A stretch of 41,290 nucleotides of DNA from a virus, in UHGV virus genome UHGV-0387525; one strand, written 5' to 3'. This document shows, piece after piece, positions 1-41,290 of this stretch (position 1 is the stretch's first letter; every line of letters begins with the position of its first letter). The notes under the pieces were generated by a model. That model worked only from the letters and a program-made list of their open reading frames with translations. It had not been told where the DNA came from and did not search any database. The position numbers were made by a program, and so were the translations under genes.

Positions 1-88
1 CTTCTACTCATGATATCTGGCAACAACCCTCTGTAGACCGCCATCCGGCGGTCTACAGAGGGTTGTTGCCAGATATCATGAGTAGAAG
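1..88. repeat. perfect inverted repeat, 42-bp arms (1-42 and 47-88) around centre ATCC
   Basis: 1-42 is the exact reverse complement of 47-88; 1-53 is also the exact reverse complement of 41225-41277, so the left arm may be an assembly foldback. Confidence 0.6.
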
Positions 89-306
89 AAGTATGCCAGT
101 TCCGCTTTTGAGCGCAGCCATTGTCTTGTTTTACAGGCTTTAAAAAGCCCATTCATCAATACCTTACCTGGCATTTTGCGCTTACCTGTTAAGTGAGTCT
201 GGATATAGTGACTCGTCGTTCCGGCTTCCTGTGCGAAGGCTTCACGCTCATCCGGAGTAAGTGCAAGCCAGTGCTTTTTGAAATCGAAATGTCCGTTATC
301 GCTCAT
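76..306 (-). CDS. small HTH DNA-binding protein, Cro/CII-like by position (first gene of minus-strand early arm)
   Basis: 76 aa; helix-turn-helix-like segment AQEAGTTSHYIQTHLTGKR; divergent from repressor candidate across an operator-bearing intergenic region. Confidence 0.5.
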   Translation of the reverse strand: MSDNGHFDFKKHWLALTPDEREAFAQEAGTTSHYIQTHLTGKRKMPGKVLMNGLFKACKTRQWLRSKAELAYFFYS

Positions 307-373
307 AGCTATTGCCTGATATTTATTTCAGATAATAAATATTCACCCATAAGGTAACAAAAATCAAGGATAG

Positions 374-388
374 TTACCTATGAGGTGC
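374..388. promoter_or_regulatory. variant operator site TTACC-TATGA-GGTGC
   Basis: left half matches the repeated palindrome, right half degenerate; in divergent promoter region 307-460. Confidence 0.35.
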
Positions 389-390
389 AT

Positions 391-405
391 TTACCTGTTG
401 GGTAA
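391..405. promoter_or_regulatory. operator-like palindrome TTACC-N5-GGTAA
   Basis: ttacctgttgggtaa; between divergent genes 76..306 and 461..1045. Confidence 0.6.
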
Positions 406-460
406 TATTGCTTTAAATTGAATCATCTACTGATTCATATATGAGGCGATTTTCCAGAAA

Positions 461-1045
461 ATGAAAAGTATCCAGGACGTCCGCAGGCAAAATCTCAACG
501 ACTTGATCGACCGTGAATTCAATGGTGTTCAGACGCGGATGGCAGAAAAACTTGGAACTCAGGCAAATCTGGTAAACCGCTGGGCTCTTGGCAAGAAGGT
601 TATCGGCGACCAGGTTGCACGAAAAATTGAAGCGGCCGCCAATAAACCCCGTAACTGGCTTGATATTGATCGTTCGCTTTCTCAGGAGGGTTTTCAGCCT
701 GTCGGCCCGAGCGATATAGGTCAGCTGGCGGCTCACAACCTGGAACGCTGGATGAGCGAAAGCCGCGACCTTTCAACACAGGGAAAACTTCACCGCGCAT
801 CCGGCGTCGCCCAGGTGACAATCAGCCGCCTGTTAAACAATGAGGTCAGCGTTTCCATTTCCACCCTGGAGAATGTTGCATCCGCATTCGGGCGTCACGG
901 ATATGAACTACTGATTCACCCGCACGACCCTGCGACTATCAACTATGACCGCTCACGCTACGCATTGTTACCCGAAACCGAGAAAGCAAAGATCGAAAGT
1001 TACATTGAATTTGTCATCAACCAGAACGAAAAAAGCAAACAATAA
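461..1045 (+). CDS. tandem-HTH transcriptional regulator; candidate non-cleavable immunity repressor
   Basis: 194 aa with two XRE-like HTH segments (RMAEKLGTQANLVNRWALGKK and ASGVAQVTISRLLNNEVSVSI); no S24 peptidase-like motif seen; monocistronic, followed by intrinsic terminator; weak RBS. Confidence 0.5.
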   Translation: MKSIQDVRRQNLNDLIDREFNGVQTRMAEKLGTQANLVNRWALGKKVIGDQVARKIEAAANKPRNWLDIDRSLSQEGFQPVGPSDIGQLAAHNLERWMSESRDLSTQGKLHRASGVAQVTISRLLNNEVSVSISTLENVASAFGRHGYELLIHPHDPATINYDRSRYALLPETEKAKIESYIEFVINQNEKSKQ

Positions 1046-1066
1046 AACTATAGTTTTCAGTAAGTA

Positions 1067-1090
1067 AGCCGCCTCATGGCGGCTTTTTTA
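1067..1090 (+). terminator. rho-independent terminator
   Basis: stem agccgcc/ggcggct, loop tcat, then TTTTT. Confidence 0.7.
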
Positions 1091-1102
1091 TTGCCAGATA
1101 GA

Positions 1103-1117
1103 TTACCTTACGGGTAA
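1103..1117. promoter_or_regulatory. operator-like palindrome TTACC-N5-GGTAA
   Basis: ttaccttacgggtaa; preceded by TTGCCA -35-like hexamer at 1091-1096. Confidence 0.6.
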
Positions 1118-1164
1118 TTTTTTTAACTCATATCTATTGACACCAAACCAAATAAGCATAATTA

Positions 1165-1179
1165 TTACCCCAACGGTAA
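1165..1179. promoter_or_regulatory. operator-like palindrome TTACC-N5-GGTAA at a promoter
   Basis: ttaccccaacggtaa; TTGACA at 1137-1142 upstream; site overlaps the predicted -10/+1. Confidence 0.6.
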
Positions 1180-1198
1180 CAGACCGAGGTAACAAGTT

Positions 1199-1351
1199 AT
1201 GCAGTGGAAAATCATCAACGGTTGGTACTGCGTTACTGCATGCGGATTCATGAGCTGGAAGTTCCGCACCTTACAGGAAGGCATTAAGTGGGCTTTCGTC
1301 AGCAAAGAAGCTCGCGATGTAGCCAACGATAACGAGATATGGGAGGGCTGA
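1199..1351 (+). CDS. small hypothetical protein (50 aa), not in the supplied ORF track
   Basis: ATG at 1199 with GAGG 8-9 nt upstream; TGA at 1349-1351 overlaps RBS of next gene. Confidence 0.3.
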   Translation: MQWKIINGWYCVTACGFMSWKFRTLQEGIKWAFVSKEARDVANDNEIWEG

Positions 1352-1353
1352 TA

Positions 1354-1653
1354 ATGAACGTTAATCAGCAGAAAAATCTTCAAAAAATCATGCTGGCATT
1401 CGACAAGGACTACCGCCTGTCAGAACAGCTATATGACCGACAAGTTGAACTGATTGAGAGCATCCGACTTCATCAACTGTCCTCAACTTTCGACGTTGTA
1501 ACAGGCAAAGGCGTTCGTCAGGAAGTGCTGGAGGCTGCTAAAGACAGCCCTGAGTTCGAAGAACTGATGGATGCCTACCGGCGCGAGGCAATGGCAATTA
1601 TAGCGCGCTGGGATCTGGCGGATCAGCTTGATGGGCAGAGGGACGCGGCATGA
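1354..1653 (+). CDS. hypothetical early protein
   Basis: ORF with GGGAGGG RBS 7 nt before ATG 1354; stop overlaps next start (ATGATG). Confidence 0.5.
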   Translation: MNVNQQKNLQKIMLAFDKDYRLSEQLYDRQVELIESIRLHQLSSTFDVVTGKGVRQEVLEAAKDSPEFEELMDAYRREAMAIIARWDLADQLDGQRDAA

Positions 1654-2549
1654 TGCGGAACGCTGGAATCATGGATAGAACAAAATACATCGGAGGAAGC
1701 GATGTTGCAGGGATTCTTGGAATTAGCCCATGGCGCACCCCGCTTGAGGTTTATCTGGATAAGGTCCAGCCACGTGTCAAACCAGTAGACCCAAGCAAGC
1801 AGAAAGTTTTCACGCGTGGCCAGCGTATGGAGCCATACGTAATAGACCTGCTTTCTGAGGAAACAGGGATGGAAATCGTTCATCGCGGAAACCGCTATAT
1901 CCACCGTGATTACGATTTTATTGCAGCTGAGATCGATGCAGAAGCAGCGTCAGGCGAGAACATTGAGATCAAAACAGTTAGTCCGTTCAAAGCCAAAGAA
2001 TGGGGAGAAATCCAGACAGATGCAATTCCTGTGCATTACACGGCCCAGGCCATGCACGGGTTGATGGTTACAAACAAACAGGTATGCGTTTTCGGTGTGC
2101 TTATCGGTGGCGACGACTTCCGAATCTATCGGGTTGAGCGTGATGAAGAAACTATCCAGGCGATCTTAGAAAAAGAAATCGCTTTCTGGGACCGAGTGAA
2201 AAATCTTAACCCGCCGGAAGCTACCAGCGTAAGCGATGTATCGCTGATGTTTGAGAAAGATGCCGGGACAAGTATCGAGGCTGACGGAAAGGCACTCGCA
2301 CTATTCAACGATCTACGAGACATGAAATCACGCAGAAAATCACTGGAAGAAGAAATAGCTATATCAGAAGAGAAGCTGAAGATGTACATGCAAGAGCACT
2401 CAGTCCTGACCCTGGACGGAAAGCCGCTCTGCACATGGAAATCTCAGATCAGCAACATATTCGACCAGAAGCTATTCCAGTCAGTACACCCTGAGTTATT
2501 CGAAAAATTCAAAACAACAACGACACAACGCGTCTTCAGAATGAAGTAA
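1650..2549 (+). CDS. YqaJ-type (lambda-Exo-fold) recombination exonuclease
   Basis: N-terminal GGSDVAGILGISPWRTPLEVY signature typical of YqaJ viral recombinase family; immediately upstream of RecT. Confidence 0.8.
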   Translation: MMRNAGIMDRTKYIGGSDVAGILGISPWRTPLEVYLDKVQPRVKPVDPSKQKVFTRGQRMEPYVIDLLSEETGMEIVHRGNRYIHRDYDFIAAEIDAEAASGENIEIKTVSPFKAKEWGEIQTDAIPVHYTAQAMHGLMVTNKQVCVFGVLIGGDDFRIYRVERDEETIQAILEKEIAFWDRVKNLNPPEATSVSDVSLMFEKDAGTSIEADGKALALFNDLRDMKSRRKSLEEEIAISEEKLKMYMQEHSVLTLDGKPLCTWKSQISNIFDQKLFQSVHPELFEKFKTTTTQRVFRMK

Positions 2550-2558
2550 GGAGAAAAA

Positions 2559-3581
2559 ATGTCTATCAATGCACTTAAGGCAGCGGCTACCGGTAACCAA
2601 GTTGCACATCATAATGAGAAACCAACAACTCTGGCCGGACTTCTGGCAGACCCAAAAATTAAAGCTCAGATGGCTTTGGCACTTCCAAAGCACATGACAG
2701 CAGACCGTCTGGCGCGCATAGCAACCACAGAGATCAGAAAGGTTCCAAAACTTGCATCATGCGACCAAGCCAGCTTCCTGGGGGCAATTATGCAATGTGC
2801 CCAATTGGGTCTTGAACCAGGCGGAGCTCTTGGACACGCTTACCTGATACCGTTCGACAAACGCCAGAAAGTAAATGGAAGATGGGAAACCGTATCTACA
2901 GAAGCACAGCTGATTATCGGCTATCGCGGAATGATTGACCTTGCCCGCCGCTCTGGGCAGATCCTGAGTATCTCGGCTCGTACCGTACATACAAACGACA
3001 AATTCAGCTACTCATACGGCCTGGAAGAAACGCTCGAGCATTTACCTTGCGAAACAGGTGACCGCGGAGAATTAACGCACGTTTACGCCGTTGCACGACT
3101 GAAAGATGGCGGAGTCCAATTTGAAGTTATGAGCCGGGCAGACGTTGAGAAAGTTCGTGCACTGAGCAAAGCCGGTAGCAGTGGCCCATGGGTTGATCAC
3201 TTCGATGAGATGGCTAAAAAAACAGTAATTCGCCGACTGTTCAAATATCTTCCTGTTTCTATTGAAATGCAGAAGGCTGTTGTTATGGATGAGCGCGCTG
3301 AAGCTGGACTTAGCCAAGATAACGCAGCTGTTATCACTGGTGAATATTCCGTAGTTGACGATGAGCGTCAACACCTGTCGCCAATTTCAGATTCAGAACG
3401 AGAAGAAGCTCGAGAATATATCATCGCGATACTTAATAGCCTGGATCCATCTGCTGAAGATGCAAAAACGATGTTCAAGCGCGCTGAAAATGAAATTAAC
3501 ACCATGGCTGAAAAGCTCGGTGATGAATATCACCAAAAATTCATGATGACGCTTAACGATATGCGTCCAGAATTCGAGTAA
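2559..3581 (+). CDS. recT: RecT single-strand annealing recombinase
   Basis: long stretches recalled as near-identical to Rac RecT (ATTEIRKVP, LGLEPG..LGHAYL, LIIGYRGMIDLARRSGQI, HVYAVARLKDGG, RRLFKYLPVSIE). Confidence 0.9.
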   Translation: MSINALKAAATGNQVAHHNEKPTTLAGLLADPKIKAQMALALPKHMTADRLARIATTEIRKVPKLASCDQASFLGAIMQCAQLGLEPGGALGHAYLIPFDKRQKVNGRWETVSTEAQLIIGYRGMIDLARRSGQILSISARTVHTNDKFSYSYGLEETLEHLPCETGDRGELTHVYAVARLKDGGVQFEVMSRADVEKVRALSKAGSSGPWVDHFDEMAKKTVIRRLFKYLPVSIEMQKAVVMDERAEAGLSQDNAAVITGEYSVVDDERQHLSPISDSEREEAREYIIAILNSLDPSAEDAKTMFKRAENEINTMAEKLGDEYHQKFMMTLNDMRPEFE

Positions 3582-3630
3582 CCACCACCGCGGCGCCACG
3601 TGCGCCGCACTGCAACCAAGAGAGGTATTC

Positions 3631-3879
3631 ATGAAAGGTGCATTAGGTAAGAAAGAACTCCTGGCGGTGGTGCCACTGTCATGGAGCACTATCGACCGTA
3701 TGGAGCGCGCAGGGGAATTTCCTAAACGCTGGTATATCACCGATAAACGCTGCGCATGGAACCGTGATGAAGTTGAGCGTTGGCTTGATGAACGTCAGGC
3801 AGCAAGCCCGGCAGAGTTCCAGGGTAAAAAGCCTCCTGTTCAGCAACGTGTATATCGTCCCGTGAGCAACGCTGCATGA
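3631..3879 (+). CDS. AlpA/Xis-like small DNA-binding protein (putative excisionase or regulator)
   Basis: 82 aa; LSWSTIDRMERAGEFPKRWYI and W..DEVERW pattern typical of AlpA family. Confidence 0.6.
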   Translation: MKGALGKKELLAVVPLSWSTIDRMERAGEFPKRWYITDKRCAWNRDEVERWLDERQAASPAEFQGKKPPVQQRVYRPVSNAA

Positions 3880-3988
3880 GTGCGCTGCTAAGGCACTGGA
3901 GCAAATGGTCAGGATGGTACTTATTCCTGGCCTCTGTTTCAGCATGGCTTTATCTGCTGGCATTAATTTTCAGAGAGGGTTGGATTAA

Positions 3989-4288
3989 GTGAGAAAGTTA
4001 AGCCGACTTGAAAAATATCACATGAATAAGGTTTCAATGCGCAGTCCGTCAAAGATTGTCGCCGTTACTCCTGCGGCGATAGAGATCGAAAAACGCGCGA
4101 TTGAAAGAGGGAAAAAAGGGCAATTCCGCATTGCCGCTCACCTTTGGCTTCAGTGTATGGATGTTGCTTCTGGTGATGTTGAACGTGCAAGGATCGCGGT
4201 TCGCAGGGACCAATGTATCACAAAAGGTAACGGCCTTCGCCGTGGCGACTATAGCGGCATAGGATGTTGTGGGGTGGTTTATGACTAA
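3989..4288 (+). CDS. hypothetical protein (GTG start)
   Basis: ORF with AGAGGG RBS 8 nt before GTG 3989; alternative ATG at 4022. Confidence 0.4.
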   Translation: MRKLSRLEKYHMNKVSMRSPSKIVAVTPAAIEIEKRAIERGKKGQFRIAAHLWLQCMDVASGDVERARIAVRRDQCITKGNGLRRGDYSGIGCCGVVYD

Positions 4289-4931
4289 TAAATACACACT
4301 AATCTATGCAGATCCACCCTGGGTATACCGGGACAAAGCCGCAGATGGTAATCGCGGTGCCGGTTTTAAATATCCGGTTATGAGTGTGCTGGATATCTGC
4401 CGCCTTCCTGTGTGGGATTTGGCCGATGAAAACTGTCTGTTGGCCATGTGGTGGGTGCCAACACAACCACTCGAAGCACTAAAAGTTGTTGAAGCCTGGG
4501 GATTCCGTCTGATGACGATGAAGGGCTTCACGTGGATAAAATGTGGTAGTCGACAACCAGATAAACTGGTTATGGGTATGGGACACATGACTCGCGCCAA
4601 TAGTGAAGATTGCCTGTTTGCGGTAAAGGGAAAACTACCTACGCGCATTAATGCAGGGATCGTTCAGTCATTTACCGCACCGCGGCTTGAGCATTCAAGA
4701 AAGCCAGATATCGTTCGTGAAAAACTTGTGCAATTATTAGGCGATGTTTCTCGCATTGAACTGTTCGCCAGCCAGACGTCTCATGGTTTCGATGTTTGGG
4801 GTAATCAGTGCGAAGACCCGGCAGTGCAACTACATCCTGGATACGCGTTGGATATTGGCGGATTAACAAATGCATTCAGCAATGCTCCGCTGTCACCAAC
4901 AGACAACCAGGGGCGGGAGCGTGCAGCATGA
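4281..4931 (+). CDS. MT-A70-family N6-adenine DNA methyltransferase
   Basis: DPPW motif ([10 protein letters not shown]); GGGGTGG RBS before ATG 4281; stop overlaps next start (ATGA). Confidence 0.8.
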
Positions 4932-5587
4932 ACCTATATCAACGCATCAATGGCGCTGACTGGTGCAATATCTTCGTCGTCGGCGATCTGCATGGGTGCT
5001 ACACACTGCTGATGAACGAACTCGACAAAGTTTCATTCGACCCGGCGCGCGATTTGCTTATTTCCGTTGGTGACCTTGTTGACCGCGGCGCTGAAAACGT
5101 CGAATGCCTGGATTTGATTACTATGCCGTGGTTCCGAGCTGTTCGTGGCAACCATGAGCACATGATGATTGATGGCTTATCAGAGCGTGGAAACGTCAAT
5201 CACTGGCTGCTTAATGGCGGTGGCTGGTTCTTTAATCTCGATTACGACAAAGAAATTCTGGCTAAAGCTCTTGCCCATAAAGCAGATGAACTTCCGTTAA
5301 TCATCGAACTGGTGAGCAAAGATAAAAAATATGTCATCTGCCACGCCGATTATCCTTGTGACGAATACGAGTTTGGAAAGCCAGTTGATCATCAGCAGGT
5401 AATCTGGAACCGCGAACGAATCAGCAACTCACAAGACGGGATCGTGAAAGAAATCAAAGGCGCGGACATGTTCATCTTTGGTCATACGCCAGCAGTGAAA
5501 CCACTCAAGTTTGCCAACCAGATGTATATCGATACCGGCGCAGTGTTCTGCGGAAATCTGACGCTTACCAAAGTCCAGGAAGGATAG
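4928..5587 (+). CDS. Ser/Thr protein phosphatase, lambda-phosphatase/PrpA-like
   Basis: metallophosphatase motifs GDLHG, GDLVDRG, GNHE; in-frame start at ATG 4928. Confidence 0.85.
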
Positions 5588-5589
5588 AA

Positions 5590-6846
5590 TTATTTATTAC
5601 TGTCTTCCATCCACTTCTCAAACTTCGACGGGGAGAACGGAATCAGATCCGTATGCTCCCCGTTAATCCAGGAATCAATCATATCGGCCCACTGCTGCAA
5701 CATGTAGGCGCGCTGTCTGGCGTATTCCGCTTTGTTATATACGGCGCGCACACCTTTCTGCTCGTGTGCCAGAGCCTTTTCAATCCAGTCTGAAGGATAA
5801 CCAGCCTCATGCAACAATGTACTGGCTGTACGGCGCATATCATGTACAGTAAAATCCTGAATATGCTCACCATCTTCATTTATTATTTTCACCGTTCTGT
5901 CGATCAGAGAGTTCAGCGCGGCATTAGATAATGGCTTCCGGAAATTGTAACGACCAGGAACCAGATATTCACTTCCACCAGCGCACATCTGCAACCCGAC
6001 TAATATATCCTGTGCCTGTTTAGGCAGGTAAATAACGTGCGCCCGACTTCCCTTCATGCGGTCTGAAGGAATTGTCCATGTCCATTTTTTAAAATCTATT
6101 TCATCCCACGTTGCATTGGTGAATTCTCCCTTACGAACCATGGTGATAAGCACCAGCTTTAAAGCCATTTTCATAGTGCCCATAGCACCAATGGCATCCA
6201 GCGTGCGGAAGAACAGGCCAATTTCTTCTGGTGTCAGTGTTCGCTCTCGTGGTTTAAATATGGCGATAGACGAAGGTTTAATGTCAGCCGCAGGATTAAA
6301 CAAACCATGACCACGGTCATTGGCGTGACGGTATACGCTGCTGATGATCTCCCTGGCCTGTACTGCTGTTGCCCGACCACCGCGTTCGACAATCCGGTCA
6401 CACAAATCACGAACCATTGATGTGGTAATTTCAGCCATCATTTTGTTGCCAAGAACCGGAAGTATGTCACGGTCGATCACCGCCTGCTTCATTGCGCGGG
6501 TACTGTCAGCCAGGATGACGTGTTTCATATAACTGTCGGTATGTACCGCAAACGTCTCGGCACCACGAATCTTTTTAATACCGTCACGTTTAGCCGCAGC
6601 CGGTGACTGGCCTGCTTTAAGCAGCTTCTTTGCAGCAATCAGTTCTTCTCGCGCTTCTGCCAGGCTGATACCGTCACGCCCATACTGCCCGATTACCAGT
6701 GTTTCGCGGCGACCGTTGATACGGTAGTCATAGCGAAACGAGACCGTGCCTGACGTAAGCACAGCTACATACAGCCCGTCACGATCGGAGACCTTGTACA
6801 GTTTGTCCTGCGGCTTGAGGTTTTTTAATTTTGTATCGGTAAGCAC
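5590..6846 (-). CDS. int: tyrosine-type phage integrase
   Basis: 418 aa; C-terminal catalytic region with HDMRRT and LAH...VRAVY motifs (R-H-R-Y pattern). Confidence 0.9.
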   Translation of the reverse strand: MLTDTKLKNLKPQDKLYKVSDRDGLYVAVLTSGTVSFRYDYRINGRRETLVIGQYGRDGISLAEAREELIAAKKLLKAGQSPAAAKRDGIKKIRGAETFAVHTDSYMKHVILADSTRAMKQAVIDRDILPVLGNKMMAEITTSMVRDLCDRIVERGGRATAVQAREIISSVYRHANDRGHGLFNPAADIKPSSIAIFKPRERTLTPEEIGLFFRTLDAIGAMGTMKMALKLVLITMVRKGEFTNATWDEIDFKKWTWTIPSDRMKGSRAHVIYLPKQAQDILVGLQMCAGGSEYLVPGRYNFRKPLSNAALNSLIDRTVKIINEDGEHIQDFTVHDMRRTASTLLHEAGYPSDWIEKALAHEQKGVRAVYNKAEYARQRAYMLQQWADMIDSWINGEHTDLIPFSPSKFEKWMEDSNK

Positions 6847-6888
6847 AATTCACCCGTATAGAAACCATTTTCATGACGGTATGAGAGT

Positions 6889-6903
6889 ATACCTTTAAGG
6901 TAA
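6889..6903. promoter_or_regulatory. operator-like palindrome ATACC-N5-GGTAA upstream of int
   Basis: atacctttaaggtaa; flanked by inverted copies of ATACCGTCA. Confidence 0.5.
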
Positions 6904-6957
6904 TACCGTCACCTGTACCGACGAAAAATATGGTGTAGAGTGAATAGAAATGAATAC

Positions 6958-6993
6958 ATAAAAACAAAAACCCTCTGTAAAAACAGAGGGTTA
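6958..6993 (-). terminator. rho-independent terminator ending the late/lysis operon
   Basis: 10-bp stem aaccctctgt/acagagggtt, loop aaaaa; on minus strand followed by TTTTTGTTTTT. Confidence 0.7.
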
Positions 6994-7163
6994 AATTAGT
7001 ATCTGAATAGGAATGAGTTGCTATGAGTTAGCTGTTAATCATTCCCACTCAATTATTTACGATAACCATAACCAATTGAGTGATAACATTTTTCCAAATC
7101 TCAATTTTTCCCGTACCGTTTTATATACCGTCACCGGAAATCAGTACCATGAAAAATGCCATG

Positions 7164-7646
7164 CTATCTGGTCAAAGTGTCGTACTGTTTTTCGCAGACT
7201 CTTCCGGCTTCGGCTGCCCGGTCAGCATACTCTGCCAGTTGTCTGTTTCTCTCGAGAGATTTGCTGAGCACGTCGGCAAGCAAAACTCCGGTGTCTGCGG
7301 CTGACGACCCAGCGCCGACAATGGCGTTATACTGCCTGAGCTGCTCACGGATGGCAAAGAGTTGTTGCTGCAACCGGCCAGCGCTAGCGGCAGCATCAAG
7401 AGCATCATTGCGCGCCTGGTCGATCCTCTGCTGAGCTTCACGTTCATTGGTCACTTTCTCCTGTTCGTAGTACTGACGAACTTTGTCTTCTTCGGCTTTG
7501 CGGTCTTCTTCCGCCTGAGCATACCCGGCATCGTACTGGCGACTGCCGTGTATATTCCAGGCAACAACTCCTGATATGACCAGAACAGCAAGCACTGCCA
7601 CGATAATCAACTGTTTCCAGTATGCTTTTACGAATGCCCAGATCAT
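7164..7646 (-). CDS. Rz-like i-spanin
   Basis: N-terminal TM helix, coiled-coil-rich body, C-terminal Cys; resembles lambda Rz; last gene of lysis cassette. Confidence 0.7.
7172..7408 (-). CDS. Rz1-like o-spanin lipoprotein embedded in Rz (+1 frame)
   Basis: lipobox LALAGC after short hydrophobic leader, Pro-containing mature region; exact start uncertain. Confidence 0.45.
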   Translation of the reverse strand: MMLLMLPLALAGCSNNSLPSVSSSGSITPLSALGRQPQTPEFCLPTCSANLSRETDNWQSMLTGQPKPEESAKNSTTL

Positions 7647-8272
7647 ACCGCCAGCACCTTACTGGCAGTGATGTACCGCGCTCGCCGGTCGTCGATGCCG
7701 TTCCGGCCACCATTGATAATCAGAGTTACACGTGCAATATCGCCGGTATACTTCATGCATCCTTTGCTGGCGAAGAACCACGCCGCGCTACGAGCCGCAT
7801 ATTCGTCCTGCGCCAGCAGTTCAGGGCTCTCCAGCAGGTCAACCTTCAGACCGTTTCCGCAATCACGATAGTTATTCAAACCGGTAATCTGGATAAGTCC
7901 GCGCCCTCGGTAATTCCAGCCATCACCAGGGGCATTGTTCCCCATGCGTTTGCTGTATACCAGATTTGCGATCGCGCGCTGGCGCTCAAGTGGCAATGGT
8001 GGTTCACCAGCACGGCGCCCCAGTGCATTAGCCTGCCCCTGAGTGAGACGCCCAGCCCGAACGAAGTTAGCCAGTCCGCTGACACTGTAGTTGAAATTCT
8101 CCTGCAACCTGGTGAAGCCCCCAGACTCATGCCCGACTTGAGCAATAAACATTGCCTGATCTTCTGCTTTGCTGATACCAAACTCTTTCATCGCAGAAGT
8201 TATATGCGAGAACCAGCGTGCGGCCAGTGCCTCGCTGATACCAGCAGCTCGCTGGAATTGTTTAATCTCCAT
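7643..8272 (-). CDS. endolysin, glycoside hydrolase family 19 (chitinase-like)
   Basis: GHESGGF and [13 protein letters not shown] motifs; start moved to MEIKQ (ATG 8272) with GAGGT RBS. Confidence 0.8.
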
Positions 8273-8561
8273 GTTTAGACCTCGATACTTTAAAAATTTG
8301 AACGACGTTACCGCGCGTTTTAATAACCGCAGCCAGCATGACAGCGTTGATAATGACCTCAGATAAATCCACAGCCATTGGCGTACGTAACCAGATTGCA
8401 TAGGCGACTCGAACAGGAATACTGGCCGCAGCAACAATCAGGAAATAAGCAAGCCATCCTCCCCACCTTCGATGTTGAGAGCCGTTACGCCGGAATGTGA
8501 CAACGCGAATTGCTATGCCAGTGCAAATAACTGCATTAGTGATAAGCAAAAAAAAACTCAT
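8262..8561 (-). CDS. small membrane protein in lysis cassette (holin/antiholin candidate)
   Basis: 99 aa with 2-3 hydrophobic helices; start overlaps upstream stop (ATGA). Confidence 0.4.
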
Positions 8562-8962
8562 GCGTTACCATCGTCTTTTCTCCCCGGAATTAACTCGCGT
8601 GGATTATCGGAACGGTGATAGAGCCATATACCAATACGCACAGCGACAATTGCTGACACGAATGCGCCTGCAGAGAAAACAATCCCTTTTTCAAAAGAGT
8701 CCTGCGTGATGGTAGGGATCAGGCTGGCTATGCCGATAAGAATTGATGCTGCTGGTTTGTAAAAGAGAAGGCCGCAAAGAAAGCTGAGCATCGACAGGAG
8801 CACCCGGCGACGGATGGGGTACTCTACTGCAGAGGTAACAAAAATTACCGCCCCAGCCAAAGCCCCTAAAGCAACCTCCGGAGGGACACCTGCAATAACT
8901 GCAGCAAGAGAACCAAAACTAAGCAACTGATTTAATTGCTCACTTGTTACTTGAGCAGACAT
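8558..8962 (-). CDS. putative holin
   Basis: 134 aa, several TM helices, charged C-terminus; first gene of lysis cassette. Confidence 0.45.
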   Translation of the reverse strand: MSAQVTSEQLNQLLSFGSLAAVIAGVPPEVALGALAGAVIFVTSAVEYPIRRRVLLSMLSFLCGLLFYKPAASILIGIASLIPTITQDSFEKGIVFSAGAFVSAIVAVRIGIWLYHRSDNPRELIPGRKDDGNA

Positions 8963-9242
8963 ACTTTCTCCTGTTTACTATCTATAAGCCAGTCAATTAT
9001 TGATGACTAAACCCGCATAGTAAACCATATATGAATCATTATTGTTCCATATCATATATCTCAATAAAAGTACTAATGATTTTACAGAACGAGCCAGCAG
9101 AGTGGGGGCAGTTGTACAGGAACCATAGACTTAATTTTGTATTTAATAATGCTATGGTGTAATAAACCTGAACATGTATTTAAAATACGTACTGATTCAT
9201 GATAGAATTCAAAGATAACTTTTCACCAACTCCGTTTTTGAT

Positions 9243-9270
9243 GCCCGCAATATTTTGCGGGCTTTTTTTT
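9243..9270 (+). terminator. plus-strand intrinsic terminator abutting the tailspike stop
   Basis: stem gcccgcaa/ttgcgggc, loop tatt, then eight T on plus strand. Confidence 0.55.
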
Positions 9271-12200
9271 AACGTTCTTCCAGAGACTGAACCCGCTCTT
9301 TTATCTTATCCATTTCTCTGCGCTGCCATGCTGCCTCGATATAGAATAAGAGATCAGGTCTGACCCCCCATCTAGATCCTGCTGGCGTTATTTCAACGCG
9401 CTCAATGATGTCTTCTATTACCATCACTGGATTATCATCCTCATCAACAATGATGCTCCCGTCATTATCAGTCAGCGGCATTTCCCTTTGGCCAGTAATG
9501 ACGTCATCATATACTGCGGGATAATCGTCATAGCAAAGAAAGGCATAGCGGCATGTTGTGCTTTCTTCTTCCATGAGTCCGTGAGAAATAAGAACATCAC
9601 GAAGTTGCTGCGCGATTACACCATGATGTATCCTCGCCCCTTCTTCCCCCTTTATAGCGACAGCGTTCAGCCATTTATAAGCGATATACCTGACGTCACC
9701 CCAGGCATCCAGCAATGCTTCGTCAGGAGAGACCGGCTCTGTCTTTAATGTTCCGTCACTGGTAACCACAGGATTGGAGCCAAGATAAACTGTCGAGAAC
9801 CTGTTTCCCGGACCACCAAGAGCATTTACATTATCAAGATAAGGTTTAACATCTCCGTTCTCAAAAAGATGTTCGAGTGCGTTATATACCGCGCGACGTG
9901 GAGTACTGCTTCCGGAACCATGCAACGTTATCATTGCACCATCTGCTGAAGACGTTGTTTCACCGCCGCTAACGATTAATCTCTGAGCGGTAACATCATC
10001 AGACGGTACTTTCTTCGCAATAATGGCGTAATTACCCTCAAGTTTGACTTCCGCGCGAACTTGTCCTGATGTACCTGCATGGACAGTCAGTGACTGGACG
10101 GCAACATCATCTGTGAAATCAACGGGTACAGGAACCGTCCTCACGCCTGACGTCGACATAAAAGTAGGAAGCGTTCTGTTAGGAGTGGCTCCGTAGACAA
10201 AATCCCTTGAAACAAATTCTTCCTGTTTAATTTTCACCCTGAAACAATACAAATCAGCCGGGTGACCATCGTGAACATAAGGATATTTTCTGTTGTTATC
10301 CCCTATGCTCCATGGGTTTAGAAAGTCTTCCCCACCGAAAATGTAGTACAGCCAGTTGTCTTTGATACAAACTGAACCAACACCAACCGCAGAGTTAACT
10401 ATTCCGCCCTGATAAATCTGATCAGTAACATTAACCCACTCTACATTATCCAGACTCCACTCATTGACGTTAACTCTGGTCATAAATGTTCTTGGATAAT
10501 TTCCTGCATAACGGTTATCAGGTTCTCCTCCTTCCCACTCACCAAATGCGCGCTCACTGCCAAAAATAATCAGCTCATCGCCAACTTTGGCAAAAGGAAG
10601 GTTTGAGTGATGAACATTATTTGGGAAGCGAAGAGAATTCCATGATGTACCTAAATCAGAGCTTCTGTGCAATGAACTACCGGGTTGAGTACTTAATGTC
10701 CCCCTGGTCGTCAGATACAGAATGCCATCATAATATTTTACACATGGCTCAGATGCATTCGCCTCATATTCTACAGGTATGCGTCTGCGAACAAAGCTAC
10801 CAGGAGAACCGAAAGCATCAGAGAAATAGAGTATCCCAAGCTCGCGTGGACCAATATCACCATTATGGTAGCCAACAGCAAAACTGTTATCGCTAATCGT
10901 CGCAAAACTGTGAATCTCAGTAACAGGAGTGCTTCCGTCAACAAAAGAAGGAATAGTTCCAAGACTGGTTTTTCTCCATGGTGACGAGTGAAATGATGTG
11001 CCAAAACTCCAGTATCTACCCTCGTTATTCTGATCCACATCCTGGGTATTTTGCGTCGTAACTGTAAAGGTATTTTTATCAATAACAGTAGTCACCGTCA
11101 TATTCCCGGTAACACCTGTAACACCAGAGTTTGAGAAGTTGACAAAATCACCAGCAAATAATCCGTGATCAGTAATGCGAATATAAGCGACTTGCTGATT
11201 TGCTGCTTTCGTTATACCACCATAAACGCGAAGGCTGCGACTCATTGGGCGATCCCACAACTCTGCAACCTGCAGTTTATTTCCTCTCACGGTCCGCGTC
11301 TCAATTACAGCAAAAAGGCGATTTCTGACAACCCCCATACTCATGCAGTGATAGTTAACTGTGGGATAGTTTTCATGTAAATCTGTAAGCCATTCCGGCG
11401 TTGTCCAGGTCTTCCCGTCATCTCCTGAGCGAACCCATGCAACATGGAGGTTATTCACACCATGGCGGTCTCCAGCCATAAAAGGCGCATAGATGACATT
11501 GTCATATACAAACGTTTTATCCTGCGTCCAGGCGTTGTACCACGGTGTATCTGTAATTTTAAATAACTCTCCCTGGATAAAATCTTCAGAAGCATAAAAA
11601 AGAGGCTGGCCCGGTATTCTCTCAAATAAAAAACGAGCATTTTTAAATCGACTGACATCCGGAAGAGTTGATACTTTAAAAGTAAGCCCTAATCCGTCAA
11701 TTTTATAACCTGGAGATGAGGCTTCAAGGCACGCGCTTATTGCAGTGGAATCGTCATTTATACCATCACCAACAGCTCCAAAATCTTTGGGGCTAATAGC
11801 ATCACGCATTTTATCCTGGAACGTTCGGTACACAGCCCCAGAACCATACTGAATAAACCAACCAAAACCACCAACAACTCCGGCGATTGCAGCATCGACA
11901 TAATTACGCATTGAGCGATTATTTACAGCGTCCTGCTCAAATGATGGATCTGCAAGGTTAGAAATTTTGTTTTGCTTTGCATCGTAATATTTTGCAAGCA
12001 AAGATGGTTTCATCAATGCACGTCTGAACCACCCAAAACATTGCTGGATCAGCATCGTCAGGTAGTCAAAGGCATCTTCATGCACTTCGGGGAAAAATTT
12101 TCCCTGATTGCGAAGGTCTGTGTCCTGCACTACATCAAGCACACGATCTATCGTAATTCGCCATCCAGTAGCAAGCGGAGACGGAAGAACCACAGAACCG

Positions 12201-12388
12201 CCACTATAAGTGCCCGCCCCAGTTACCGTATAACCGGTATCCAGGACCAATTCTGTTACGTTCCCGTTCAGGTCAGACACCTGAACAACCAGGTCTGATT
12301 TTCTGAAAATTCGAAAAGTATACGGAAACGATGTCGTAACGCCGTTACCGGTGTATTCGTTGTGGTCAACTTCGGTTGAGACCGTCAT
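9269..12388 (-). CDS. tail fibre/tailspike with predicted glycan depolymerase body and C-terminal S74-type intramolecular chaperone
   Basis: 1039 aa; N-terminus shows T7 gp17-like adaptor pattern (YTGNGVTTSFPYTF...VVQV); DFGAVGDGINDDSTAI pectate-lyase-like motif; Asp-box-like SGDDGKTW and SSDLGTSW; C-terminal ...ARIHHGVIAQQL chaperone-like segment. Confidence 0.75.
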   Translation of the reverse strand: MTVSTEVDHNEYTGNGVTTSFPYTFRIFRKSDLVVQVSDLNGNVTELVLDTGYTVTGAGTYSGGSVVLPSPLATGWRITIDRVLDVVQDTDLRNQGKFFPEVHEDAFDYLTMLIQQCFGWFRRALMKPSLLAKYYDAKQNKISNLADPSFEQDAVNNRSMRNYVDAAIAGVVGGFGWFIQYGSGAVYRTFQDKMRDAISPKDFGAVGDGINDDSTAISACLEASSPGYKIDGLGLTFKVSTLPDVSRFKNARFLFERIPGQPLFYASEDFIQGELFKITDTPWYNAWTQDKTFVYDNVIYAPFMAGDRHGVNNLHVAWVRSGDDGKTWTTPEWLTDLHENYPTVNYHCMSMGVVRNRLFAVIETRTVRGNKLQVAELWDRPMSRSLRVYGGITKAANQQVAYIRITDHGLFAGDFVNFSNSGVTGVTGNMTVTTVIDKNTFTVTTQNTQDVDQNNEGRYWSFGTSFHSSPWRKTSLGTIPSFVDGSTPVTEIHSFATISDNSFAVGYHNGDIGPRELGILYFSDAFGSPGSFVRRRIPVEYEANASEPCVKYYDGILYLTTRGTLSTQPGSSLHRSSDLGTSWNSLRFPNNVHHSNLPFAKVGDELIIFGSERAFGEWEGGEPDNRYAGNYPRTFMTRVNVNEWSLDNVEWVNVTDQIYQGGIVNSAVGVGSVCIKDNWLYYIFGGEDFLNPWSIGDNNRKYPYVHDGHPADLYCFRVKIKQEEFVSRDFVYGATPNRTLPTFMSTSGVRTVPVPVDFTDDVAVQSLTVHAGTSGQVRAEVKLEGNYAIIAKKVPSDDVTAQRLIVSGGETTSSADGAMITLHGSGSSTPRRAVYNALEHLFENGDVKPYLDNVNALGGPGNRFSTVYLGSNPVVTSDGTLKTEPVSPDEALLDAWGDVRYIAYKWLNAVAIKGEEGARIHHGVIAQQLRDVLISHGLMEEESTTCRYAFLCYDDYPAVYDDVITGQREMPLTDNDGSIIVDEDDNPVMVIEDIIERVEITPAGSRWGVRPDLLFYIEAAWQRREMDKIKERVQSLEER

Positions 12389-12492
12389 GTTAAATCTCCA
12401 GATAGTCGCAGCACCCGTTGCGCCGCATATCTGGTTATTCTATTACCTAAAAAACCATATATGGATAAAAAGACTATAAATACCAATAGATA

Positions 12493-12507
12493 TTACCTTT
12501 CGGGTAA
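12493..12507. promoter_or_regulatory. operator-like palindrome TTACC-N5-GGTAA
   Basis: ttacctttcgggtaa upstream of gene 12584..12841. Confidence 0.6.
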
Positions 12508-12544
12508 TTTGCAAAACGTGCTGGATAGCAAACAAATTATTTGT

Positions 12545-12564
12545 TACTGTATAAACATACAGTT
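12545..12564. promoter_or_regulatory. LexA (SOS) box
   Basis: TACTGTATAAACATACAGTT: CTGT-N8-ACAG, 17/20 match to TACTGTATATATATACAGTA. Confidence 0.7.
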
Positions 12565-12583
12565 ATTGCATGGAGAAGATAAG

Positions 12584-12841
12584 ATGCAGCAGTATCACTA
12601 TCCACTGGAAGACGGATTTACCGAAAGGATTCACACGCCGGGAGGCGTCAGGTCACTGGTGGAGGGATCGCACTTGATGAAATTACTCCGGGATCTCGAT
12701 AAGGATGGATTTAATGTCGATGGCCCACTTGCCGAACTGACTGCACTGATTAACTACGTCACCAGCTCACAGATGTCTATGCAGGATCTGCAAACACATC
12801 TCGACTATTGTGCCGAACAATTACGAAAACAAACCCGGTAA
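12584..12841 (+). CDS. small antirepressor-like protein (Tum-like), paralogous to C-terminus of Ant
   Basis: 85 aa; GGAGAAG RBS before ATG 12584; LMKLLRDLDKDGFNVDGPLAELTAL...MQDLQTHLDY aligns by eye with LMNLLNQLQEDGHDVSGAAAELTTM...LRDIQTHAEY at the end of 13990..14685. Confidence 0.55.
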   Translation: MQQYHYPLEDGFTERIHTPGGVRSLVEGSHLMKLLRDLDKDGFNVDGPLAELTALINYVTSSQMSMQDLQTHLDYCAEQLRKQTR

Positions 12842-12847
12842 ATTTAA

Positions 12848-12865
12848 AGGCCGCAAGAGCGGCCT
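12848..12865. terminator. bidirectional hairpin between convergent genes
   Basis: stem aggccgc/gcggcct, loop aaga; T-rich on both sides. Confidence 0.45.
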
Positions 12866-13592
12866 ATCGTTTCGCTTTGTGCTCGTCCCAGCACGTTTTG
12901 CACCATGCCATTAAGCCGTCCGCATTTTGATTATTAGGGTAAAAGCTGGTCCGTTTTCTGCGGACATTACAAATTGGGCACCACTTCATATGGCGTGTAT
13001 TCTTTGGGCCATCGAGACACCTTGCACACCACTTAGTCAATCCATCTGGATTTTTTGACGATTTCCGGAATTTGTCATATGGAAGGTTTATTCTGCATCG
13101 CAAACACTGCTTGCGGCCACTTGAAACTCTGTTAGCTGATTCTTCTTTTGGCGGCGATACAGAAGGTATTCTTGCTGGCTCTGATACTGCCTGAGGTGCT
13201 TTATTAGATGACTGAGACGATATGTCATCACCAGGGAATCTTCCATGATATGCCGGACGCGTTGACACTCCAGGTGGAAGCTCAGCTGTAAACGGCTTTG
13301 GCTGAATCAGTTGCCTCTCTTTTGCTAACTCCTGCTGTTTATAATATGTCTGGATTACCGCACTATCATAAGCAGGAGGTGCGGAAATATTAGGCGCATT
13401 ACCTCCAGTTTTTTGAAACTGAGTAGAGGTGTGTTCTATCACCTGTGTACGATTAATCGTTATCTCCCCATCTTCGGTCTTTATCGTTTTGTTATGATTA
13501 ACGACCGTACGATCAGAGATCTTAGTCTTGTTCTGGTTGATAACGTAAATAATCACCGCAACCACACCAACAACTATCCAGAAAACTTCCAT
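12864..13592 (-). CDS. membrane-anchored protein with tandem Cys-rich (zinc-ribbon-like) repeats
   Basis: 242 aa; N-terminal TM helix; two copies of C..C..N.DGL..WC..C pattern near C-terminus. Confidence 0.45.
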   Translation of the reverse strand: MEVFWIVVGVVAVIIYVINQNKTKISDRTVVNHNKTIKTEDGEITINRTQVIEHTSTQFQKTGGNAPNISAPPAYDSAVIQTYYKQQELAKERQLIQPKPFTAELPPGVSTRPAYHGRFPGDDISSQSSNKAPQAVSEPARIPSVSPPKEESANRVSSGRKQCLRCRINLPYDKFRKSSKNPDGLTKWCARCLDGPKNTRHMKWCPICNVRRKRTSFYPNNQNADGLMAWCKTCWDEHKAKR

Positions 13593-13612
13593 TGCTTTTC
13601 CTCACAATAACA

Positions 13613-13627
13613 TTACCTTAAAGGTAA
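13613..13627. promoter_or_regulatory. operator-like palindrome TTACC-N5-GGTAA
   Basis: ttaccttaaaggtaa, 21 bp upstream of the minus-strand start at 13592. Confidence 0.6.
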
Positions 13628-13705
13628 TATCTTGCTTTCAGGTGATCAAGCGTTAAACGCAATCAACCAAATACGGTTGATTTTAATATTTCTTCGCGTT
13701 TATCA

Positions 13706-13720
13706 TTACCTTTGCGGTAA
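13706..13720. promoter_or_regulatory. operator-like palindrome overlapping promoter -10
   Basis: ttacctttgcggtaa; TTGATT (13677-13682), 18-nt spacer, TATCAT (13701-13706). Confidence 0.6.
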
Positions 13721-13989
13721 ATTTACATCGCACTCCTCTTGTGCCATAGTAATCGGGCACTGGCAAAATCCAGTGCCGGGATTGGCGTCCCGGATTACTA
13801 AAAGGCGCATTCACCGCGCAAGCGGTTTTTTTATGCGTATAGCACGGCCACATTCGTATTATGGTGGGCTGTGTGGGGGCACCGAAAGGTGCGCCGGGTC
13901 CTTTTAGCCGGTTACGCCAACCCTGCACAGTTCACCACCAACCGATTGGCGTCGGTAGTGGTGATTAACCAGACTAAAAGGTAACCACT
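13721..13989 (+). ncRNA. candidate structured leader / small RNA upstream of ant
   Basis: no credible ORF; hairpins at 13757-13778 and 13776-13793; terminator-like hairpin accgc-gcaa-gcggt + T7 at 13813-13832; decoy SD-like actaaaagg 13797-13805; anti-SD ccttttag 13900-13907. Confidence 0.35.
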
Positions 13990-14685
13990 ATGACAGCTAC
14001 AAAAAGCACGTCCATTTTTTCTTTCGAATCCCAAGCCGATATACGGGTAATCGTCATTAATGGTGAGCCATGGTTTATCGCTTCAGATGTTTGTCGGGCT
14101 ATAGGCATAGCAAACCATCGAGATGCTGTTCGAAAACTTGATGATGATGAGAAGGGCGTCGCTTCAACCGACACCCCTGGCGGTGAGCAAGAATCGATCA
14201 TCATCTCCGAGTCAGGCCTCTACACACTGATCCTCCGCTGCCGCGACGCAGTGACACCAGGCACTATCCCCTACCGCTTTCGCAAATGGGTTACAGGTGA
14301 GGTTCTTCCTCAGATCCGCCGCACCGGAAGTTACATTAAAAACTCGCTCCCGCAGGAAGAACGCATAAAGATGGTTGCCGACCAGGTAGCCAACGCCACA
14401 GCATCAGCAGTAATGCAGGCGATGAAGATAGAGAACAAAACCTACAGCGCCCCACTGAAGCCCGGCTACCGCAGCCTGATTCATTCTCCGTCTGGTGTTC
14501 TCGGCCTGACGGAGAACTCACTGCTGATGAATTTGCTGAACCAGTTGCAGGAAGACGGGCACGATGTATCGGGCGCGGCGGCGGAGCTGACAACCATGTT
14601 TTGCTACATCGTTGGTGTGAGTAAATGCCTGCGTGATATCCAGACTCACGCGGAGTACATCAACGACAAAGCAGGATTCTTCTGA
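13990..14685 (+). CDS. ant: antirepressor with N-terminal Bro-N domain
   Basis: 231 aa; Bro-N-like N-terminus (IRVIVINGEPWFIASDVCRAIGI...ESGLYTLILRCR); C-terminal segment paralogous to 12584..12841. Confidence 0.75.
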   Translation: MTATKSTSIFSFESQADIRVIVINGEPWFIASDVCRAIGIANHRDAVRKLDDDEKGVASTDTPGGEQESIIISESGLYTLILRCRDAVTPGTIPYRFRKWVTGEVLPQIRRTGSYIKNSLPQEERIKMVADQVANATASAVMQAMKIENKTYSAPLKPGYRSLIHSPSGVLGLTENSLLMNLLNQLQEDGHDVSGAAAELTTMFCYIVGVSKCLRDIQTHAEYINDKAGFF

Positions 14686-14757
14686 CGGGCGGCGGCACAG
14701 GGATGTGCCTTTAAATAATTCTGTACAGATTGCAGACCGGGGGTGAATAGCGTACTA

Positions 14758-14772
14758 TTACCTTAAAGGTAA
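14758..14772. promoter_or_regulatory. operator-like palindrome overlapping promoter
   Basis: ttaccttaaaggtaa; TTGCAG 14730-14735, 17-nt spacer, TACTAT 14753-14758. Confidence 0.6.
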
Positions 14773-14798
14773 ACCATGTGTTTACATGAGGAGGAGAT

Positions 14799-15008
14799 AT
14801 GGGATTTTGGTTCGCTCGTACAAAAACGAGGGATAATGCACCCAGCCCTCAGGCAAAAAATACAGAAGTTCCGGCGTCAGCGCAGGTTAACAAGCGTGGT
14901 GGTGTGTATATCTCATCACAGCAAATTTCTGAGCTTCCTGAGGTTAAGGAGATGCGTCGTCTCGCTGCTGCAATCGTTAAACAGGATCTTGCCACTGTAA
15001 GGAAATAG
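14799..15008 (+). CDS. small hypothetical protein
   Basis: 69 aa; GAGGAGG RBS before ATG 14799. Confidence 0.5.
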   Translation: MGFWFARTKTRDNAPSPQAKNTEVPASAQVNKRGGVYISSQQISELPEVKEMRRLAAAIVKQDLATVRK

Positions 15009-15871
15009 TGTTGTTAGCTCTTCTAATTATCCCCATTCTGGTTAGTGGTTATATTATGATAACCGCTAACCAGTATCATTATTTCCGTTTATACCGACAT
15101 GAAGGCCAGCTTCTTTATATGAAAGTAGCTGCATTAGGTACATATTGCCTTGTTGCTTCTGTAATAATTGCCACATTTATAAAATATAAATATCCTGATT
15201 TTCACCTAGTTCACGATATGGTGGAAACTTTTAATGTAACGTCAAAACCAGAAACAGATAGAATTTACATGTGGCTACTTCTTCTGTCAGTCACATCAAT
15301 TTGCTTCTCTTTGTGTTATGTATCTTTTGTTTGGCTAAAAGATCTTCTTTTAGGTTGTTTTTATAAACGTGATATTTATGACAAAATATCAGAGGCAATG
15401 AAAGCTAGGGTATTGCGAAAAACGTACTCCCAGGGTTCTTTAGATTTGCTATTGCTTGATGCAATCGAATCAGATCCTAAGAAACCAATGTTAATTACTT
15501 TATCATCAAATAAAGTATACGTTGGAATAATAAATGGTTCTGGTGAGCCAACGGAAAATCAAGGGCCACACCAACACATATCTTTTGTTCCTTTAATGTC
15601 AGGGTACAGAAACAAAGAAAATTTATCTGTTACATTTACAAACGCTTACCCAGGTGAAATCCAAATTAAGCGCAGTGCTGCGATAAAAGGGATAAGCAAA
15701 AAGAAAGTTCAAGGTCTAGAAATTATGGTATCTATAGACGAAATAAGTCATATATCATGGTTTGACTTTGAAGTATATAAGGCAACAAATAACAAAGTAG
15801 AAACAAAGGGTCATGTTGTTAATGTGACCAAAAATGGTCGCAACATATACTACAGAAGTGGCAGGAAATAA
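15008..15871 (+). CDS. polytopic membrane protein of unknown function (accessory gene)
   Basis: 287 aa; about three N-terminal TM helices then soluble domain; AT-rich; GTG start overlapping upstream stop, alternative ATG 15056. Confidence 0.5.
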   Translation: MLLALLIIPILVSGYIMITANQYHYFRLYRHEGQLLYMKVAALGTYCLVASVIIATFIKYKYPDFHLVHDMVETFNVTSKPETDRIYMWLLLLSVTSICFSLCYVSFVWLKDLLLGCFYKRDIYDKISEAMKARVLRKTYSQGSLDLLLLDAIESDPKKPMLITLSSNKVYVGIINGSGEPTENQGPHQHISFVPLMSGYRNKENLSVTFTNAYPGEIQIKRSAAIKGISKKKVQGLEIMVSIDEISHISWFDFEVYKATNNKVETKGHVVNVTKNGRNIYYRSGRK

Positions 15872-15895
15872 ATTTTACGCAGTTTAGGTGGCTTA

Positions 15896-16400
15896 TATGG
15901 ATAATACTATCTTAGGCGCATTGATAGGTGCTGTTATTGCTATAGTTTCCACTTATATAAATGCAGGACAAGGATACAAAAACAGCATAAGATTAGAGCG
16001 ACAAAAAATATTAAGGGATAAACGCGAGCAATTATTTATAAATTGTATACTTACTAAAAAAGTCATAGATTCAAGCACAATTACCATTCTCAATTTCGTA
16101 AAAAATGCCAGATACCACTCTGATAGTAAATTTGACGTATCAAGAGCGAATCCGTTGCAAACGATGGAAATGCTAATAAACATATACCTTCCTGAGTATA
16201 AAAAAGACTTACAAGAACTCAATAATGCGTATCAAGAATTTCACAAATACTACTCTCAATATACATGTGCACATACCTTCAAAAATATGCCTGATAATGA
16301 GAAGTCGAGGTTTATTGAGGAGGCTGATTTTTATGCAAAAAAGATATATGGCAAACTTAATGATATTAAGGACAAGATATCATTAAACTCAATAGTATAA
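15896..16400 (+). CDS. single-pass membrane protein of unknown function (accessory gene)
   Basis: N-terminal TM helix ILGALIGAVIAIVSTYI; AGGTGG RBS 5 nt before ATG 15896; AT-rich. Confidence 0.5.
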
Positions 16401-16476
16401 CAGCGATACTGCCGCTGACGGCTCCCGCTGCGGTGGGCGTTCTGCGGATTCCCGCCCGGGTGGCGGTGGCATTCGT

Positions 16477-16507
16477 TAAAAACAAGGCCGCGAAAGCGGC
16501 CTGTTTG
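16477..16507. terminator. bidirectional rho-independent terminator
   Basis: A-run, stem aggccgc/gcggcct with gaaa loop, T-rich tail; between convergent genes. Confidence 0.6.
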
Positions 16508-16508
16508 A

Positions 16509-17360
16509 TCACTGTGCAGTTTTCGCTGATCGATTTTCAGCTCTAAATTCAAGAACCGTTTCAATATTTCTTTCCTTCAGCATATCAATAACATTTTTAT
16601 TCATTTGACTATCACTGGTTAATAACTGGTAAACGTTGCTTCTCTCTTTATCAGAGTTTTCTTTAACAGCTGCTTTGCATGCCAAATGCTTATTGAAATT
16701 TTCTACATCGCTAGTACAGGAATTTACGGCTGCTGATGAAATATCAGACGCTGAAGAAACACCGTCATCCAAACGTTTTATAGCATTTTCTATACATGAG
16801 TTAAGGGAATAAACGACAACTGAGCGATACCCTTCAGACGCACACCATTCTAAATTTCTTGAAGGATCGAGTGGTTTTACTTCGCTGGATTGAATTAACT
16901 TGTCAAAAACTGACTTATATTCAATCTGTTTTTTATCTATAGCCCATACTTCAGTAGCTGATTTATAATTCCCCGTATGCCTATTAACATCAAATCCATG
17001 TTTTATAAGCAAATCTGCCCATGAAAGATTTATTGATTCATTGTTATGAGGCCATTTTCCTGTCAGAACCGCCCCCATAGACCCCATATATCCGCCATAT
17101 GATGGTATAGCACCATGGCTCAGTAACTTCTCTGCAACCACAGGGCAATTAATTACATAAGAGGCGTAAAGCCCATTCCATAAAGCCCCTCTATAGTAAT
17201 CGCCACGATTAGGTTCTTTTAAGTCGATAGCCTTTGATAATTGTTCGCACGTTTTGCATGCATCAAAGTTATCCTTATTGCATTGCAATGAACTGGCAGC
17301 TGTAGGATTTACAGAGACTATTGAAAGCACTATGCCAAAAAACAAATTTATTTTTTTCAT
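16509..17360 (-). CDS. secreted Cys-rich protein of unknown function
   Basis: 283 aa; Sec-type signal peptide MKKINLFFGIVLSIVSVNPTAAS; AT-rich; start 1 nt after the upstream virion gene. Confidence 0.5.
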   Translation of the reverse strand: MKKINLFFGIVLSIVSVNPTAASSLQCNKDNFDACKTCEQLSKAIDLKEPNRGDYYRGALWNGLYASYVINCPVVAEKLLSHGAIPSYGGYMGSMGAVLTGKWPHNNESINLSWADLLIKHGFDVNRHTGNYKSATEVWAIDKKQIEYKSVFDKLIQSSEVKPLDPSRNLEWCASEGYRSVVVYSLNSCIENAIKRLDDGVSSASDISSAAVNSCTSDVENFNKHLACKAAVKENSDKERSNVYQLLTSDSQMNKNVIDMLKERNIETVLEFRAENRSAKTAQ

Positions 17361-17361
17361 C

Positions 17362-20300
17362 CTATTTCATCTGCTCTTCAACTTTATTTAGTAATGGTGA
17401 TATCGCCCACAGATTCTGAAAAGGTAGCATTTTACGGACAGCGTGGGTTTGCTGGCTGTCAAATTCTCCGTTAAGTACACCATTTGCAACCGTCGCGGCA
17501 TCACCGCCAAGATCAAAGGTAGGACCAAGTAAAGCACCAATAGCATTACGACTCTGAAACCTTGATACCGGAGGCGCACCAAACATCGCGCCAAGACCAA
17601 ACCTACCGCCGCTTATGTTCTCAACGGTATTCAGCGGCTCAGAGAGCCAGCCAAGCATTCCGCCCCGGTCGATCCCCTCTTTCACAAGGTTATTCCAGCT
17701 GTAGTCGATATCGCGACCGCTTAACTTCTGTTTCATCATATAGACCATTGAGCCAAGCGCAATCGTGCCAAGCGCACCAAGATAGAATGCAGCATCGCCC
17801 TGCTGGATACCAGATACCAGCACCCTGTTATGCTGTGCGAAGATAAACGTTTTGAACTGCGTGATCATCTTCCAGCCTTCTTTACTAAAAAACAGCGGTG
17901 TATCACCTACGCCAGGCGTTACAATCACTGAGTCTACATCTTTCAGCACTGCAGACTGGAAAATCTCTCTAGCGAAACGGTCATCCCACAGATGACTATG
18001 CCCGGTTAACAGCCCGCCCATATCCTCTCCGTGCTTCCCGAATTGCTCCCCGATTCGGCGCAGAACATCTTCATTGATGCCGACCTGTGCCATCTTCCGC
18101 ATTTCACTTTTGGAGAGCGTGCCACCAGCAGAAACTTGGCGAGCCGCGTCAAGTATCCTCGACTGCACTATCATCCCAGACCATGATTTAAGTGCGCTGT
18201 TCCACTGATTCATCAGCGTCCAGTTACCGAATTTCTGCGTCATCCAGTTCAGACCTCGCTCAGCGGCGCTTCTCCGGCTATAGGGGTCAGTAAGATCCGC
18301 TATAGCCTTTGTACGCGTAGACAGGACATAATCAAGCCCAACTGCCATTTCTCGCAAATCCCTGGTTGCAATTTTCACTGAGTCCATATTTTTAAGCATG
18401 CTTACCATTGGTCCGAGAGATTTTCTCAGGCCATGCTGCATCATCGGTCGCATCAGATCAGTTGCAGCGGAGACAGTCATTCCACCAAGCAAACGGAGGA
18501 AGTTAATATTCCTAGCAACTCGCCCGGCACGAACAAAGAAACTGCGTGGATCTTGAGGTGCACCGTAAGTACCAAGCAGTCGATCACGCATAGCCGTAAT
18601 ATCCCTAATATCAGCCTCCCGTTGCTTCTCAAGAACTGCACGTCGTTTAGGTGTTTTAGCCTCTTTTATTAGCCGGGTATATTCCTCACTAACCTGACGG
18701 ATTTGCTCCCCCATATCTTTACGGCCAAACTGCGCAGTCAGCTCAATTTCTGGTGCCACCTGCCGGAGATAACTTTCCATGATGTAGTTAACATCTGATT
18801 CAAGAAAATCTTCTATACGCTCATCAGGAATAAGCAGCGTTCTGCTTTTAGTGAAACCAGCCCGACCAACGAGTCTCTCTGGGATAATATCGGCTGGTAC
18901 AAGCCCGGAAGGTGCGCCTATTATTTTATTCACGATCTCGTCAGCAGCGTCCTCTGCTTCCTCTCGGGATAGAGGCTCCATCTGCTTCAGTGCTCGCTCG
19001 CGGCTTGCATTCAGCCTTGTGGTTGAATTTGCCCGTTTTTGCAGTCGGCGAAGCTCAGAACGATATTTCCGTGGATTATCCAGCAACTCCATATGGCGCT
19101 GATAGACAGGAAGCTCACTCTTTGCCTGCGCTATATCATCAAGGCGTGTTTTAAGGTCAGAGCTTTCTTTCATCATTCTTGCCTGAAGTTTTTCTGATGA
19201 AGTCTCGGCCAACTCTTTTTCTATTCTTGTAAGACGCGCCTGTGTGTCAGTCTCCTGAGATATAAGCTTATTTCGTTTATCCAGTTCTTCCATGAGTAGA
19301 ATTTTTTTACCAGACCATTTCTCCGCTTCAGCGATTTCACTAGCGAGAGCATCAGCGCGCGGTGCTGATTCCTCTGCAGTTTTTAGCAATGAATTTATCT
19401 TTTCAATTCGCTGACCTGCTTTGTCAGCACCTTTGGCACTAATCCCTTGTATCCAGTTGGCAATTCGCCCTCTGAATTCAGTGCGGTCGGAAAGTATCTT
19501 ATCGAACTTATAAATGCGGGGAAGATAACTCTTCGCCGTCACGACATCGATATCCTCAGGAAGGATCCCCAATTCCTGCATACGGGCTTTTGTGGTCTCA
19601 AAAATGGGGCGGATTCTGGCGGCTGCTTGTGAAACCTCAGGAATATCACTCTGATCACCACGGCGCATAGCCATGCCAACAGCTTCATTGAAATCAATAA
19701 AGTTCATCCTCTTCACGCCGCGGGCGCTGACAGATTTGCTGTACTGCTGGTAAGCATCACGAGTAGCTTCCATCTGCTTATAAAGCATGGCGTCGTATTG
19801 CTTAATCTTAGTCTCGACTGCCGTAAACGTAGCCAACCCCTCATCATTTTTGGCGAAGAAATAGTTATTTTCGGCAAGCTGCTGGTTAATCTGACGGGAG
19901 ACAAGAGATGGTGATTGCGCCAAGCGGCCAGCAGGAGTGACACTCAACGTTTTGTTAGCAAGTCCAAGTCCAGCGAGCTGTTCCTGATCGAGTGTGGTAT
20001 TGAAAACCTGAGCTGCACCAATGCTTTGAGGAGAATCCATACCTCGCAAATGATTACCTACTGAGTTAACCACTGCCTCGCGCGCGCTAGGTCCAGCAAG
20101 TAGCTGTGCACCAGCACCAAGGATCCCACCAACGAGAGCATCAACAACAACGTTCGATACGCTCTCCATCGGTGAGCGAGCTTCCTGAGTGGCCTGTAAT
20201 GCGGCTTCTGATACTCCCCCACCAGCAGCATTCGCCAGGGCAAAACGCCCTGCCGTCTCAGCAATACTTCCTCCACGCGCTACCGCCCCTACAGGGATGA

Positions 20301-20751
20301 ACATTGCAGCCACATTAACCGGGTCTATCATTCCCATTGCTAAGCTTGAAATAGTACCAGCACCACCCATTTCAGATAGATATTCTCTATCTGTTCTTTG
20401 CTTATCGATTCGATGTTTAATTGCCATTGTTTCTTCATGCGAACCGGAGTTGATAAACGAATCTGCAAAATCTTCATAGCCTTTAATATCTGCTGCATCG
20501 TTATCAAATGGGTTATATCCTTCAACCCTGTCAAACTGACTGAAAGGAGCACTGGCAATAAAGCTACCCAGCGTGTTATCTATACGAAATGCTGCTTGTC
20601 TAGACCTTTGAACGCGTTGATCACTGGTAAATGGGTTCACAGCAGAAAGCAAAGAAGGTGTTTCCATATAGAAATTACTGTCATCAGGTGCTGCTATTTG
20701 CTGAATATCCTCGCCAAGCAACTCTTTAGGATCCTGTTCATATATCGGCAT
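17362..20751 (-). CDS. large internal virion/ejection protein (T7 gp16-like by size and position)
   Basis: 1129 aa; Gly/Ala-rich and coiled-coil segments; last gene of virion block. Confidence 0.45.
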   Translation of the reverse strand: MPIYEQDPKELLGEDIQQIAAPDDSNFYMETPSLLSAVNPFTSDQRVQRSRQAAFRIDNTLGSFIASAPFSQFDRVEGYNPFDNDAADIKGYEDFADSFINSGSHEETMAIKHRIDKQRTDREYLSEMGGAGTISSLAMGMIDPVNVAAMFIPVGAVARGGSIAETAGRFALANAAGGGVSEAALQATQEARSPMESVSNVVVDALVGGILGAGAQLLAGPSAREAVVNSVGNHLRGMDSPQSIGAAQVFNTTLDQEQLAGLGLANKTLSVTPAGRLAQSPSLVSRQINQQLAENNYFFAKNDEGLATFTAVETKIKQYDAMLYKQMEATRDAYQQYSKSVSARGVKRMNFIDFNEAVGMAMRRGDQSDIPEVSQAAARIRPIFETTKARMQELGILPEDIDVVTAKSYLPRIYKFDKILSDRTEFRGRIANWIQGISAKGADKAGQRIEKINSLLKTAEESAPRADALASEIAEAEKWSGKKILLMEELDKRNKLISQETDTQARLTRIEKELAETSSEKLQARMMKESSDLKTRLDDIAQAKSELPVYQRHMELLDNPRKYRSELRRLQKRANSTTRLNASRERALKQMEPLSREEAEDAADEIVNKIIGAPSGLVPADIIPERLVGRAGFTKSRTLLIPDERIEDFLESDVNYIMESYLRQVAPEIELTAQFGRKDMGEQIRQVSEEYTRLIKEAKTPKRRAVLEKQREADIRDITAMRDRLLGTYGAPQDPRSFFVRAGRVARNINFLRLLGGMTVSAATDLMRPMMQHGLRKSLGPMVSMLKNMDSVKIATRDLREMAVGLDYVLSTRTKAIADLTDPYSRRSAAERGLNWMTQKFGNWTLMNQWNSALKSWSGMIVQSRILDAARQVSAGGTLSKSEMRKMAQVGINEDVLRRIGEQFGKHGEDMGGLLTGHSHLWDDRFAREIFQSAVLKDVDSVIVTPGVGDTPLFFSKEGWKMITQFKTFIFAQHNRVLVSGIQQGDAAFYLGALGTIALGSMVYMMKQKLSGRDIDYSWNNLVKEGIDRGGMLGWLSEPLNTVENISGGRFGLGAMFGAPPVSRFQSRNAIGALLGPTFDLGGDAATVANGVLNGEFDSQQTHAVRKMLPFQNLWAISPLLNKVEEQMK

Positions 20752-23498
20752 TATTTGCCCCCTGCGTATATATTGCTCGGAAGGTAATTGGCTGAACCAT
20801 AACCGAATGGTTTGGTCAGATCTGGAGGAGTATATCCATCTTTATTGCTGAACTGCGGCAGCGGATTGCCTTCTCTCCGCACTCTAGCCTCATCAACACG
20901 CTGTTGCTGGAACTGAATGGTTTGCCTGTACATTGGAGATGTCAGCTGATCCGGCTTGAAACGAACAGGGAGACCATTTTCTCCAATATAATTTCTCGGT
21001 TCTATCGCTCCGTTTGCGTCAGGCTGTAAAACCATAACAGCATAACTCCTATCCCTTGCCGTAAGGCCATCAGAAACAAGTATTAAGTCCGTATCACTGC
21101 GAGGACCGCCAAAGGATTTTGATTTAAGCTCGCGTTTTTCCTGCTCCCACTGCCCCTGTATCCAGTTACCAGCACCATTATTTACTCCGTACAATGCCTC
21201 AGGTGCATACTTCATAACCTCTGCTTTGCCATTAACTGTAGAAACTCCCCAGGTGGTTCTGATCATGGCATTGGTCATTTTCTCAGCCTGTTCTGCATCG
21301 CCACCTGTCTGTACAAAGTTAGCATCGTAAATTGTCTGGTAATCTCGCTGATAGGCCGCATTTGATTTTCCTGGATCGGTAATATCCGGAGACCACGAAC
21401 CAAAGGAAGTCAGACTGCTGGCGTTATTTTGTGCAGCAGTTGCCCTCGCCGCGACATATTTTTTGTCTCGCATGGCAGTGGAAAGCATCTGTTTCATTCG
21501 GTCATCCTGTTGGAACACCTGGCTGTAAGCCATATCAACAGCCTTATCCTCCGGCACGCCAGCGCGGGAATAATCATAAACCTTGCCGTAAAATGCCATC
21601 GTACTTTTATCAAGTGTTGCCGCTGCCGCCGGATTATTATCGAATAACTGACCGTAGAATTTTGCCATCGGGACAACCAGCGCAGGATCTCTTGATGTTG
21701 CTCCACTGTTAAGCATTGTTTTAACCTGAGTTGGTATCATGCCGCTTTTAGTTGTGACGGTGACCAGTGTATTGATGCTCTGCGGATCAGATATGGAAAA
21801 CGAAGGCGCGATATCCTGCGCGAAATAACGGTCTACCGCTGCCTGATTGTTTTTGTCGTTAGGGTCCAGCGGGAAGTTATTTTGCATTGAAGACACGAAC
21901 CTGTTTCTTCCCTGCTGAATCTCCCACTCCCTATCCATCTCTTTAAATTTGGCCTGCATTTTCTCCCAGCGTTGCTGGTTAGCTGCAAATCCAGGAGCGT
22001 TTGGATCCTGTGGACGTAAACGTTCAAGAATGTCTTGTCGTCCTTCTGGAGTGAGGTCTTTAGCGGCACCAATGACACCTCCATATTGTATCTGCGCCTG
22101 CATATCCTTCCACTTCATAGCGCCAATGCGCGGACCATTGGCCCGGATAAAATCGTCCTCAGAAGGTAACTTCTCAGGTTTCAATCCTTCATCAAGGGCT
22201 GAATATGCATCTTTAACTACGGTGCTAAGCTGGTCCGCATACTGCTGGCGGTACTGATTTCTCAGCTCATTAGCCTGCCTCAATGCCTGTATTTGCATTT
22301 GAGGGCTCATAGCGTCAAATGCCGCATTGCCCGTATAACGCTTAGGTGAATCAAGGTTAGTTAGACCAAGGGCTGCCGAGATACCAGTTTCAAGCTGTTC
22401 GGTGCTATAAGGCATACTGCCATTTTCGTGTTTAATAATCCCAGCACATAAAGCAGCTAGTGTCTTTGGGTTAGAGATATCAAGCTGATCATTCTCCCCA
22501 ACACCAAGCTCACTACACAATGCCCTAATATAAGCATCAGTATTATTACCATCACTAGCCGGAGCATAGCGATTAACAATCTCGCTAACGGTGTCATAGC
22601 CTTGACGCTGGTAAGACAACATATTTTTACCCAACGCGCGGATTCCATGCTCAGGGGTAGCAAACGTTGCAAAACGTCCATCGCTACCGATCTGACCTTC
22701 CCACGGGTTAGATTTGCTCGCTTCAATATTGCCAGGGTTATTATTACGTAAACCACGAGCATCCAATGAATTACCATGTGATATTGCACGACTCACACCA
22801 TCAAGATCCCCTGGCTCTCCATTAACCTGAAGAAACTCGTTGTATTTTTGAGCGATATTTCCTATCCATGCTTGCTGCCCCATTTGTTCCTTGAGCTGAG
22901 TTTTCTGCTGAACACGCCACTCATCAGGAAGCCCATGCGCATCAGCGTATTGATCAATAGATTCAAATCGCTGCTTGGCTAAATCGACAAATGCTTGGTT
23001 ATCGCTATATAGCCCCGCAGACTGAGTGACAGCCAATGCATTTCCTGACAAATACGTTTGATCTTGGAATTGCTGAAACTGCCCAACTTCATATCGACGT
23101 GCCTGATTGTAATAAGACTGCATAGACTGCTGGAGTTGAAAGGATAATTTATTCCTTTCCTCACTTTCAGGAATTGAGCCTAATAATGCCTGAGCCCTTT
23201 CCTGCATATTTTTCATAACAGCGTCACTCTGACCAAGAGCGTTTTTACCCTGTTTAGAAATCAGCCCATTTTCAGGGTTGTTAATCTGGTCATCTGCAAA
23301 TTGGTTAAATTGCAGTAACGCCTCCTGGGCCATAGCAACATTCGCTTTCTGCCTAGCTTCACCATATGCCACCGCATACTGATCTGCGACATTCGCCAGC
23401 ACCTGACCTGCTTGAGGAACATCGAAGGTCTGAAAACCACCGGTTTGCACACCACGACTTTGCACCTGGCGTCCGGATGTAGTAGGAACAACAGGCAT
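20751..23498 (-). CDS. internal virion protein (T7 gp15-like by position), possible muralytic segment
   Basis: 915 aa; segment RGLRNNNPGNI...FATFATPEHGIRALG resembles virion-associated cell-wall hydrolases (unverified). Confidence 0.4.
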   Translation of the reverse strand: MPVVPTTSGRQVQSRGVQTGGFQTFDVPQAGQVLANVADQYAVAYGEARQKANVAMAQEALLQFNQFADDQINNPENGLISKQGKNALGQSDAVMKNMQERAQALLGSIPESEERNKLSFQLQQSMQSYYNQARRYEVGQFQQFQDQTYLSGNALAVTQSAGLYSDNQAFVDLAKQRFESIDQYADAHGLPDEWRVQQKTQLKEQMGQQAWIGNIAQKYNEFLQVNGEPGDLDGVSRAISHGNSLDARGLRNNNPGNIEASKSNPWEGQIGSDGRFATFATPEHGIRALGKNMLSYQRQGYDTVSEIVNRYAPASDGNNTDAYIRALCSELGVGENDQLDISNPKTLAALCAGIIKHENGSMPYSTEQLETGISAALGLTNLDSPKRYTGNAAFDAMSPQMQIQALRQANELRNQYRQQYADQLSTVVKDAYSALDEGLKPEKLPSEDDFIRANGPRIGAMKWKDMQAQIQYGGVIGAAKDLTPEGRQDILERLRPQDPNAPGFAANQQRWEKMQAKFKEMDREWEIQQGRNRFVSSMQNNFPLDPNDKNNQAAVDRYFAQDIAPSFSISDPQSINTLVTVTTKSGMIPTQVKTMLNSGATSRDPALVVPMAKFYGQLFDNNPAAAATLDKSTMAFYGKVYDYSRAGVPEDKAVDMAYSQVFQQDDRMKQMLSTAMRDKKYVAARATAAQNNASSLTSFGSWSPDITDPGKSNAAYQRDYQTIYDANFVQTGGDAEQAEKMTNAMIRTTWGVSTVNGKAEVMKYAPEALYGVNNGAGNWIQGQWEQEKRELKSKSFGGPRSDTDLILVSDGLTARDRSYAVMVLQPDANGAIEPRNYIGENGLPVRFKPDQLTSPMYRQTIQFQQQRVDEARVRREGNPLPQFSNKDGYTPPDLTKPFGYGSANYLPSNIYAGGK

Positions 23499-24073
23499 CA
23501 GTAACCTCCTATTTTGAATCGGGAGTCAGAATTCATAAAACCTGAGTTAGATAACATTGGCGTCCCACCACTAGATGTACTTCCTTTAGAGAACGGACTC
23601 CACGTCCCACCAAACATCTGGTACGCACCGTATGCCTTCAGAGGCGCAGTGAGCAATGTTGTTGCTGCTCCCACATTCCCCTGTTTACGGGCTGAACTGG
23701 CTTCTGCTTTATAGTTGGCAGCCTGAACCTGATAACCGTAAGCCTCGCGTTGCGCGTTATTCACCGTCGTCAGAGAATCAAGAGCGCCAAACTGGGCAGT
23801 GTCGCCAAATATATCCAGCGCGTTACCTGTAGATAAATCGGCGCCGGTCGCCCCCATTGTCGCCGCCTGTGTACCAAGCCGCTGTCGGGTCTCTCTGCGC
23901 CGTTGCTCAGCTTCAGCGTTACCTCTGTTTATTGCATCATTTGCCTGAGCTGTGGCTATATCTGCGTTCGCTTCTGCAACCTTCGAGGCATACTTTCCCT
24001 GTTGGTACTGGGTGTATGCCTGAATGCCACTCATGGCGAGCATTGCGCCACCAGCAATAACCGGATCGCACAT
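23498..24073 (-). CDS. internal virion protein (gp14-like by position)
   Basis: 191 aa, Ala/Gln-rich; overlapping start/stop with neighbours. Confidence 0.35.
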   Translation of the reverse strand: MCDPVIAGGAMLAMSGIQAYTQYQQGKYASKVAEANADIATAQANDAINRGNAEAEQRRRETRQRLGTQAATMGATGADLSTGNALDIFGDTAQFGALDSLTTVNNAQREAYGYQVQAANYKAEASSARKQGNVGAATTLLTAPLKAYGAYQMFGGTWSPFSKGSTSSGGTPMLSNSGFMNSDSRFKIGGY

Positions 24074-24537
24074 TATTTTCTCTCCATGTGAAATCTGTGG
24101 AAATTAAGACCAAGAGCACCATAAGGCGCGGCTTCTTCAAGCCTGAATCCAAGCCAGTGCAGCCATGCTTTGGCAACATGGTTTCGCTCGTCGACATAGT
24201 TTTCCAGGCGCGGATAAACTGCCAGCATCTGCTGCAATACAGGGCGGCAGTGGCGAAGAAATGTCTTCTGATATTTTTCGATACGGCTGGTTCCGACCAG
24301 CCAGGGCGTACCATTGCCACCGATCATTGACGCCGGAGATACGCCAAACATGGTTACCAGTTCTCCGTTCGCAAATCCTGACCAGGCCATAGTCGCAGTA
24401 CGCAGACCAACACGCAGCGCATCTTCGGTAGTCATCAGTGATACCGCATACAGTTCGTCAATATCAGCCTGACGAACATCCGGCAAAATCATCTGAAGAT
24501 GCTCTTCGGTTGCGGGAATAATTTGAACATCGATCAT
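24073..24537 (-). CDS. internal virion protein (gp13-like by position)
   Basis: 154 aa; translationally coupled within structural operon. Confidence 0.35.
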   Translation of the reverse strand: MIDVQIIPATEEHLQMILPDVRQADIDELYAVSLMTTEDALRVGLRTATMAWSGFANGELVTMFGVSPASMIGGNGTPWLVGTSRIEKYQKTFLRHCRPVLQQMLAVYPRLENYVDERNHVAKAWLHWLGFRLEEAAPYGALGLNFHRFHMERK

Positions 24538-27008
24538 CAGAATCCCCCAACAGTAAGGCGAGGAATAACGGCAAGAACAGACAGCGGCAACGGGTCAAGC
24601 TGACGGATTTTTACACGTTCGTTTTTGCCCCAGTTACTGTCCAGTTTCACTTCTACTTTTCCGGTAGCATCATCAACAGGATCATCGTAGAACTCGAATT
24701 CACGCTGTGGATATTCGTACCATTTGCCGCCGGGCGTAGTCGCCCAGATGCCGCGACTGGCATTCACAACCAGAGTAACGGACGGGATCACCTGTTTTTT
24801 GTCCAGCAGCGTTTCCTGTCCGTTAATGTTGATATCCAGTGTTTCGAATTCAGCAGTTATTGGCAGGCCGATGTGCACAACAGCCCCAGGTGATTCCAGC
24901 GTGACGGCACCTCCGGAAACCACTTTCTGTGGTTCCACGTTCGCATCAGAGAGAATGTTTACGGTCTGGCCTTCAAGATGAGACAGGCCTCCAAATGTCC
25001 GGCGCGCCATCTGCCAGTTCGTGGTAGCCACATTCCTGAGGGATGGTGGGACGTTCCTGTTAGGACGAACCACTACAGCGGTATTGCTGGTTACAGAAAT
25101 AATGTCGCAACGTAATTCTTTTGACACTTCATCGCCAGTATCAGGATCAGTTCCGGTATAAGGGAACTGTAGTTGCGCGCCGACATCACTACTGGTGAAG
25201 TACGCACCACCAGAAACACTGATTGTATATTCCTCGCGGTAATCCCATTCGCCAGAACCACCAGTGATGATCATCGTTCTGTCAGACGTATTTCTTCCAT
25301 CATAGCTAAGGCCAGAATCAACAAAGAAAGCATCTTCATCGCTGGTAAATAAACGGCTGGACAGTCGCTCGATGTATCTCACTGTTTGCCCGTTAACGGT
25401 TCGGTTAACGACGAAATACACCGCATCTTCATTGCCTTCGCTGATACTGCATGTGCTTTCATATTTTCCGGTACTGGATTGTGGTGCCCATGCAAAAACC
25501 TGCTGATCACGCAAATAGGTCATCACCAGTAATTTACCGTCATCACGGATGCAGAAGGCGCTGGAGTAAGGGACTATTGAGAAGCACCAGTCAACAATGC
25601 TGTGCTTCTGAAAAAGATGATTGGCAAGGATAGTAAGGTCGTTCCCCTGATAGCCGTCAACATCGAATGAGTAGGCCAGATCACGGACAACACTGCCTTT
25701 CTCCTGGACGAACAGAGCAATATTCGCCACGGCAATTGGTGGGACATTGCTCGAGCCATTTGATCCCTGAGAGCTGAATGCAAATGATGATGGGGTAAGC
25801 ACTTTGTTCTGGTCGCCAGTGATGACGTACTCACCTCCGGAAGTCAGCGCCACCAGCGAACCAACATCAATCAGGTGGCGGATCTCATTAACCTGACGCC
25901 CGGCATAGGTGTAGATAATTCTGTCGTCATCCTGCGTAGGATTGCTTTTGCCAAAATCCTTATAATCCCCGGTACGGCTGGCCCAGATAGTCTGAGGAAA
26001 CGCAGTCGATGCGGCGAAGTAAAGACGTTGTTGATAATAAACAACAGTGCCAGGATAACCATTAACACTGTTCCAGGCATATTTAGCCCATTTATAGCTG
26101 GCATTATCCTCGCCAACTACCTGCGAAGGGATATAGGAAATCACCTCGGCAGTTGCAGTAGTTCCATTTGCAGCAGAGATACGGGCAATGCCAAAACCAC
26201 TGTGCAGATACTCCCACTCAATGCCGGTATCATCATCACCGGATCCGCCCCAGCCATCCCATGATGTGCCTTCTGTATGCGAAGGGCGCAAAGTGCCTGT
26301 TTTGCCTACTGTAACGGCGCGATAGTAGTTACTGTCTGCACGGCGAATATCGCCAATTGACGTACTCTTACTGGTTTCCCATACCGGCACAGAATCCACT
26401 GCAGGCTGTTCCAGATAGAACAATTTGCCTACCTGCTCCGCGCCAAAAATAGAGGCGCTTGCCGTTAACGTAATTGTCCCGGTGCTGGCGCTGGCATAAA
26501 CCGTCACTGACTCGTCAATATTGATATCTTCAAATGGTCCGTTCTTCGTTACCACATCAACCAGTTGCCAGTTGTCATGCGCATAGCGACGCAACTCTTT
26601 CGGCGGGTATGCCGGATGAACAAGCGTAAGCACGTCGGCGCTTTGCGTGAATTTAATTCGGAACAGATCGGCTTCAGTATATGGCGTGGCAATTTCATAA
26701 ATAACATTGCTGCTGTTCAGCACCAACGCACCATCTTTGATAACGCGCATGTACTGGTGTCCGAACTCCAGAGCATAGGTCTGAACCGTCGAGAACTGGA
26801 ACGGGATCAGGCGGCATTTCCGATTTGGGTATTTGGCGGCACCGACAAAACGCGTACCTGGTCGATTCTCAACGCCGCCATACTGCCGCACGATAAAGTT
26901 ATCGCACTTGCGCAATGCCACCTGGTACTTCGCCATGTCAATACGCCCGTACAACGACGGTCCAATCTCACCACCGGCAAAGCTGGGCTGGATCCAACTG
27001 ATAGCCAT
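24537..27008 (-). CDS. tail tubular protein B / nozzle (T7 gp12-like)
   Basis: 823 aa; size, position after gp11-like gene, N-terminal GGEIGPSLYGR pattern. Confidence 0.55.
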   Translation of the reverse strand: MAISWIQPSFAGGEIGPSLYGRIDMAKYQVALRKCDNFIVRQYGGVENRPGTRFVGAAKYPNRKCRLIPFQFSTVQTYALEFGHQYMRVIKDGALVLNSSNVIYEIATPYTEADLFRIKFTQSADVLTLVHPAYPPKELRRYAHDNWQLVDVVTKNGPFEDINIDESVTVYASASTGTITLTASASIFGAEQVGKLFYLEQPAVDSVPVWETSKSTSIGDIRRADSNYYRAVTVGKTGTLRPSHTEGTSWDGWGGSGDDDTGIEWEYLHSGFGIARISAANGTTATAEVISYIPSQVVGEDNASYKWAKYAWNSVNGYPGTVVYYQQRLYFAASTAFPQTIWASRTGDYKDFGKSNPTQDDDRIIYTYAGRQVNEIRHLIDVGSLVALTSGGEYVITGDQNKVLTPSSFAFSSQGSNGSSNVPPIAVANIALFVQEKGSVVRDLAYSFDVDGYQGNDLTILANHLFQKHSIVDWCFSIVPYSSAFCIRDDGKLLVMTYLRDQQVFAWAPQSSTGKYESTCSISEGNEDAVYFVVNRTVNGQTVRYIERLSSRLFTSDEDAFFVDSGLSYDGRNTSDRTMIITGGSGEWDYREEYTISVSGGAYFTSSDVGAQLQFPYTGTDPDTGDEVSKELRCDIISVTSNTAVVVRPNRNVPPSLRNVATTNWQMARRTFGGLSHLEGQTVNILSDANVEPQKVVSGGAVTLESPGAVVHIGLPITAEFETLDININGQETLLDKKQVIPSVTLVVNASRGIWATTPGGKWYEYPQREFEFYDDPVDDATGKVEVKLDSNWGKNERVKIRQLDPLPLSVLAVIPRLTVGGF

Positions 27009-27613
27009 CAGGACAACCTCGCAATGGTAAACTCGTCAACCGGTGGCTGTGGTTCCTGTGATTCATTCTGGCTATGCGAGCCAGCACTAAGAATCACGCG
27101 ATTGTACATATTGAGAGCAAATGTACCGAGATCCGCATTCCCAGTCAGCGCCATGTTAATGGCTGCCGCAAGACGCCAGGCCAGCGCCTCCATAAAAATG
27201 GCATCAAACATGTTTACATCTGAAACGCGAGAGACATACTTGAGCCATGCCTGCGGCTGGTCTGTGTAGATCAATTTTCCTGTTCCGTTGGTGTCTGCAC
27301 CAACTTCGTACTGAACGCGCATTGCTGCTGTTGGATTGCGTACACCAGGAAGCATAATTTCAGTAATGCGCAGACAATCTGACGGGTACTGGTACGCATA
27401 TTCCCAGTCAGGCGGTGGATTGCTCGTATCTGCAAGCGCCACGCGTTTGGTAGCAAAGTTCCAGTCAAAATCAGAAAGCACAGCATCACGGCAGGCCTCA
27501 AAGTGCAGCGAACATTCCCCCGCTTCCTTGCTGGCTTCCGTCAGGCTGTTAATGCTGCGGCTGTTGCCAATATTGGACAGCGCACGATTGCAGATCTCTA
27601 CTACAGAGGCCAT
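27008..27613 (-). CDS. tail tubular protein A / adaptor (T7 gp11-like)
   Basis: 201 aa; ALSNIGNSRSINSLTE resembles gp11 N-terminal ILASIGEPPVSTLEG. Confidence 0.55.
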   Translation of the reverse strand: MASVVEICNRALSNIGNSRSINSLTEASKEAGECSLHFEACRDAVLSDFDWNFATKRVALADTSNPPPDWEYAYQYPSDCLRITEIMLPGVRNPTAAMRVQYEVGADTNGTGKLIYTDQPQAWLKYVSRVSDVNMFDAIFMEALAWRLAAAINMALTGNADLGTFALNMYNRVILSAGSHSQNESQEPQPPVDEFTIARLS

Positions 27614-27669
27614 AAGTTTCTATACTCCTGCAATAAAGGGGCCGAAGCCCCTTGTCTGATTCGCGAGGC

Positions 27670-28014
27670 TTACACGCCCAGTTCTTTACGCTTATCTGCG
27701 ATCTTCTCGCGTAGCGTTTCGGCTTTGGCGTTATGGTGTGGCTTCTCGTTAAAGAGCAATTCGTACTCTTCACGGAGCTTATCCAGTTCACCATCATCTG
27801 ACACATCGTTGATGATTTTGGTGCTGGTTGCTGCCATTGACACCTTTCCTGCAACTTTTGCTTTTGCCTGTCTGGCTGCATCGTTAACAGGTTCCAGTGC
27901 GCTACCAGGCTCACCTTCGTATTCGATTTCTGCCCCCTCCGGCCACAGAGTGTTATGGATATGAGAGAGGCGCAGAACGCGGTATCTTGGTTTCTCACCT
28001 GACATCGATATCAC
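27670..28014 (-). CDS. hypothetical virion-module protein
   Basis: 114 aa ORF between capsid and tail genes. Confidence 0.35.
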   Translation of the reverse strand: MISMSGEKPRYRVLRLSHIHNTLWPEGAEIEYEGEPGSALEPVNDAARQAKAKVAGKVSMAATSTKIINDVSDDGELDKLREEYELLFNEKPHHNAKAETLREKIADKRKELGV

Positions 28015-28015
28015 C

Positions 28016-28453
28016 TTAACCAGTTACTTTTGAGCGGATCGGGTACGGCGTATTGGCATCAACATCCAGACTGATACCCGCAGTGAATTTGCCAGCCGTT
28101 AGTGGGCCAGTTGCGACGGAGTAGTTAACACGCAGATATCGCTGAACACCGGCAGGCACCTTTGCAGAAACAACTCGTTTACCTGCTGTCAGGGCGGTCT
28201 TTGCCAGTGCGCCACTATCATAAATAGTGGTCCATGAGCTGTTATTCTCACTCGTCTGCAACTGGATGTTTACAGTTGCATCACCGCTTGCCGCGGCGGC
28301 TGCGTTAACCAGCGCCCAAAACTCAAGCGGGTAACCCACGCCGATATCACGACGTTTTCCGTCAATTGGACCGAGATCGATTACGTCAGTAGAAGCCGCG
28401 GTATTCGTAACCGCCTGAGCTTCGGAGAACATCAACAGTTTGTCGGTGATCAT
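28016..28453 (-). CDS. hypothetical virion-module protein (possible minor capsid/decoration)
   Basis: 145 aa ORF immediately downstream of major capsid gene. Confidence 0.35.
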   Translation of the reverse strand: MITDKLLMFSEAQAVTNTAASTDVIDLGPIDGKRRDIGVGYPLEFWALVNAAAAASGDATVNIQLQTSENNSSWTTIYDSGALAKTALTAGKRVVSAKVPAGVQRYLRVNYSVATGPLTAGKFTAGISLDVDANTPYPIRSKVTG

Positions 28454-28504
28454 CTTCTTTCTCCATTAGTGGGTCTGTTACGACCCACAGGTTAATAACA
28501 GGCG

Positions 28505-29497
28505 TTACACCACGCGGGCTTCTGTTTCCAGAAGCGCATCAGTTTCACGGATTGGTACACCACGGAATGAAGTCCACCACTCGCCTTCAGTCTCTTTTAC
28601 GCTGATAGCCAGAGATGTTTTCTCCAGAGATTGCAGATCAAGAGCCTGGCCTACAGTGCGGTTCATGTAGAACACCGGGCGGCCCATGCCACGGTTTGGA
28701 ATGCGATGCAGTGCCTTAACCATCAACTTGGCAATATTTGCGGCAGAGGATGGTTCTGAAAGATTGCTGACATCGATGTTTGCAATGCGAACAACATAAC
28801 GCCAGTCACGCAGAGCAAGTCCGTTGTCCCATTTATAATGGGTGCGATAACCTTCGTACTTGCCGCCATTAGCATCTTCCAGTGTCACCTGGCCTTTATC
28901 TTCCATCTGGATGCCAGCCTTCTTCCCTTTCGGGAAGATGCCATGCACGGTGTTTTCGCCCCACACCACTAACCAGATTGAGGTGTTATCTGTACCCGTG
29001 CCACCAGCATCAATGATGTTCTGAGCATTACCCGCAGACAGGCTGGAATAGCGGGAGGACAGTCCCATAAACTGCTGAGGGTTAACGCTGGAATCACCAT
29101 AAAACAGCGTCTGCGCCATCTGCTGATTCATCGCTTCAATAAATGCGCGGTCTTCAGACAGGCGGAATTCAGCGGTATTGCCGTTCAGATCAGCCAGTGA
29201 CTTATCGACTTCAGCATAGGTTTCCAGCATGCCAACGGAATCGGTTACCTGCACTGTGGTTGATTTGCTTGGCTGTACGCCATAGTTCAGCAAACGCCAG
29301 GTAGCTGAAGGTAAACCAGAACGAATGGTGGTTCGGTGTCCGGTAGGAAGGTTCCCTTCGACAAAAGGCATATCCTGAAGGATCGGGTTAGTTTGACCGA
29401 GAAGCTCGATAATCTTATCGACTTTCCCGTTTGGATCGACGCGCTTACCCCAGTCAGCCAGCGTCAGCGCAGTTAAGCCTTTAACAGCCATTGTCAT
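28505..29497 (-). CDS. major capsid protein
   Basis: 330 aa; position after scaffold; strong AGAGAGGAA RBS. Confidence 0.65.
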   Translation of the reverse strand: MTMAVKGLTALTLADWGKRVDPNGKVDKIIELLGQTNPILQDMPFVEGNLPTGHRTTIRSGLPSATWRLLNYGVQPSKSTTVQVTDSVGMLETYAEVDKSLADLNGNTAEFRLSEDRAFIEAMNQQMAQTLFYGDSSVNPQQFMGLSSRYSSLSAGNAQNIIDAGGTGTDNTSIWLVVWGENTVHGIFPKGKKAGIQMEDKGQVTLEDANGGKYEGYRTHYKWDNGLALRDWRYVVRIANIDVSNLSEPSSAANIAKLMVKALHRIPNRGMGRPVFYMNRTVGQALDLQSLEKTSLAISVKETEGEWWTSFRGVPIRETDALLETEARVV

Positions 29498-29505
29498 TTC
29501 CTCTC

Positions 29506-30207
29506 TTATTTGCCATAGAGCACTTCGGCCGCACTACGCTGGCCTTCATTACCACCGGTGACCATGCCATCTTCAGACATCGCCTTTCCGATTTTCACGA
29601 ACGTTTTGACCAGATCAGGGTGATTACCCAGCCCGGTGGTGTTCAGATATTCTTTGAGTTCAGGTGTCCCGAACTGGTCAAGCGCACGCTGTGCGGCGCT
29701 AAGGTTAGAAATCAACTTGTCGCCACCGATTTCTTTGTCAGCTTTTACATCAGCAGCCCACTGCTCGGTTGTTTTCTGCCAGGCTTCTGCCTGGCGCTGC
29801 TGCACACCTGCCAGAATCTTCGGATAAGCATCAACCAGCTTTTGCGCTTGCTCGTTGGTCAGGTTTAGTTCTCGCGCCACCGGCTCGAATTCCTTCAACG
29901 CTTCTGTATCCAGCTCTACGCCTTCGGCAGCCTGAAACTCGTACTTCTCAGGCGCACCCTCTGGTTTATCGCCGCCCTTTTTTTCATCCTGCTTATCGTT
30001 TTCAGGCTTTTTGTCATCAGCAGGTTTATCGCCATCAGCAACAGGTTGTGGCTTATCACCTTCCTGTTGTGATTGATCACCAACTGGAGCAGGGTTATCA
30101 CCTGCAGGCGCTGACGGTTCTGACGCAGCAGGAGCTGCTCCACCATCGACTGGTTGCTCATTGCAAAGACGGCGATACAGCAAACGCTCAAATAAATTCA
30201 TGATCAC
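29506..30207 (-). CDS. scaffolding protein
   Basis: acidic, low-complexity, Pro/Asp/Lys-rich N-half with helical C-half; between portal and capsid; start may be ATG 30201. Confidence 0.55.
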   Translation of the reverse strand: MIMNLFERLLYRRLCNEQPVDGGAAPAASEPSAPAGDNPAPVGDQSQQEGDKPQPVADGDKPADDKKPENDKQDEKKGGDKPEGAPEKYEFQAAEGVELDTEALKEFEPVARELNLTNEQAQKLVDAYPKILAGVQQRQAEAWQKTTEQWAADVKADKEIGGDKLISNLSAAQRALDQFGTPELKEYLNTTGLGNHPDLVKTFVKIGKAMSEDGMVTGGNEGQRSAAEVLYGK

Positions 30208-30500
30208 TCCTGTTCACTGGCCTCTTTGGCCATCTTCAAATACTGTTCAGGGCAATGCGCCATAACGCGCTGAAACAGTTCCAGCGCCAGATTGCGTTGC
30301 CCCTCATTAAATGCCATTGCCATAGCGTCCATCGGTGAGATAGCGGAAAACACACGGCCTTTCTCCAGCACCGACCAGACAACGCGACGCCCCTGTTCAC
30401 TGCTCATGACAAAGCGAATGTCATCAATTTCACGCTGTGCCATGTCACGTTGCTTACGGGCGTTTTCTTCTTTCAGTTGATCGTCTTCGTAATCTGTCAT
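30204..30500 (-). CDS. hypothetical head-assembly protein
   Basis: 98 aa, charged; coupled between portal and scaffold. Confidence 0.35.
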   Translation of the reverse strand: MTDYEDDQLKEENARKQRDMAQREIDDIRFVMSSEQGRRVVWSVLEKGRVFSAISPMDAMAMAFNEGQRNLALELFQRVMAHCPEQYLKMAKEASEQE

Positions 30501-32176
30501 TGTGATTGCCCACCCTGACCACTAACTGCATTCGCCATAGCTGACAAAACACTCGGATCCGAAGTTTTAGCTTCGCTTAGCGTCTTGGCACCCTGTGCCG
30601 CCGCCATCCCCATCGCCATCATTTGTTGCTGCTGTTGTTGCTGTGCCCGTTGCTGGCGAGCCTGCTCAACCTGTTCCTGCGGAACAATGACGGTTGGAGA
30701 CACTCCGGACATATCAGCGAATGCATCGATCGCCTGATCAACGTTGAGTTTGTCGAGAGCTTCTGGTTTCGCTTGCGCAAGTTGACCAATGAAGTTAACC
30801 GTGGACGCCAGACTGGACAGGCCGATAGACTTCTGCGCCTGAGCCATGACGGAAATGTATTCGACCTTCAGGGGCATGCCTTCCATCGCGTCAGGCGGTG
30901 GCGGCAGCATGTTTTTACGCACCATCATCGAGAAAGAGCGATCAATGAGAGGATTAAGACATTCGTCGTTCAGGCGCTCCAGAACCGGCCCCAACATCAG
31001 AAGTTTTTCTTCTTTCATTTCGATCACCGCTTCCACAGGCATCGAGCGGGTATTGATGTTCTGCAACATCATGAACAGATCGACAAAGTAGGCGCTGTTA
31101 ATGATTTGACGAGTGTCCTGAATGTCTGCCACCAAATCTGCTGTACTGGGGTTAACCAGATAAGCAGGCCTGAAACCATCCTGACCAGTAATCTGATCGA
31201 TATACGTGATGTCGCCAGGAAGAAGGGAGGCACGCTGATTCTTGAGGGAATTCGGAGCAACCATCGGCGGATTGGTGGCTTTATCAATCAACTGCGACTT
31301 GCGCTTCTGGAGAAGCTGCAATGCCTTAACAGGTCCAAGCGCCAGCATACCCGGGCATGATGATCCATAAACATCTTCGCCGTTAACTTCCCAGCGCGGG
31401 GCCATAATTGGAAACTCATCGAATCCGGACTCACGCAACAACTTGTCGTTATCGCCACCAACCTCGTAATAAACCGATTTGAATGGCTTGTTCTTGCTAT
31501 CCAGCTTCGATGTATCGCGGTCAATGTTCGGGTAAACCGAATGCATCACTTCAATCCACTTCTCGTAGGTTCCGCTTTCCCACATGCTTTTTACGGATTC
31601 GCTGACGTTATTTAGCCCGAACTCCTGAACAAGCTGACGAACAGTCATAGAGAACTTGCGAAAACAGGTGTCCACACTGCCACGAGGTGAGTTAGCCAGG
31701 TAGTAACTGCCTATCGGGAATGGCATTGTGCGAATGATGTCCTCGTCATCCTCCAGCACTGCCATTGCACCAGTGCTGTATGTGCCGAGGCTTCCGTATA
31801 ACTGCGGCAGCGACTGATAGAGATTCGACTTATTGAACATATCGTTCATGCGGTTCTGCACCGCCTCAAGCCACAACTTAACAGGGCCATAATCCATCAT
31901 TTCAGGATCTGGCGTAGCCAGGCGAAACCACGGACGCGCGGGGCTTGTGATGCCTGACATCATGCCGCTGGCGAGAGTGCGCGCCGCCATAGTCCCGGTC
32001 GAATCAATAATGCGTGTATTGCGTCGATCGTTACGGTTAACCTCAGAAGCCAGAAAGCGGGAACCACGCGGGTTGATGTAATCACTCAACTCGCGCCAGT
32101 GCGGCTCGAACGACTGACGCTCGCTTTCAAGTTGTGCGAACTGTTTGTTCAATCGCTCTTTAGTTGTTTCCGCCAT
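30497..32176 (-). CDS. portal protein (T7 gp8-like)
   Basis: 559 aa; Gln/Ala/Met-rich C-terminal tail resembles T7 gp8; follows terminase. Confidence 0.8.
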   Translation of the reverse strand: MAETTKERLNKQFAQLESERQSFEPHWRELSDYINPRGSRFLASEVNRNDRRNTRIIDSTGTMAARTLASGMMSGITSPARPWFRLATPDPEMMDYGPVKLWLEAVQNRMNDMFNKSNLYQSLPQLYGSLGTYSTGAMAVLEDDEDIIRTMPFPIGSYYLANSPRGSVDTCFRKFSMTVRQLVQEFGLNNVSESVKSMWESGTYEKWIEVMHSVYPNIDRDTSKLDSKNKPFKSVYYEVGGDNDKLLRESGFDEFPIMAPRWEVNGEDVYGSSCPGMLALGPVKALQLLQKRKSQLIDKATNPPMVAPNSLKNQRASLLPGDITYIDQITGQDGFRPAYLVNPSTADLVADIQDTRQIINSAYFVDLFMMLQNINTRSMPVEAVIEMKEEKLLMLGPVLERLNDECLNPLIDRSFSMMVRKNMLPPPPDAMEGMPLKVEYISVMAQAQKSIGLSSLASTVNFIGQLAQAKPEALDKLNVDQAIDAFADMSGVSPTVIVPQEQVEQARQQRAQQQQQQQMMAMGMAAAQGAKTLSEAKTSDPSVLSAMANAVSGQGGQSQ

Positions 32177-32190
32177 TTCAATGACTCCGG

Positions 32191-32397
32191 TTACTGACCA
32201 AGCAGCGTTTTACCGCTGGTATTAGCGGTTGATGTGTCGCCCTGAGAACCGGTAAGCAGCGTAGAACTACGACCAGCAGCAGCGCGACGGCGACGAGTTT
32301 CTTCGTCGCGGGCATCAACAACGGCGGCATCCTGCTCCTGTGGTGCTGCCTGAACTTCTGGTGTTGCAGGCACTGATGGTGAGCTACCCATGCACAT
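32191..32397 (-). CDS. small low-complexity hypothetical protein
   Basis: 68 aa; its initiation region CGGAGTCATTGA-ATG is repeated at the portal start. Confidence 0.3.
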   Translation of the reverse strand: MCMGSSPSVPATPEVQAAPQEQDAAVVDARDEETRRRRAAAGRSSTLLTGSQGDTSTANTSGKTLLGQ

Positions 32398-32487
32398 ATC
32401 AATGACTCCGTACGCAATTAAATTATTACCAATTTAACCACATATGATTTATTTATCGTAGGTGGTTGACATTTAACGCACAAATTA

Positions 32488-32502
32488 TTACCTTTCAGGT
32501 AA
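32488..32502. promoter_or_regulatory. operator-like palindrome with upstream TTGACA
   Basis: ttacctttcaggtaa; TTGACA at 32466-32471. Confidence 0.6.
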
Positions 32503-32824
32503 CAAAAGAGTTCATTCCGGTTACTAACCTGACTGGCTTGTCGTTAAATTGAACAGGTGGAGTGAGCTTTTATTTTGAGCAGTACGGCGTATGGCACATG
32601 CGCCGATAGCGGTCTGGATACGTTTAAGGGGCACCCTCCCTGGCTGTGGCAAACGAACCAGGTAGCCGGAATGTGCAAGTCGAGCGGTTTTATTCCGCGC
32701 ACGGGGATTCACCATCCCGGCGATTCGGTGTGACGCCTCGGAAGAGACGAGGGTACAACGATGAGAGCATTTATGGAGCCGCGACAAAGTGTGGCGCCTT
32801 AACAGGCTAAGTGCTCTCAGCGTT

Positions 32825-32901
32825 GTGGCATTAGCTCAGTTGGACAGAGCAACCGCCTTCTAAGCGGTTGGTCGCAGGTTCGAATCCTGCATGCCACGCC
32901 A
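32825..32901 (+). tRNA. tRNA-Arg (anticodon UCU)
   Basis: manual cloverleaf: acceptor GTGGCAT/ATGCCAC, D-arm GCTC/GAGC, anticodon stem ACCGC/GCGGT with loop CTTCTAA, T-arm GCAGG-TTCGAAT-CCTGC, discriminator G, encoded CCA. Confidence 0.9.
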
Positions 32902-33062
32902 GAATCACGCCTAAGGACCGTGATGCCAGAAGTTCCAGGTGCTTGGCGGTGATAGTTTCCCTTGAAGGACTATCACCGCCCTTTTTACAGCAGGACGCCA
33001 TTGCGATGACTTCATGCTGTAAACCCGTACAGCCACGGAAGGCATAACTCATTGCTTCCAGT

Positions 33063-33088
33063 TCGCCCGGTTCGCCGGGCATTTTTTA
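33063..33088 (+). terminator. rho-independent terminator downstream of tRNA
   Basis: stem gcccgg/ccgggc, loop ttcg, then six T. Confidence 0.7.
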
Positions 33089-33098
33089 AGGTGAGATC

Positions 33099-33518
33099 AT
33101 GAAGACAATTGATATGTTGGCTAAGTATCTAAATGAATGGCCATTAAAATATTCTCGTATCGTTCAGGCTGAAGACTGCATTTTTTATGGCGTTTTTGCT
33201 GGTAATGAAATGCATTACGAAGTAATTCAGAGTGAGGGACTGGCCGGGTTAACTCTTAGCGAAGACCATGGTACTAGCGTTACGTTCCATGACTGGATAA
33301 CAGCACAACGTTCTGAAATGGAAAAAGGCGATGTTTTTGATATTTCTCGCGCTGTTTACGCTAAAGCAAAAAGTGATAATGATTACATGAGCGAACACTT
33401 ATACAACATGAAGTTACAATGCCTGCATGCGGCGCTTATTCAGAATGGGCACTTCGATAAAACAAGTGCCATCAATATTGCGGAAGCCATCAACGCTGGA
33501 TTTAATGCCATTAAGTAA
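33099..33518 (+). CDS. hypothetical accessory protein
   Basis: 139 aa; AAGGTGA RBS before ATG 33099; opposite strand to flanking structural genes. Confidence 0.5.
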   Translation: MKTIDMLAKYLNEWPLKYSRIVQAEDCIFYGVFAGNEMHYEVIQSEGLAGLTLSEDHGTSVTFHDWITAQRSEMEKGDVFDISRAVYAKAKSDNDYMSEHLYNMKLQCLHAALIQNGHFDKTSAINIAEAINAGFNAIK

Positions 33519-33522
33519 CACC

Positions 33523-33534
33523 GTGACATGTCAC
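33523..33534. repeat. 12-bp palindrome GTGACATGTCAC (copy 1)
   Basis: identical to 35974-35985; intergenic. Confidence 0.6.
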
Positions 33535-33538
33535 AAAC

Positions 33539-33566
33539 AGCCAGCCGATGAGCTGGCTTTGTTTTA
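33539..33566 (+). terminator. rho-independent terminator
   Basis: stem agccagc/gctggct, loop cgatga, then TTGTTTT. Confidence 0.55.
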
Positions 33567-33608
33567 TCCTCATCAGAGGATATCAACGACATTATCCCCA
33601 CCAGCGGA

Positions 33609-35084
33609 TTAAGCATATGGATCGTAATCTGTGATGGCCTTGCCTTGCTGGTTCTGCTGCCCGGGAATTCGCAGACGCTTCGACACAGGGAACGCAAACG
33701 TCAGCAGTAGCGCATCGCCTTTACCAGGAGAACGCCCAAGCCGCTCCTTGATATCTTCCTTCGGTTCGATAACGATTTTACCGTCCACTCGAACTTTGTA
33801 CTCTGCCGCAGACAGGTCGTCCGCTGTTTCCTGGTCATCCAGCATGCCGCCCAGCCTCAGCCATGTCTTGCATGAGTTGAACATCTCCCCACGCTTGTTG
33901 AGCATCTGCGGGTCAGTAGACGCGCCACCGAACGGAACAAGTTGCCATGTACGACCCCAGCCATCACCGATTGACTTCAGACCAGTTCCGTAACCGAAGT
34001 CGATGAACACTGCGTCAGCCTGGTACTGGTCTTCAAAGTCAGCGATACGCTTCGCCATAATCAGATCGTCAGTGGTCTTGTTGCCAGTCCACAGCACCTT
34101 ACTGTGCAGCCCCTGCCGCAGGTATATCACAGCGTCATCAACGCCGGAGTATGCCGGGTCAACGCCGATTATCACCGGAGCATGTGCAACCTGCGCAGCG
34201 GTTACCACCCGTTTCATTGCCTCGTCAGTAAGGCCGGTAGGGATAAACTGCAATTCAGATGCATCCGGGAATATGCCGCGCACACGGATTTTAACGAAGT
34301 CGCTGTCTTCCCCGTAGTCATCAACCCATTTCTGCAACTGCTGTTTGTTAGTGCCTTCCACCGTCCGGCTGTCAATCTGCGCAGTTTTCCAGCGGTGTTT
34401 ATATTTGCGGAAACATTCGCGAAAACGCCCGGTGTTACGTGTAGGGTTTCCGAACGCCACCCAGATAATCTCAGTGTCTTCGTCCGTAAGCGCACCCTCA
34501 GCAACTTCCCACACCAGATCCGCAATGTTCGACGCTTCATCGAATACCACGATGATGCGTTTGCGCTCGTTGTGTAGTCCGGCGAATGCCTCAGTGTTGT
34601 GCTCAGACCAGGGTATTGCGTCAGCCCGCCACCGCTTGTCGTGCCCAGGGTCATTGCTGTACATCGCGGTAGCGGTACAGGTAAACCAGTCTTTCGTGAT
34701 AGCAAGGTTCGACCACTTGATAATTTCCGGCCAGGTCTTCGTTCGTAGCTGGTTGTCGGTGTTGGCGGTCACCACGACCTTACAATCCTCGCAAGTGGAC
34801 ATGCCCCAGTTGATCAGCATTGAGATGAATGCGGATTTACCAATACCGTGACCAGAAGCGCGTGCCAACATAAGCGGCTGATAGCGCGTCTCTGGATTCT
34901 GCAGGTGATCACGTATCTCTCGGAACGCATCAGCCTGCCACTGACGTGGGCCGGTAGCATGTGCCAGTTCAGTCCCCTCTTCCCCCCACGGGAACGCATA
35001 GAGGGCATAGCCAAGCGGATCGTGAGTGAACCCTGCAATATCCTCGATTAACTGCTCTTCAGGAGATAACGCTGTATCTGTCAC
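33609..35084 (-). CDS. terminase large subunit
   Basis: 491 aa; Walker A-like ARASGHGIGKS; acidic nuclease-type C-terminal half. Confidence 0.85.
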   Translation of the reverse strand: MTDTALSPEEQLIEDIAGFTHDPLGYALYAFPWGEEGTELAHATGPRQWQADAFREIRDHLQNPETRYQPLMLARASGHGIGKSAFISMLINWGMSTCEDCKVVVTANTDNQLRTKTWPEIIKWSNLAITKDWFTCTATAMYSNDPGHDKRWRADAIPWSEHNTEAFAGLHNERKRIIVVFDEASNIADLVWEVAEGALTDEDTEIIWVAFGNPTRNTGRFRECFRKYKHRWKTAQIDSRTVEGTNKQQLQKWVDDYGEDSDFVKIRVRGIFPDASELQFIPTGLTDEAMKRVVTAAQVAHAPVIIGVDPAYSGVDDAVIYLRQGLHSKVLWTGNKTTDDLIMAKRIADFEDQYQADAVFIDFGYGTGLKSIGDGWGRTWQLVPFGGASTDPQMLNKRGEMFNSCKTWLRLGGMLDDQETADDLSAAEYKVRVDGKIVIEPKEDIKERLGRSPGKGDALLLTFAFPVSKRLRIPGQQNQQGKAITDYDPYA

Positions 35085-35677
35085 TGATTACCATCCTGAC
35101 GTTCTTTGAGTCGCTTCCTGGCTGCTGCTATGCGATCAGCAATTGTCACATTCACATTAACATCCAGGCGTTCTTTGAATGCGTTGACGTCGACGTGCTT
35201 ACCAATCAGTTCGAGGTTCTTCACCTTGTCAGGCCATTTAATTTTTTTGAGGATTGTCTCTATCGAATCCTCGTTCATGTTCATGATGGTCGATGACAGA
35301 TCAAAGCCGCTAAGCGTAGTGCGCCAGATTTTCGGCCACTCGCGGATTGGCTTAAGGCTCCCATCGTCGTTGAGGATGTCGATCACGTCCATCTGGTCGA
35401 TCTCCACCAGGCGCATGAGAACGTAATCAGCACTGACGCGCATTCGTTTGTTGCGCTCCTCCATCAACTCGGCAATCCGTTTCTGAATGCGTTCATCGCG
35501 CATCATGACACTGGCTTTAACTGCCGCTGTATTTGGGGAGAATCCTGCGTTAATCGCAGCCTGAGTCTGATTTTCAGGCGTTTTGATGTATGACTGGCAA
35601 TAAGCCTCCTGCATTGCTGTTAGTGGCTTAAATTGCGTTGATTTGCGTTTATAGGTTTTAGGTTCAGCAGGCATCAT
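35081..35677 (-). CDS. terminase small subunit
   Basis: start moved to MMPAEP (ATG 35677, GGTGG RBS); AAINAGFSPNTAAVKASVMMRDERIQKRI resembles small-terminase DNA-binding region; overlaps terL start. Confidence 0.65.
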   Translation of the reverse strand: MMPAEPKTYKRKSTQFKPLTAMQEAYCQSYIKTPENQTQAAINAGFSPNTAAVKASVMMRDERIQKRIAELMEERNKRMRVSADYVLMRLVEIDQMDVIDILNDDGSLKPIREWPKIWRTTLSGFDLSSTIMNMNEDSIETILKKIKWPDKVKNLELIGKHVDVNAFKERLDVNVNVTIADRIAAARKRLKERQDGNQ

Positions 35678-35684
35678 AACCACC

Positions 35685-35716
35685 GTGGTAATAGTTACCG
35701 TTGTGGTAATAGTACC
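35685..35716. promoter_or_regulatory. two direct repeats GTGGTAATAGT(T)ACC upstream of terS
   Basis: 35685-35699 and 35703-35716; contain GGTAA..TTACC half-sites in reversed order. Confidence 0.4.
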
Positions 35717-35720
35717 ATGC

Positions 35721-35746
35721 AAAATAAAGCCGCCATAGTTGGCGGC
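35721..35746 (-). terminator. terminator between small gene and terS
   Basis: stem gccgcca/tggcggc, loop tagt; on minus strand followed by TTTATTTT. Confidence 0.55.
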
Positions 35747-35751
35747 AGTAT

Positions 35752-35964
35752 TCAAAGTCCATCAAATTCATCGTAAAAACTCTCGTCAAGATACCCTTTC
35801 CATTTACCGCGAATGAAAATTACATCCTCGCCGCAAGGGTGCTGACTGTCGATAACTATATCCCTCCTGGCGCAACCATACTTATGCATGAGAAATTTAA
35901 CCTCTTTCGGAAAATTAGCTGAGTTATCTCTCATATCTTCAAGGTCGTAGCGTATTTTTGGCAT
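35752..35964 (-). CDS. small hypothetical protein
   Basis: 70 aa from ATG 35964 with AAGGTG RBS. Confidence 0.4.
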   Translation of the reverse strand: MPKIRYDLEDMRDNSANFPKEVKFLMHKYGCARRDIVIDSQHPCGEDVIFIRGKWKGYLDESFYDEFDGL

Positions 35965-35973
35965 AACACCTTC

Positions 35974-35985
35974 GTGACATGTCAC
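35974..35985. repeat. 12-bp palindrome GTGACATGTCAC (copy 2)
   Basis: identical to 33523-33534; between genes 35982..36323 and 35752..35964. Confidence 0.6.
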
Positions 35986-36323
35986 ACTATTAATTTCGTT
36001 TCATGCCAGCCTTTGGTCACCCAGCATTGCGAGTCACCATTACACGGGCATGAATTAACTGGAACTCTCTCGCCGCACTTACCGCAACGTTTTCTGCTGA
36101 TCGATTTTATACGCCCGCGCACCCGGGCATCATCCTGGCGGATCAGCAGCGCGATGTACTCGGCCATTTCATAGGGATCTCGACCAGGGCGCCGGGCGGC
36201 GCAGTTCCGCTCCAGCATTTCAATTTCCTGAGCATCAAGCACAATCTCCAGCTTACGCACACCAGATGCAGCTTGTCTGGCTCTCTGAGCGGCTTTGCGC
36301 TCTGCTGCTGATTTAGCCATCAA
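35982..36323 (-). CDS. basic protein with C-terminal Cys cluster (possible zinc-binding regulator)
   Basis: 113 aa; CGKCGERVPVNSCPCNGDSQC; upstream of packaging genes. Confidence 0.4.
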   Translation of the reverse strand: MMAKSAAERKAAQRARQAASGVRKLEIVLDAQEIEMLERNCAARRPGRDPYEMAEYIALLIRQDDARVRGRIKSISRKRCGKCGERVPVNSCPCNGDSQCWVTKGWHETKLIV

Positions 36324-36594
36324 TATTTACCTTTATCGCGTATACCTTTACCGGTTTATCGCCGAAGTGGGGATGTGTGATTGTCTTGATTTCATATCCG
36401 TCATACGGGACGTCAATTCTACGACTGGAGTCGTCGCGCTTCGGATATCCCTTTGTGATAATCAGTCGGTCATAATCCCTGAACATAATTCGCTTATTCC
36501 AGTAGTCATTACACAGGCGATACTCTTCCGTTTTCTCTTCGCGAATGATGGCATCGAAGTATTCACCTTTAACGGCTAGTTGCAGGTTAGCCAC
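36313..36594 (-). CDS. ASCH-like domain protein
   Basis: GTG start with AGGAGG RBS; LAVKGEYFDAIIREEKTEEYR matches ASCH-like pattern as I recall it. Confidence 0.45.
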   Translation of the reverse strand: MANLQLAVKGEYFDAIIREEKTEEYRLCNDYWNKRIMFRDYDRLIITKGYPKRDDSSRRIDVPYDGYEIKTITHPHFGDKPVKVYAIKVNIDG

Positions 36595-37237
36595 GATTAA
36601 CCTCCTGCTGCGGTGCTGCTGGCAGTGGCATCCAGTGGGTAATACTACCTGGATATAAACTCTTTGCTGGCCCCCAGTAGCCATCTGTATTAACACGCAT
36701 AACCTCACAGCCATCAAAACCATCAGTTACAAGAACGTATTCATAAGGTTCCGGCATCCTTTCGCTTACCGGAATCCAACCATCCGGAGTTACCGGATAG
36801 TTGCCAGCCAGCTCGTTCAACTTGTAAGTCTGGCTTACAGGTTCGGCACCATGAAGCATGGCGGCGCGGCAGGAGTTCCAGGCAAATAGTGCGGCTTCTT
36901 CCACTGAAGGCGGAGAGTATCGCTCGATAAACGCCTGTGCATTTGACAGCCTCCACTCATGAGGCAATACCGGCGCTGGCGGGGCGATGCGTCCAAGCAA
37001 CTTATTTACCTCTTTCGCCATCGCGTCATATTTATCTAAATAGCGATTAGCTTCTAAGCAGACTCGGTGCATCTGATCTGAGTTAACTCGTTTAACGGGA
37101 TCTGCTTCCAGCGATGCCAGTGCAATCCGTGCCAGTTCTTCCGCTTCTTCTGCTGGCAGTACAACGTTGCTACCCGGTCCGTATGTTTCGCGCCACTGCT
37201 TGATTGTCAGCAGTCGCCCTTTGGTAATAGTGATCAT
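36587..37237 (-). CDS. DUF551-like phage protein
   Basis: C-terminal WIPVSERMPEPYEYVLVTDG...THWMPLPAAP pattern. Confidence 0.5.
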   Translation of the reverse strand: MITITKGRLLTIKQWRETYGPGSNVVLPAEEAEELARIALASLEADPVKRVNSDQMHRVCLEANRYLDKYDAMAKEVNKLLGRIAPPAPVLPHEWRLSNAQAFIERYSPPSVEEAALFAWNSCRAAMLHGAEPVSQTYKLNELAGNYPVTPDGWIPVSERMPEPYEYVLVTDGFDGCEVMRVNTDGYWGPAKSLYPGSITHWMPLPAAPQQEVNRG

Positions 37238-37749
37238 GCCGCGTTTCCTTCTTTCTTATTAACAATCACACCGTCATATATTTCATTAAGGTGCCCTCTC
37301 AACTCCATGCGCCTTAATGCAGATAACATGTAATCGCATTCAACCTGCTTATTCCCGGTAAATGGCTTATCGTCAGGATTACCCCAACAGCAATTACCCC
37401 TGGGCCATCCATGTACTTTCCGTACTCTTCCGTTAACAACGTGAAGTAATCCCCAGCCGGGAGGTAAATCCTCAACTGAAATAATTTCCGGCTCACTAAT
37501 AAAGAATCGCCAGTCGCCCATGCCAAGTGAGGGATTTTTACGGAAACGCTTTTTTCTATCTGCCAACAAGTCAGCACGAGAACACTTCGCCTCTATCAGG
37601 CATGATGCTGAATTTCTGAATCCCATAGCATCTGGCTGTTCTCCGGTACTGGTTACAGCAACAAAGCGGTCATGAAAGCAAACCTTGAACCCGTTGCGCT
37701 TAAGGAACTTGTACGCAATCTGACAGAGTTCGTGGTGTGTTAACGCCAT
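37234..37749 (-). CDS. putative PD-(D/E)xK nuclease-like protein
   Basis: start at ATG 37749 with AAGGAGAG RBS; PDAMGF...IEAKCS resembles D-x(n)-E-x-K motif. Confidence 0.4.
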   Translation of the reverse strand: MALTHHELCQIAYKFLKRNGFKVCFHDRFVAVTSTGEQPDAMGFRNSASCLIEAKCSRADLLADRKKRFRKNPSLGMGDWRFFISEPEIISVEDLPPGWGLLHVVNGRVRKVHGWPRGNCCWGNPDDKPFTGNKQVECDYMLSALRRMELRGHLNEIYDGVIVNKKEGNAA

Positions 37750-37750
37750 A

Positions 37751-38275
37751 TCACTCTCCTTTGATGCGAATGCCAGCGACGCGTGGCACATTAACTTCCA
37801 CGATGCGCACAGTTGGTTTGTACATCTCAATCGCTGTCAGCCAGTCAGCGCCAGTCATGCGCTTTTCTGCATCGCCATTAGTCCACTTAACCGGTACACC
37901 AATAGCCTTCATCGCGATTTCTATTTCCCCGGCAATGGCGCTTTTTCCGCAACCAGTAAAACCAGAAACAACGACAAGAACTTCGCCTTTGGCTGGTTTT
38001 ATTTCCCGCGCTTCCAGTTCTGCAATGCGCTTTTTTGCTGCTTCCAGTTCATCCAGTAATTCCAGCACGGTAGCCGGATTAGCCTTGGCAACAAAATCCC
38101 GGACTGGCTTACAATCAATCTCCGCAATGGGTTGATACGATGTGTAGCCATGCTGTCTTGTATAACTACCGTGACGAATAACGAAAAAATCACCATTTAT
38201 TTTTTTAGCCTGCCACTTATCTTCACCGGCTTTCTCTGCCGCTTCACGCAGTGCCTGATAGTCAATCTTGCTCAC
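37751..38275 (-). CDS. Ead/Ea22-like protein
   Basis: N-terminus MSKIDYQALREAAEKA... typical of lambdoid ead/Ea22-like proteins (from memory). Confidence 0.45.
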   Translation of the reverse strand: MSKIDYQALREAAEKAGEDKWQAKKINGDFFVIRHGSYTRQHGYTSYQPIAEIDCKPVRDFVAKANPATVLELLDELEAAKKRIAELEAREIKPAKGEVLVVVSGFTGCGKSAIAGEIEIAMKAIGVPVKWTNGDAEKRMTGADWLTAIEMYKPTVRIVEVNVPRVAGIRIKGE

Positions 38276-38784
38276 TGGTTGCCTCCTTTGCGAAGCTGGG
38301 CGGCGATATCTTCGAGAACGCCATCAGAGAATGAGCGGTCAAAATCGCCTTCCGGCGCATTAGCCATAAACTCAGTAGAGGTAAGAATCATCCGGGCAAT
38401 ATCCGCGGCGTTCTTCGCAGTATCATCAATAAAACCAGCTTCCCAGGCAGCCAGCATTCTGTTCGCCACAAAGTAAGCGCCCTCCTTGCGTGCTTCAGTC
38501 TTCACTTCAGCCAGGAAAGCGTCGGTGGCTGGGGTTTCCGTGAAGTTGTCCTCCCAACCGTAGTACTCCTGACGACAGAAGTTATTAAATTCCTTCTCCG
38601 ACTGTTTAAGCCCCGCATTCTCCGCCGCCAGCGCATTAGCACGCACCAGTTGCACTTCCAGTTGCGTTGCCAAATCGCTGATCAGCTTTGCCACACTGCG
38701 CATATCAACGGCACCACATTCTGCTTTCAGTTCCGAAGCCATCTCATGCCCGGCGGAAACTAACCCTTTGATATTACTTTCCAT
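38272..38784 (-). CDS. hypothetical nin-region protein
   Basis: 170 aa ORF, coupled to neighbours. Confidence 0.4.
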   Translation of the reverse strand: MESNIKGLVSAGHEMASELKAECGAVDMRSVAKLISDLATQLEVQLVRANALAAENAGLKQSEKEFNNFCRQEYYGWEDNFTETPATDAFLAEVKTEARKEGAYFVANRMLAAWEAGFIDDTAKNAADIARMILTSTEFMANAPEGDFDRSFSDGVLEDIAAQLRKGGNQ

Positions 38785-38845
38785 CTTTACCCTCGCTTAT
38801 CCACATAACTTATTGATTACATTGATAACTAAAAAGATCGTCGAT

Positions 38846-39190
38846 TTAGAACTCTTCGATGTTCCAGCCACCACCTGCTTTCTTTGGCTTAACCGTTACC
38901 CCGATGATTCGGAACGGATACTGATCTGCGGCGACTTTGGTTTTCACCCTGGCGTCGTCGGTCCAGAAACCTTTCACTTCGTGCAGTTCCATCTCGCCGG
39001 TGGCGAGCATCACAGCGAAATCTGGCGTATAAAACGTGTTATCAGCTAACCGCAGCTTGATACCCTCGAACCGATACCAGGCGATTTCCCCTGCACGTTT
39101 ACGCTGCTCAAGGTGCTGGCAATACGCAGATTCTGTTTTGTTCATCTGGCCTGTTTTGAGTCGACCAAGAGCCTGTATCTGTTTTCTCAT
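38846..39190 (-). CDS. DUF1064-like small nuclease-fold protein
   Basis: 114 aa; YTPDFAV...ELHEVKG pattern. Confidence 0.45.
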   Translation of the reverse strand: MRKQIQALGRLKTGQMNKTESAYCQHLEQRKRAGEIAWYRFEGIKLRLADNTFYTPDFAVMLATGEMELHEVKGFWTDDARVKTKVAADQYPFRIIGVTVKPKKAGGGWNIEEF

Positions 39191-39193
39191 GAT

Positions 39194-39208
39194 TTACCCC
39201 TGAGGTAA
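39194..39208. promoter_or_regulatory. operator-like palindrome overlapping start region of gene 38846..39190
   Basis: ttacccctgaggtaa directly upstream of the minus-strand ATG. Confidence 0.6.
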
Positions 39209-39255
39209 TTAAAAACCACATAAGACACTAAATCAATAGATTTTAGAATATTTTA

Positions 39256-39270
39256 TTACCCAGTAGGTAA
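39256..39270. promoter_or_regulatory. operator-like palindrome
   Basis: ttacccagtaggtaa; on minus strand upstream of TTGATT-N17-TTTAAT promoter-like element. Confidence 0.6.
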
Positions 39271-39282
39271 TCATCGAGACGT

Positions 39283-39302
39283 AAAAAAATGCGCTATCGC
39301 GC
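39283..39302 (-). terminator. weak terminator-like hairpin after P-like gene
   Basis: stem gcgc/gcgc with tetraloop; on minus strand followed by A-TTTTTTT; only 4-bp stem. Confidence 0.3.
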
Positions 39303-39307
39303 TGGTA

Positions 39308-40090
39308 TTACTTGATAAATCCTGCCGCCTTTCCCCGCCTGTATTCCTCCATCAGCCACTGCGCCGGTGTTATTCCCCCAAGGGTGGCGGCGTTAGGCAT
39401 GCACCCGAAACTTCGCCCTGGTGGATGGTAAACGTCTCTCCCTGTGTCCGGAGGTGTACTCATGGGTTCTGGCTTTGCCTGTATGCTGATCACCGGATCG
39501 GGTATCTGCTGTCCGGAAGCCACCTTTTTCGCCCAATCATCGAGCAGCCTGCGCGCGTGTTTCTCAACCTCAATCTCGCTAAGCTGGCGCTGATACATTG
39601 CACGGCGGGTATCACATACGACCCAGTACATAACCGGATGTCGCCACGGGAATCTTTCGGGACCACCAGGATATAAACTTTTTTCCTTGCTGTACCGGTG
39701 AAACTCCGCCATCACATCGTCAATGGTGACGCCAAGAACCATCTTGCTGTCTTTGCACCACTTGATGAATTGCCCAGGCGACGGCCAGAACGGAGATTCA
39801 CTGGCGCGGGCGTGGCGCATACCAGCGTTAACCTGTTCCATTGTTGTGATCCCATTCTCCAGAAACGCAAGCATCCATTGTTTTCGAAATTCGTTTAGCT
39901 TTCCTTGCTCGCTGATAGCAGCGATGCTGCCTGGAAATGCAGCCTGTAACTGGACAAACATTTCGTTGAAAATTCTTGCAACCTGCTCCTTCTTTGCCCT
40001 TTCATCGTCAGCAGAAGCAACCGCCGTCGAGTGGTCATGCCCACCACGAAAGCGATCGTACTCATTAAGAAGTTCTGGAGTTGATTTCAT
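39308..40090 (-). CDS. replication protein P-like helicase loader
   Basis: RKQWMLAFLENGITTMEQVNAGMRHAR...PSPGQFIKWC closely matches lambda P as recalled; start at ATG 40090 with GAGGTG RBS. Confidence 0.85.
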   Translation of the reverse strand: MKSTPELLNEYDRFRGGHDHSTAVASADDERAKKEQVARIFNEMFVQLQAAFPGSIAAISEQGKLNEFRKQWMLAFLENGITTMEQVNAGMRHARASESPFWPSPGQFIKWCKDSKMVLGVTIDDVMAEFHRYSKEKSLYPGGPERFPWRHPVMYWVVCDTRRAMYQRQLSEIEVEKHARRLLDDWAKKVASGQQIPDPVISIQAKPEPMSTPPDTGRDVYHPPGRSFGCMPNAATLGGITPAQWLMEEYRRGKAAGFIK

Positions 40091-40898
40091 CCCACACCTC
40101 ATCTATCCAGTCAGTGTTATGCCAGTCAAGGCTCTTTCTGACTTCACCTGATTTCTGTCTACAGAACTGGATGCGCCTTGCCAGCTTCTGCTCCCACTGT
40201 GCCTGATGGTATGCCTTACCCTCAGCCATCCAGTAAATTCTGAACTCTGCAAGTTCCTGTGCCGTTGGCAGACTGTCCAGGTAGATTCCCTGCAATGAGC
40301 TTTTCCGAAGAAAGTCATCTGATGGCTGCCATTGTTCATGCATGACAAATTTACCTAATTGCCCTGGCCCACCAGGAGGAACAAAGTTATTCATCACGGC
40401 GTTGTTTGCGACGGGGTCATGAGGCACAGAATCCCCGGTTTTTGTCCTGCTCTCCCTCTCTTGGTTAAATGACTGGTTATATGACTGGTTCTGGATCCCG
40501 TTTTTGGGATCATTCAACATCCCGTTTTTGGGATCATTCAACATCCCGTTTTTGGGTATATTCCCGTTTTCGGTAACATTACCGTTTTCGGGTTCATTGC
40601 CCCCCTCCCGGTTGCCTTTAATGTTCCCGTTTTTGGTTATATTAAGAGAGAAAACCCGCACTCTTTTTGTCGCTCCCTTTCTCTCTCCGGTATCTGAAAT
40701 AAGCCCCATTTTCATGAGCGATATAAGCCCGGCCTGCACGGTTTTTTTATTCAGGCAAGTGTCTTTAACGAGGCGTTCTATGCTGGGGTAGCAGAGGTTA
40801 TATTCATCGGCTCTGTCAGCCATCGAGAGCAGTATGAGCTTTAATGATGAGCTACCTGGATCTGTCTCCCAGGCCCAATCTGTTGCATGTCTGCTCAT
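40065..40898 (-). CDS. replication initiator, lambda-O-like, with internal ori iterons
   Basis: upstream of and overlapping P-like gene; repetitive peptide region (NGNI/NGML NDPK) coincides with nucleotide iterons. Confidence 0.6.
   Translation of the reverse strand: MSRHATDWAWETDPGSSSLKLILLSMADRADEYNLCYPSIERLVKDTCLNKKTVQAGLISLMKMGLISDTGERKGATKRVRVFSLNITKNGNIKGNREGGNEPENGNVTENGNIPKNGMLNDPKNGMLNDPKNGIQNQSYNQSFNQERESRTKTGDSVPHDPVANNAVMNNFVPPGGPGQLGKFVMHEQWQPSDDFLRKSSLQGIYLDSLPTAQELAEFRIYWMAEGKAYHQAQWEQKLARRIQFCRQKSGEVRKSLDWHNTDWIDEVWDEINSRTS
40471..40650. repeat. origin-like iteron array inside O-like gene
   Basis: gactggtt x2, then about seven copies of CCCGTTTT(T)GG at 18-24-bp spacing (two perfect 24-bp tandem copies at 40495-40542). 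Confidence 0.65.
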
Positions 40899-40913
40899 GA
40901 TTAATCTCCGCTA

Positions 40914-41114
40914 TCAGCTTGAGTGTTGTGGGGAGGAATTAATCATGATCTGCTTAATCTCTGCCCTGATGCGACGGTTTGACTCCATGGTGCACTCAAC
41001 ACAGTGTCCGTTGTAAACCCAGCGTTCACTGTCATGTCCGTGCTTACATGGTTTTCCGGTGTAGTAGCGTTTAAGTCCGCGCTTTGCGGCATCAATACGT
41101 GTAATGATTTCCAT
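40914..41114 (-). CDS. small Cys/His-rich protein in cII position
   Basis: 66 aa from ATG 41114; KPCKHGH...HCVEC. Confidence 0.4.
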   Translation of the reverse strand: MEIITRIDAAKRGLKRYYTGKPCKHGHDSERWVYNGHCVECTMESNRRIRAEIKQIMINSSPQHSS

Positions 41115-41194
41115 GGTAAGCCCTGTTATTAGTATTGGGATTACGGTTATTTTGTGCTGACACAAAAAAAAGATCAACCAGATTTGGTTTTTTA

Positions 41195-41209
41195 TTACCT
41201 TTGAGGTAC
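41195..41209. promoter_or_regulatory. operator-like palindrome TTACC-N5-GGTAC
   Basis: ttacctttgaggtac between cro-like terminator and zinc-finger gene. Confidence 0.5.
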
Positions 41210-41220
41210 GAATAGATATG

Positions 41221-41243
41221 AAAAGACCGCCGGATGGCGGTCT
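41221..41243 (-). terminator. terminator after cro-like gene (across the circular junction)
   Basis: 8-bp stem agaccgcc/ggcggtct with 4-nt loop; on minus strand followed by TTTTC. Confidence 0.5.
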
Positions 41244-41290
41244 ACAGAGGGTTGTTGCCAGATATCATGAGTAGAAGAAGTATGCCAGTT
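41224..41290. repeat. terminal direct repeat of 35-101, identical except the 4-nt hairpin loop is inverted (GGAT vs ATCC)
   Basis: direct comparison of the two window ends; 41236-41290 equals 47-101 exactly. Confidence 0.85.

What the first reader, a model, noticed from the sequence alone, without database searches (positions are those of the whole stretch)
12493..12841. LexA box plus phage operator upstream of a small Tum-like antirepressor
A near-consensus SOS box (TACTGTATAAACATACAGTT, 12545-12564) lies between an operator palindrome (12493-12507) and an 85-aa ORF (12584..12841) whose sequence parallels the C-terminal ~60 residues of the Bro-N antirepressor at 13990..14685. The repressor candidate has no recognisable autocleavage domain. 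Together this suggests induction by a LexA-controlled antirepressor, as in coliphage 186 Tum or Gifsy prophages, here in a T7-like virion background and under dual LexA/phage-repressor control.
Basis: partly seen in the sequence, partly recalled or inferred. Interest (0 to 1): 0.75.

Follow-up and report, generated by a model that had tools for sequence, protein, structure and literature searches.

The report
Known LexA-controlled phage antirepressor (SPC32H Ant)

Summary
The window is an epsilon15/phiV10-like temperate podophage (genus Uetakevirus), about 97% identical to E. coli phage TL-2011b. The 85-aa ORF (12584..12841) is 86-88% identical to Ant of Salmonella phage SPC32H (PDB 5D50 chain E, E=4e-47). 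The 461..1045 protein is the counterpart of SPC32H Rep (5D50 chain A), with HTH domains and no S24 cleavage domain. The LexA box aligns exactly with the SPC32H box, which in the sibling phage SPC32N carries a point mutation. Box, operator and their spacing are conserved in 12 loci from five host genera. So this is the published LexA -> Ant -| Rep induction switch, not a new one. "Tum-like" is functional analogy only, because there is no sequence homology. The palindrome is one of about 12-17 scattered Rep operators, already annotated in epsilon15. It lies upstream of the ant core promoter, so a true "double lock" is unproven and somewhat unlikely. One addition goes beyond SPC32H: the Bro-N paralogue sits behind Rep operators and an isrK + C4 antisense-RNA leader of the P1 immI type. 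Its identical copy in phage ZX5 has antirepressor activity.

The parts
12492..12508 (.). 17-bp Rep operator ATTACCTTTCGGGTAAT, in the divergent tailspike/ant control region
   Evidence: It is a perfect match to ATTACC-N5-GGTAAT, a motif enriched 17 versus 1.2. The half-sites are invariant in 9 aligned relatives and have <=1 mismatch in 12 loci. The equivalent site is annotated 'protein_bind repressor' in epsilon15.
12522..12550 (+). Inferred ant promoter: -35-like TGGATA (12522-12527), 17-bp spacer, extended -10 TGtTACTGT (12542-12550) overlapping the left arm of the LexA box
   Evidence: CTGGATAG and TG-n-TA are invariant in 9 relatives. This promoter was read from the sequence and has not been mapped. 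The consensus scan did not list it because it is below 9/12.
12545..12564 (.). LexA (SOS) box TACTGTATAAACATACAGTT
   Evidence: It is the only consensus match in the window, with 0 expected. It aligns column for column with the SPC32H box. SPC32N differs from SPC32H by ACAG->AAAG in that box. The box is centred 27.5-29.5 bp upstream of the ATG in 12 loci.
12572..12575 (+). Shine-Dalgarno GGAG of ant
   Evidence: Read from the sequence. GGAG is invariant in the alignment.
12584..12841 (+). ant: 85-aa antirepressor, counterpart of SPC32H Ant
   Evidence: PDB 5D50_E 'Anti-repressor protein', E=4.1e-47. It is 88% identical to the gene annotated ant in SPC32H and SPC32N. It hits phrog_450 at 9e-48.
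12848..12865 (.). GC-rich hairpin between the convergent ant and 12864..13592(-) genes; likely a terminator
   Evidence: Terminator-like site. A stem-loop terminator is annotated at the same place in epsilon15.
461..1045 (+). rep: 194-aa repressor, counterpart of SPC32H Rep, with no autocleavage domain
   Evidence: PDB 5D50_A 'Repressor', E=3.5e-42. It is 43% identical to SPC32H Rep and 99.5% identical to the ZX5 ORF21 repressor. Pfam gives HTH only.
390..406 (.). Rep operator between rep and the divergent Cro-like gene 76..306(-)
   Evidence: The gene 76..306(-) hits phrog_35, transcriptional repressor.
1102..1180 (.). Pair of Rep operators (1102-1118, 1164-1180), 62 bp centre to centre, bracketing a TTGACA-spacer-TAATTA early promoter
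   Evidence: The same 62-bp spacing occurs at 39193/39255 and in SPC32H at 33603/33665 and 35971/36033.
13612..13628 (.). Rep operator 20 bp upstream of the start of 12864..13592(-)
   Evidence: Perfect motif match.
13705..13750 (+). Rep operator (13705-13721) directly abutting the -35 of a promoter-like site, TTTACA-17-CATAGT (13722-13750)
   Evidence: The predicted start site, about 13757, coincides with the 5' end of the isrK match.
13757..13832 (+). isrK-family sRNA with its own terminator
   Evidence: Rfam RF01394, 77.9 bits (gathering score 50), full length.
13857..13942 (+). C4 antisense RNA (P1/P7 immI type)
   Evidence: Rfam RF01695, 77.7 bits (gathering score 45), full length. Its unpaired CCUUUUAG and ACGCCAA have exact complements at 13974-13981 (covering the Shine-Dalgarno of the next gene) and 13946-13952.
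13990..14685 (+). Second antirepressor: Bro-N domain (residues 17-107) fused to an Ant-like C-terminal domain (residues ~148-229)
   Evidence: Pfam Bro-N at 2.3e-21. The C-terminus hits phrog_450 at 4.2e-36. It is 42% identical to Ant. It is 100% identical to ZX5 ORF4, whose overexpression lowered lysogeny about 1000-fold.

Best explanation
This is the SPC32H-type antirepression switch of epsilon15-like temperate podophages.

In the lysogen, host LexA sits on the SOS box that overlaps the -10 region of the ant promoter and keeps ant silent. The phage repressor Rep (461..1045), a tetrameric HTH protein that RecA cannot cleave, occupies 17-bp ATTACC-N5-GGTAAT operators scattered in front of early, late and accessory operons.

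DNA damage activates RecA, LexA cleaves itself, and ant is transcribed. The 85-aa Ant binds the C-terminal domain of Rep, breaks the DNA-binding tetramer into dimers, and so derepresses all Rep-controlled promoters.

The operator at 12492-12508 is a genuine Rep site in the divergent tailspike/ant control region. It most probably serves the tailspike (late) promoter and/or modulates ant, rather than acting as a second lock on ant.

What is shown here: homology of Ant and Rep to the crystallised pair; position and conservation of the box and operator; and the SPC32H/SPC32N box mutation. What is shown elsewhere: the Ant-Rep interaction and the tetramer mechanism (as cited in PMC9638917 and PMC9986798), and mitomycin-C inducibility and Rep function in ZX5 (PMC9782041). 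What is inferred: LexA binding to this particular box, the exact promoter, and the role of the operator.
For: - Ant equals PDB 5D50_E at E=4e-47, and Rep equals 5D50_A at E=3.5e-42.
- The gene annotated ant in SPC32H/SPC32N is at the same position, between the tailspike and the virion genes.
- SPC32H and SPC32N differ in this 6.2-kb region at only two bases, one of which destroys the CAG arm of the aligned LexA box.
- There is a unique LexA-consensus match in the window and in SPC32H.
- Box, operator, TG-n-TA and CTGGATAG are conserved in 9 phages. Spacing is constant in 12 loci with Ant identity down to 58%.
- Rep has no S24 domain.
- Rep and Ant occur in the same set of phage records, 37 versus 35.
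- The same operator motif is enriched in SPC32H, 12 versus 0.06, and is annotated as repressor sites in epsilon15.
- Literature: antirepressor made after LexA self-cleavage (PMC7380047); Rep binds DNA as a tetramer and an Ant tetramer binds two Rep dimers (PMC9638917); the Rep C-terminal domain binds Ant (PMC9986798).
- The ZX5 lysogen is mitomycin-C inducible and the ZX5 repressor, 99.5% identical to the window's, blocks lytic growth (PMC9782041).
Against: - No experiment exists for this exact phage.
- The two primary SPC32H papers are not in the held library. The statements that LexA binds the box and that the SPC32N mutation gives constitutive Ant rest on my memory of the 2013 abstract plus the sequence check.
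- The window's Rep is only 43% identical to SPC32H Rep, and 50% in the C-terminal Ant-binding part, so Ant-Rep binding here is inferred from co-occurrence and homology.
- The ant promoter hexamers are weak and unmapped.
Confidence: 0.9

Rival explanations
1. Double lock: Rep bound at 12492-12508 and LexA bound at 12545-12564 both repress the ant promoter, so ant needs loss of both.
For: The operator and LexA box keep a fixed 52.5-54.5 bp spacing in 12 loci. A -35-like TTGCAA (12509-12514) directly abuts the operator, the same geometry as at the isrK promoter, where the operator 13705-13721 is followed by TTTACA.
Against: - It is logically awkward: the antirepressor needed to remove Rep would itself be held off by Rep, which would block SOS induction.
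- The operator lies 13 bp upstream of the conserved -35 (TGGATA) and about 57 bp upstream of the inferred start. At clear early promoters, by contrast, an operator covers the -10/+1 region (1164-1180, 14757-14773).
- The -10 that would go with TTGCAA is poor and not conserved.
- SPC32N keeps the operator intact and has only the LexA box mutated, yet is reported to express Ant constitutively (memory of the Kim & Ryu 2013 abstract). This is suggestive rather than conclusive.
Confidence: 0.2
2. The operator belongs to the divergent tailspike (late) promoter only, and its position next to ant is incidental.
For: - The epsilon15 authors annotated repressor sites in front of each late transcription unit (terminase, portal, tailspike), with an IHF site between this operator and the tailspike gene.
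- The window has equivalent sites near the terminase and portal operons (35676/35694, 32487).
- An invariant block at 12437-12466 contains a good minus-strand -10, TAGAAT (12442->12437), for the tailspike gene (reading of the sequence).
Against: The operator is about 70 bp upstream of that putative tailspike start, so it does not overlap this core promoter either. Its spacing to the LexA box is as conserved as its spacing to the tailspike-side block; there are no indels on either side in the Salmonella, E. coli and Enterobacter phages.
Confidence: 0.4
3. The small protein is a member of the coliphage 186 Tum family, a true homologue.
For: Both are small, are LexA-controlled and inactivate a non-cleavable repressor. 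A review calls the Salmonella antirepressors 'homologous to Tum' (PMC7380047).
Against: BLASTP of Ant against Tum gives E=0.06 over 46 residues with gaps, and the Bro-N protein against Tum gives E=0.33. Tum falls in phrog_189 and NCBIfam DinI, while Ant falls in phrog_450 with no NCBIfam or Pfam family.
Confidence: 0.03
4. The box and the palindrome are chance matches and the ORF is not a gene.
For: None beyond the short length of the ORF.
Against: Zero shuffles give the box. The motif is enriched 14-fold. There are 136 protein clusters of about 85-86 aa, a crystal structure, and the control region is present in 528 of 5426 complete E. coli genomes.
Confidence: 0.01

Closest known systems
Rep/Ant/LexA antirepression system of Salmonella phage SPC32H (Kim & Ryu 2013, J Virol 87:11775; Kim et al. 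2016, PNAS 113:E2480; PDB 5D50, 5D4Z)
   Same: - Same genus (Uetakevirus) and the same gene order, with ant divergent from the tailspike.
- Ant is 86-88% identical.
- Rep has the same architecture and no cleavage domain.
- The LexA box is at the identical distance from the ATG.
- The same ATTACC-N5-GGTAAT operators occur at equivalent places.
   Different: - Rep is only 43% identical.
- The host is E. coli.
- The window additionally carries an accessory block between ant and the virion genes, with a second, Bro-N-fused Ant-domain protein behind isrK and C4 RNAs. SPC32H and epsilon15 lack this block.
Coliphage 186 Tum / CI / LexA-controlled promoter p95
   Same: The logic is the same: a LexA box over the -10 of a promoter for a small antirepressor that reversibly inactivates a non-cleavable immunity repressor (186 annotation).
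   Different: There is no sequence homology. Tum has a DinI-like C-terminal domain. 186 is a P2-like myovirus, and its CI is unrelated to Rep.
LexA-controlled antirepressors of Gifsy-1/-3 and Fels-2 prophages (Lemire et al. 2011, PMC3121763)
   Same: SOS induction through LexA-repressed antirepressor genes, with repressors that are not cleaved (as summarised in PMC7380047).
   Different: They are lambdoid siphoviruses. Sequence relatedness to the Gifsy proteins was not tested directly here. No record outside the Uetakevirus-like set matched Ant in the phage collection.
P1/P7 immI region (C1-controlled promoter, C4 antisense RNA, ant) and the Gifsy-1 isrK-orf45-anrP locus (PMC4825925)
   Same: This comparison is for the second module only. 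It has a repressor operator at the promoter, a leader-encoded C4 RNA whose loops are complementary to the ribosome-binding region of the downstream antirepressor gene, and an isrK sRNA upstream of a Bro-type antirepressor.
   Different: The repressor here is Rep rather than C1. isrK and C4 occur in tandem. The antirepressor carries an SPC32H-Ant-like C-terminal domain. None of this has been tested in this phage group.
P22 immI (mnt-arc-ant next to tailspike gene 9)
   Same: An antirepressor gene sits beside the tailspike gene in a temperate podophage. This rests on my own knowledge and was not tested here.
   Different: P22 Ant is large and is controlled by Mnt, Arc and sar RNA, not LexA. P22 c2 is RecA-cleavable, and P22 ant mutants remain SOS-inducible (PMC7380047).

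Membership tests
SPC32H-type Rep/Ant antirepression system | Small (~86 aa) Ant protein homologous to PDB 5D50 chain E | tested here: met
   phmmer E=4.1e-47 over residues 2-84. tblastn gives 88% identity to the annotated ant of SPC32H.
SPC32H-type Rep/Ant antirepression system | Rep-type repressor: N-terminal DNA-binding domain plus C-terminal Ant-binding/tetramerisation domain, with no S24 autocleavage domain | tested here: met
   5D50_A at E=3.5e-42, full length, and 5D4Z_A at E=3.6e-20. Pfam gives HTH only. Identity is 54% in the N-terminal part and 50% in the C-terminal part.
SPC32H-type Rep/Ant antirepression system | LexA box overlapping the ant promoter | tested here: met
   The box matches the consensus at 17/20 and is unique in the window. 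It aligns with the SPC32H box, which is mutated in SPC32N. Its position is conserved in 12 loci.
SPC32H-type Rep/Ant antirepression system | Syntenic position: ant divergent from the tailspike gene, at the end of the virion gene block | tested here: met
SPC32H-type Rep/Ant antirepression system | LexA actually binds the box, and Ant binds Rep and releases it from DNA | not testable with these tools
   This needs EMSA or pull-down assays. It is only indirectly supported by ZX5 mitomycin-C induction (PMC9782041).
Coliphage 186 Tum family | Sequence homology to Tum (N-terminal antirepressor part plus DinI-like C-terminal domain) | tested here: not met
   BLASTP E=0.06. Different PHROG and NCBIfam families.
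Coliphage 186 Tum family | LexA-repressed promoter driving the antirepressor gene | tested here: met
   Compare the p95/LexA annotation in 186 with the window box. This is analogy, not membership.
Bro-N / P22-Ant-type large antirepressors | Bro-N (PF02498) domain | tested here: not met
   The small ORF has no Pfam hit above threshold. The neighbouring 231-aa protein does have Bro-N, at 2.3e-21.
P1 immI-type C4-RNA-controlled antirepressor (applies to 13990..14685, not to the small ORF) | C4 antisense RNA in the leader, with loop sequences complementary to the ribosome-binding region of the downstream gene | tested here: met
   RF01695 at 77.7 bits against a gathering score of 45. There are 8-nt and 7-nt exact complements, one covering the Shine-Dalgarno. 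The global duplex energy is not significant, with 28 of 500 shuffles reaching it.
P1 immI-type C4-RNA-controlled antirepressor (applies to 13990..14685, not to the small ORF) | C4 RNA is processed and blocks translation of the antirepressor in vivo | not testable with these tools
   This needs Northern blots, reporter fusions and compensatory mutations.

The most novel reading that the evidence does not exclude
A subset of E. coli, Enterobacter and Klebsiella Uetakeviruses run a two-tier antirepression circuit built from one Rep-binding domain used twice. The first tier is a LexA-gated stand-alone Ant that senses DNA damage. The second is a Bro-N::Ant-domain fusion kept off by Rep operators and by isrK/C4 leader RNAs. 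Once the small Ant has removed some Rep, the fusion would be derepressed and would lock in induction by positive feedback. Alternatively, it would act in trans as an anti-immunity factor against resident homoimmune prophages. The upstream Rep operator at ant would then tune, rather than block, the first tier.
Probability: 0.3. Interest if true: 0.45.

Novelty: already known. Interest (0 to 1): 0.15.

Why it matters
It matters mainly for annotation. The gene is labelled 'hypothetical protein' in TL-2011b, phiV10, ZX5, epsilon15 and RefSeq E. coli genomes. Its control region occurs in 528 of 5426 complete E. coli genomes. The only functional paper on an E. coli member, ZX5 (PMC9782041), studied the Bro-N antirepressor and overlooked the LexA-controlled small Ant. 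Transferring the SPC32H mechanism explains why these widespread prophages, including one from an EHEC outbreak strain, are induced by DNA-damaging agents even though their repressor cannot be cleaved. The coexistence of two Ant-domain proteins under different controls is a modest, testable extension.

Tried and rejected
- Reading the primary SPC32H papers (PMC3807360, PMC4983836 / 10.1073/pnas.1602618113) and the epsilon15 genome paper (PMC2698709): none is held. I relied instead on the PDB match, GenBank annotation, citing papers and a direct SPC32H/SPC32N sequence comparison.
- Tum homology: rejected.
- The Pfam hit of the small ORF to DUF724 (17.6 bits against a cut-off of 38.4): treated as spurious.
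- NCBIfam: no family for Ant or the Bro-N protein.
- AlphaFold2 on the Bro-N::Ant protein without an alignment: mean pLDDT 41, unusable, so no fold search was run.
- Global RNA duplex energy of C4 against the downstream leader: not significant (28 of 500 shuffles as good). Only the exact complements located in the unpaired C4 segments are informative.
- A longer 126-aa reading of the ORF from ATG 12461, as called by some automatic pipelines: rejected. It would run through the operator, promoter and LexA box. The conserved Shine-Dalgarno/ATG is at 12572/12584, and the crystallised protein has 86 residues.
- A search for a third Ant-domain copy in the window: none found.
- Looking for Ant homologues outside epsilon15-like prophages to separate the box from the operator: all contexts retrieved were still Uetakevirus-like.

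Full report
**1. The observation**

- The palindrome is ATTACC-TTTCG-GGTAAT at 12492-12508, one base longer on each side than stated.
- The 20-mer TACTGTATAAACATACAGTT is at 12545-12564.
- A GGAG is at 12572-12575, and an ATG at 12584 opens an 85-codon frame ending at 12841.

The 20-mer matches the E. coli LexA consensus at 17 of 20 positions. It is the only match with <=3 mismatches in the 41-kb window, and none of 100 shuffles gave one. The palindrome motif ATTACC-N5-GGTAAT occurs 17 times at <=2 mismatches against 1.2 expected. The good copies are almost all intergenic, and three of them flank the repressor candidate.

The small protein aligns with residues 150-223 of the Bro-N protein (13990..14685) at 42% identity, E=8e-16. 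The 461..1045 protein has HTH hits only and no S24 peptidase domain.

**2. What the window is**

Megablast places the region in epsilon15/phiV10-like temperate podophages, genus Uetakevirus. The best match is E. coli phage TL-2011b at 96.7% (taxonomy). These are not T7-like in the taxonomic sense. The attP core reported for ZX5, phiV10 and epsilon15 (PMC9782041) occurs once, inside the window next to the integrase gene. So the window is a non-integrated phage genome arrangement.

**3. Identity of the two proteins**

- The small ORF matches one entry in the Protein Data Bank: 5D50 chain E, 'Anti-repressor protein', 86 residues, E=4.1e-47, aligned end to end.
- The 461..1045 protein matches 5D50 chain A, 'Repressor', at E=3.5e-42 over its full length. 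It also matches the C-terminal fragment 5D4Z.
- 5D50 is the Rep-Ant complex of Salmonella phage SPC32H.
- In the SPC32H and SPC32N GenBank records the homologous gene (88% identity) is annotated ant. It lies in the same place, divergent from the tailspike gene at the end of the virion gene block.
- Rep and Ant are found in practically the same set of phage records, 37 and 35 respectively, from the same host genera.
- In the large protein collection the family comprises 136 clusters, nearly all of 85-86 residues, from Escherichia, Salmonella, Citrobacter, Klebsiella, Enterobacter and relatives.

**4. What is known about that system**

The two primary papers are not in the held library: Kim & Ryu 2013, J Virol 87:11775, and Kim et al. 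2016, PNAS 113:E2480. Citing papers state the following.
- In several Salmonella prophages, LexA self-cleavage allows synthesis of an antirepressor that inhibits the repressor by protein-protein interaction. Kim & Ryu 2013 is cited for this (PMC7380047).
- SPC32H Rep binds palindromic DNA as a tetramer, and the Ant tetramer binds two Rep dimers and breaks the tetramer (PMC9638917).
- The Rep C-terminal domain mediates both tetramerisation and Ant binding (PMC9986798).

From my own memory of the 2013 abstract:
- Rep is not cleaved during SOS.
- ant is repressed by LexA through a site overlapping its promoter.
- SPC32N, which differs from SPC32H by two nucleotides, carries a mutation in that LexA site, causing constitutive Ant synthesis and lytic growth.

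I checked that memory against the sequences. In the 6.2 kb around ant, the two records differ at exactly two bases. One is in the tailspike coding region. The other changes CTGTATGTTTATACAG to CTGTATGTTTATAAAG, which destroys the right arm of the box.

**5. The box and the operator are conserved elements**

An alignment of the tailspike-ant intergenic region was made from nine phages of Salmonella, E. coli, Enterobacter and Klebsiella. It shows these features as invariant, while the sequence between them varies:
- both operator half-sites;
- the right arm and most of the left arm of the LexA box;
- a TG-n-TA just upstream of the box;
- a CTGGATAG block 17 bp further upstream;
- the GGAG.

I read this as a promoter with a TGGATA -35 (12522-12527) and an extended -10, TGtTACTGT (12542-12550), that overlaps the LexA box. 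This is inferred, not mapped.

Three more divergent prophage loci were then added. In all 12 loci the box is centred 27.5-29.5 bp upstream of the ATG, the operator 80-84 bp upstream, and their spacing is 52.5-54.5 bp. SPC32H itself has one LexA-consensus match, in front of ant. It also has 12 copies of the same operator motif against 0.06 expected, at equivalent positions.

The epsilon15 record already annotates these 17-mers as repressor-binding sites, including the one between gp19 (the Ant counterpart, labelled hypothetical) and the tailspike gene. So the 'operator' is previously described, at the level of annotation.

**6. 'Tum-like'**

Coliphage 186 Tum shows no significant similarity to the small protein (E=0.06) or to the Bro-N protein (E=0.33). 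Tum belongs to phrog_189 and the NCBIfam DinI model. Ant belongs to phrog_450 and has no Pfam or NCBIfam family. The resemblance is one of circuit logic: a LexA box over the promoter of a small antirepressor (186 annotation). It is not family membership.

**7. Dual control**

The operator ends 13 bp upstream of the inferred -35 and is centred about 57 bp upstream of the inferred ant start. On the other strand it lies about 70 bp upstream of a putative tailspike start. That start follows a minus-strand -10, TAGAAT, at 12442->12437, inside an invariant block at 12437-12466.

Elsewhere in the window, operators occupy clearly repressing positions. Examples are 1164-1180 immediately after a TTGACA-spacer-TAATTA promoter, and 14757-14773 over a TACTAT -10. 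Operators also often come in pairs 62 bp apart (1102/1164, 39193/39255). The same spacing is seen in SPC32H.

At ant, the promoter-proximal position of such a pair is taken by the LexA box. Three points argue against a simple double lock.
- An antirepressor gene silenced by its own target would block induction.
- The operator does not overlap the conserved core promoter.
- SPC32N keeps the operator intact, yet is reported to make Ant constitutively. This rests on memory and is suggestive only, because in an infection Rep and Ant race each other.

I therefore regard Rep binding at this site as very likely but its target as open: the tailspike promoter, modulation of ant, or both.

**8. The second antirepressor**

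SPC32H and epsilon15 go directly from ant to the virion genes. The window has an accessory block instead. In the roughly 270-nt leader of the Bro-N gene, Rfam finds two full-length matches well above threshold:
- isrK at 13757-13832 (77.9 bits, gathering score 50);
- C4 antisense RNA at 13857-13942 (77.7 bits, gathering score 45).

A promoter-like site, TTTACA-17-CATAGT (13722-13750), would start transcription at about 13757, the 5' end of isrK. A Rep operator (13705-13721) abuts its -35.

In the predicted C4 fold, the unpaired CCUUUUAG and ACGCCAA have exact complements downstream. CUAAAAGG at 13974-13981 covers the Shine-Dalgarno of the Bro-N gene, and UUGGCGU is at 13946-13952. From my own knowledge, this is the arrangement by which P1 C4 RNA blocks translation in the immI operon. 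The global duplex energy test was not significant.

The Gifsy-1 isrK-orf45-anrP locus is a published parallel in which an isrK transcript controls translation of a downstream antirepressor-like gene (PMC4825925). The isrK+C4+Bro-N module is present in TL-2011b, phiV10, Tyrion and Kp4865-1. It is absent from SPC32H, epsilon15, BUCT554 and BUCT711.

The Bro-N domain is ubiquitous (1162 phage records), but only 18 records also cover the Ant-like C-terminus. Every phage record with any Ant-domain hit also has a stand-alone Ant at >=58% identity. So in that collection the fused form is never found alone.

The window's Bro-N protein is 100% identical to ZX5 ORF4. Overexpressing ORF4 lowered prophage titres from 1e9 to 1e6 and repressor transcripts by 75%. 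The ZX5 repressor, 99.5% identical to the window's, abolished free phage, and ZX5 lysogens rose from 1e7 to 1e9 PFU/ml with mitomycin C (PMC9782041). That paper does not mention the small Ant, the LexA box or the RNAs.

**9. Verdict**

The instance here is a same-genus counterpart with the same synteny and the same box, so the finding is already known and scores low on interest.

The remaining value is twofold.
- Annotation: the gene is 'hypothetical' in most records, and the control region occurs in 528 of 5426 complete E. coli genomes.
- A modest hypothesis: some members use the Ant domain twice, once under LexA and once under Rep plus isrK/C4 RNA control.

Noticed in passing
window 13757-13942: Tandem isrK (RF01394) and C4 antisense RNA (RF01695) lie in the leader of the Bro-N antirepressor gene. 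The C4 loop sequences are complementary to the gene's Shine-Dalgarno region. This is a P1 immI-like RNA control module inside an epsilon15-like phage. It is present in TL-2011b, phiV10, Tyrion and Kp4865-1, and absent from SPC32H, epsilon15, BUCT554 and BUCT711.
   Followed up: partly
window 1102-1180 and 39193-39271; L012 (SPC32H) 33603-33681 and 35971-36049: Rep operators recur as pairs exactly 62 bp centre to centre, bracketing promoters. This fits DNA looping or bridging by the Rep tetramer. At ant the promoter-proximal partner is replaced by the LexA box.
   Followed up: partly
window 12437-12466: An invariant block (TCTATTACC..AACC..ATATG.AT) lies between the operator and the tailspike start. 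It contains an isolated ATTACC operator half-site and, on the minus strand, a good -10 (TAGAAT) for the tailspike gene. The epsilon15 authors annotated an IHF site next to it.
   Followed up: partly
window 461-1045 versus 12584-12841: Ant is 86-88% identical between the E. coli and Salmonella phages, while its target Rep is only 43% identical (54% N-terminal, about 30% in the middle, 50% C-terminal). The operator half-sites are identical. This raises the possibility of cross-acting antirepressors between heteroimmune relatives.
   Followed up: partly
window 12864-13592 (-): An intact 242-aa ORF (phrog_6762) with a C-terminal zinc-ribbon resembling endonuclease VII or Lar. It is convergent with ant and has a perfect Rep operator 20 bp upstream of its start. 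In TL-2011b the region is only a misc_feature 'similar to hypothetical protein'.
   Followed up: no
window 32825-32901 (+): A tRNA-Arg (anticodon TCT) lies downstream of a TTGACA promoter whose -10 overlaps a Rep operator (32487-32503). SPC32H has a tRNA-Arg at the equivalent place.
   Followed up: no
window 12440-12600 versus complete E. coli genomes: The ant control region is present in 528 of 5426 complete E. coli genomes, almost always once and on the chromosome, with the gene annotated 'hypothetical protein'.
   Followed up: partly
window 14757-16400: A further Rep operator (14757-14773) overlaps a TTGCAG-17-TACTAT promoter-like site in front of three genes of unknown function: 14799..15008, 15008..15871 and 15888..16400 (phrog_5739, phrog_3630, phrog_36918). 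A 15-bp perfect hairpin lies at 15038-15073, inside the second ORF.
   Followed up: no
L002 (TL-2011b) and HEMP4, outside the window: tblastn with Ant finds three Ant-domain places in TL-2011b and HEMP4, but only two in the window. So some relatives carry a third copy.
   Followed up: no

What the first reader, a model, noticed from the sequence alone, without database searches (positions are those of the whole stretch)
12864..13592. Membrane-anchored protein with duplicated Cys4-like modules between the two antirepressor genes
An N-terminal TM helix and an unstructured linker are followed by two tandem copies of a C..C...N.DGL..WC..C module (zinc-ribbon-like). It is on the opposite strand to both antirepressor genes, with an operator 21 bp upstream of its start. 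I cannot assign a function.
Basis: seen in the sequence. Interest (0 to 1): 0.45.

Follow-up and report, generated by a model that had tools for sequence, protein, structure and literature searches.

The report
Membrane-tethered zinc-finger protein of prophage immunity regions
This is a real, conserved gene of an epsilon15-like E. coli prophage whose protein is anchored in the inner membrane and hangs two strongly basic zinc fingers into the cytoplasm; relatives across Gammaproteobacteria almost always lie beside phage repressor or antirepressor genes, which points to an uncharacterised phage-exclusion or immunity role.

Summary
ORF 12864-13592 (-) encodes 242 aa: a TM helix (res 3-21), a conserved juxtamembrane hairpin, a variable P/Q/S-rich linker, and two tandem CxxC-x22-CxxC modules (8 invariant Cys; domain pI 10). 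It is not a remnant. All 52 E. coli-type copies checked are intact, it occurs in 129 of 5426 complete E. coli genomes, and dN/dS is 0.08 in the Zn domain against about 1 in the linker.

The family is PHROG 6762 (unknown function), with no Pfam, NCBIfam or PADLOC membership. The module is the non-catalytic Zn module found in arrays and at the N-termini of viral HNH/EndoVII nucleases and helicases (Stc1-like).

The palindrome upstream is one of 15 TTACC-N5-GGTAA operators of the phage CI/Cro switch. It overlaps a conserved promoter, TTGAnC-17-TACCTT.

In distant relatives the gene lies directly downstream of a CI-type (S24) repressor gene, or of an Arc/Mnt-type one.

Best reading (inferred, about 0.4): an N-out/C-in membrane-tethered nucleic-acid-binding protein that acts in phage exclusion or abortive infection, like AbiP and PdpSau but with a different DNA-binding fold.

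Unexplained: it looks CI-repressed here, yet is co-transcribed with the repressor elsewhere.

The parts
12864..13592 (-). CDS, 242 aa, PHROG 6762 family (function unknown)
   Evidence: ORF; full-length PHROG match E 1.4e-149; 33 homologue clusters; intact in 52/52 IMG/VR E. coli-type copies, dN/dS 0.1-0.4; 129/5426 E. coli genomes
13530..13586 (-). N-terminal transmembrane helix (res 3-21), predicted N-out/C-in
   Evidence: AF2 helix 3-21, pLDDT about 90; over 43 family members 0.00 K/R before the helix against 3.67 K/R in the 15 residues after it
13428..13523 (-). Conserved juxtamembrane segment (res 24-55), predicted beta-hairpin; N21 and G42 are conserved in at least 90% of distant members
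   Evidence: Alignments; AF2 strands 27-39 and 42-54 at low confidence; dN/dS 0.28 for res 1-60
13116..13427 (-). Variable P/Q/S-rich linker (res 56-159), mostly disordered
   Evidence: Length varies and alignment is poor among homologues; pLDDT mostly below 50; dN/dS about 1 for res 61-157
13005..13115 (-). Zn module 1 (res 160-196; C163, C166, C189, C192)
   Evidence: Cys invariant; pLDDT above 90; marginal sequence match to the PacI N-terminal Cys4 motif, E 0.067
12867..12989 (-). Zn module 2 plus basic C-terminal helix (res 202-242; C205, C208, C231, C234)
   Evidence: matches the N-terminal parts of the PHROG 'endonuclease VII', HNH and Lar-like families
13599..13603 (-). Shine-Dalgarno GAGGA, 6 nt before the ATG
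   Evidence: Read from the sequence
13612..13628 (.). Perfect 17-bp palindromic operator ATTACCTTAAAGGTAAT of the phage CI/Cro switch
   Evidence: The same motif occurs three times between the divergent cro-like and repressor genes (343, 367, 391). An operator is kept at the same spot in orthologous loci of other genera, and Providencia phages carry a different palindrome there
13621..13649 (-). Candidate sigma-70 promoter: -35 TTGATC (13649-13644), 17-nt spacer, -10 TACCTT (13626-13621) inside the operator
   Evidence: The same TTGA(C/A/T)C-17-TACCTT geometry is found in Enterobacter/Citrobacter/Salmonella-type loci, L072 and Serratia loci although the surrounding sequence differs. Only 7/12 consensus matches, so the scanner did not call it. 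Inferred, not shown
12848..12865 (.). GC-rich hairpin AGGCCGCTCTTGCGGCCT, a bidirectional terminator shared with the convergent small ant-like gene
12584..12841 (+). Context: 85-aa gene homologous to the C-terminal domain of the Bro-N Ant (PHROG 450). A LexA box (12547-12562) and an operator (12492-12508) lie upstream
13744..13942 (+). Context: c4-a1b1 / isrK (13757-13832) / C4 antisense RNA (13857-13942) leader of the ant operon, with operator 13705-13721 at its promoter
   Evidence: Rfam: isrK 77.9 bits, C4 77.7 bits; promoter-like sites 13677-13706 and 13722-13750; operator
13990..14685 (+). Context: Bro-N antirepressor
   Evidence: Pfam Bro-N E 2.3e-21; PHROG anti-repressor Ant

Best explanation
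The gene is an independently transcribed accessory cassette (promoter/operator, gene, terminator) of an epsilon15/phiV10-like prophage. Its product is a bitopic inner-membrane protein. A two-residue N-terminus faces the periplasm and a single TM helix anchors the protein. A conserved juxtamembrane hairpin and a flexible spacer of about 100 residues then hold a compact, strongly basic tandem Cys4 zinc-finger domain in the cytoplasm. That domain is built from the non-catalytic Zn module that phages and giant viruses attach to HNH/EndoVII nucleases and helicases, so it most likely binds nucleic acid. Expression is tied to the immunity repressor in every lineage examined. I infer that the protein captures DNA at the cytoplasmic face of the membrane and so interferes with an incoming or competing phage genome. 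This would be superinfection exclusion or abortive infection, in the manner of the membrane-anchored nucleic-acid binders AbiP and PdpSau. One possibility is that DNA-driven clustering of the anchors perturbs the membrane. Shown: the architecture, its conservation, the distribution of the module, the operator, and the genomic linkage. Inferred: Zn binding, topology, the DNA ligand, the promoter, and the exclusion role.
Against: No experiment exists for any member. There is no PADLOC hit for this protein or for ten distant members. In this phage and its relatives in Enterobacter, Citrobacter, Salmonella and Serratia, a strong (here perfect) CI/Cro operator overlaps the candidate -10. That predicts repression in the lysogen, which is the opposite of what a lysogen-expressed exclusion gene needs and the opposite of the cI-operon arrangement in distant relatives. 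The Zn domain is under strong purifying selection (dN/dS 0.08), whereas many defence sensors diversify. DNA binding rests on association and charge only. The eukaryotic Stc1 tandem finger is a protein-binding module (own knowledge). A polybasic domain could also bind anionic lipid. Matches to solved structures are weak.
Confidence: 0.4

Rival explanations
1. An early or induction-phase phage function rather than lysogen defence. The gene is silent under CI and switched on with the antirepressors. The protein then tethers phage (or host) DNA to the membrane to organise replication or packaging or to disturb the host nucleoid, as the phi29 membrane protein p16.7 does.
For: A perfect operator overlaps the conserved candidate -10/+1. 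The same operator type guards the PL/PR-like promoters and both ant genes. The operator type co-varies with the resident phage. p16.7 is a membrane protein that recruits phi29 DNA to the membrane (PMC4974454).
Against: It is dispensable: phiV10, ZX5, the O157 typing phages and others lack it, and only 6 of 50,697 phage records carry the family. In nine or more other loci it is co-directional with, and immediately downstream of, cI or mnt, i.e. in a lysogenic transcript.
Confidence: 0.2
2. A modulator of the immunity circuit. The zinc fingers bind a protein (an antirepressor, the repressor or a host factor) and sequester it at the membrane. Alternatively the protein is a membrane-tethered regulator that is released by proteolysis in the disordered linker.
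For: It is nearly always next to repressor or antirepressor genes (Bro-N, KilA-N, ANT, Rha, CI, Arc/Mnt) in unrelated phage backbones. It gives a sub-threshold Pfam Stc1 match, and Stc1/LIM-type tandem fingers mediate protein contacts (own knowledge). It has a long disordered linker and a conserved juxtamembrane element.
Against: A net charge of +10 to +19 is conserved in all members. The module's partners elsewhere are nucleases and helicases. No partner gene co-occurs consistently.
Confidence: 0.2
3. The opposite topology (N-in/C-out). A periplasmic, disulfide-bonded Cys-rich domain on a TonB-like proline-rich stalk blocks DNA injection at envelope level.
For: It has a P-rich spacer and eight Cys. 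It lies in the slot between the tailspike and ejection-protein genes, where P22 keeps sieA (own knowledge).
Against: The positive-inside rule argues strongly the other way in 43/43 members, and there is no basic n-region. The same module occurs in cytoplasmic nucleases and helicases. The CxxC-x22-CxxC spacing with the second pair at a helix N-terminus is a metal-site geometry.
Confidence: 0.05
4. A non-expressed remnant or chance ORF.
For: TL-2011b annotates the region only as a 1089-bp misc_feature 'similar to hypothetical protein'.
Against: The ORF is intact in 52/52 copies, with purifying selection in the TM and Zn parts. It is full length in 129 E. coli genomes. It has orthologues at 38-64% identity with conserved ends, an SD, a promoter/operator and a terminator. 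The sequence upstream of the ATG holds isrK/C4 RNA genes, not coding sequence.
Confidence: 0.01

Closest known systems
AbiP (Lactococcus) and PdpSau (S. aureus prophage): membrane-anchored abortive-infection proteins
   Same: A single gene. An N-terminal membrane helix with a positively charged cytoplasmic C-terminal nucleic-acid-binding part. PdpSau is carried as a prophage accessory gene (PMC10127798).
   Different: No detectable sequence similarity. Their binding domain is OB-fold-like, whereas this one is a tandem Cys4 finger on a long disordered leash. PdpSau is predicted N-in, and pdpSau is linked to lysis genes rather than to the immunity region. No phenotype is known here.
Accessory Zn modules of viral HNH / endonuclease VII homing-type nucleases; Cys4 sites of PacI and Hpy99I
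   Same: The same CxxC...F...DG..(W)CxxC module by sequence and fold.
   Different: There is no catalytic domain: no Pfam HNH or Endonuclease_7 hit, and no conserved His/Asn inside the modules. Here the module is membrane-tethered.
Pfam Stc1 domain (PF12898; tandem zinc finger of fission-yeast Stc1)
   Same: The only Pfam family matched. Arrays of the module pass its threshold (31-39 bits).
   Different: This protein scores 21.7, below the 24.8 cut-off, and only the last third of the profile matches. Stc1 is a eukaryotic protein-protein adaptor (own knowledge).
lambda RexAB and P22 SieA (lysogen-expressed exclusion genes of immunity regions)
   Same: Genomic position: downstream of cI or mnt in distant members. 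In epsilon15-like phages it lies in the slot between the tailspike and ejection genes that corresponds to P22 immI/sieA (gene positions in lambda and P22 from own knowledge).
   Different: No homology, a different architecture, and here an apparently CI-repressed promoter.
phi29 p16.7
   Same: A phage membrane protein that recruits DNA to the membrane (PMC4974454).
   Different: An unrelated DNA-binding domain, a lytic Gram-positive phage, and a replication function; p16.7 is not an accessory gene.
ZipA (E. coli)
   Same: The N-out/C-in bitopic layout: TM helix, charged segment, P/Q-rich flexible linker and a globular cytoplasmic domain (own knowledge).
   Different: Unrelated sequence; the ZipA domain binds FtsZ.

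Membership tests
PHROG 6762 (unknown function) | Full-length profile match | tested here: met
   E 1.4e-149, residues 1-242 on profile 1-242
Pfam Stc1 (PF12898) | Score at or above the gathering threshold of 24.8 bits | tested here: not met
   21.7 bits, profile positions 52-83 only. Multi-module relatives do pass, so the relation holds at module level only
HNH / endonuclease VII (beta-beta-alpha-Me) nucleases | Catalytic HNH or EndoVII domain with a conserved His/Asn metal site | tested here: not met
   No PF01844 or PF02945 hit. PHROG hits cover only the N-terminal accessory parts of those profiles. In P0120 the modules (res 4-120) are separate from the HNH domain (178-223). No invariant His or Asn inside either module
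Cys4 zinc finger (treble-clef or zinc-ribbon type) | Four conserved Cys as two CxxC pairs on a knuckle/helix scaffold | tested here: met
   8/8 Cys invariant in 29 and in 43 sequences; confident AF2 fold, pLDDT 90
Cys4 zinc finger (treble-clef or zinc-ribbon type) | Actual Zn(II) binding | not testable with these tools
   Needs ICP-MS or PAR assay on purified protein
AbiP/PdpSau-like membrane-anchored Abi proteins | N-terminal membrane anchor with a basic cytoplasmic C-terminal part | tested here: met
   (prediction only)
AbiP/PdpSau-like membrane-anchored Abi proteins | OB-fold-like nucleic-acid-binding domain or sequence relatedness | tested here: not met
   The domain is a tandem Cys4 finger. 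No PADLOC match for this protein or 10 relatives
AbiP/PdpSau-like membrane-anchored Abi proteins | Abortive-infection or exclusion phenotype | not testable with these tools
   Needs phage challenge assays
Moron / independent accessory cassette | Own promoter and terminator, and presence/absence polymorphism among close relatives | tested here: met
   Absent from phiV10 and present in TL-2011b with clean boundaries; terminator; conserved promoter/operator. Promoter activity itself is not shown
CI/Cro regulon of this phage | Operator of the immunity switch at the promoter | tested here: met
   A perfect TTACC-N5-GGTAA site. The same motif occurs three times between the divergent cro-like gene (76-306) and the repressor gene (461-1045), and 15 times in the genome against 1.2 expected. 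Binding by the repressor is not shown
Zinc-binding anti-sigma factors (ZAS) | HxxxCxxC motif in an N-terminal cytoplasmic domain followed by a TM segment | tested here: not met
   The domain order is reversed and the motif is absent

The most novel reading that the evidence does not exclude
The family is a new kind of single-protein phage-immunity device, carried in the repressor operons of temperate phages across Gammaproteobacteria. It would be a membrane-tethered DNA sensor whose polybasic zinc fingers bind invading DNA as it enters. That binding would either cluster the TM/juxtamembrane parts into a membrane lesion (abortive infection) or release the finger domain to act on the lysis-lysogeny switch. 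The differing wiring, co-transcribed with cI in some phages and CI-repressed in epsilon15-like phages, would then reflect two deployment modes of one device.
Probability: 0.12. Interest if true: 0.75.

Novelty: new variant of a known kind. Interest (0 to 1): 0.5.

Why it matters
Genes placed next to prophage repressors have repeatedly proved to be exclusion or defence systems. This family is widespread. About 45 of the best 150 cluster representatives share the architecture. It occurs in Enterobacterales, Aeromonas, Acinetobacter, Pasteurellaceae and marine Gammaproteobacteria, and in 2.4% of complete E. coli genomes. It is absent from the libraries checked here: PADLOC 2023 and NCBIfam give no hit, Pfam gives only a sub-threshold Stc1 match, and PHROGs lists the family as function unknown. 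It is a single small gene and is easy to test. It would also give a first functional context to a Zn module found in thousands of viral nucleases and helicases. The dispersed operator set offers a defined regulon for the poorly studied epsilon15/phiV10 immunity system.

Tried and rejected
1. Foldseek of the full-length model against the PDB found nothing at E<=0.001.
3. The afdb50 library was unavailable.
4. A profile search of PDB sequences gave only a marginal PacI N-terminus match, E 0.067.
5. PADLOC and NCBIfam gave no hits.
6. I asked whether the ORF is the 3' part of a longer, broken gene, as the 1089-bp misc_feature in TL-2011b suggests. I rejected this: the N-terminus is conserved family-wide, the ORF starts at the first start codon after an in-frame stop, and the upstream DNA encodes isrK/C4 RNAs.
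7. I rejected a catalytically active HNH-type nuclease, because there is no catalytic domain or motif.
8. I rejected a periplasmic orientation on charge distribution.
9. I looked for a conserved partner gene and found none.
10. The promoter scanner found no - strand promoter upstream of the ORF. The candidate promoter rests on cross-genus conservation.
11. Literature searches for a characterised homologue found none. tblastn with three family members finds the family in only 6 of 50,697 phage records, none of them a studied gene.

Full report
**1. What the window is.** The window is an epsilon15/phiV10-like (Uetakevirus-type) temperate podophage genome. Its closest phage record is Escherichia phage TL-2011b, at 97% identity over the 2.4 kb around the finding. 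The finding lies in the accessory region between the tailspike gene (9269-12388, -) and the large ejection/virion protein genes (17362-23498, -).

**2. The observation.** ORF 12864-13592 (-) encodes 242 aa and has a GAGGA ribosome-binding site 6 nt upstream.
- Residues 3-21 form a hydrophobic helix, predicted with pLDDT about 90.
- Residues 24-55 are conserved and modelled as a beta-hairpin at low confidence.
- Most of residues 56-159 have low pLDDT and are P/S/Q-rich. This stretch varies in length and sequence between homologues.
- Residues 160-242 form two modules, CxxC-x22-CxxC each. They align in register with 12/36 identities.
- A separate model of the C-terminal domain has mean pLDDT 90 and pTM 0.71. 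In it the second CxxC of each module starts a helix, which is a treble-clef-like geometry.
- All eight Cys are invariant in 29 homologues and in 43 more distant members.

**3. The gene is real.**
- A word-indexed protein search found 33 clusters at 38-97% identity. The hits named by a source are Escherichia, Superficieibacter, Enterobacter, Citrobacter, Salmonella, Serratia, Providencia, Pectobacterium and Buttiauxella.
- The E. coli cluster alone has 424 member sequences.
- 129 of 5426 complete E. coli genomes carry a full-length copy at 90% identity or more, always chromosomal and annotated 'hypothetical protein'.
- Of 54 E. coli-type IMG/VR loci scanned, 52 had a recognisable start, and all 52 have an intact 242-codon frame.
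- Nei-Gojobori dN/dS is 0.08 for the Zn domain, 0.28 for the TM plus juxtamembrane part, and about 1 for the linker.

The two ends are therefore functional and the middle is a spacer.

**4. Database status.**
- The protein matches PHROG 6762 (unknown function) over its full length.
- Pfam gives only a sub-threshold Stc1 hit, 21.7 against a cut-off of 24.8 bits.
- NCBIfam and PADLOC give nothing, and ten distant members also give nothing in PADLOC.
- The family is in only 6 of 50,697 phage records: TL-2011b (two records), Yersinia phages YeP4/5/6 and Aeromonas phiARM81mr.

**5. What the Zn module is.** An exhaustive HMMER search with a profile of residues 158-242 found 3029 cluster representatives at E<=1e-3. 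They fall into two populations.
- About 45 of the top 150 share the present architecture: 'M-E/D' then a TM helix, the juxtamembrane motif, a linker and two modules.
- The rest are soluble proteins with 3-12 modules in arrays of roughly 55-residue period. Those scanned include fusions to an HNH nuclease (P0120), a ResIII/DEAD helicase with wHTH domains (P0038), an SF1 helicase (P0105) and HEAT repeats.

Other evidence agrees.
- PHROG matches fall on the N-terminal parts of the 'endonuclease VII', HNH, 'Lar-like' and primase families.
- Foldseek against BFVD gives 35 hits at E<=1e-3, many of them HNH/EndoVII endonucleases of phages and giant viruses, 'Zn-finger' proteins and 'Stc1 domain' proteins. 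Single-module superpositions reach 0.7-2.6 A.
- The protein has no catalytic HNH or EndoVII domain and no conserved His/Asn in the modules.

So the module is the non-catalytic accessory finger of these enzymes. Because of its partners, I infer that it binds nucleic acid. The net charge of the domain is +10 to +19 in all 43 members examined, and its pI here is 10.0.

**6. Topology.** Across 43 members there is no K or R before the TM helix, and 3.7 on average in the 15 residues after it. The positive-inside rule (established knowledge) therefore puts the two-residue N-terminus outside and everything else in the cytoplasm. This agrees with a metal-binding Cys4 domain that also occurs in cytoplasmic enzymes. 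The layout (TM, charged segment, P/Q-rich leash, globular domain) resembles that of ZipA (own knowledge).

**7. Local anatomy and regulation.**
- Compared with phiV10, the window and TL-2011b carry an insertion that starts just after the stop codon of the 85-aa gene (12584-12841). It ends near 13690 and contains the terminator hairpin, the ORF, its SD and the palindrome.
- The palindrome ATTACCTTAAAGGTAAT (13612-13628) is the best copy of a motif that occurs 9 times with up to 3 mismatches (0.21 expected).
- Its core TTACC-N5-GGTAA occurs 15 times (1.2 expected; the maximum in 200 shuffles was 5).
- Three copies (343, 367, 391) lie between a divergent 76-aa cro-like ORF (76-306, -; no Pfam hit) and the HTH_3 repressor gene (461-1045, +).
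- Two more copies flank a TTGACA-17-CATAAT promoter downstream of the repressor gene.
- Others precede the small ant-like gene, the isrK/C4-ant operon, the 14799-16400 genes and the replication operon.

These are therefore the operators of the immunity switch, dispersed over the genome. Repressor and Bro-N antirepressor functions in this phage genus have experimental support from overexpression (PMC9782041), but that paper defines no operator.

The best candidate promoter for the ORF is TTGATC (13649-13644), 17 nt, TACCTT (13626-13621), with the -10 inside the operator. It matches only 7/12 consensus positions and the scanner did not call it. However, the same TTGA(C/A/T)C-17-TACCTT geometry with an overlapping operator recurs upstream of the orthologues in other lineages. 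These are Enterobacter/Citrobacter/Salmonella-type loci (L065-L070), L072 and Serratia loci (L003, L081), whose flanks are otherwise different.

In Providencia-type prophages the TTACC-type motif is absent. A different palindrome, TTAACC-N5-GGTTAA, occupies the same spot and recurs elsewhere in the accessory region. So the gene always carries the resident phage's operator. Taken at face value, this predicts repression by CI in the lysogen and expression on infection or induction.

**8. Wider genomic context.**
- In epsilon15-like prophages of other genera the usual order is tailspike(-), small Ant(+), Bro-N/KilA-N Ant(+), this gene(+), ejection proteins(-). In E. coli the cassette is inverted and sits between the two Ant-type genes.
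- In more distant members with the same architecture, the gene starts 11-54 nt downstream of an S24 CI-type repressor gene on the same strand. These loci are Aeromonas phage phiARM81mr (L010), L093, L097/98, L099, Acinetobacter (L105), Marinobacterium (L107) and Neptunomonas (L112).
- One gene intervenes in L100 (an SNase nuclease) and in L106.
- The gene is tail-to-tail with cI in L108 and L111.
- It follows an Arc/Mnt-type repressor gene that is divergent from an arc-KilA-N unit (a P22 immI-like layout) in L095/96 and L104.
- L107 also has an SNase/Excalibur gene just downstream.

The family is thus tied to immunity regulators in unrelated phage backbones. In most lineages outside the epsilon15 group it sits in the transcript that maintains lysogeny. 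That is the position of lambda rexAB and comparable exclusion genes (own knowledge).

**9. Interpretation.**
- The best-supported model is a membrane-tethered, cytoplasm-facing, nucleic-acid-binding protein that acts on phage DNA at the membrane, either in exclusion or in abortive infection.
- It has experimentally studied analogues in architecture. [quoted passage not shown] PdpSau is a prophage protein with an N-terminal membrane helix and a basic cytoplasmic C-terminus; it halts phage DNA replication and depolarises the membrane (PMC10127798).
- The protein is not a member of those families. Its domain is different and there is no sequence relation.
- The main difficulty is the sign of regulation: CI-repressed here, co-transcribed with cI or mnt elsewhere. 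No explanation I tested accounts for this.
- Possible reconciliations are a function needed early after infection in both regimes, incomplete repression, or different deployment of the same device.

Rivals are (a) an early lytic DNA-tethering role like phi29 p16.7 (PMC4974454), (b) a protein-sequestering or proteolytically released regulator of the Ant/CI circuit, and (c) a periplasmic orientation, which is unlikely. A remnant or chance ORF is excluded.

**10. Verdict.**
- It is an uncharacterised but widespread family with a clear architecture and a strong, newly documented link to phage immunity regions.
- Its function remains inferred.
- I rate it a new variant of a known kind (membrane-anchored nucleic-acid-binding prophage accessory proteins), of moderate interest, and readily testable.

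Noticed in passing
window 343, 367, 391, 1103, 1165, 6889, 12493, 13613, 13706, 14758, 32488, 35677, 35695, 39194, 39256, 41195: The operator TTACC-N5-GGTAA is dispersed over the whole genome (15 sites at up to 1 mismatch against 1.2 expected, plus a weaker copy at 367). Three copies lie in the cro-like/repressor intergenic region and others at PL-like, ant, int-proximal and replication-operon positions. This many-operator layout recalls P1 C1 rather than lambda and is not described in the one paper read on this phage genus (PMC9782041).
   Followed up: partly
window 13744-13942 (+): Rfam finds c4-a1b1 (45.1 bits, just below its gathering score), isrK (13757-13832, 77.9 bits) and C4 antisense RNA (13857-13942, 77.7 bits) in the leader of the Bro-N ant gene. 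This is a P1 immI-like / Gifsy-1 IsrK-like antisense control of the antirepressor. The ORFs 13632-13907 (+) and 13683-13928 (-) listed there are probably spurious.
   Followed up: partly
window 12547-12562, upstream of 12584-12841 (+): A consensus LexA box, TACTGTATAAACATACAGT, lies between an operator (12492-12508) and the 85-aa gene homologous to the Ant C-terminal domain. The repressor (461-1045) has an HTH_3 domain but no S24 peptidase domain. This suggests induction through a LexA-controlled small antirepressor, as in Gifsy phages and coliphage 186 (own knowledge).
   Followed up: partly
window 1-100 and 41225-41290: The first ~45 bases are the reverse complement of the next ~45. Bases ~36-100 repeat the last ~66 bases of the window (seen). 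This is probably an assembly or circularisation artefact at the contig ends, within the cro/early-operon region.
   Followed up: no
window 14757-16400 (+): An operator (14757-14773, 1 mismatch) precedes three further accessory ORFs: 14799-15008, 15008-15871 (287 aa, PHROG 3630, hydrophobic N-terminus) and 15888-16400 (170 aa, PHROG 36918). All are of unknown function with no PADLOC or NCBIfam hit. Parts of this set travel with the target gene in Providencia-type loci (L074, L077).
   Followed up: partly
L100 2706-3143; L107 4654-5307: SNase-family nuclease genes share the cI operon with the homologue in two unrelated lineages. The one in L107 has a hydrophobic, signal-peptide-like N-terminus (read by eye) and an Excalibur domain. 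This could be a nuclease-plus-tether exclusion pair.
   Followed up: no
L065-L070, about 55-70 nt upstream of the homologue's ATG: A perfect palindrome, TGTGACATGTCACA, sits just upstream of the -35 of the homologue's promoter in Enterobacter/Citrobacter/Salmonella-type prophages. It is absent from the window. Which factor binds it is unknown.
   Followed up: no
L001 (TL-2011b, NC_019445) 4464-5552: The reference record annotates the intact 242-codon gene only as a 1089-bp misc_feature 'similar to hypothetical protein'. That feature also covers the isrK/C4 RNA region, so the gene is missing from the record's protein set.
   Followed up: yes

What the first reader, a model, noticed from the sequence alone, without database searches (positions are those of the whole stretch)
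13706..13995. Structured leader or small RNA with anti-Shine-Dalgarno element in front of ant
Some 270 nt between an operator-overlapped promoter (13677-13720) and the ant start lack a credible ORF but are GC-rich and full of hairpins. There is a short terminator-like hairpin with a T7 run (13813-13832). The sequence ccttttag (13900-13907) is the exact complement of the ant RBS ctaaaagg (13974-13981), and an RBS-like decoy actaaaagg sits at 13797-13805. GATTGGCGTC occurs twice (13780-13789, 13944-13953). This predicts alternative folds that sequester or free the ant ribosome-binding site, or a processed small RNA, reminiscent of c4/sar control of antirepressors in P1 and P22, but the sequence is not one I recognise.
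Basis: partly seen in the sequence, partly recalled or inferred. Interest (0 to 1): 0.7.

Follow-up and report, generated by a model that had tools for sequence, protein, structure and literature searches.

The report
IsrK–c4 antisense control of antirepressor
The stretch in front of the phage's antirepressor gene is an unannotated copy of the well-known P1/P4-type "IsrK–c4" RNA immunity module, in which a small processed RNA pairs with and hides the gene's ribosome-binding site; it is real but ordinary.

Summary
The region is two curated Rfam families in tandem, both well above gathering score: isrK (RF01394, 13757-13832, 77.9 bits) and C4 antisense RNA (RF01695, 13857-13942, 77.7 bits). They sit directly upstream of a Bro-N antirepressor gene (13990-14685).

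The "decoy" and the ant RBS are targets b1 and b2. The layout matches the annotated P1 immI region part for part.

In 107 non-identical c4 loci from viral contigs, a'/b' co-vary with a1/b1/a2/b2. All four sites are complementary in 76 loci, against 0.08 expected from permutation. b2 usually ends 6-15 nt before a start codon. The c4 fold has compensatory changes in 13 of 26 pairs.

The "IsrK-C4 immunity system" is already described for P1/P7, P4, Gifsy-1 and APSE. This is an unannotated member in a phiV10/ZX5-like E. coli podophage, with its own specificity. Processing, trans-repression and the decoy role of IsrK are inferred, not tested. Interest is low.

The parts
13705..13721 (.). Operator-like palindrome ATTACCTTTGCGGTAAA. 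It abuts the -35 of the conserved promoter and overlaps the -10 of the upstream promoter-like site.
   Evidence: ATTACC-N5-GGTAAT with up to 2 mismatches occurs 17 times in the window against 1.2 expected, almost always between genes. The same palindrome sits at the same place in phiV10, Tyrion and two Klebsiella phages, with variable spacers. Binding by the phage repressor is inferred.
13677..13706 (+).
   Evidence: Consensus scan, 9 of 12 matches. It lies outside the block shared with ZX5 and phiV10, whose homology starts at 13700-13716, so it is not conserved.
13722..13750 (+). Conserved promoter TTTACA-17-(TG)CATAGT. The predicted start is G13757.
   Evidence: Scan, 9 of 12 matches with an extended -10 TG. 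The -35/-10 pair keeps the same distance from IsrK position 1 in 11 loci, including Gifsy-1, whose isrK start I placed by matching the paper's mutation numbering to the sequence.
13757..13832 (+). IsrK-like short RNA (P4 'seqA' / P1 'a1b1' leader): hairpin 1 at 13757-13776, hairpin 2 at 13777-13792, a single-stranded stretch, then a terminator.
   Evidence: Rfam RF01394, 77.9 bits against gathering score 50, E = 2.6e-16, full length. RF03163 c4-a1b1 scores 45.1 bits at 13744-13796, just below its gathering score of 46.7. Fold.
13782..13788 (+). a1 target/decoy site TTGGCGT, in the loop region of IsrK hairpin 2.
   Evidence: Exact complement of a'. The homologous G28 and G31 of Gifsy-1 IsrK were shown by mutation to be needed for activity.
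13798..13805 (+). b1 target/decoy site CTAAAAGG, single-stranded in IsrK.
   Evidence: Exact complement of b'. The a1-to-b1 spacing of 16 nt matches the 15-16 nt family norm.
13813..13832 (+). Intrinsic terminator of IsrK: 5-bp GC-rich stem, GCAA loop, U7. It is presumably leaky.
   Evidence: Scan. A T-run lies upstream of c4 in 104 of 107 family loci. Read-through is documented for Gifsy-1.
13857..13942 (+). c4 antisense RNA gene (Rfam match). By alignment with P1 c4, the mature RNA is predicted to be 13863-13939 (77 nt).
   Evidence: Rfam RF01695, 77.7 bits against gathering score 45, E = 8e-15. Folding energy -45.6 kcal/mol, z = -4.7 to -5.2. In the 78-sequence alignment, 13 of 26 pairs show compensatory changes and the 3' CCACC is conserved (C, C, C invariant; the other C and the A at >=90%). 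The P1 mature ends come from the annotated record.
13900..13907 (+). b' antisense element CCTTTTAG in the loop of c4 hairpin 2.
   Evidence: Unpaired in the minimum-energy and consensus folds. Complementary to b1 and b2. Duplex with b2: -9.2 kcal/mol.
13914..13920 (+). a' antisense element ACGCCAA in the single-stranded junction of c4.
   Evidence: Unpaired. Duplex with a2: -10.3 kcal/mol.
13946..13952 (+). a2 target site TTGGCGT on the ant leader, 7 nt after the predicted c4 3' end.
   Evidence: Its position matches P1 a2, which starts 4 nt after c4. An a2 complement of at least 7 nt is present in 107 of 107 loci.
13974..13981 (+). b2 target site CTAAAAGG, which contains the ant Shine-Dalgarno AAGG, 8 nt before the ATG.
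   Evidence: Across the family, b2 usually ends 6-15 nt before the next start codon (78 of 94 loci; the rest are start-calling artefacts).
13990..14685 (+). ant: antirepressor with a Bro-N N-terminal domain (231 aa), the regulated gene.
   Evidence: Pfam Bro-N, E = 2.3e-21. The stretch is 99% identical in DNA to ZX5, which covers its ORF4 'anti-repressor'. Overexpressing ORF4 cut lysogens from 1e9 to 1e6 per mL.

Best explanation
This is the immI-type 'IsrK-c4' RNA module that controls the phage's antirepressor.

Proposed mechanism:

1. Transcription starts at about 13757 from a promoter that abuts a repressor operator.
2. Most transcripts stop at the leaky terminator (13813-13832). This gives a ~76-nt IsrK-like RNA that displays a1 in a hairpin loop and b1 in a single strand.
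3. Read-through transcripts carry c4, which is cut out as a ~77-nt tRNA-like RNA (predicted 13863-13939). In P1 and P4 the enzyme that does this is RNase P.
4. c4 displays b' (CCUUUUAG) in a hairpin loop and a' (ACGCCAA) in a single-stranded junction. Through these two short contacts it pairs with a2 and b2 on the ant leader.
5. b2 contains the ant Shine-Dalgarno sequence. Pairing therefore blocks ribosome binding, and probably exposes the untranslated message to premature termination. Ant is kept off and the prophage repressor stays active.
6. The a1/b1 sites compete for c4, both in cis on the nascent transcript and in trans on the short IsrK RNA. The IsrK:c4 ratio therefore sets whether Ant is made.

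Shown here: family membership, the fold, the complementarities and their co-variation, and the position of b2 on the ribosome-binding site.

Inferred from homologues: processing, repression in trans, the decoy role of IsrK, and repressor binding at the operator.
For: - **Family membership.** Rfam gathering-level hits to isrK and C4 lie in tandem on the + strand. The same pair is found in phiV10, Tyrion, Klebsiella, Hafnia, Yersinia, Stx and APSE phages and in P4.
- **Match to P1.** The parts correspond one to one with the annotated P1 immI region: operator, tandem promoters, a1, b1, c4, a2, b2, first ORF.
- **Co-variation among named phages.** In 14 named phages, a'/b' differ and the targets change with them. 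Examples are P1 CTGTCAA/TCACTAAC, P7 CTGCTAA/TCACAATC, APSE ATGCGAA/CCTGTTTAG and this window ACGCCAA/CCTTTTAG.
- **Co-variation at scale.** In 107 non-identical viral loci, a b2 complement of at least 7 nt is present in 94 (permutation mean 4.9) and b1 in 66 (1.6). All four sites match over at least 6 nt in 76 loci (0.08). b2 usually ends 6-15 nt before a start codon.
- **Structure.** The c4 fold is supported by 13 of 26 pairs with compensatory changes, with a' and b' unpaired.
- **Specificity within the window.** The window holds no other CTAAAAGG copy, so ant is the only two-site target.
- **Experiments in Gifsy-1.** After I mapped the published numbering onto the sequence, IsrK G28/G31 fall in a1 and 'orf45' C159/C162 fall in a'. 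Mutating either side derepresses the antirepressor-like gene anrP. IsrK supplied in trans activates anrP translation 139-fold, and IsrK mutated in a1 does not. A processed ~80-nt RNA, STnc1160, arises from the c4 position.
- **The regulated protein.** ZX5 ORF4, which lies in a stretch 99% identical in DNA to the window, promotes lytic growth when overexpressed.
Against: - There are no transcript, processing or reporter data for this phage or any Uetakevirus.
- Gifsy-1 is the closest studied homologue with an IsrK terminator. Its authors explain activation through translation of an 'orf45' coupled to the downstream gene. Constitutive STnc1160 did not prevent IsrK toxicity there, which does not fit a simple c4-repressor/IsrK-decoy scheme.
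- In P4 the same RNAs act mainly on transcription termination rather than on a ribosome-binding site. The balance between translational and transcriptional effects here is therefore open.
- RNAcofold cannot represent loop-loop contacts and gave no net interaction energy. The strength of the two-site pairing (about -9 and -10 kcal/mol per site) is only a per-site estimate.
Confidence: 0.85

Rival explanations
1. A purely cis-acting structured leader. The full-length transcript switches between folds that hide or expose the ant ribosome-binding site, and no separate trans-acting small RNA is made.
For: The minimum-energy fold of 13757-14010 pairs a1/b1 with a'/b' in cis and leaves b2 in a loop. 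Gifsy-1 native gels show two conformers of the isrK-orf45 RNA.
Against: - The c4 segment alone forms a very stable, tRNA-like fold (z about -5). That fold is conserved with compensatory changes and a conserved 3' CCACC, which is what a released RNA would need.
- Stable processed RNAs of this segment are documented for P1 (annotated 77-nt misc_RNA), P4 CI and Gifsy-1 STnc1160.
- IsrK works in trans in Gifsy-1.
Confidence: 0.08
2. The segment encodes a small protein: either the 'Ash family protein' annotated in phage ZX5, or an 'orf45'-like upstream ORF whose translation is coupled to ant.
For: - GenBank annotates a 37-aa 'ash family protein' at the position equivalent to 13871-13984 in ZX5.
- Pfam PF10554 matches translations of this region in other phages.
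- Gifsy-1 orf45 start-codon mutations lower anrP activation.
- In 49 of 91 family loci the c4 AUG is in frame with the downstream gene.
Against: - In the window the c4-AUG frame stops after 35 codons at 13968, before b2 and 21 nt short of the ant ATG. Stop/start coupling is therefore impossible.
- Only 4 of 91 loci have the Gifsy-type ATGA overlap, and 33 stop before b2 at many different lengths.
- The 35-aa and 37-aa ORFs hit nothing in Pfam or NCBIfam.
- The IsrK and c4 parts fall in different frames in the window compared with Hafnia yong2.
- The IsrK-to-c4 distance varies among relatives by steps that are not multiples of three (about 101-106 nt).
- In P4, PF10554 matches the obsolete 'cI protein' ORF that overlies the CI RNA, not the real epsilon protein.
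- The Gifsy-1 authors themselves report that the nucleotide sequence is conserved but the amino-acid sequence is not.
Confidence: 0.04
3. A P22 sar-like cis-antisense system: a small RNA transcribed from the opposite strand across the ant ribosome-binding site.
For: Both control an antirepressor.
Against: No minus-strand promoter-like site lies in 13400-14200. All Rfam matches and all complementarities are between segments of the same strand.
Confidence: 0.01

Closest known systems
Bacteriophage P1/P7 immI region (c4 antisense RNA, icd, ant1/2)
   Same: - Same RNA family (RF01695).
- Same order of parts on one strand: repressor operator, promoter(s), a1, b1, c4, a2, b2 over the ribosome-binding site of the first ORF.
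- Same two-site recognition, with specificity set by a' and b'.
- Same predicted 77-nt mature RNA with a 3' ...CCACC.
   Different: - There is no icd gene. b2 covers the Shine-Dalgarno sequence of ant itself, so coupling through icd translation is not needed.
- The upstream a1/b1 leader ends in a clear U7 terminator and scores as full IsrK. The P1-group leaders score just below the isrK gathering score.
- Specificity differs: a TTGGCGT / b CTAAAAGG here, against TTGACAG / GTTAGTGA in P1.
- Ant is a 231-aa Bro-N protein, not P1 Ant1/2.
- The host phage is a phiV10-like podovirus, not a P1-like myovirus plasmid prophage.
Gifsy-1 isrK-orf45(STnc1160)-anrP locus of Salmonella (Hershko-Shalev et al. 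2016, PMC4825925)
   Same: - IsrK with a terminator, followed by a c4-family RNA, followed by an antirepressor-like gene.
- Identical a sites (TTGGCGT / ACGCCAA).
- The promoter lies at the same distance from the start.
- Read-through plus a short RNA acting in trans is the experimentally supported behaviour.
   Different: - The b specificity differs (ATCACCG in Gifsy-1).
- Gifsy-1's 45-codon frame through c4 ends in an ATGA overlap with anrP. In the window it stops 21 nt before ant.
- Gifsy-1 has no ATTACC-N5-GGTAAT operator at the promoter.
Satellite phage P4 immunity (seqA, CI RNA/seqB, seqC)
   Same: P4 carries both Rfam families in the same order: isrK 60.8 bits and C4 74.9 bits. Its literature describes an RNA processed from the leader that pairs with sites upstream and downstream of itself.
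   Different: In P4 the read-out is premature transcription termination of the replication operon, not occlusion of an antirepressor ribosome-binding site. The IsrK-to-c4 spacing is about 107 nt in P4 against 24 nt here.
APSE phages of Hamiltonella (isrK + c4 + BRO-N gene; 10.1101/2020.03.17.996009)
   Same: Identical gene order, with a Bro-N protein directly after b2. The record annotates both RNAs and the two antisense regions.
   Different: About 71% nucleotide identity. Specificity differs: ATGCGAA / CCTGTTTAG. There are no functional data for either.
P22 immI sar RNA
   Same: A small RNA that limits antirepressor translation at its ribosome-binding site.
   Different: sar is encoded on the opposite strand and is fully complementary to its target (established knowledge, recalled from memory). 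Here the regulator is on the same strand and uses two short imperfectly spaced contacts. There is no Rfam or promoter evidence for a sar-like RNA.

Membership tests
C4 antisense RNA (Rfam RF01695; P1/P7 c4, P4 CI) | Covariance-model score at or above the curated gathering score over the full model | tested here: met
   77.7 bits against gathering score 45, model positions 1-87 of 87, E = 8e-15.
C4 antisense RNA (Rfam RF01695; P1/P7 c4, P4 CI) | Long closing stem enclosing two hairpins, with one antisense element in the second hairpin loop and the other in the following single-stranded junction | tested here: met
   The minimum-energy fold of 13857-13942 gives exactly this. The consensus fold of 78 homologues has compensatory changes in 13 of 26 pairs, with b' and a' in unpaired columns.
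C4 antisense RNA (Rfam RF01695; P1/P7 c4, P4 CI) | a' and b' complementary to a2/b2 downstream on the same transcript, with b2 over the ribosome-binding site of the next ORF | tested here: met
   a' 13914-13920 pairs with a2 13946-13952. b' 13900-13907 pairs with b2 13974-13981, which holds the AAGG 8 nt before the ATG. Family-wide co-variation is shown.
C4 antisense RNA (Rfam RF01695; P1/P7 c4, P4 CI) | A second copy of the targets (a1/b1) upstream of c4 | tested here: met
   a1 at 13782-13788 and b1 at 13798-13805. RF03163 c4-a1b1 scores 45.1 bits against gathering score 46.7, marginally below.
C4 antisense RNA (Rfam RF01695; P1/P7 c4, P4 CI) | Release of a ~77-nt RNA from the leader by RNase P (3' CCA-like end) | not testable with these tools
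   Only indirect evidence: the 3' CCACC is conserved in 78 sequences (three C invariant, the other C and the A at >=90%), and the ends are predicted by alignment to the annotated P1 RNA. RNase P cleavage of c4 and CI is recalled from the literature, not tested.
C4 antisense RNA (Rfam RF01695; P1/P7 c4, P4 CI) | Represses antirepressor synthesis in trans and determines immunity specificity | not testable with these tools
The prediction rests on homologues.
IsrK (Rfam RF01394; P4 seqA RNA) | Covariance-model score above the gathering score; two 5' hairpins plus an intrinsic terminator | tested here: met
   77.9 bits against gathering score 50, full length. Fold and terminator.
IsrK (Rfam RF01394; P4 seqA RNA) | Starts at its own promoter, with partial read-through into c4 and the downstream gene | tested here: inconclusive
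   The promoter-like site is at the conserved distance, and c4 has no promoter of its own in the 24-nt gap. The termination-to-read-through ratio cannot be computed.
IsrK (Rfam RF01394; P4 seqA RNA) | Hfq binding and activation of the downstream gene in trans | not testable with these tools
   Known only for Gifsy-1.
P22 sar-type cis-antisense RNA | Promoter on the opposite strand, giving a transcript fully complementary to the ant ribosome-binding site | tested here: not met
   No minus-strand promoter-like site in 13400-14200. No Rfam match on the minus strand.
Ash protein family (Pfam PF10554) | An intact ORF whose product matches the profile above its cut-off | tested here: not met
   The ORFs 13861-13968, 13871-13984, 13632-13907 and 13683-13928(-) give no hit. 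A single-frame translation of 13747-13989 with stops masked gives no hit either.

The most novel reading that the evidence does not exclude
phiV10/ZX5-like podophages may run a complete P1-style two-part immunity, although they are unrelated to P1. One part would be a single repressor (candidate 461-1045) acting at about 17 scattered ATTACC-N5-GGTAAT operators. The other would be an IsrK-c4 RNA switch on the antirepressor whose own promoter is under that repressor. A stand-alone copy of the Ant C-terminal domain (12461-12841, with its own operator) would act as an extra modulator. In this reading, the ratio of terminated IsrK to processed c4 is the actual induction trigger.
Probability: 0.35. 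Interest if true: 0.35.

Novelty: already known. Interest (0 to 1): 0.2.

Why it matters
The main value is for annotation. This module is unannotated in phiV10, in TL-2011b and in the RefSeq E. coli records listed. In ZX5 it is mislabelled as a 37-aa 'ash family protein'. Sequences related to it turn up in 941 of 5,426 complete E. coli genomes.

Recognising it tells anyone studying lysogeny in these phages that antirepressor output is probably set by RNA-RNA pairing with a defined specificity (a TTGGCGT, b CTAAAAGG), not only by the protein repressor. That includes K1-specific and O157-specific members used for typing or therapy. It does not open a new question, because the mechanism class has been known since 1990.

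Tried and rejected
- **RNAcofold** of mature c4 with the ant leader or with IsrK gave an interaction energy of about zero, and swapping in foreign a'/b' made no difference. The algorithm cannot form loop-loop contacts without opening the stable c4 stem, so this is uninformative rather than negative. Per-site duplex energies are reported instead.\n- **Automated test of a1 placement.** I tried to test whether a1 lies in a hairpin loop across 103 loci. Only 18 passed. The RNA boundaries were guessed crudely, so I disregard this and rely on the Rfam consensus structure and the window's own fold.\n- **Coding reading** ('orf45' or Ash protein) was tested and rejected for the window.\n- **sar-like opposite-strand RNA** was rejected.\n- **Other trans targets of c4** were searched for in the window; none was found.\n- **IsrK/orf45 equals a1b1/c4.** I first thought this link might be unrecognised in the literature. 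That is wrong. One broad paper search returned mostly irrelevant hits.
Full report
**1. What is in the sequence**

The finding lies between a minus-strand gene that starts at 13592 and a plus-strand ORF at 13990-14685.

- That ORF has a Bro-N domain (E = 2.3e-21).
- It lies in a stretch that is 99% identical in DNA to phage vB_EcoP_ZX5, where the same gene is the ORF4 'anti-repressor'.
- ZX5 ORF4 reduced lysogens a thousand-fold when overexpressed (PMC9782041).
- The window as a whole is a phiV10/epsilon15-like (Uetakevirus-type) E. coli podophage with a CUS-3-type endosialidase tailspike.

- CTAAAAGG or its complement occurs three times in 41 kb, all within 184 nt here.
- GATTGGCGTC occurs twice, both here, against 0.09 expected.
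- The hairpin plus T7 run is picked up as terminator-like.
- The leader folds far better than shuffles (z = -4.95).

**2. What it is**

Rfam gives two full-length matches well above the curated thresholds, both on the + strand:

- isrK (RF01394) at 13757-13832: 77.9 bits against gathering score 50.
- C4 antisense RNA (RF01695) at 13857-13942: 77.7 bits against gathering score 45.
- The 'a1, b1 targets of C4' model (RF03163) overlaps the 5' part at 45.1 bits, just below its gathering score of 46.7.

The c4 segment alone folds at -45.6 kcal/mol, z about -5. I call this b'. I call this a'.

- a' is the complement of the TTGGCGT core of the repeated decamer (a1 at 13782-13788, a2 at 13946-13952).
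- b' is the complement of the 'decoy' (b1, 13798-13805) and of the ant ribosome-binding site (b2, 13974-13981, with AAGG 8 nt before the ATG).

**3. Comparison with the reference system**

The fully annotated P1 record lists the following parts in this order on one strand:

1. A C1 operator that overlaps the first of two promoters.
2. a1 and b1.
3. The 77-nt c4 RNA.
4. a2, which starts 4 nt after c4.
5. b2, which lies over the ribosome-binding site of icd.
6. icd, then ant.

The window has the same parts in the same order and at nearly the same spacings. Aligning to P1 predicts a mature c4 of 13863-13939, also 77 nt. The one structural difference is that there is no icd, so b2 sits on the Shine-Dalgarno sequence of ant itself.

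**4. Promoter and operator**

- The second site places the start at about 13757, which is position 1 of the isrK model.
- A -35/-10 pair lies at the same distance in all 11 loci compared. These include Gifsy-1, whose isrK start I placed by matching the paper's mutation numbering to the sequence.
- Homology with ZX5 and phiV10 begins only at 13700-13716, so the upstream site is not part of the conserved module.
- The palindrome ATTACCTTTGCGGTAAA (13705-13721) abuts the -35. Four Uetakevirus-type relatives keep it at the same place with different spacers.
- The pattern ATTACC-N5-GGTAAT occurs 17 times in the window against 1.2 expected, nearly always between genes.
- An HTH_3 protein (461-1045), flanked by three such sites, is the obvious candidate repressor.

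Binding of the repressor is inferred.

**5. Test of the antisense idea by co-variation**

In 14 named phages, a' and b' differ and the four targets change with them:

| Phage | a' | b' |
|---|---|---|
| P1 | CTGTCAA | TCACTAAC |
| P7 | CTGCTAA | TCACAATC |
| D6 | as P1 | new b |
| APSE-7 | ATGCGAA | CCTGTTTAG |
| Tyrion / Klebsiella ST512 | AGACCAA | CCTTTGTAG |
| Stx phage PA28 | ACGCCAA | TCCTTTTTC |
| Window and phiV10 | ACGCCAA | CCTTTTAG |

The few imperfect target sites include G-U changes.

I then scanned viral contigs for a conserved c4 pattern and analysed 107 non-identical loci.

| Site complementary to its own c4 | Loci (of 107) | Mean when a'/b' are swapped between loci |
|---|---|---|
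| b2, at least 7 nt | 94 | 4.9 |
| b1, at least 7 nt | 66 | 1.6 |
| a2, at least 7 nt | 107 | 16 |
| a1, at least 7 nt | 96 | 16 |
| All four, at least 6 nt | 76 | 0.08 |

- In 78 of the 94 loci with a b2 match, b2 ends 6-15 nt before a start codon. The remaining values come from start codons called inside b2.
- A T-run precedes c4 in 104 of 107 loci, and the a1-to-b1 spacing is 15-16 nt in most.
- A 78-sequence alignment gives the Rfam-like fold, with compensatory changes in 13 of 26 pairs, a' and b' in unpaired variable columns, and a conserved 3' CCACC.

This is strong comparative support for two-site RNA-RNA recognition of the ribosome-binding site.

**6. Experimental anchors from homologues**

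I mapped the Gifsy-1 paper's numbering onto the sequence.

- IsrK G28 and G31 lie in a1. 'orf45' C159 and C162 lie in a'. The published 'helix b-I' is therefore the a1:a' pairing.
- The 'orf45' start is the conserved AUGGUGGG at the 5' end of c4.
- The processed ~80-nt STnc1160 corresponds to c4.
- In that system, IsrK supplied in trans raises translation of the downstream antirepressor-like gene (anrP) 139-fold. IsrK mutated in a1 is inactive, and a' mutations derepress.
- The 'compensatory' doubles (G28A+C162U, G31A+C159U) do not restore repression: 224 and 327 units against 4. This is what one expects if a' must also pair with the unchanged a2. That reading is mine, not the authors'.

**7. 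Rival readings**

- **Purely cis leader switch.** It has some support, because the minimum-energy fold of the whole leader pairs a1/b1 with a'/b'. It does not explain the tRNA-like fold, which is conserved with compensatory changes, or the stable processed RNAs seen in three homologous systems.
- **Coding reading.** It fails in the window. The frame from the c4 AUG stops after 35 codons, before b2. Only 4 of 91 loci have the Gifsy-type stop/start overlap. None of the small ORFs matches Pfam or NCBIfam.
- **sar-like opposite-strand RNA.** There is no promoter for it.

**8. Is it new?**

No.

- Barquist et al. [quoted passage not shown]
- Hershko-Shalev et al. 2016 liken IsrK to P4 seqA and STnc1160 to CI.
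- The APSE genome paper annotates isrK, c4, a' and b' in front of a Bro-N gene.
- P4 itself carries both Rfam families.

What is missing is only annotation in this phage lineage. phiV10 lists just a 'terminator'. ZX5 lists a 37-aa 'ash family protein'. The RefSeq E. coli records listed show only the Bro-N CDS under the match, although related sequences turn up in 941 of 5,426 complete genomes.

I therefore rate the finding as already known, a real feature, and of low interest.

**9. Shown and inferred**

Shown here:

- Family membership and the fold.
- All complementarities and their co-variation.
- The position of b2 on the ribosome-binding site.
- Conservation of the promoter and operator.

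Inferred from homologues or general knowledge:

- RNase P processing.
- Repression in trans.
- Any Rho-dependent polarity.
- The decoy role of IsrK.
- Repressor binding at 13705-13721.

Noticed in passing
L007 988-1671; L013 1077-2228; L135 (P4) 8168-8584 minus strand; window 13871-13984: Pfam PF10554 'Phage_ASH' appears to model the conceptual translation of the IsrK-c4 RNA locus rather than a real protein. It matches only the part of fused ORFs that overlies isrK + c4 (Hafnia yong2, Stx2a_1447). In P4 it matches the obsolete 'cI gene product' ORF over the CI RNA, while the true P4 epsilon hits PF25738. This probably explains the 'Ash family protein' label that ZX5 gives to a 37-aa ORF inside c4.
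   Followed up: yes
window 390, 1102, 1164, 6888, 12492, 13612, 13705, 14757, 32487, 35676, 35694, 39193, 39255 and weaker sites: There are seventeen near-palindromes ATTACC-N5-GGTAAT (up to 2 mismatches) against 1.2 expected, almost all between genes. This looks like a scattered operator set for one repressor, as in P1. The HTH_3 protein at 461-1045, flanked by three sites, is the candidate repressor.
   Followed up: partly
window 12461-12841 (+), likely true start near 12581: This small ORF is 42% identical (E = 6e-19) to the C-terminal 74 residues of Ant. It has no Bro-N domain and has its own operator-like site at 12492-12508. It is a stand-alone copy of the antirepressor's C-terminal domain; phiV10 has an equivalent gene (p24). 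Function unknown.
   Followed up: partly
L040 9700-11270 (IMGVR_UViG_2671181028_000005); L092 4800-5500: L040 holds three tandem isrK-c4-gene units exactly 656 nt apart; L092 shows two c4 pattern matches at the same 656-nt spacing. In L040 each unit precedes a ~120-aa gene, and the two copies I aligned carry different a'/b'. This looks like an array of independently addressed RNA switches.
   Followed up: partly
Gifsy-1 L014 34126-34316 (minus strand) and Table 1D of PMC4825925: The published compensatory double mutants (IsrK G28A + C162U, G31A + C159U) did not restore repression. After mapping, these positions are a1 and a'. The failure fits a requirement for a':a2 pairing, which the 'orf45 coupling' model does not include.
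   Followed up: partly
window 12864-13592 (-): This divergently transcribed 242-aa protein has an N-terminal membrane helix and a C-terminal Cys-rich region (weak Stc1-like hit, E = 3e-4). An operator-like palindrome (13612-13628) lies about 20 nt upstream of its start. Function unknown.
   Followed up: no
window 32825-32898 (+): A tRNA gene (Rfam tRNA, 73.3 bits) lies among the phage genes.
   Followed up: no
all isrK homologues, e.g. window 13764-13770: The loop of IsrK hairpin 1 (GCAAAAUC) is conserved from P1 and P4 to APSE, although it takes no part in the a/b pairing. No role is known for it.
   Followed up: no

What the first reader, a model, noticed from the sequence alone, without database searches (positions are those of the whole stretch)
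14758..16507. AT-rich membrane-protein cassette in an immI/sieA-like position
Three plus-strand genes (14799..15008, 15008..15871, 15896..16400) sit between the antirepressor and the virion genes, opposed to the late operon, driven by an operator-overlapped promoter and closed by a bidirectional terminator. The region is visibly AT-rich (21 G+C in the 60 nt at 15121-15180 by hand count). The products are a ~3-TM membrane protein with a ~180-aa soluble domain and a single-pass membrane protein; neither matches a family I recognise. The layout parallels P22 immI/sieA, so a lysogen-expressed superinfection-exclusion, abortive-infection or other defence function is plausible and could be novel.
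Basis: partly seen in the sequence, partly recalled or inferred. Interest (0 to 1): 0.75.

Follow-up and report, generated by a model that had tools for sequence, protein, structure and literature searches.

The report
Prophage membrane Sm-like two-gene cassette
The region is a cargo slot in an epsilon15/phiV10-like E. coli prophage, holding a widespread but uncharacterised gene pair (a small protein plus an inner-membrane protein with an Sm/Hfq-like domain) that keeps turning up in phage defence hotspots, followed by an unrelated single-pass membrane gene.

Summary
Three plus-strand genes lie between a Bro-N antirepressor and the virion genes, behind an operator-overlapped promoter and ahead of a shared hairpin terminator. 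Corrections: g3 starts at 15897, g1 is not AT-rich, and the AT-rich island runs to about 17400.

The three genes are not one system. g1 (69 aa) and g2 (287 aa) form an obligate, translationally coupled pair, found in every related locus examined. g3 is a rare add-on that replaced the 5' end of a small resident gene.

- **g2 family:** about 2,800 clusters at 50% identity, with no Pfam, NCBIfam, PADLOC or PDB match.
- **RNA feature:** a conserved terminator-like hairpin, with compensatory changes, lies inside the 5' end of the g2 reading frame. This suggests attenuation.
- **Distribution:** the pair occurs beside integrases, inside tail operons and in the P2 tin/old hotspot. There it is catalogued but untested as systems #57 and #43 of Rousset 2022, often next to known defence systems.

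No homology to P22 SieA was found. The promoter carries the prophage's dispersed repressor operator, so expression in the lysogen is doubtful. My best reading is a new candidate phage-conflict module. Function is unproven.

The parts
14694..14709 (+). Short hairpin (GGCACA-GGGA-TGTGCC) followed by TTTAAATAATT just after the ant stop codon. Probably a weak terminator separating ant from the cargo promoter.
   Evidence: Read from the sequence. Conserved in CE0007a and TL-2011b.
14730..14758 (+). Putative sigma-70 promoter of the cargo slot: TTGCAG, 17 nt, TACTAT.
   Evidence: Read from the sequence. It matches 7 of 12 consensus positions, below the scan threshold. It has the same geometry as the immI promoter TTGATT-18-TATCAT, which abuts the operator at 13706. 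Conserved in relatives that carry different cargo.
14758..14772 (.). Repressor operator TTACCTTAAAGGTAA, a perfect palindrome that overlaps the last base of the -10 hexamer and the transcription start region.
   Evidence: There are 15 copies of TTACC-N5-GGTAA in the window against 0.73 expected. Two copies lie between the CI-like repressor gene (461-1045) and a divergent small repressor-like gene. Other copies abut strong early promoters.
14799..15008 (+). g1: a 69-aa basic cytoplasmic protein (pI 10.4, no TM) and obligate partner of g2. It has a variable N-terminus followed by a conserved h-x-h-x-x-[RND]-G-x-h-x-h strand and a helix.
   Evidence: phrog_5739 at 3e-51. A homologous small ORF lies directly upstream of, or overlapping, the g2 homologue in all 41 viral loci checked and in the Providencia, Citrobacter and chromosomal loci. 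No Pfam or PDB match. 64 clusters, all 'hypothetical' or misnamed.
15008..15871 (+). g2: a 287-aa inner-membrane protein. It has three TM helices (about 2-20, 33-61 and 81-118; predicted N-out, C-in), two short helices, and then an Sm/LSm/Hfq-like beta domain (about 145-267), inferred cytoplasmic from the positive-inside rule. Invariant residues are Y37, G44, K169, Y171, P195, S198, G199, R201 and Y214.
15038..15073 (+). Terminator-like RNA hairpin inside the 5' end of the g2 reading frame (codons 11-22). The stem is 15 bp, the loop 6 nt, followed by UAUCAUUAUU. A candidate attenuator that limits g2 relative to g1.
   Evidence: Flagged by the terminator scan. The 111-nt context folds at -32.6 kcal/mol, z = -4.8. 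In 11 distinct homologues 89% of cells are paired, against 17-61% when the partners are slid. Compensatory changes occur at two pairs, and many G-U pairs point to sense-strand RNA. An equivalent hairpin is present in the Rousset #57-type locus. A different 12-bp hairpin followed by a T-rich run lies about 80 nt into the ORF in SEN5 and the Klebsiella phage.
15897..16400 (+). g3: a 167-aa single-pass membrane protein with an N-terminal anchor (5-23) and a basic helical domain, inferred cytoplasmic. A separable add-on, not a core part of the g1-g2 module.
   Evidence: phrog_36918. Only 13 clusters. Present in 8 of 5,426 complete E. coli genomes against 28 for g2. Most g1-g2 carriers lack it. Homologues at 55-59% identity follow unrelated genes. 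No Pfam, PADLOC or PDB match.
16405..16479 (+). 3' remnant of the slot's resident 53-aa signal-peptide protein gene ('transmembrane anchored protein'). Its 5' part was replaced when g3 was inserted.
   Evidence: PGAP annotates it as a pseudogene in the 99.4% identical record.
16485..16502 (.). Shared hairpin terminator (AGGCCGC-GAAA-GCGGCCT). It closes the plus-strand cargo and the convergent minus-strand late operon.
   Evidence: Terminator scan, minus strand, with tail TGTTTTTAAC. The plus-strand tail GTTTGAT is weaker. Conserved across relatives and annotated as a terminator in phiV10.

Best explanation
The finding covers a cargo slot of an epsilon15/phiV10-like prophage holding two independent accessory units.

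**Unit 1, the g1-g2 pair.** This is a mobile two-gene module of a large uncharacterised family.
- g2 is an inner-membrane protein. Its three conserved TM helices anchor a cytoplasmic Sm/Hfq-like domain.
- By analogy with Sm proteins, I infer that this domain forms a 6-7-mer ring and binds a nucleic acid, a nucleotide or g1.
- g1 is a small soluble partner translated just ahead of g2.
- A conserved terminator-like hairpin early in the g2 frame should keep g2 scarce relative to g1.

I infer that the pair is a phage-conflict module of the abortive-infection or exclusion type. The cytoplasmic Sm-like ring would sense an infection cue at the membrane, and the TM bundle would be the effector, acting by membrane permeabilisation or by blocking DNA entry. 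g1 would act as an antitoxin-like restraint or adaptor.

**Regulation in this phage.** The module sits behind a promoter that carries the phage's own repressor operator. It is probably switched on with the early/ant regulon, on infection or induction, rather than expressed constitutively in the lysogen.

**Unit 2, g3.** This is an unrelated single-pass membrane moron inserted later.

**Shown:** gene structure, pairing, family size, fold, hairpin conservation, operator statistics, genomic contexts.
**Inferred:** topology, oligomerisation, ligand, toxicity, any anti-phage effect, timing of expression.
For: - **Obligate pair across 22-99% g2 identity.** A g1-like ORF lies directly upstream of, or overlapping, g2 in all 41 viral loci and in the other loci checked.
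- **Accessory and mobile.** The slot flanks occur in 499 of 5,426 E. coli genomes, but g2 in only 28. The pair is found in epsilon15-like, lambda/P22-like and P2-like prophages, at prophage ends or next to integrase, inside tail operons, and as a stand-alone chromosomal islet.
- **Defence-hotspot location.** The pair lies between P2 repA and portal Q in SEN5 and in a Klebsiella phage, where it sits next to bSEFIR. Direct neighbours in 27 non-redundant loci include IetA/IetS (two loci), type II RM, PDC-M01A/B and PtuA.
- **Catalogued by Rousset et al. 2022.** Table S5B lists it in the E. coli P2 hotspot as system #57 (75 occurrences, g2-like plus g1-like) and #43 (93 occurrences). Homology is confirmed at 36% identity with E 8e-56, and by hhalign probability 99.8%.
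- **Conservation pattern.** The strongest conservation is in TM1 and in the Sm-like loops (KVYVG, P-x-x-SGYR), while the predicted periplasmic loop varies. This points to a cytoplasmic ligand.
- **Tight control of g2.** The stop and start codons overlap, and there is a conserved intragenic terminator-like hairpin.
- **The slot also hosts a toxin in a relative.** TL-2011b carries a small ORF plus a YafO toxin there.
Against: - There are no functional data of any kind. The systems are not among those tested by Rousset et al.: no motif match in Tables S2A/S2B.
- No PADLOC model matches.
- The operator at the promoter suggests little expression in a stable lysogen. That fits poorly with classical prophage-encoded host protection.
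- Only about a fifth of the sampled loci have a recognised defence neighbour. Many lie among tail genes or next to integrase, which marks them as morons but not specifically as defence genes.
- Ring formation, ligand binding and the topology are inferred. Phobius, as used by Rousset et al., called the first helix a signal peptide. If that is right, the Sm-like domain would be periplasmic.
- The hairpin lies in a strongly conserved peptide motif, so part of its conservation is due to coding constraint.
Confidence: 0.45

Rival explanations
1. g1-g2 is a toxin-antitoxin-like addiction module that stabilises the mobile element. g2 is a membrane toxin and g1 is its labile antitoxin. There is no dedicated anti-phage role.
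For: - A small upstream gene overlaps a larger one.
- g2 expression is attenuated.
- The same slot carries a small ORF plus a YafO toxin in TL-2011b.
- A stand-alone chromosomal copy exists.
Against: - g1 matches no known antitoxin or DNA-binding family.
- A large, strongly conserved Sm-like sensor-type domain is not needed for a simple membrane toxin.
- Many TA modules also act in defence, so this rival overlaps with the best explanation.
Confidence: 0.15
2. The pair acts in the phage's own lytic or early programme, not in lysogen protection. It might exclude superinfecting phages during lytic growth (like T4 imm/sp), modulate the membrane or lysis timing, or tether RNA at the membrane.
For: - The promoter carries the same operator, in the same geometry, as the immI and early promoters.
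- The pair lies next to the c4/isrK-ant switch.
- In several lambdoid loci it lies inside the tail operon on the same strand.
Against: - In P2-like phages it occupies the tin/old locus, whose genes are expressed from the prophage according to established P2 biology and Rousset 2022.
- It is dispensable: most phages of this type lack it.
- It also occurs outside prophages.
Confidence: 0.2
3. SieA-type superinfection exclusion in the narrow sense. An inner-membrane protein jams the incoming ejection-protein conduit of related podoviruses. g3, or g2, would be a functional analogue of P22 SieA.
For: - The gene order matches P22: ejection genes, sieA, immI, tailspike.
- SieA is a small three-TM inner-membrane protein (PMC10883804).
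- g3 is restricted to epsilon15-like prophages.
Against: - There is no sequence similarity and no FxRYPxEAxxFNK motif.
- g3 has one TM, not three.
- g2's family spans P2-like, lambdoid and non-phage contexts and several bacterial orders. This argues against a target as specific as one phage group's ejection proteins.
Confidence: 0.1
4. These are lysogenic-conversion or neutral cargo with no role in phage conflict, for example envelope or stress physiology or virulence.
For: - The sequence is AT-rich and looks foreign.
- The neighbouring secreted Cys-rich ORF at 16509-17360 could be a host-interaction factor.
- Some hotspot cargo is not defensive, according to Rousset 2022.
Against: - There is no enzyme, adhesin or toxin domain.
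- Strict pairing, attenuation and recurrence in defence hotspots fit a conflict module better.
Confidence: 0.1

Closest known systems
Rousset et al. 2022 P2-hotspot systems #57 and #43 (Table S5B, PMC9122126); PHROG families 3630 and 5739
   Same: - True homologues. The #57 protein 1 is 36% identical to g2 (E 8e-56), and its protein 2 is a g1 homologue. #43 is in the family (hhalign probability 99.8%).
- The two-gene organisation is the same.
- They are located in a validated anti-phage hotspot.
   Different: - They are only catalogued: no Pfam, no name, and they are not in the tested sets.
- They sit in P2-like myoviruses at the tin/old locus. Here the pair sits in an epsilon15-like podovirus behind a repressor-controlled promoter.
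P22 SieA (inner-membrane superinfection-exclusion protein)
   Same: - Equivalent map position, between the ejection-protein genes and immI/tailspike.
- Small prophage-borne inner-membrane proteins with three TM helices, in the case of g2.
   Different: - No sequence similarity or motif.
- SieA is 162-164 aa with no large soluble domain.
- SieA acts alone and is confined to P22-like phages. g2 needs a conserved partner gene and is spread over many phage types.
Membrane effectors fused to small ligand-binding domains: CBASS Cap15 (TM plus beta-barrel), type III CRISPR Cam1/Csx23, and lambda RexB with RexA. This comparison rests on my own knowledge of the literature.
   Same: The architecture logic is shared: N-terminal TM helices plus a compact cytoplasmic sensor domain, oligomerising to disrupt the membrane. 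All are carried on mobile elements.
   Different: - There is no cyclase, CRISPR or RexA-like partner.
- The sensor is an Sm-like fold, not a Cap15 barrel, CARF or SAVED domain.
- There is no sequence match in PADLOC.
- The activity is untested.
Sm/LSm/Hfq proteins and WYL domains
   Different: - No Sm1/Sm2 or Hfq sequence motifs, and no Pfam hit.
- It is membrane-anchored.
- There is an insertion between beta4 and beta5.
- Ring formation and RNA or ssDNA binding are not shown.
MscS-type mechanosensitive channels. This architectural analogy is from my own knowledge.
   Same: About 286 aa, with three TM helices followed by a cytoplasmic Sm-like beta domain. MscS forms heptameric rings.
   Different: - No MS_channel Pfam hit in 50 family members.
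- There are extra helices between TM3 and the beta domain, and no alpha-beta domain.
- Homology is not supported.

Membership tests
P22 SieA superinfection-exclusion family | Sequence similarity to SieA types A-C, including the conserved FxRYPxEAxxFNK motif. | tested here: not met
   BLASTP of g2 and g3 against P22 SieA gave E 1.4 and 3.5. The motif is absent from both. Motif and family description are from PMC10883804.
P22 SieA superinfection-exclusion family | A 160-200-aa inner-membrane protein with three or four TM helices and no large soluble domain. | tested here: not met
   g2 has three TM helices plus a soluble domain of about 175 aa. g3 has a single TM.
P22 SieA superinfection-exclusion family | Gene located between the ejection-protein genes and immI/tailspike of a P22-like prophage. 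| tested here: inconclusive
   The relative position is equivalent. The phage, however, is epsilon15/phiV10-like, not P22-like.
P22 SieA superinfection-exclusion family | Blocks DNA injection across the inner membrane. | not testable with these tools
   This needs K+ efflux or DNA-entry assays.
Sm/LSm/Hfq fold | An N-terminal helix followed by a strongly bent five-stranded antiparallel sheet. | tested here: met
Sm/LSm/Hfq fold | Sm1/Sm2 (or Hfq) sequence motifs detectable by family HMMs. | tested here: not met
   No LSM or Hfq Pfam hit for g2 or for 50 family members. No PDB sequence hit with the family profile.
Sm/LSm/Hfq fold | Hexameric or heptameric ring that binds RNA. | not testable with these tools
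   No multimer prediction or biochemistry was available.
Known anti-phage defence systems (PADLOC-DB v2.0.0) | A significant match to any component HMM. | tested here: not met
   No hits at E<=1 for g1, g2, g3 or the neighbouring ORF. None either for g1/g2 homologues from three phages.
Rousset 2022 P2-hotspot system #57 (uncharacterised two-gene cargo) | Homologous large membrane protein plus homologous small partner, encoded adjacently. | tested here: met
   36% identity with E 8e-56 for the large protein. The small protein of #57 equals the g1-family member of locus L046. The g1 profile finds the partner in all loci.
Type II toxin-antitoxin module | A small upstream gene overlapping or abutting a larger downstream gene in one operon. 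| tested here: met
   The TAG stop of g1 overlaps the GTG start of g2. The same coupling is seen in homologous loci.
Type II toxin-antitoxin module | Antitoxin with a recognised DNA-binding or antitoxin fold, and a toxin of a known family. | tested here: not met
   No Pfam or PDB match for the g1 family or for g2.
Type II toxin-antitoxin module | Toxicity of the large protein, neutralised by the small one. | not testable with these tools
   This needs expression experiments.
MscS mechanosensitive channel family | Match to the MS_channel profile (TM3 plus beta domain). | tested here: not met

The most novel reading that the evidence does not exclude
g1-g2 may define a new, widespread class of phage-defence or exclusion system. 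In this reading, an inner-membrane-anchored Sm/Hfq-like ring detects invading nucleic acid, or an infection-induced ligand, at the cytoplasmic face of the membrane. It then gates its own TM bundle, either to depolarise the cell or to block genome entry. The ring would be held in check by a small partner protein and by an intragenic transcriptional attenuator. This would be the first membrane-tethered Sm-like immune sensor.
Probability: 0.3. Interest if true: 0.8.

Novelty: new variant of a known kind. Interest (0 to 1): 0.55.

Why it matters
The family is large: about 2,800 clusters at 50% identity. It spans Enterobacterales, Pasteurellaceae, Pseudomonas, Legionella and Shewanella.

It recurs in the best-validated prophage defence hotspots, yet it has no Pfam entry, no name and no tested function.

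Its architecture is a conserved three-helix membrane anchor fused to an Sm-like domain, always with a small partner gene and an attenuator-like hairpin. To my knowledge this is not that of any described defence, exclusion or toxin system.

If it is anti-phage, it would add a new sensor-effector design. It would also give function to 168 catalogued P2-hotspot loci in E. coli alone.

The repressor-operator promoter raises a second question. Some prophage cargo may be deployed only during infection or induction rather than in the resting lysogen.

Tried and rejected
- **Family libraries.** Pfam, NCBIfam and PADLOC scans of g1, g2, g3 and the neighbouring ORF gave nothing significant. Pfam scans of 50 diverse g2 homologues and 22 g1 homologues also gave nothing.
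- **PDB sequence searches.** Searches with the g2 and g1 profiles, g3 and the 283-aa ORF gave only chance-level hits.
- **Structure libraries.** Foldseek against BFVD found no full-length analogue. The afdb50 library was unavailable.
- **SieA homology.** Rejected.
- **SD-sequestering stem.** The MFE fold pairs the g2 Shine-Dalgarno and start codon with a downstream anti-SD. This stem is not conserved: 50% of cells are paired, the same as in the controls. I dropped it. Only the inner hairpin is supported.
- **g3 as a third component.** Rejected as obligate. g3 is absent from most g1-g2 carriers, and distant g3 homologues follow unrelated genes.
- **Rst_2TM_1TM_TIR.** I considered this because the Klebsiella phage locus has a SEFIR gene downstream. 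The AC1 proteins in Table S2A lack the family motifs, and the SEFIR gene matches the single-gene bSEFIR model.
- **Literature searches.** Searches by RefSeq accession and by 'Sm-like/LSm' plus anti-phage terms found nothing relevant.
- **Locus search.** Alignment A3 was too diverse for this, so I used A1 instead.
Full report

The ORF list and the sequence show g1 at 14799-15008 (69 aa, AGGAGG 4 nt upstream). g2 is at 15008-15871 (287 aa), and its GTG start overlaps the g1 TAG stop. g3 is at 15897-16400 (167 aa). RefSeq annotates the same three CDS in a 99.4% identical E. coli chromosome.

Upstream lies a Bro-N antirepressor at 13990-14685 (Pfam 2e-21; several PHROG 'anti-repressor' families). 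A homologous Bro-N protein acts as an anti-repressor in the related phage ZX5 (PMC9782041). Downstream, on the opposite strand, are a 283-aa ORF and the 1129-aa DUF919 virion protein.

GC is 0.34 for g2 and 0.31 for g3, against 0.478 for the window, and the hand count of 21 G+C in 15121-15180 is exact. However, g1 is not AT-rich (0.476). The AT-rich island continues to about 17400 and includes the minus-strand ORF.

Hydropathy gives three TM segments plus about 175 soluble residues for g2, and one N-terminal TM for g3.

**2. What the locus is.** The window is an epsilon15/phiV10-like (Uetakevirus-type) E. coli prophage. The interval between the antirepressor gene and the convergent terminator is a variable cargo slot.
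- It is empty in phiV10.
- It holds a small ORF, a YafO-family toxin and a 53-aa signal-peptide protein in TL-2011b.
- It holds g1, g2 and that 53-aa gene in E. coli CE0007a and K_EC180.
- It holds g1, g2 and g3 here.

Alignments show that the upstream hairpin, the promoter and the operator are conserved across different cargos, and sequences diverge right after the operator. At the 3' side the window keeps only the last ~75 nt of the 53-aa gene, so g3 was inserted at the expense of its 5' part.

Among 5,426 complete E. coli genomes, 499 match some part of the 14700-17400 query, for most of them only short stretches of it. Only 28 carry g2 and 8 carry g3. All eight g3 carriers also carry g1-g2.

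**3. g1 and g2 are an obligate pair; g3 is separable.** tblastn and a pattern scan of IMG/VR found g2 relatives (22-99% identity) in 75 viral loci and in named phages:
- Cronobacter phiES15, next to int/attP;
- Salmonella SEN4/SEN5 and Klebsiella ST15-OXA48phi14.1, between repA and portal;
- Pseudomonas vB_Pae_U5/U6, at the genome end.

In every locus examined a 53-114-aa ORF ends within a few bases of, or overlaps, the g2 start. These ORFs form one family, with a variable N-terminus, then an h-x-h-x-x-[R/N/D]-G-x-h-x-h strand, then a helix. A profile of that family also finds the ORF in the six loci that my first heuristic had missed or called in the wrong frame. It finds it in the Providencia, Citrobacter and chromosomal loci as well.

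g3 has only 13 clusters. Its 85%-identical relatives follow g1-g2 in epsilon15-like prophages. Relatives at 55-59% identity follow unrelated genes.

**4. The g2 family and its fold.** A profile search of 1.84 billion cluster representatives found 2,782 proteins at E<=1e-3 and 1,633 at E<=1e-10, nearly all 240-310 aa. Named members come from Yersinia, Pantoea, Pseudomonas and Legionella. g1 relatives also come from Pasteurellaceae and Shewanella.

None of 50 diverse members has a Pfam domain. The family profile hits no PDB sequence, and there is no NCBIfam or PADLOC match. PHROGs holds the families (3630, 5739, 36918) as 'unknown function'.

With a 50-sequence alignment, AlphaFold2 gives pLDDT 86.7 and pTM 0.77. 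The model has three long TM helices (2-20, 33-61, 81-118), two short helices, and a beta domain.

Invariant residues cluster in TM1 and loop 1 (L11, G14, G33, Y37, G44) and in the Sm-like strands (K169, Y171, P195, S198, G199, R201, Y214).

By the positive-inside rule, loop 1 and the flank after TM3 are basic while loop 2 is not. On that basis the N-terminus is outside and the Sm-like domain is cytoplasmic. This is an inference. Phobius, as used by Rousset et al., called helix 1 a signal peptide.

**5. A conserved hairpin inside g2.** The terminator scan flagged a 15-bp stem at 15038-15073, 30 nt into the g2 frame, followed by a U-rich stretch. The 111-nt context folds at -32.6 kcal/mol, z = -4.8.

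In 11 distinct homologues, down to about 39-48% protein identity, 89% of stem cells stay paired, against 17-61% when the partners are slid. Two pairs show compensatory changes: UA/CG/AU at 60-73 and CG/UA/UG at 63-70. Many G-U pairs are tolerated, which indicates a sense-strand RNA structure rather than a DNA palindrome.

The Rousset #57-type locus has a different but complementary pair of arms at the same codons.

The distant SEN5 and Klebsiella subfamily instead has a 12-bp hairpin about 80 nt into the ORF. It is followed by TTTTTATGTA in SEN5 and TTTTTTTGTGG in the Klebsiella phage, which makes it a canonical intrinsic terminator.

I read this as attenuation that keeps g2 low relative to g1. 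An outer stem that would sequester the g2 ribosome-binding site is not conserved, and I rejected it.

**6. Regulation.** TTACC-N5-GGTAA occurs 15 times in the window (0.73 expected).
- Two copies lie between a CI-like repressor gene (461-1045) and a divergent small repressor-like gene.
- Others abut strong early promoters, for example TTGACA-16-TAATTA|TTACC at 1165 ahead of the RecE-like genes.
- Two flank the immI promoter, upstream of the isrK-like and C4 antisense RNAs that precede ant (Rfam E 5e-16 and 2e-14).

The site at 14758 is a perfect palindrome. It touches the -10 hexamer exactly as the site at 13706 does: TACTAT|TACC compared with TATCAT|TACC.

It implies that the cargo belongs to the repressor regulon and is probably not expressed, or only weakly, in a stable lysogen. 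My recollection is that a very similar 17-bp operator was described for epsilon15 by Kropinski et al. 2007. I could not check this here.

**7. Evidence for a phage-conflict role.** In P2-like phages the pair lies between repA and portal Q, which is the tin/old hotspot. In the Klebsiella phage it is followed by a bSEFIR gene (PADLOC 7e-103).

Among 122 immediate neighbours in 27 non-redundant viral loci, PADLOC finds IetA/IetS (two loci), a type II RM pair, PDC-M01A/B and a PtuA-like ATPase. PHROGs shows integrases in seven loci, along with tail genes and anti-repressors, all of which are moron positions.

Most directly, Table S5B of Rousset et al. 2022 lists 169 cargo systems of the E. coli P2 hotspot, drawn from 18,150 loci. 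Two of them belong here:
- System #57: 75 occurrences, no Pfam, a g2-like protein plus a g1-like protein.
- System #43: 93 occurrences, a single g2-family protein.

Homology is confirmed at 36% identity with E 8e-56, and by hhalign probability 99.8%. Neither system's motifs appear in the tables of tested systems. The family is therefore catalogued but untested.

**8. Mechanism and rivals.** My best reading, at confidence 0.45, is that g1-g2 is an abortive-infection or exclusion-type module. The cytoplasmic Sm-like domain would be the sensor: oligomeric, and binding a nucleic acid, a nucleotide or g1. The conserved TM bundle would be the effector. g1 would be an excess-produced restraint or adaptor.

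Four observations favour a cytoplasmic sensor and a potentially toxic effector over a SieA-like periplasmic jam:
- the conservation pattern (cytoplasmic parts invariant, periplasmic loop variable);
- the spread over unrelated phage types and non-phage sites;
- the TA-like coupling;
- the attenuator.

The rivals are a plain addiction TA module (0.15), a lytic or early-programme function suggested by the operator (0.2), narrow SieA-type exclusion (0.1), and non-conflict cargo (0.1). None can be excluded without experiments.

**9. Comparison with known systems.** There is no membership in the SieA family, in any PADLOC system, in MscS, or in Sm/Hfq at the sequence level. The shared fold with Sm/LSm/Hfq and the resemblance to WYL sensors are structural only. 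True membership holds only for the unnamed Rousset #57/#43 and PHROG 3630/5739 families.

**10. Verdict.** The locus is real. It is an accessory cargo slot, and g1-g2 is a credible, uncharacterised candidate conflict module with an unusual membrane-anchored Sm-like architecture and a conserved attenuator. Function is unproven. The 'three-gene, lysogen-expressed, SieA-like' picture needs revising. Interest is 0.55.

Noticed in passing
window 13744-13942 (+): The antirepressor is preceded by a P1/P7-type immI leader: a c4 a1b1 target element (13744-13796, 45.1 bits, just under the Rfam gathering score of 46.7), an isrK-like Hfq-binding RNA (13757-13832, E 5e-16) and a C4 antisense RNA (13857-13942, E 2e-14). 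Immunity here is therefore P1-like (c4-ant), not P22-like (arc/mnt/sar).
   Followed up: partly
window 343, 391, 1103, 1165, 6889, 12493, 13613, 13706, 14758, 32488, 35677, 35695, 39194, 39256, 41195: Fifteen dispersed copies of the palindrome TTACC-N5-GGTAA (0.73 expected) form a genome-wide repressor regulon, reminiscent of P1's scattered C1 operators. Several overlap the -10 or +1 of strong promoters. Pairs lie 18-93 bp apart.
   Followed up: partly
window 16509-17360 (-): A 283-aa AT-rich ORF (GC 0.37) lies at the very end of the late operon. It has an N-terminal signal-like sequence, 8 Cys, and weak ankyrin/DARPin-like matches. It belongs to phrog_6118 (unknown function). It is 99.8% identical in phage EC.W1-9 but replaced by other small ORFs in relatives, so this is a second variable cargo slot, convergent on the same terminator.
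   Followed up: partly
window 12864-13592 (-): A 242-aa ORF has an N-terminal TM segment and two C-terminal CxxC zinc-ribbon repeats, with weak Stc1 and endonuclease VII/Lar-like PHROG matches. In the otherwise 99% identical GPEC1186 prophage, this position instead holds a YafO-family toxin plus a hypothetical gene. This is a third variable slot.
   Followed up: no
window 12461-12841 (+): A 126-aa ORF matches only the C-terminal part of Ant-type anti-repressors (phrog_450). An operator copy lies inside its 5' end at 12493. It may be a truncated or split second antirepressor.
   Followed up: no
L003 5083-5111 and L002 5084-5110 (Klebsiella ST15-OXA48phi14.1, Salmonella SEN5): Canonical intrinsic terminators (12-bp stem plus a T-rich run) lie about 80 nt inside the g2-homologue coding sequence. 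This is a different position from the hairpin in the window's subfamily, which suggests that an intragenic attenuator was retained or arose independently.
   Followed up: partly
L100 2-538 (metagenomic contig): A distant g3 homologue (55% identity) is preceded by an unrelated protein with an N-terminal TM and a helical domain. From memory it looks DUF4760-like, which I did not test. Proteins with the g3 layout may belong to a broader class of single-TM helical cargo proteins.
   Followed up: no

What the first reader, a model, noticed from the sequence alone, without database searches (positions are those of the whole stretch)
16509..17360. Secreted Cys-rich protein translationally coupled to the end of the virion operon
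A 283-aa ORF with a Sec signal peptide (no lipobox) and many cysteines starts 1 nt after the last internal-virion-protein gene and ends at a terminator. It is AT-rich and has repeats loosely resembling ankyrin motifs (LLSHGAIP, LLIKHGFDVNRHTGN). A periplasmic protein made with late genes could be an exclusion factor, host-interaction factor or lysis modulator.
Basis: partly seen in the sequence, partly recalled or inferred. Interest (0 to 1): 0.5.

Follow-up and report, generated by a model that had tools for sequence, protein, structure and literature searches.

The report
Secreted ankyrin-like prophage accessory protein
A real but uncharacterised gene at the very end of a prophage's DNA-injection gene cluster encodes an exported, disulfide-rich protein built from a divergent ankyrin-repeat domain and a novel helical domain. 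It is most likely a periplasmic binding or blocking factor, not a part of the virus particle.

Summary
Window 16509-17360 on the MINUS strand is a 283-aa ORF. It starts 1 nt after the stop of the 1129-aa gp16-like internal virion protein gene and ends 6 nt before a GC-rich hairpin with a T-run. Its GC content is 37% against 48% for the neighbouring gene.

It is a genuine gene. It gives a full-length match to PHROG 6118 (function unknown). It occurs in 106 of 5426 complete E. coli genomes. Homologues at 40-89% identity sit in the same slot in epsilon15/phiV10-like prophages of Klebsiella, Serratia, Morganella and Providencia. dN/dS between two E. coli alleles is 0.15.

Related phages carry unrelated ORFs in this slot, so it is accessory cargo, not a structural component.

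Function is inferred only. My best guess (about 0.3) is a periplasmic binder that blocks incoming ejection proteins, such as the lysozyme-domain protein encoded two genes upstream. That would resemble T4 Spackle or Bdellovibrio Bd3460. Interest is moderate.

The parts
16509..17360 (-). Complete CDS (283 aa plus stop). RefSeq WP_000723561.1 'hypothetical protein'; PHROG 6118.
17289..17360 (-). Predicted Sec signal peptide (about residues 1-24: MKK, then a hydrophobic core, then NPTAASS). No lipobox. The exact cleavage site is judged by eye.
   Evidence: stand-alone relatives of both domains also begin with signal peptides
16866..17288 (-). N-domain (about residues 25-165). A Cys-rich cap (C27, C35-x2-C38) and C72, followed by about 3 divergent ankyrin-like repeats. 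The motifs GDYYRGALWNGLY and KWPHxN are invariant within the fused phage family.
16512..16865 (-). C-domain (about residues 166-283). A helical bundle with C173, C189, C215 and C228 and the signature loop LDDG[VI]SxASDI.
17358..17364 (-). Gene junction TAG-G-ATG: stop of the 1129-aa gene, one spacer base, start of the target. No sigma70-like promoter lies within 500 nt upstream.
16475..16502 (-). Intrinsic-terminator-like hairpin AGGCCGC-TTTC-GCGGCCT followed by TGTTTTT. It is shared with the convergent plus-strand genes and conserved in phiV10-like phages.
17362..20751 (-). Upstream gene: 1129-aa gp16-like internal virion (ejection) protein (PHROG 342 / DUF919). It is co-inherited with the target across genera.
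22302..22760 (-). Lysozyme-fold peptidoglycan-hydrolase domain (residues 247-399) inside the 915-aa internal virion protein (20751-23498). This is the proposed, untested, target class for the secreted protein.

Best explanation
SHOWN. The gene is real and under purifying selection. It encodes a protein with a Sec-type signal peptide followed by two modules. The first is an ankyrin-repeat-like domain with 4 invariant Cys. The second is a helical bundle with 4 invariant Cys and a DDG[VI]SxASDI loop. It occupies the last, variable cargo slot of the late/ejection-protein operon of epsilon15/phiV10-like temperate podoviruses of Enterobacterales, between the gp16-like gene and the operon terminator.

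INFERRED. After export, DsbA-type oxidation forms two disulfides per domain and yields a stable soluble periplasmic protein. Its ankyrin groove acts as a protein-binding surface. The most likely job is to protect the infected or lysogenic cell envelope against incoming related phages. It would do this by binding a periplasm-exposed component of their ejection machinery. A candidate is the lysozyme-fold domain of the 915-aa internal virion protein, or the gp14/15/16-like trans-envelope conduit. This would be a Spackle-like or Bd3460-like inhibitor giving superinfection exclusion or protection from lysis-from-without.

Expression is inferred to ride on the late operon transcript.
For: Anatomy:
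- Signal peptide and invariant Cys, with an even number per domain.
- High-confidence model, pLDDT 91.3.

Accessory, not structural:
- Only 1 of 50,697 phage records carries it.
- phiV10 has a 46-aa membrane protein in the slot, and a Klebsiella phage has an unrelated 204-aa ORF there.
- 106 of the 120 E. coli genomes with this gp16-like gene carry it.

Link to the ejection module:
- The same slot is used at 40-60% identity in Morganella and Serratia, and after 982-, 1131- and 1157-aa internal proteins in IMG/VR contigs.

A periplasm-acting muralytic domain exists two genes upstream (PMC8943055).

Stand-alone C-domain relatives sit in classic exclusion or moron positions. One lies directly after a CI-type repressor. 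Another lies beside an epsilon15-type tailspike gene.

Precedent: T4 Spackle is a periplasmic phage protein that inhibits the tail lysozyme gp5 (PMC7677548).
Against: No binding or exclusion has been tested; the mechanism rests on analogy.

There is no sequence or fold similarity to Spackle or any other known exclusion protein.

No promoter-like site lies upstream. Expression may therefore be late-only, which would protect a lysogen poorly.

dN/dS is 0.15, and the N-domain motifs are invariant. That fits a conserved ligand better than an arms-race interface.

Relatives of the N-domain in Alphaproteobacteria sit next to cytochrome c and NADPH-oxidase genes, not phage genes.

Confidence: 0.3

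Rival explanations
1. Secreted host-interaction factor released at phage lysis. The protein accumulates in the periplasm during late gene expression. Like Shiga toxin or the 'Ankyphage' ANKp, it is freed by lysis and acts on eukaryotic cells through its ankyrin domain.
For: Phage-encoded ankyrin proteins with signal peptides have been shown to dampen macrophage responses (10.1101/608950). Position in the late operon, Sec export and disulfide stabilisation suit an extracellular life. The carriers are gut or opportunistic Enterobacterales, many from human, chicken or dog isolates.
Against: There is no evidence for any eukaryotic target. Pfam ankyrin signatures are absent. Relatives of both domains occur in free-living marine and environmental Proteobacteria and their prophages. 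The strict linkage to the ejection-gene cluster is left unexplained.
Confidence: 0.15
2. Lysogenic-conversion factor for periplasmic redox or stress physiology. The ankyrin-like domain chaperones or partners a periplasmic redox protein, as proposed for ankyrin-like partners of catalases.
For: Three stand-alone N-domain homologues in Alphaproteobacteria all lie 5-15 nt downstream of a small cytochrome c gene. All are divergent from an EF-hand NADPH-oxidase-type gene and followed by an aldo-keto reductase. The invariant C35-x2-C38 could be a redox-active pair. The gene's persistent AT-richness is typical of horizontally acquired conversion genes.
Against: Those relatives are only about 25-30% identical and lack the C-domain. 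No promoter for lysogenic expression was found. The phage family never neighbours redox genes. CxxC without a thioredoxin fold is weak evidence.
Confidence: 0.12
3. Lysis or egress modulator. A periplasmic protein that binds the phage's own holin, endolysin or spanin periplasmic domains to time lysis, in the manner of a T4 RI-type antiholin.
For: It is made with late genes and sent to the periplasm, where the lysis proteins act. Ankyrin-type inhibitors of cell-wall enzymes exist (PMC4686830).
Against: The lysis cassette (holins, GH19 endolysin, DUF2514) lies about 8 kb away, beyond the tailspike, and it differs between carriers: GH19 in E. coli, Phage_lysozyme in Serratia. The target stays linked to the ejection genes instead.
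Confidence: 0.08
4. Genuine virion or ejectosome component whose hydrophobic N-terminus is a membrane-insertion helix and not a cleaved signal peptide.
For: It is co-oriented with the internal virion protein genes, almost abuts them and is conserved in that position across genera.
Against: It is missing from phiV10 and from every phage record except EC.W1-9, and is replaced by unrelated ORFs in relatives. The N-terminus has the n/h/c layout with an A-x-A-type site directly before the first invariant Cys in all homologues. Both domains occur alone as signal-peptide proteins outside virion modules. Eight invariant Cys fit oxidative folding.
Confidence: 0.05

Closest known systems
T4 Spackle (gp61.3), periplasmic superinfection-exclusion protein
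   Same: Both are phage-encoded, carry a signal peptide, and are small, mostly helical periplasmic proteins. In both phages a virion-borne lysozyme-type domain acts in the periplasm during entry (PMC7677548).
   Different: No sequence or fold similarity was detected. Spackle is an early gene of a lytic myovirus and has about 97 residues in one domain. This protein is a 283-aa two-domain product of a late operon in a temperate podovirus. Inhibition was not tested.
Bdellovibrio Bd3460 ankyrin self-protection (immunity) protein
   Different: Identity is only 11%, and many eukaryotic ankyrin proteins score higher. Bd3460 has no Cys-rich cap and no C-terminal helical domain. It is encoded next to its target gene in a predator genome, not in a phage.
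'Ankyphage' ANKp, phage-encoded secreted ankyrin proteins
   Same: Both are phage-borne auxiliary genes with an N-terminal signal peptide, no transmembrane domain and ankyrin repeats, and both are argued to be secreted and not virion-borne (10.1101/608950).
   Different: ANKp proteins were found through Pfam ankyrin signatures, which this protein does not match. ANKp has no disulfide-rich cap or second domain. Its shown activity is on macrophages; nothing comparable is known here.
Accessory genes in the slot after the ejection-protein genes or at the distal end of late operons (P22 sieA; lambda lom; cor of lambdoid phages)
   Same: The genomic logic is the same: a non-essential envelope-targeted gene sits between the last virion gene and a terminator, differs in base composition and is exchanged as a module. 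This comparison rests on my own knowledge of those phages.
   Different: SieA is an inner-membrane protein, Lom an outer-membrane beta-barrel and Cor a lipoprotein. This protein is soluble and has no lipobox. No homology to any of them. No own promoter was found.

Membership tests
PHROG 6118 (phage protein family, unknown function) | Full-length match to the family profile | tested here: met
   E 1.1e-200, residues 1-283 on profile positions 1-283 of 283
Ankyrin-repeat proteins | Stacked helix-turn-helix plus beta-hairpin/loop repeats (fold level) | tested here: met
Ankyrin-repeat proteins | Significant match to Pfam Ank/Ank_2-5 sequence models | tested here: not met
   0 Pfam families at E<=1. 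The family profile against the PDB gives DARPins only at E 1.2-2.2. One distant relative, P0054, gives Ank at E 0.013, below the cut-off.
Sec-exported soluble periplasmic proteins | Cleavable n/h/c signal peptide, no lipobox, no further transmembrane segment | tested here: inconclusive
   The sequence features are present and conserved, and the only hydrophobic window is at residues 4-25. No dedicated predictor or experiment was available.
Bacterial lipoprotein exclusion factors (Cor/Llp type) | Lipobox [LVI][ASTVI][GAS]C at the cleavage site | tested here: not met
   S-L-Q-C27 in E. coli, L-A-K-C in Morganella and A-G-Q-C in Serratia. The residue before Cys is never G, A or S.
T4 Spackle-type exclusion proteins | Homology to Spackle in sequence or fold | tested here: not met
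T4 Spackle-type exclusion proteins | Binds and inhibits the virion-borne muralytic enzyme and reduces superinfection | not testable with these tools
   Only the precondition is shown: a lysozyme-fold domain in the 915-aa internal virion protein.
Bd3460-type ankyrin immunity proteins | Ankyrin fold, exported, encoded with the enzyme it neutralises | tested here: inconclusive
Virion structural / ejection proteins of epsilon15-like phages | Present in all members of the phage group and homologous to known virion proteins | tested here: not met
   Found in 1 of 50,697 phage records. Absent from phiV10. The slot is filled by unrelated ORFs. 14 of 120 E. coli prophages with the same gp16-like gene lack it.
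Classical 'moron' (promoter-gene-terminator cassette) | Own promoter upstream and terminator downstream, deviant base composition | tested here: inconclusive
   Terminator and low GC are met. No promoter-like site lies within 500 nt: TTGACA and TAAAAT are 22 nt apart.

The most novel reading that the evidence does not exclude
The first ankyrin-based superinfection-exclusion or immunity protein of a phage. A disulfide-stapled periplasmic ankyrin module, fused to a phage-specific DDG[VI]SxASDI helical module, would capture the lysozyme-domain or gp16-like ejection protein of incoming epsilon15-like phages and abort genome delivery. The two domains would define two new exported protein families that prophages use repeatedly as envelope-defence cargo.
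Probability: 0.2. Interest if true: 0.65.

Novelty: new member of a known kind. Interest (0 to 1): 0.4.

Why it matters
Temperate podoviruses of the epsilon15/phiV10 type are common prophages in E. coli, Klebsiella and relatives, and about 2% of complete E. coli genomes carry this gene.

If the protein blocks genome delivery, it would be a compact, portable phage-resistance determinant. That would matter for phage-therapy host range. It would also be a new structural solution for exclusion: an ankyrin scaffold in the oxidising periplasm.

If it acts on animal cells instead, it would extend the 'Ankyphage' idea to enteric pathogens.

In either case, two exported domain families that are absent from Pfam would gain a first functional handle.

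Tried and rejected
- Pfam, NCBIfam and PADLOC scans of the protein gave nothing usable.
- Foldseek against afdb50 was unavailable.
- BFVD gave no phage match.
- The neaT paper surfaced by the literature search concerns a P2-like prophage and is irrelevant.
- An accession search of the literature for WP_000723561 found nothing.
- The partial ORF beside stand-alone C-domain gene P0121 is not related to the 1129-aa protein.
- The GTDB genome scan for the C-domain found only two loci, one chromosomal and one beside a Prim-Pol gene. This was uninformative.
- A pattern scan with the broad N-domain alignment failed for lack of a conserved stretch. It was repeated with a narrower alignment.
- A lipoprotein reading was rejected because there is no lipobox.
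- A heme-binding CxxCH reading was rejected because no His follows C38.
- Positive selection was rejected for the one allele pair tested (dN/dS 0.15).
- Disulfide pairing could not be read because model coordinates are not exposed.

Full report
**The observation.** The window carries a 283-aa ORF at 16509-17360 on the minus strand.
- Read on that strand, the junction is ...ATG AAA TAG G ATG AAA AAA. The upstream 1129-aa gene (17362-20751) ends one base before the ATG.
- Six bases after the stop lies the hairpin AGGCCGC-TTTC-GCGGCCT followed by TGTTTTT (16502-16475). This stretch is 94-100% identical to the end of the late operon in phiV10-like phages, where phiV10's annotators marked a terminator.
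- The ORF has 37.0% GC and 28.9% GC3. The neighbouring gene has 48.1% and 43.5%. It lies in an AT-rich island spanning about 15000-17400.
- The N-terminus, MKKINLFFGIVLSIVSVNPTAASS|LQC, has the charge, hydrophobic-core and small-residue layout of a Sec signal peptide and lacks a lipobox. It is the only strongly hydrophobic stretch.
- There are eight cysteines, a modest number.

It did not state the strand.

**It is a real, conserved gene.**
- The protein matches PHROG 6118 (function unknown) end to end at E 1e-200. It has no Pfam, NCBIfam or PADLOC match.
- It is RefSeq WP_000723561.1, 'hypothetical protein'.
- It occurs in 106 of 5426 complete E. coli genomes, always on the chromosome. It occurs in one of 50,697 phage records, Escherichia phage EC.W1-9, and in about 27 IMG/VR contigs.
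- Full-length homologues exist in Klebsiella (84-89% identity), Serratia-like genomes (55-61%), and Morganella and Providencia (39-42%).
- All eight cysteines are invariant across 15 of these homologues.
- Two E. coli alleles differ by 20 synonymous and 12 non-synonymous changes. That gives dS 0.12 and dN/dS 0.15, so the gene is under purifying selection.

**Genomic setting.** The window is an epsilon15/phiV10-like temperate podovirus.
- The tail nozzle protein (823 aa) matches PDB 8ck1_A at E 5e-216.
- Next come a 154-aa protein, a T7 gp14-family core protein (191 aa) and a 915-aa internal virion protein.
- Residues 247-399 of the 915-aa protein are homologous to the lysozyme-fold catalytic domain of the Enc34 endolysin (7q47_A, E 2.8e-15; PMC8943055). 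They are also homologous to the muralytic N-terminal domain of T7-like gp16 proteins.
- The 1129-aa gp16-like protein follows (PHROG 342), then the target, then the terminator.

The order, roughly 820-830 / 154 / 190 / 916-935 / 1129-1131 / 270-283 aa, recurs in Morganella and Serratia prophages. In more distant IMG/VR contigs the preceding internal protein is 982, 1131 or 1157 aa.

The target diverges faster than its neighbour. Against Morganella it is 40% identical where the neighbour is 56%. Against Serratia it is about 60% where the neighbour is 79%. It stays AT-rich in every host: 35.4% against 52% GC in Morganella, and 40.4% against 53.5% in Serratia. The intergenic gap varies: 1, 11 and 31 nt, the last with its own GAGG. 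Tight coupling is therefore a feature of the E. coli allele only.

**Accessory, not structural.**
- phiV10 has a 46-aa two-helix membrane protein in this slot.
- Klebsiella phage ST512-KPC3phi13.3 has an unrelated 204-aa ORF with no signal peptide there.
- 14 of the 120 E. coli genomes that carry the same gp16-like 3' end lack the target.
- In strain MLI109 the target allele is 4% divergent, while the adjoining 2.8 kb of the upstream gene is almost identical. A different gene follows the target there. Together these point to modular exchange at the gene boundary.

**Architecture.** An exhaustive profile search found 68 relatives and showed that the protein is a fusion of two modules.
- The N-module (about residues 5-155) exists alone as secreted proteins of about 160-175 aa.
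- The C-module (about residues 160-272) exists alone as secreted proteins of about 110-155 aa, with the signature C..I..LDDG[IV]SxASDIA.AV..C.
- Neither module is in Pfam.
- Among the stand-alone N-module proteins, C35, C38 and C72 are invariant and C27 nearly so. C189 and C215 are the conserved pair in the stand-alone C-module proteins. The even, domain-wise conservation suggests two disulfides per domain in the fused protein.

With a 54-sequence alignment AlphaFold gave pLDDT 91.3 and pTM 0.77.
- The leader is disordered.
- A short Cys-rich cap comes next.
- Then a beta-hairpin and three helix pairs.
- The protein ends in a five-helix C-terminal bundle.

**Context of the stand-alone relatives.**
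- Three alphaproteobacterial N-module genes all lie just downstream of a small cytochrome c gene. Each is divergent from an EF-hand NADPH-oxidase-type gene and is followed by an aldo-keto reductase.
- Another N-module protein (228 aa) lies in a high-GC viral contig.
- C-module genes are phage-borne where context exists. One directly follows a CI-type (HTH_3 plus Peptidase_S24) repressor gene. One lies beside an epsilon15-type tailspike gene, near an integrase and a lysis cassette. One lies beside the end of a giant phage protein.
- Two loci from GTDB species-representative genomes (Thauera sinica and a Methylotenera MAG) were uninformative.

**Mechanism (inferred).** The safest statement is that this is a Sec-exported, disulfide-stabilised periplasmic protein whose ankyrin-like groove binds another macromolecule.

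I favour, at about 0.3, a role in blocking genome delivery by incoming related phages. Four observations point that way:
- the gene is tied to the ejection module across genera;
- that module carries a periplasm-acting lysozyme-fold domain;
- C-module relatives occupy repressor-adjacent and tailspike-adjacent cargo sites typical of exclusion genes;
- there are precedents: T4 Spackle inhibits the tail lysozyme gp5 (PMC7677548), and the ankyrin protein Bd3460 inhibits secreted cell-wall endopeptidases (PMC4686830).

Four observations count against it:
- no promoter-like site lies upstream, so expression may be late-only;
- selection is purifying, not diversifying;
- there is no homology to any known exclusion protein;
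- nothing has been tested.

The rivals are:
- an ANKp-like secreted host-interaction factor released at lysis (10.1101/608950);
- a periplasmic redox or stress conversion factor, suggested by the cytochrome c neighbourhood of distant relatives;
- a lysis modulator;
- a true virion component, which is the least likely.

**Novelty and verdict.** A secreted accessory gene at the distal end of a prophage late operon is a familiar kind of object, and secreted phage ankyrin proteins have been described. This is a new, uncharacterised member of that kind. It has an unusual disulfide-stapled, Pfam-invisible ankyrin module fused to a second unclassified exported module. Interest is moderate (0.4). It would rise if the exclusion mechanism were demonstrated.

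Noticed in passing
window 15008-16400 (+ strand): An AT-rich (34-38% GC) two-gene cassette, convergent with the target. The first ORF is 287 aa (PHROG 3630, about 3 N-terminal hydrophobic segments). The second is 170 aa (PHROG 36918, one N-terminal hydrophobic segment). Neither has a Pfam or PADLOC match. Other prophages carry different genes here, such as DUF2335 and YafO toxin genes, so this is a variable cargo site and the cassette is a possible defence or exclusion candidate.
   Followed up: partly
window 16401-16478 (+ strand): The 3' remnant of a 53-aa secreted Gly/Cys-rich peptide gene (WP_000708858.1; MKKAFAALFVLLSLVASTQAFA|GRCQHDS...). The gene is intact in EC.W1-9 and in E. coli FDAARGOS_497. 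Here its 5' half has been replaced by the AT-rich cassette. Similarity to the intact locus drops abruptly about 108 nt upstream of the target's stop.
   Followed up: yes
window 20751-23498 (-), residues 247-399: The 915-aa internal virion protein carries an Enc34-type lysozyme-fold domain in the middle of the protein. In T7-like gp16 the same domain sits at the N-terminus. The 1129-aa gp16-like protein aligns to PHROG 342 only from profile position 192, so it appears to lack that domain.
   Followed up: partly
L008-L013 (alphaproteobacterial loci): A conserved gene cluster: an EF-hand NADPH-oxidase-type gene (Ferric_reduct/FAD_binding_8/NAD_binding_6), divergent from a small cytochrome c gene, then a secreted N-module (ankyrin-like) protein, then an aldo-keto reductase. 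This looks like an uncharacterised periplasmic redox module.
   Followed up: no
L054 (E. coli MLI109) against window 16509-20300: A sharp change in divergence at the gene boundary. The target allele has dS 0.12, while the adjoining about 2.8 kb of the upstream gene is nearly identical. A 98-aa co-oriented ORF follows the target in place of the terminator. This points to recombination exactly at the slot.
   Followed up: partly
window 15038-15073 (+): A long perfect-looking hairpin (15-bp stem) lies inside the first 25 codons of the 287-aa ORF. The terminator scan flagged it. Its function is unknown.
   Followed up: no
window 17441-17478 (- strand, inside the 3' end of the 1129-aa gene, roughly 80-120 nt upstream of the target ATG): A perfect TTGACA and a TAAAAT are separated by 22 nt. 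That spacing is too long for a standard sigma70 promoter, but it is the only promoter-like feature upstream of the target.
   Followed up: partly
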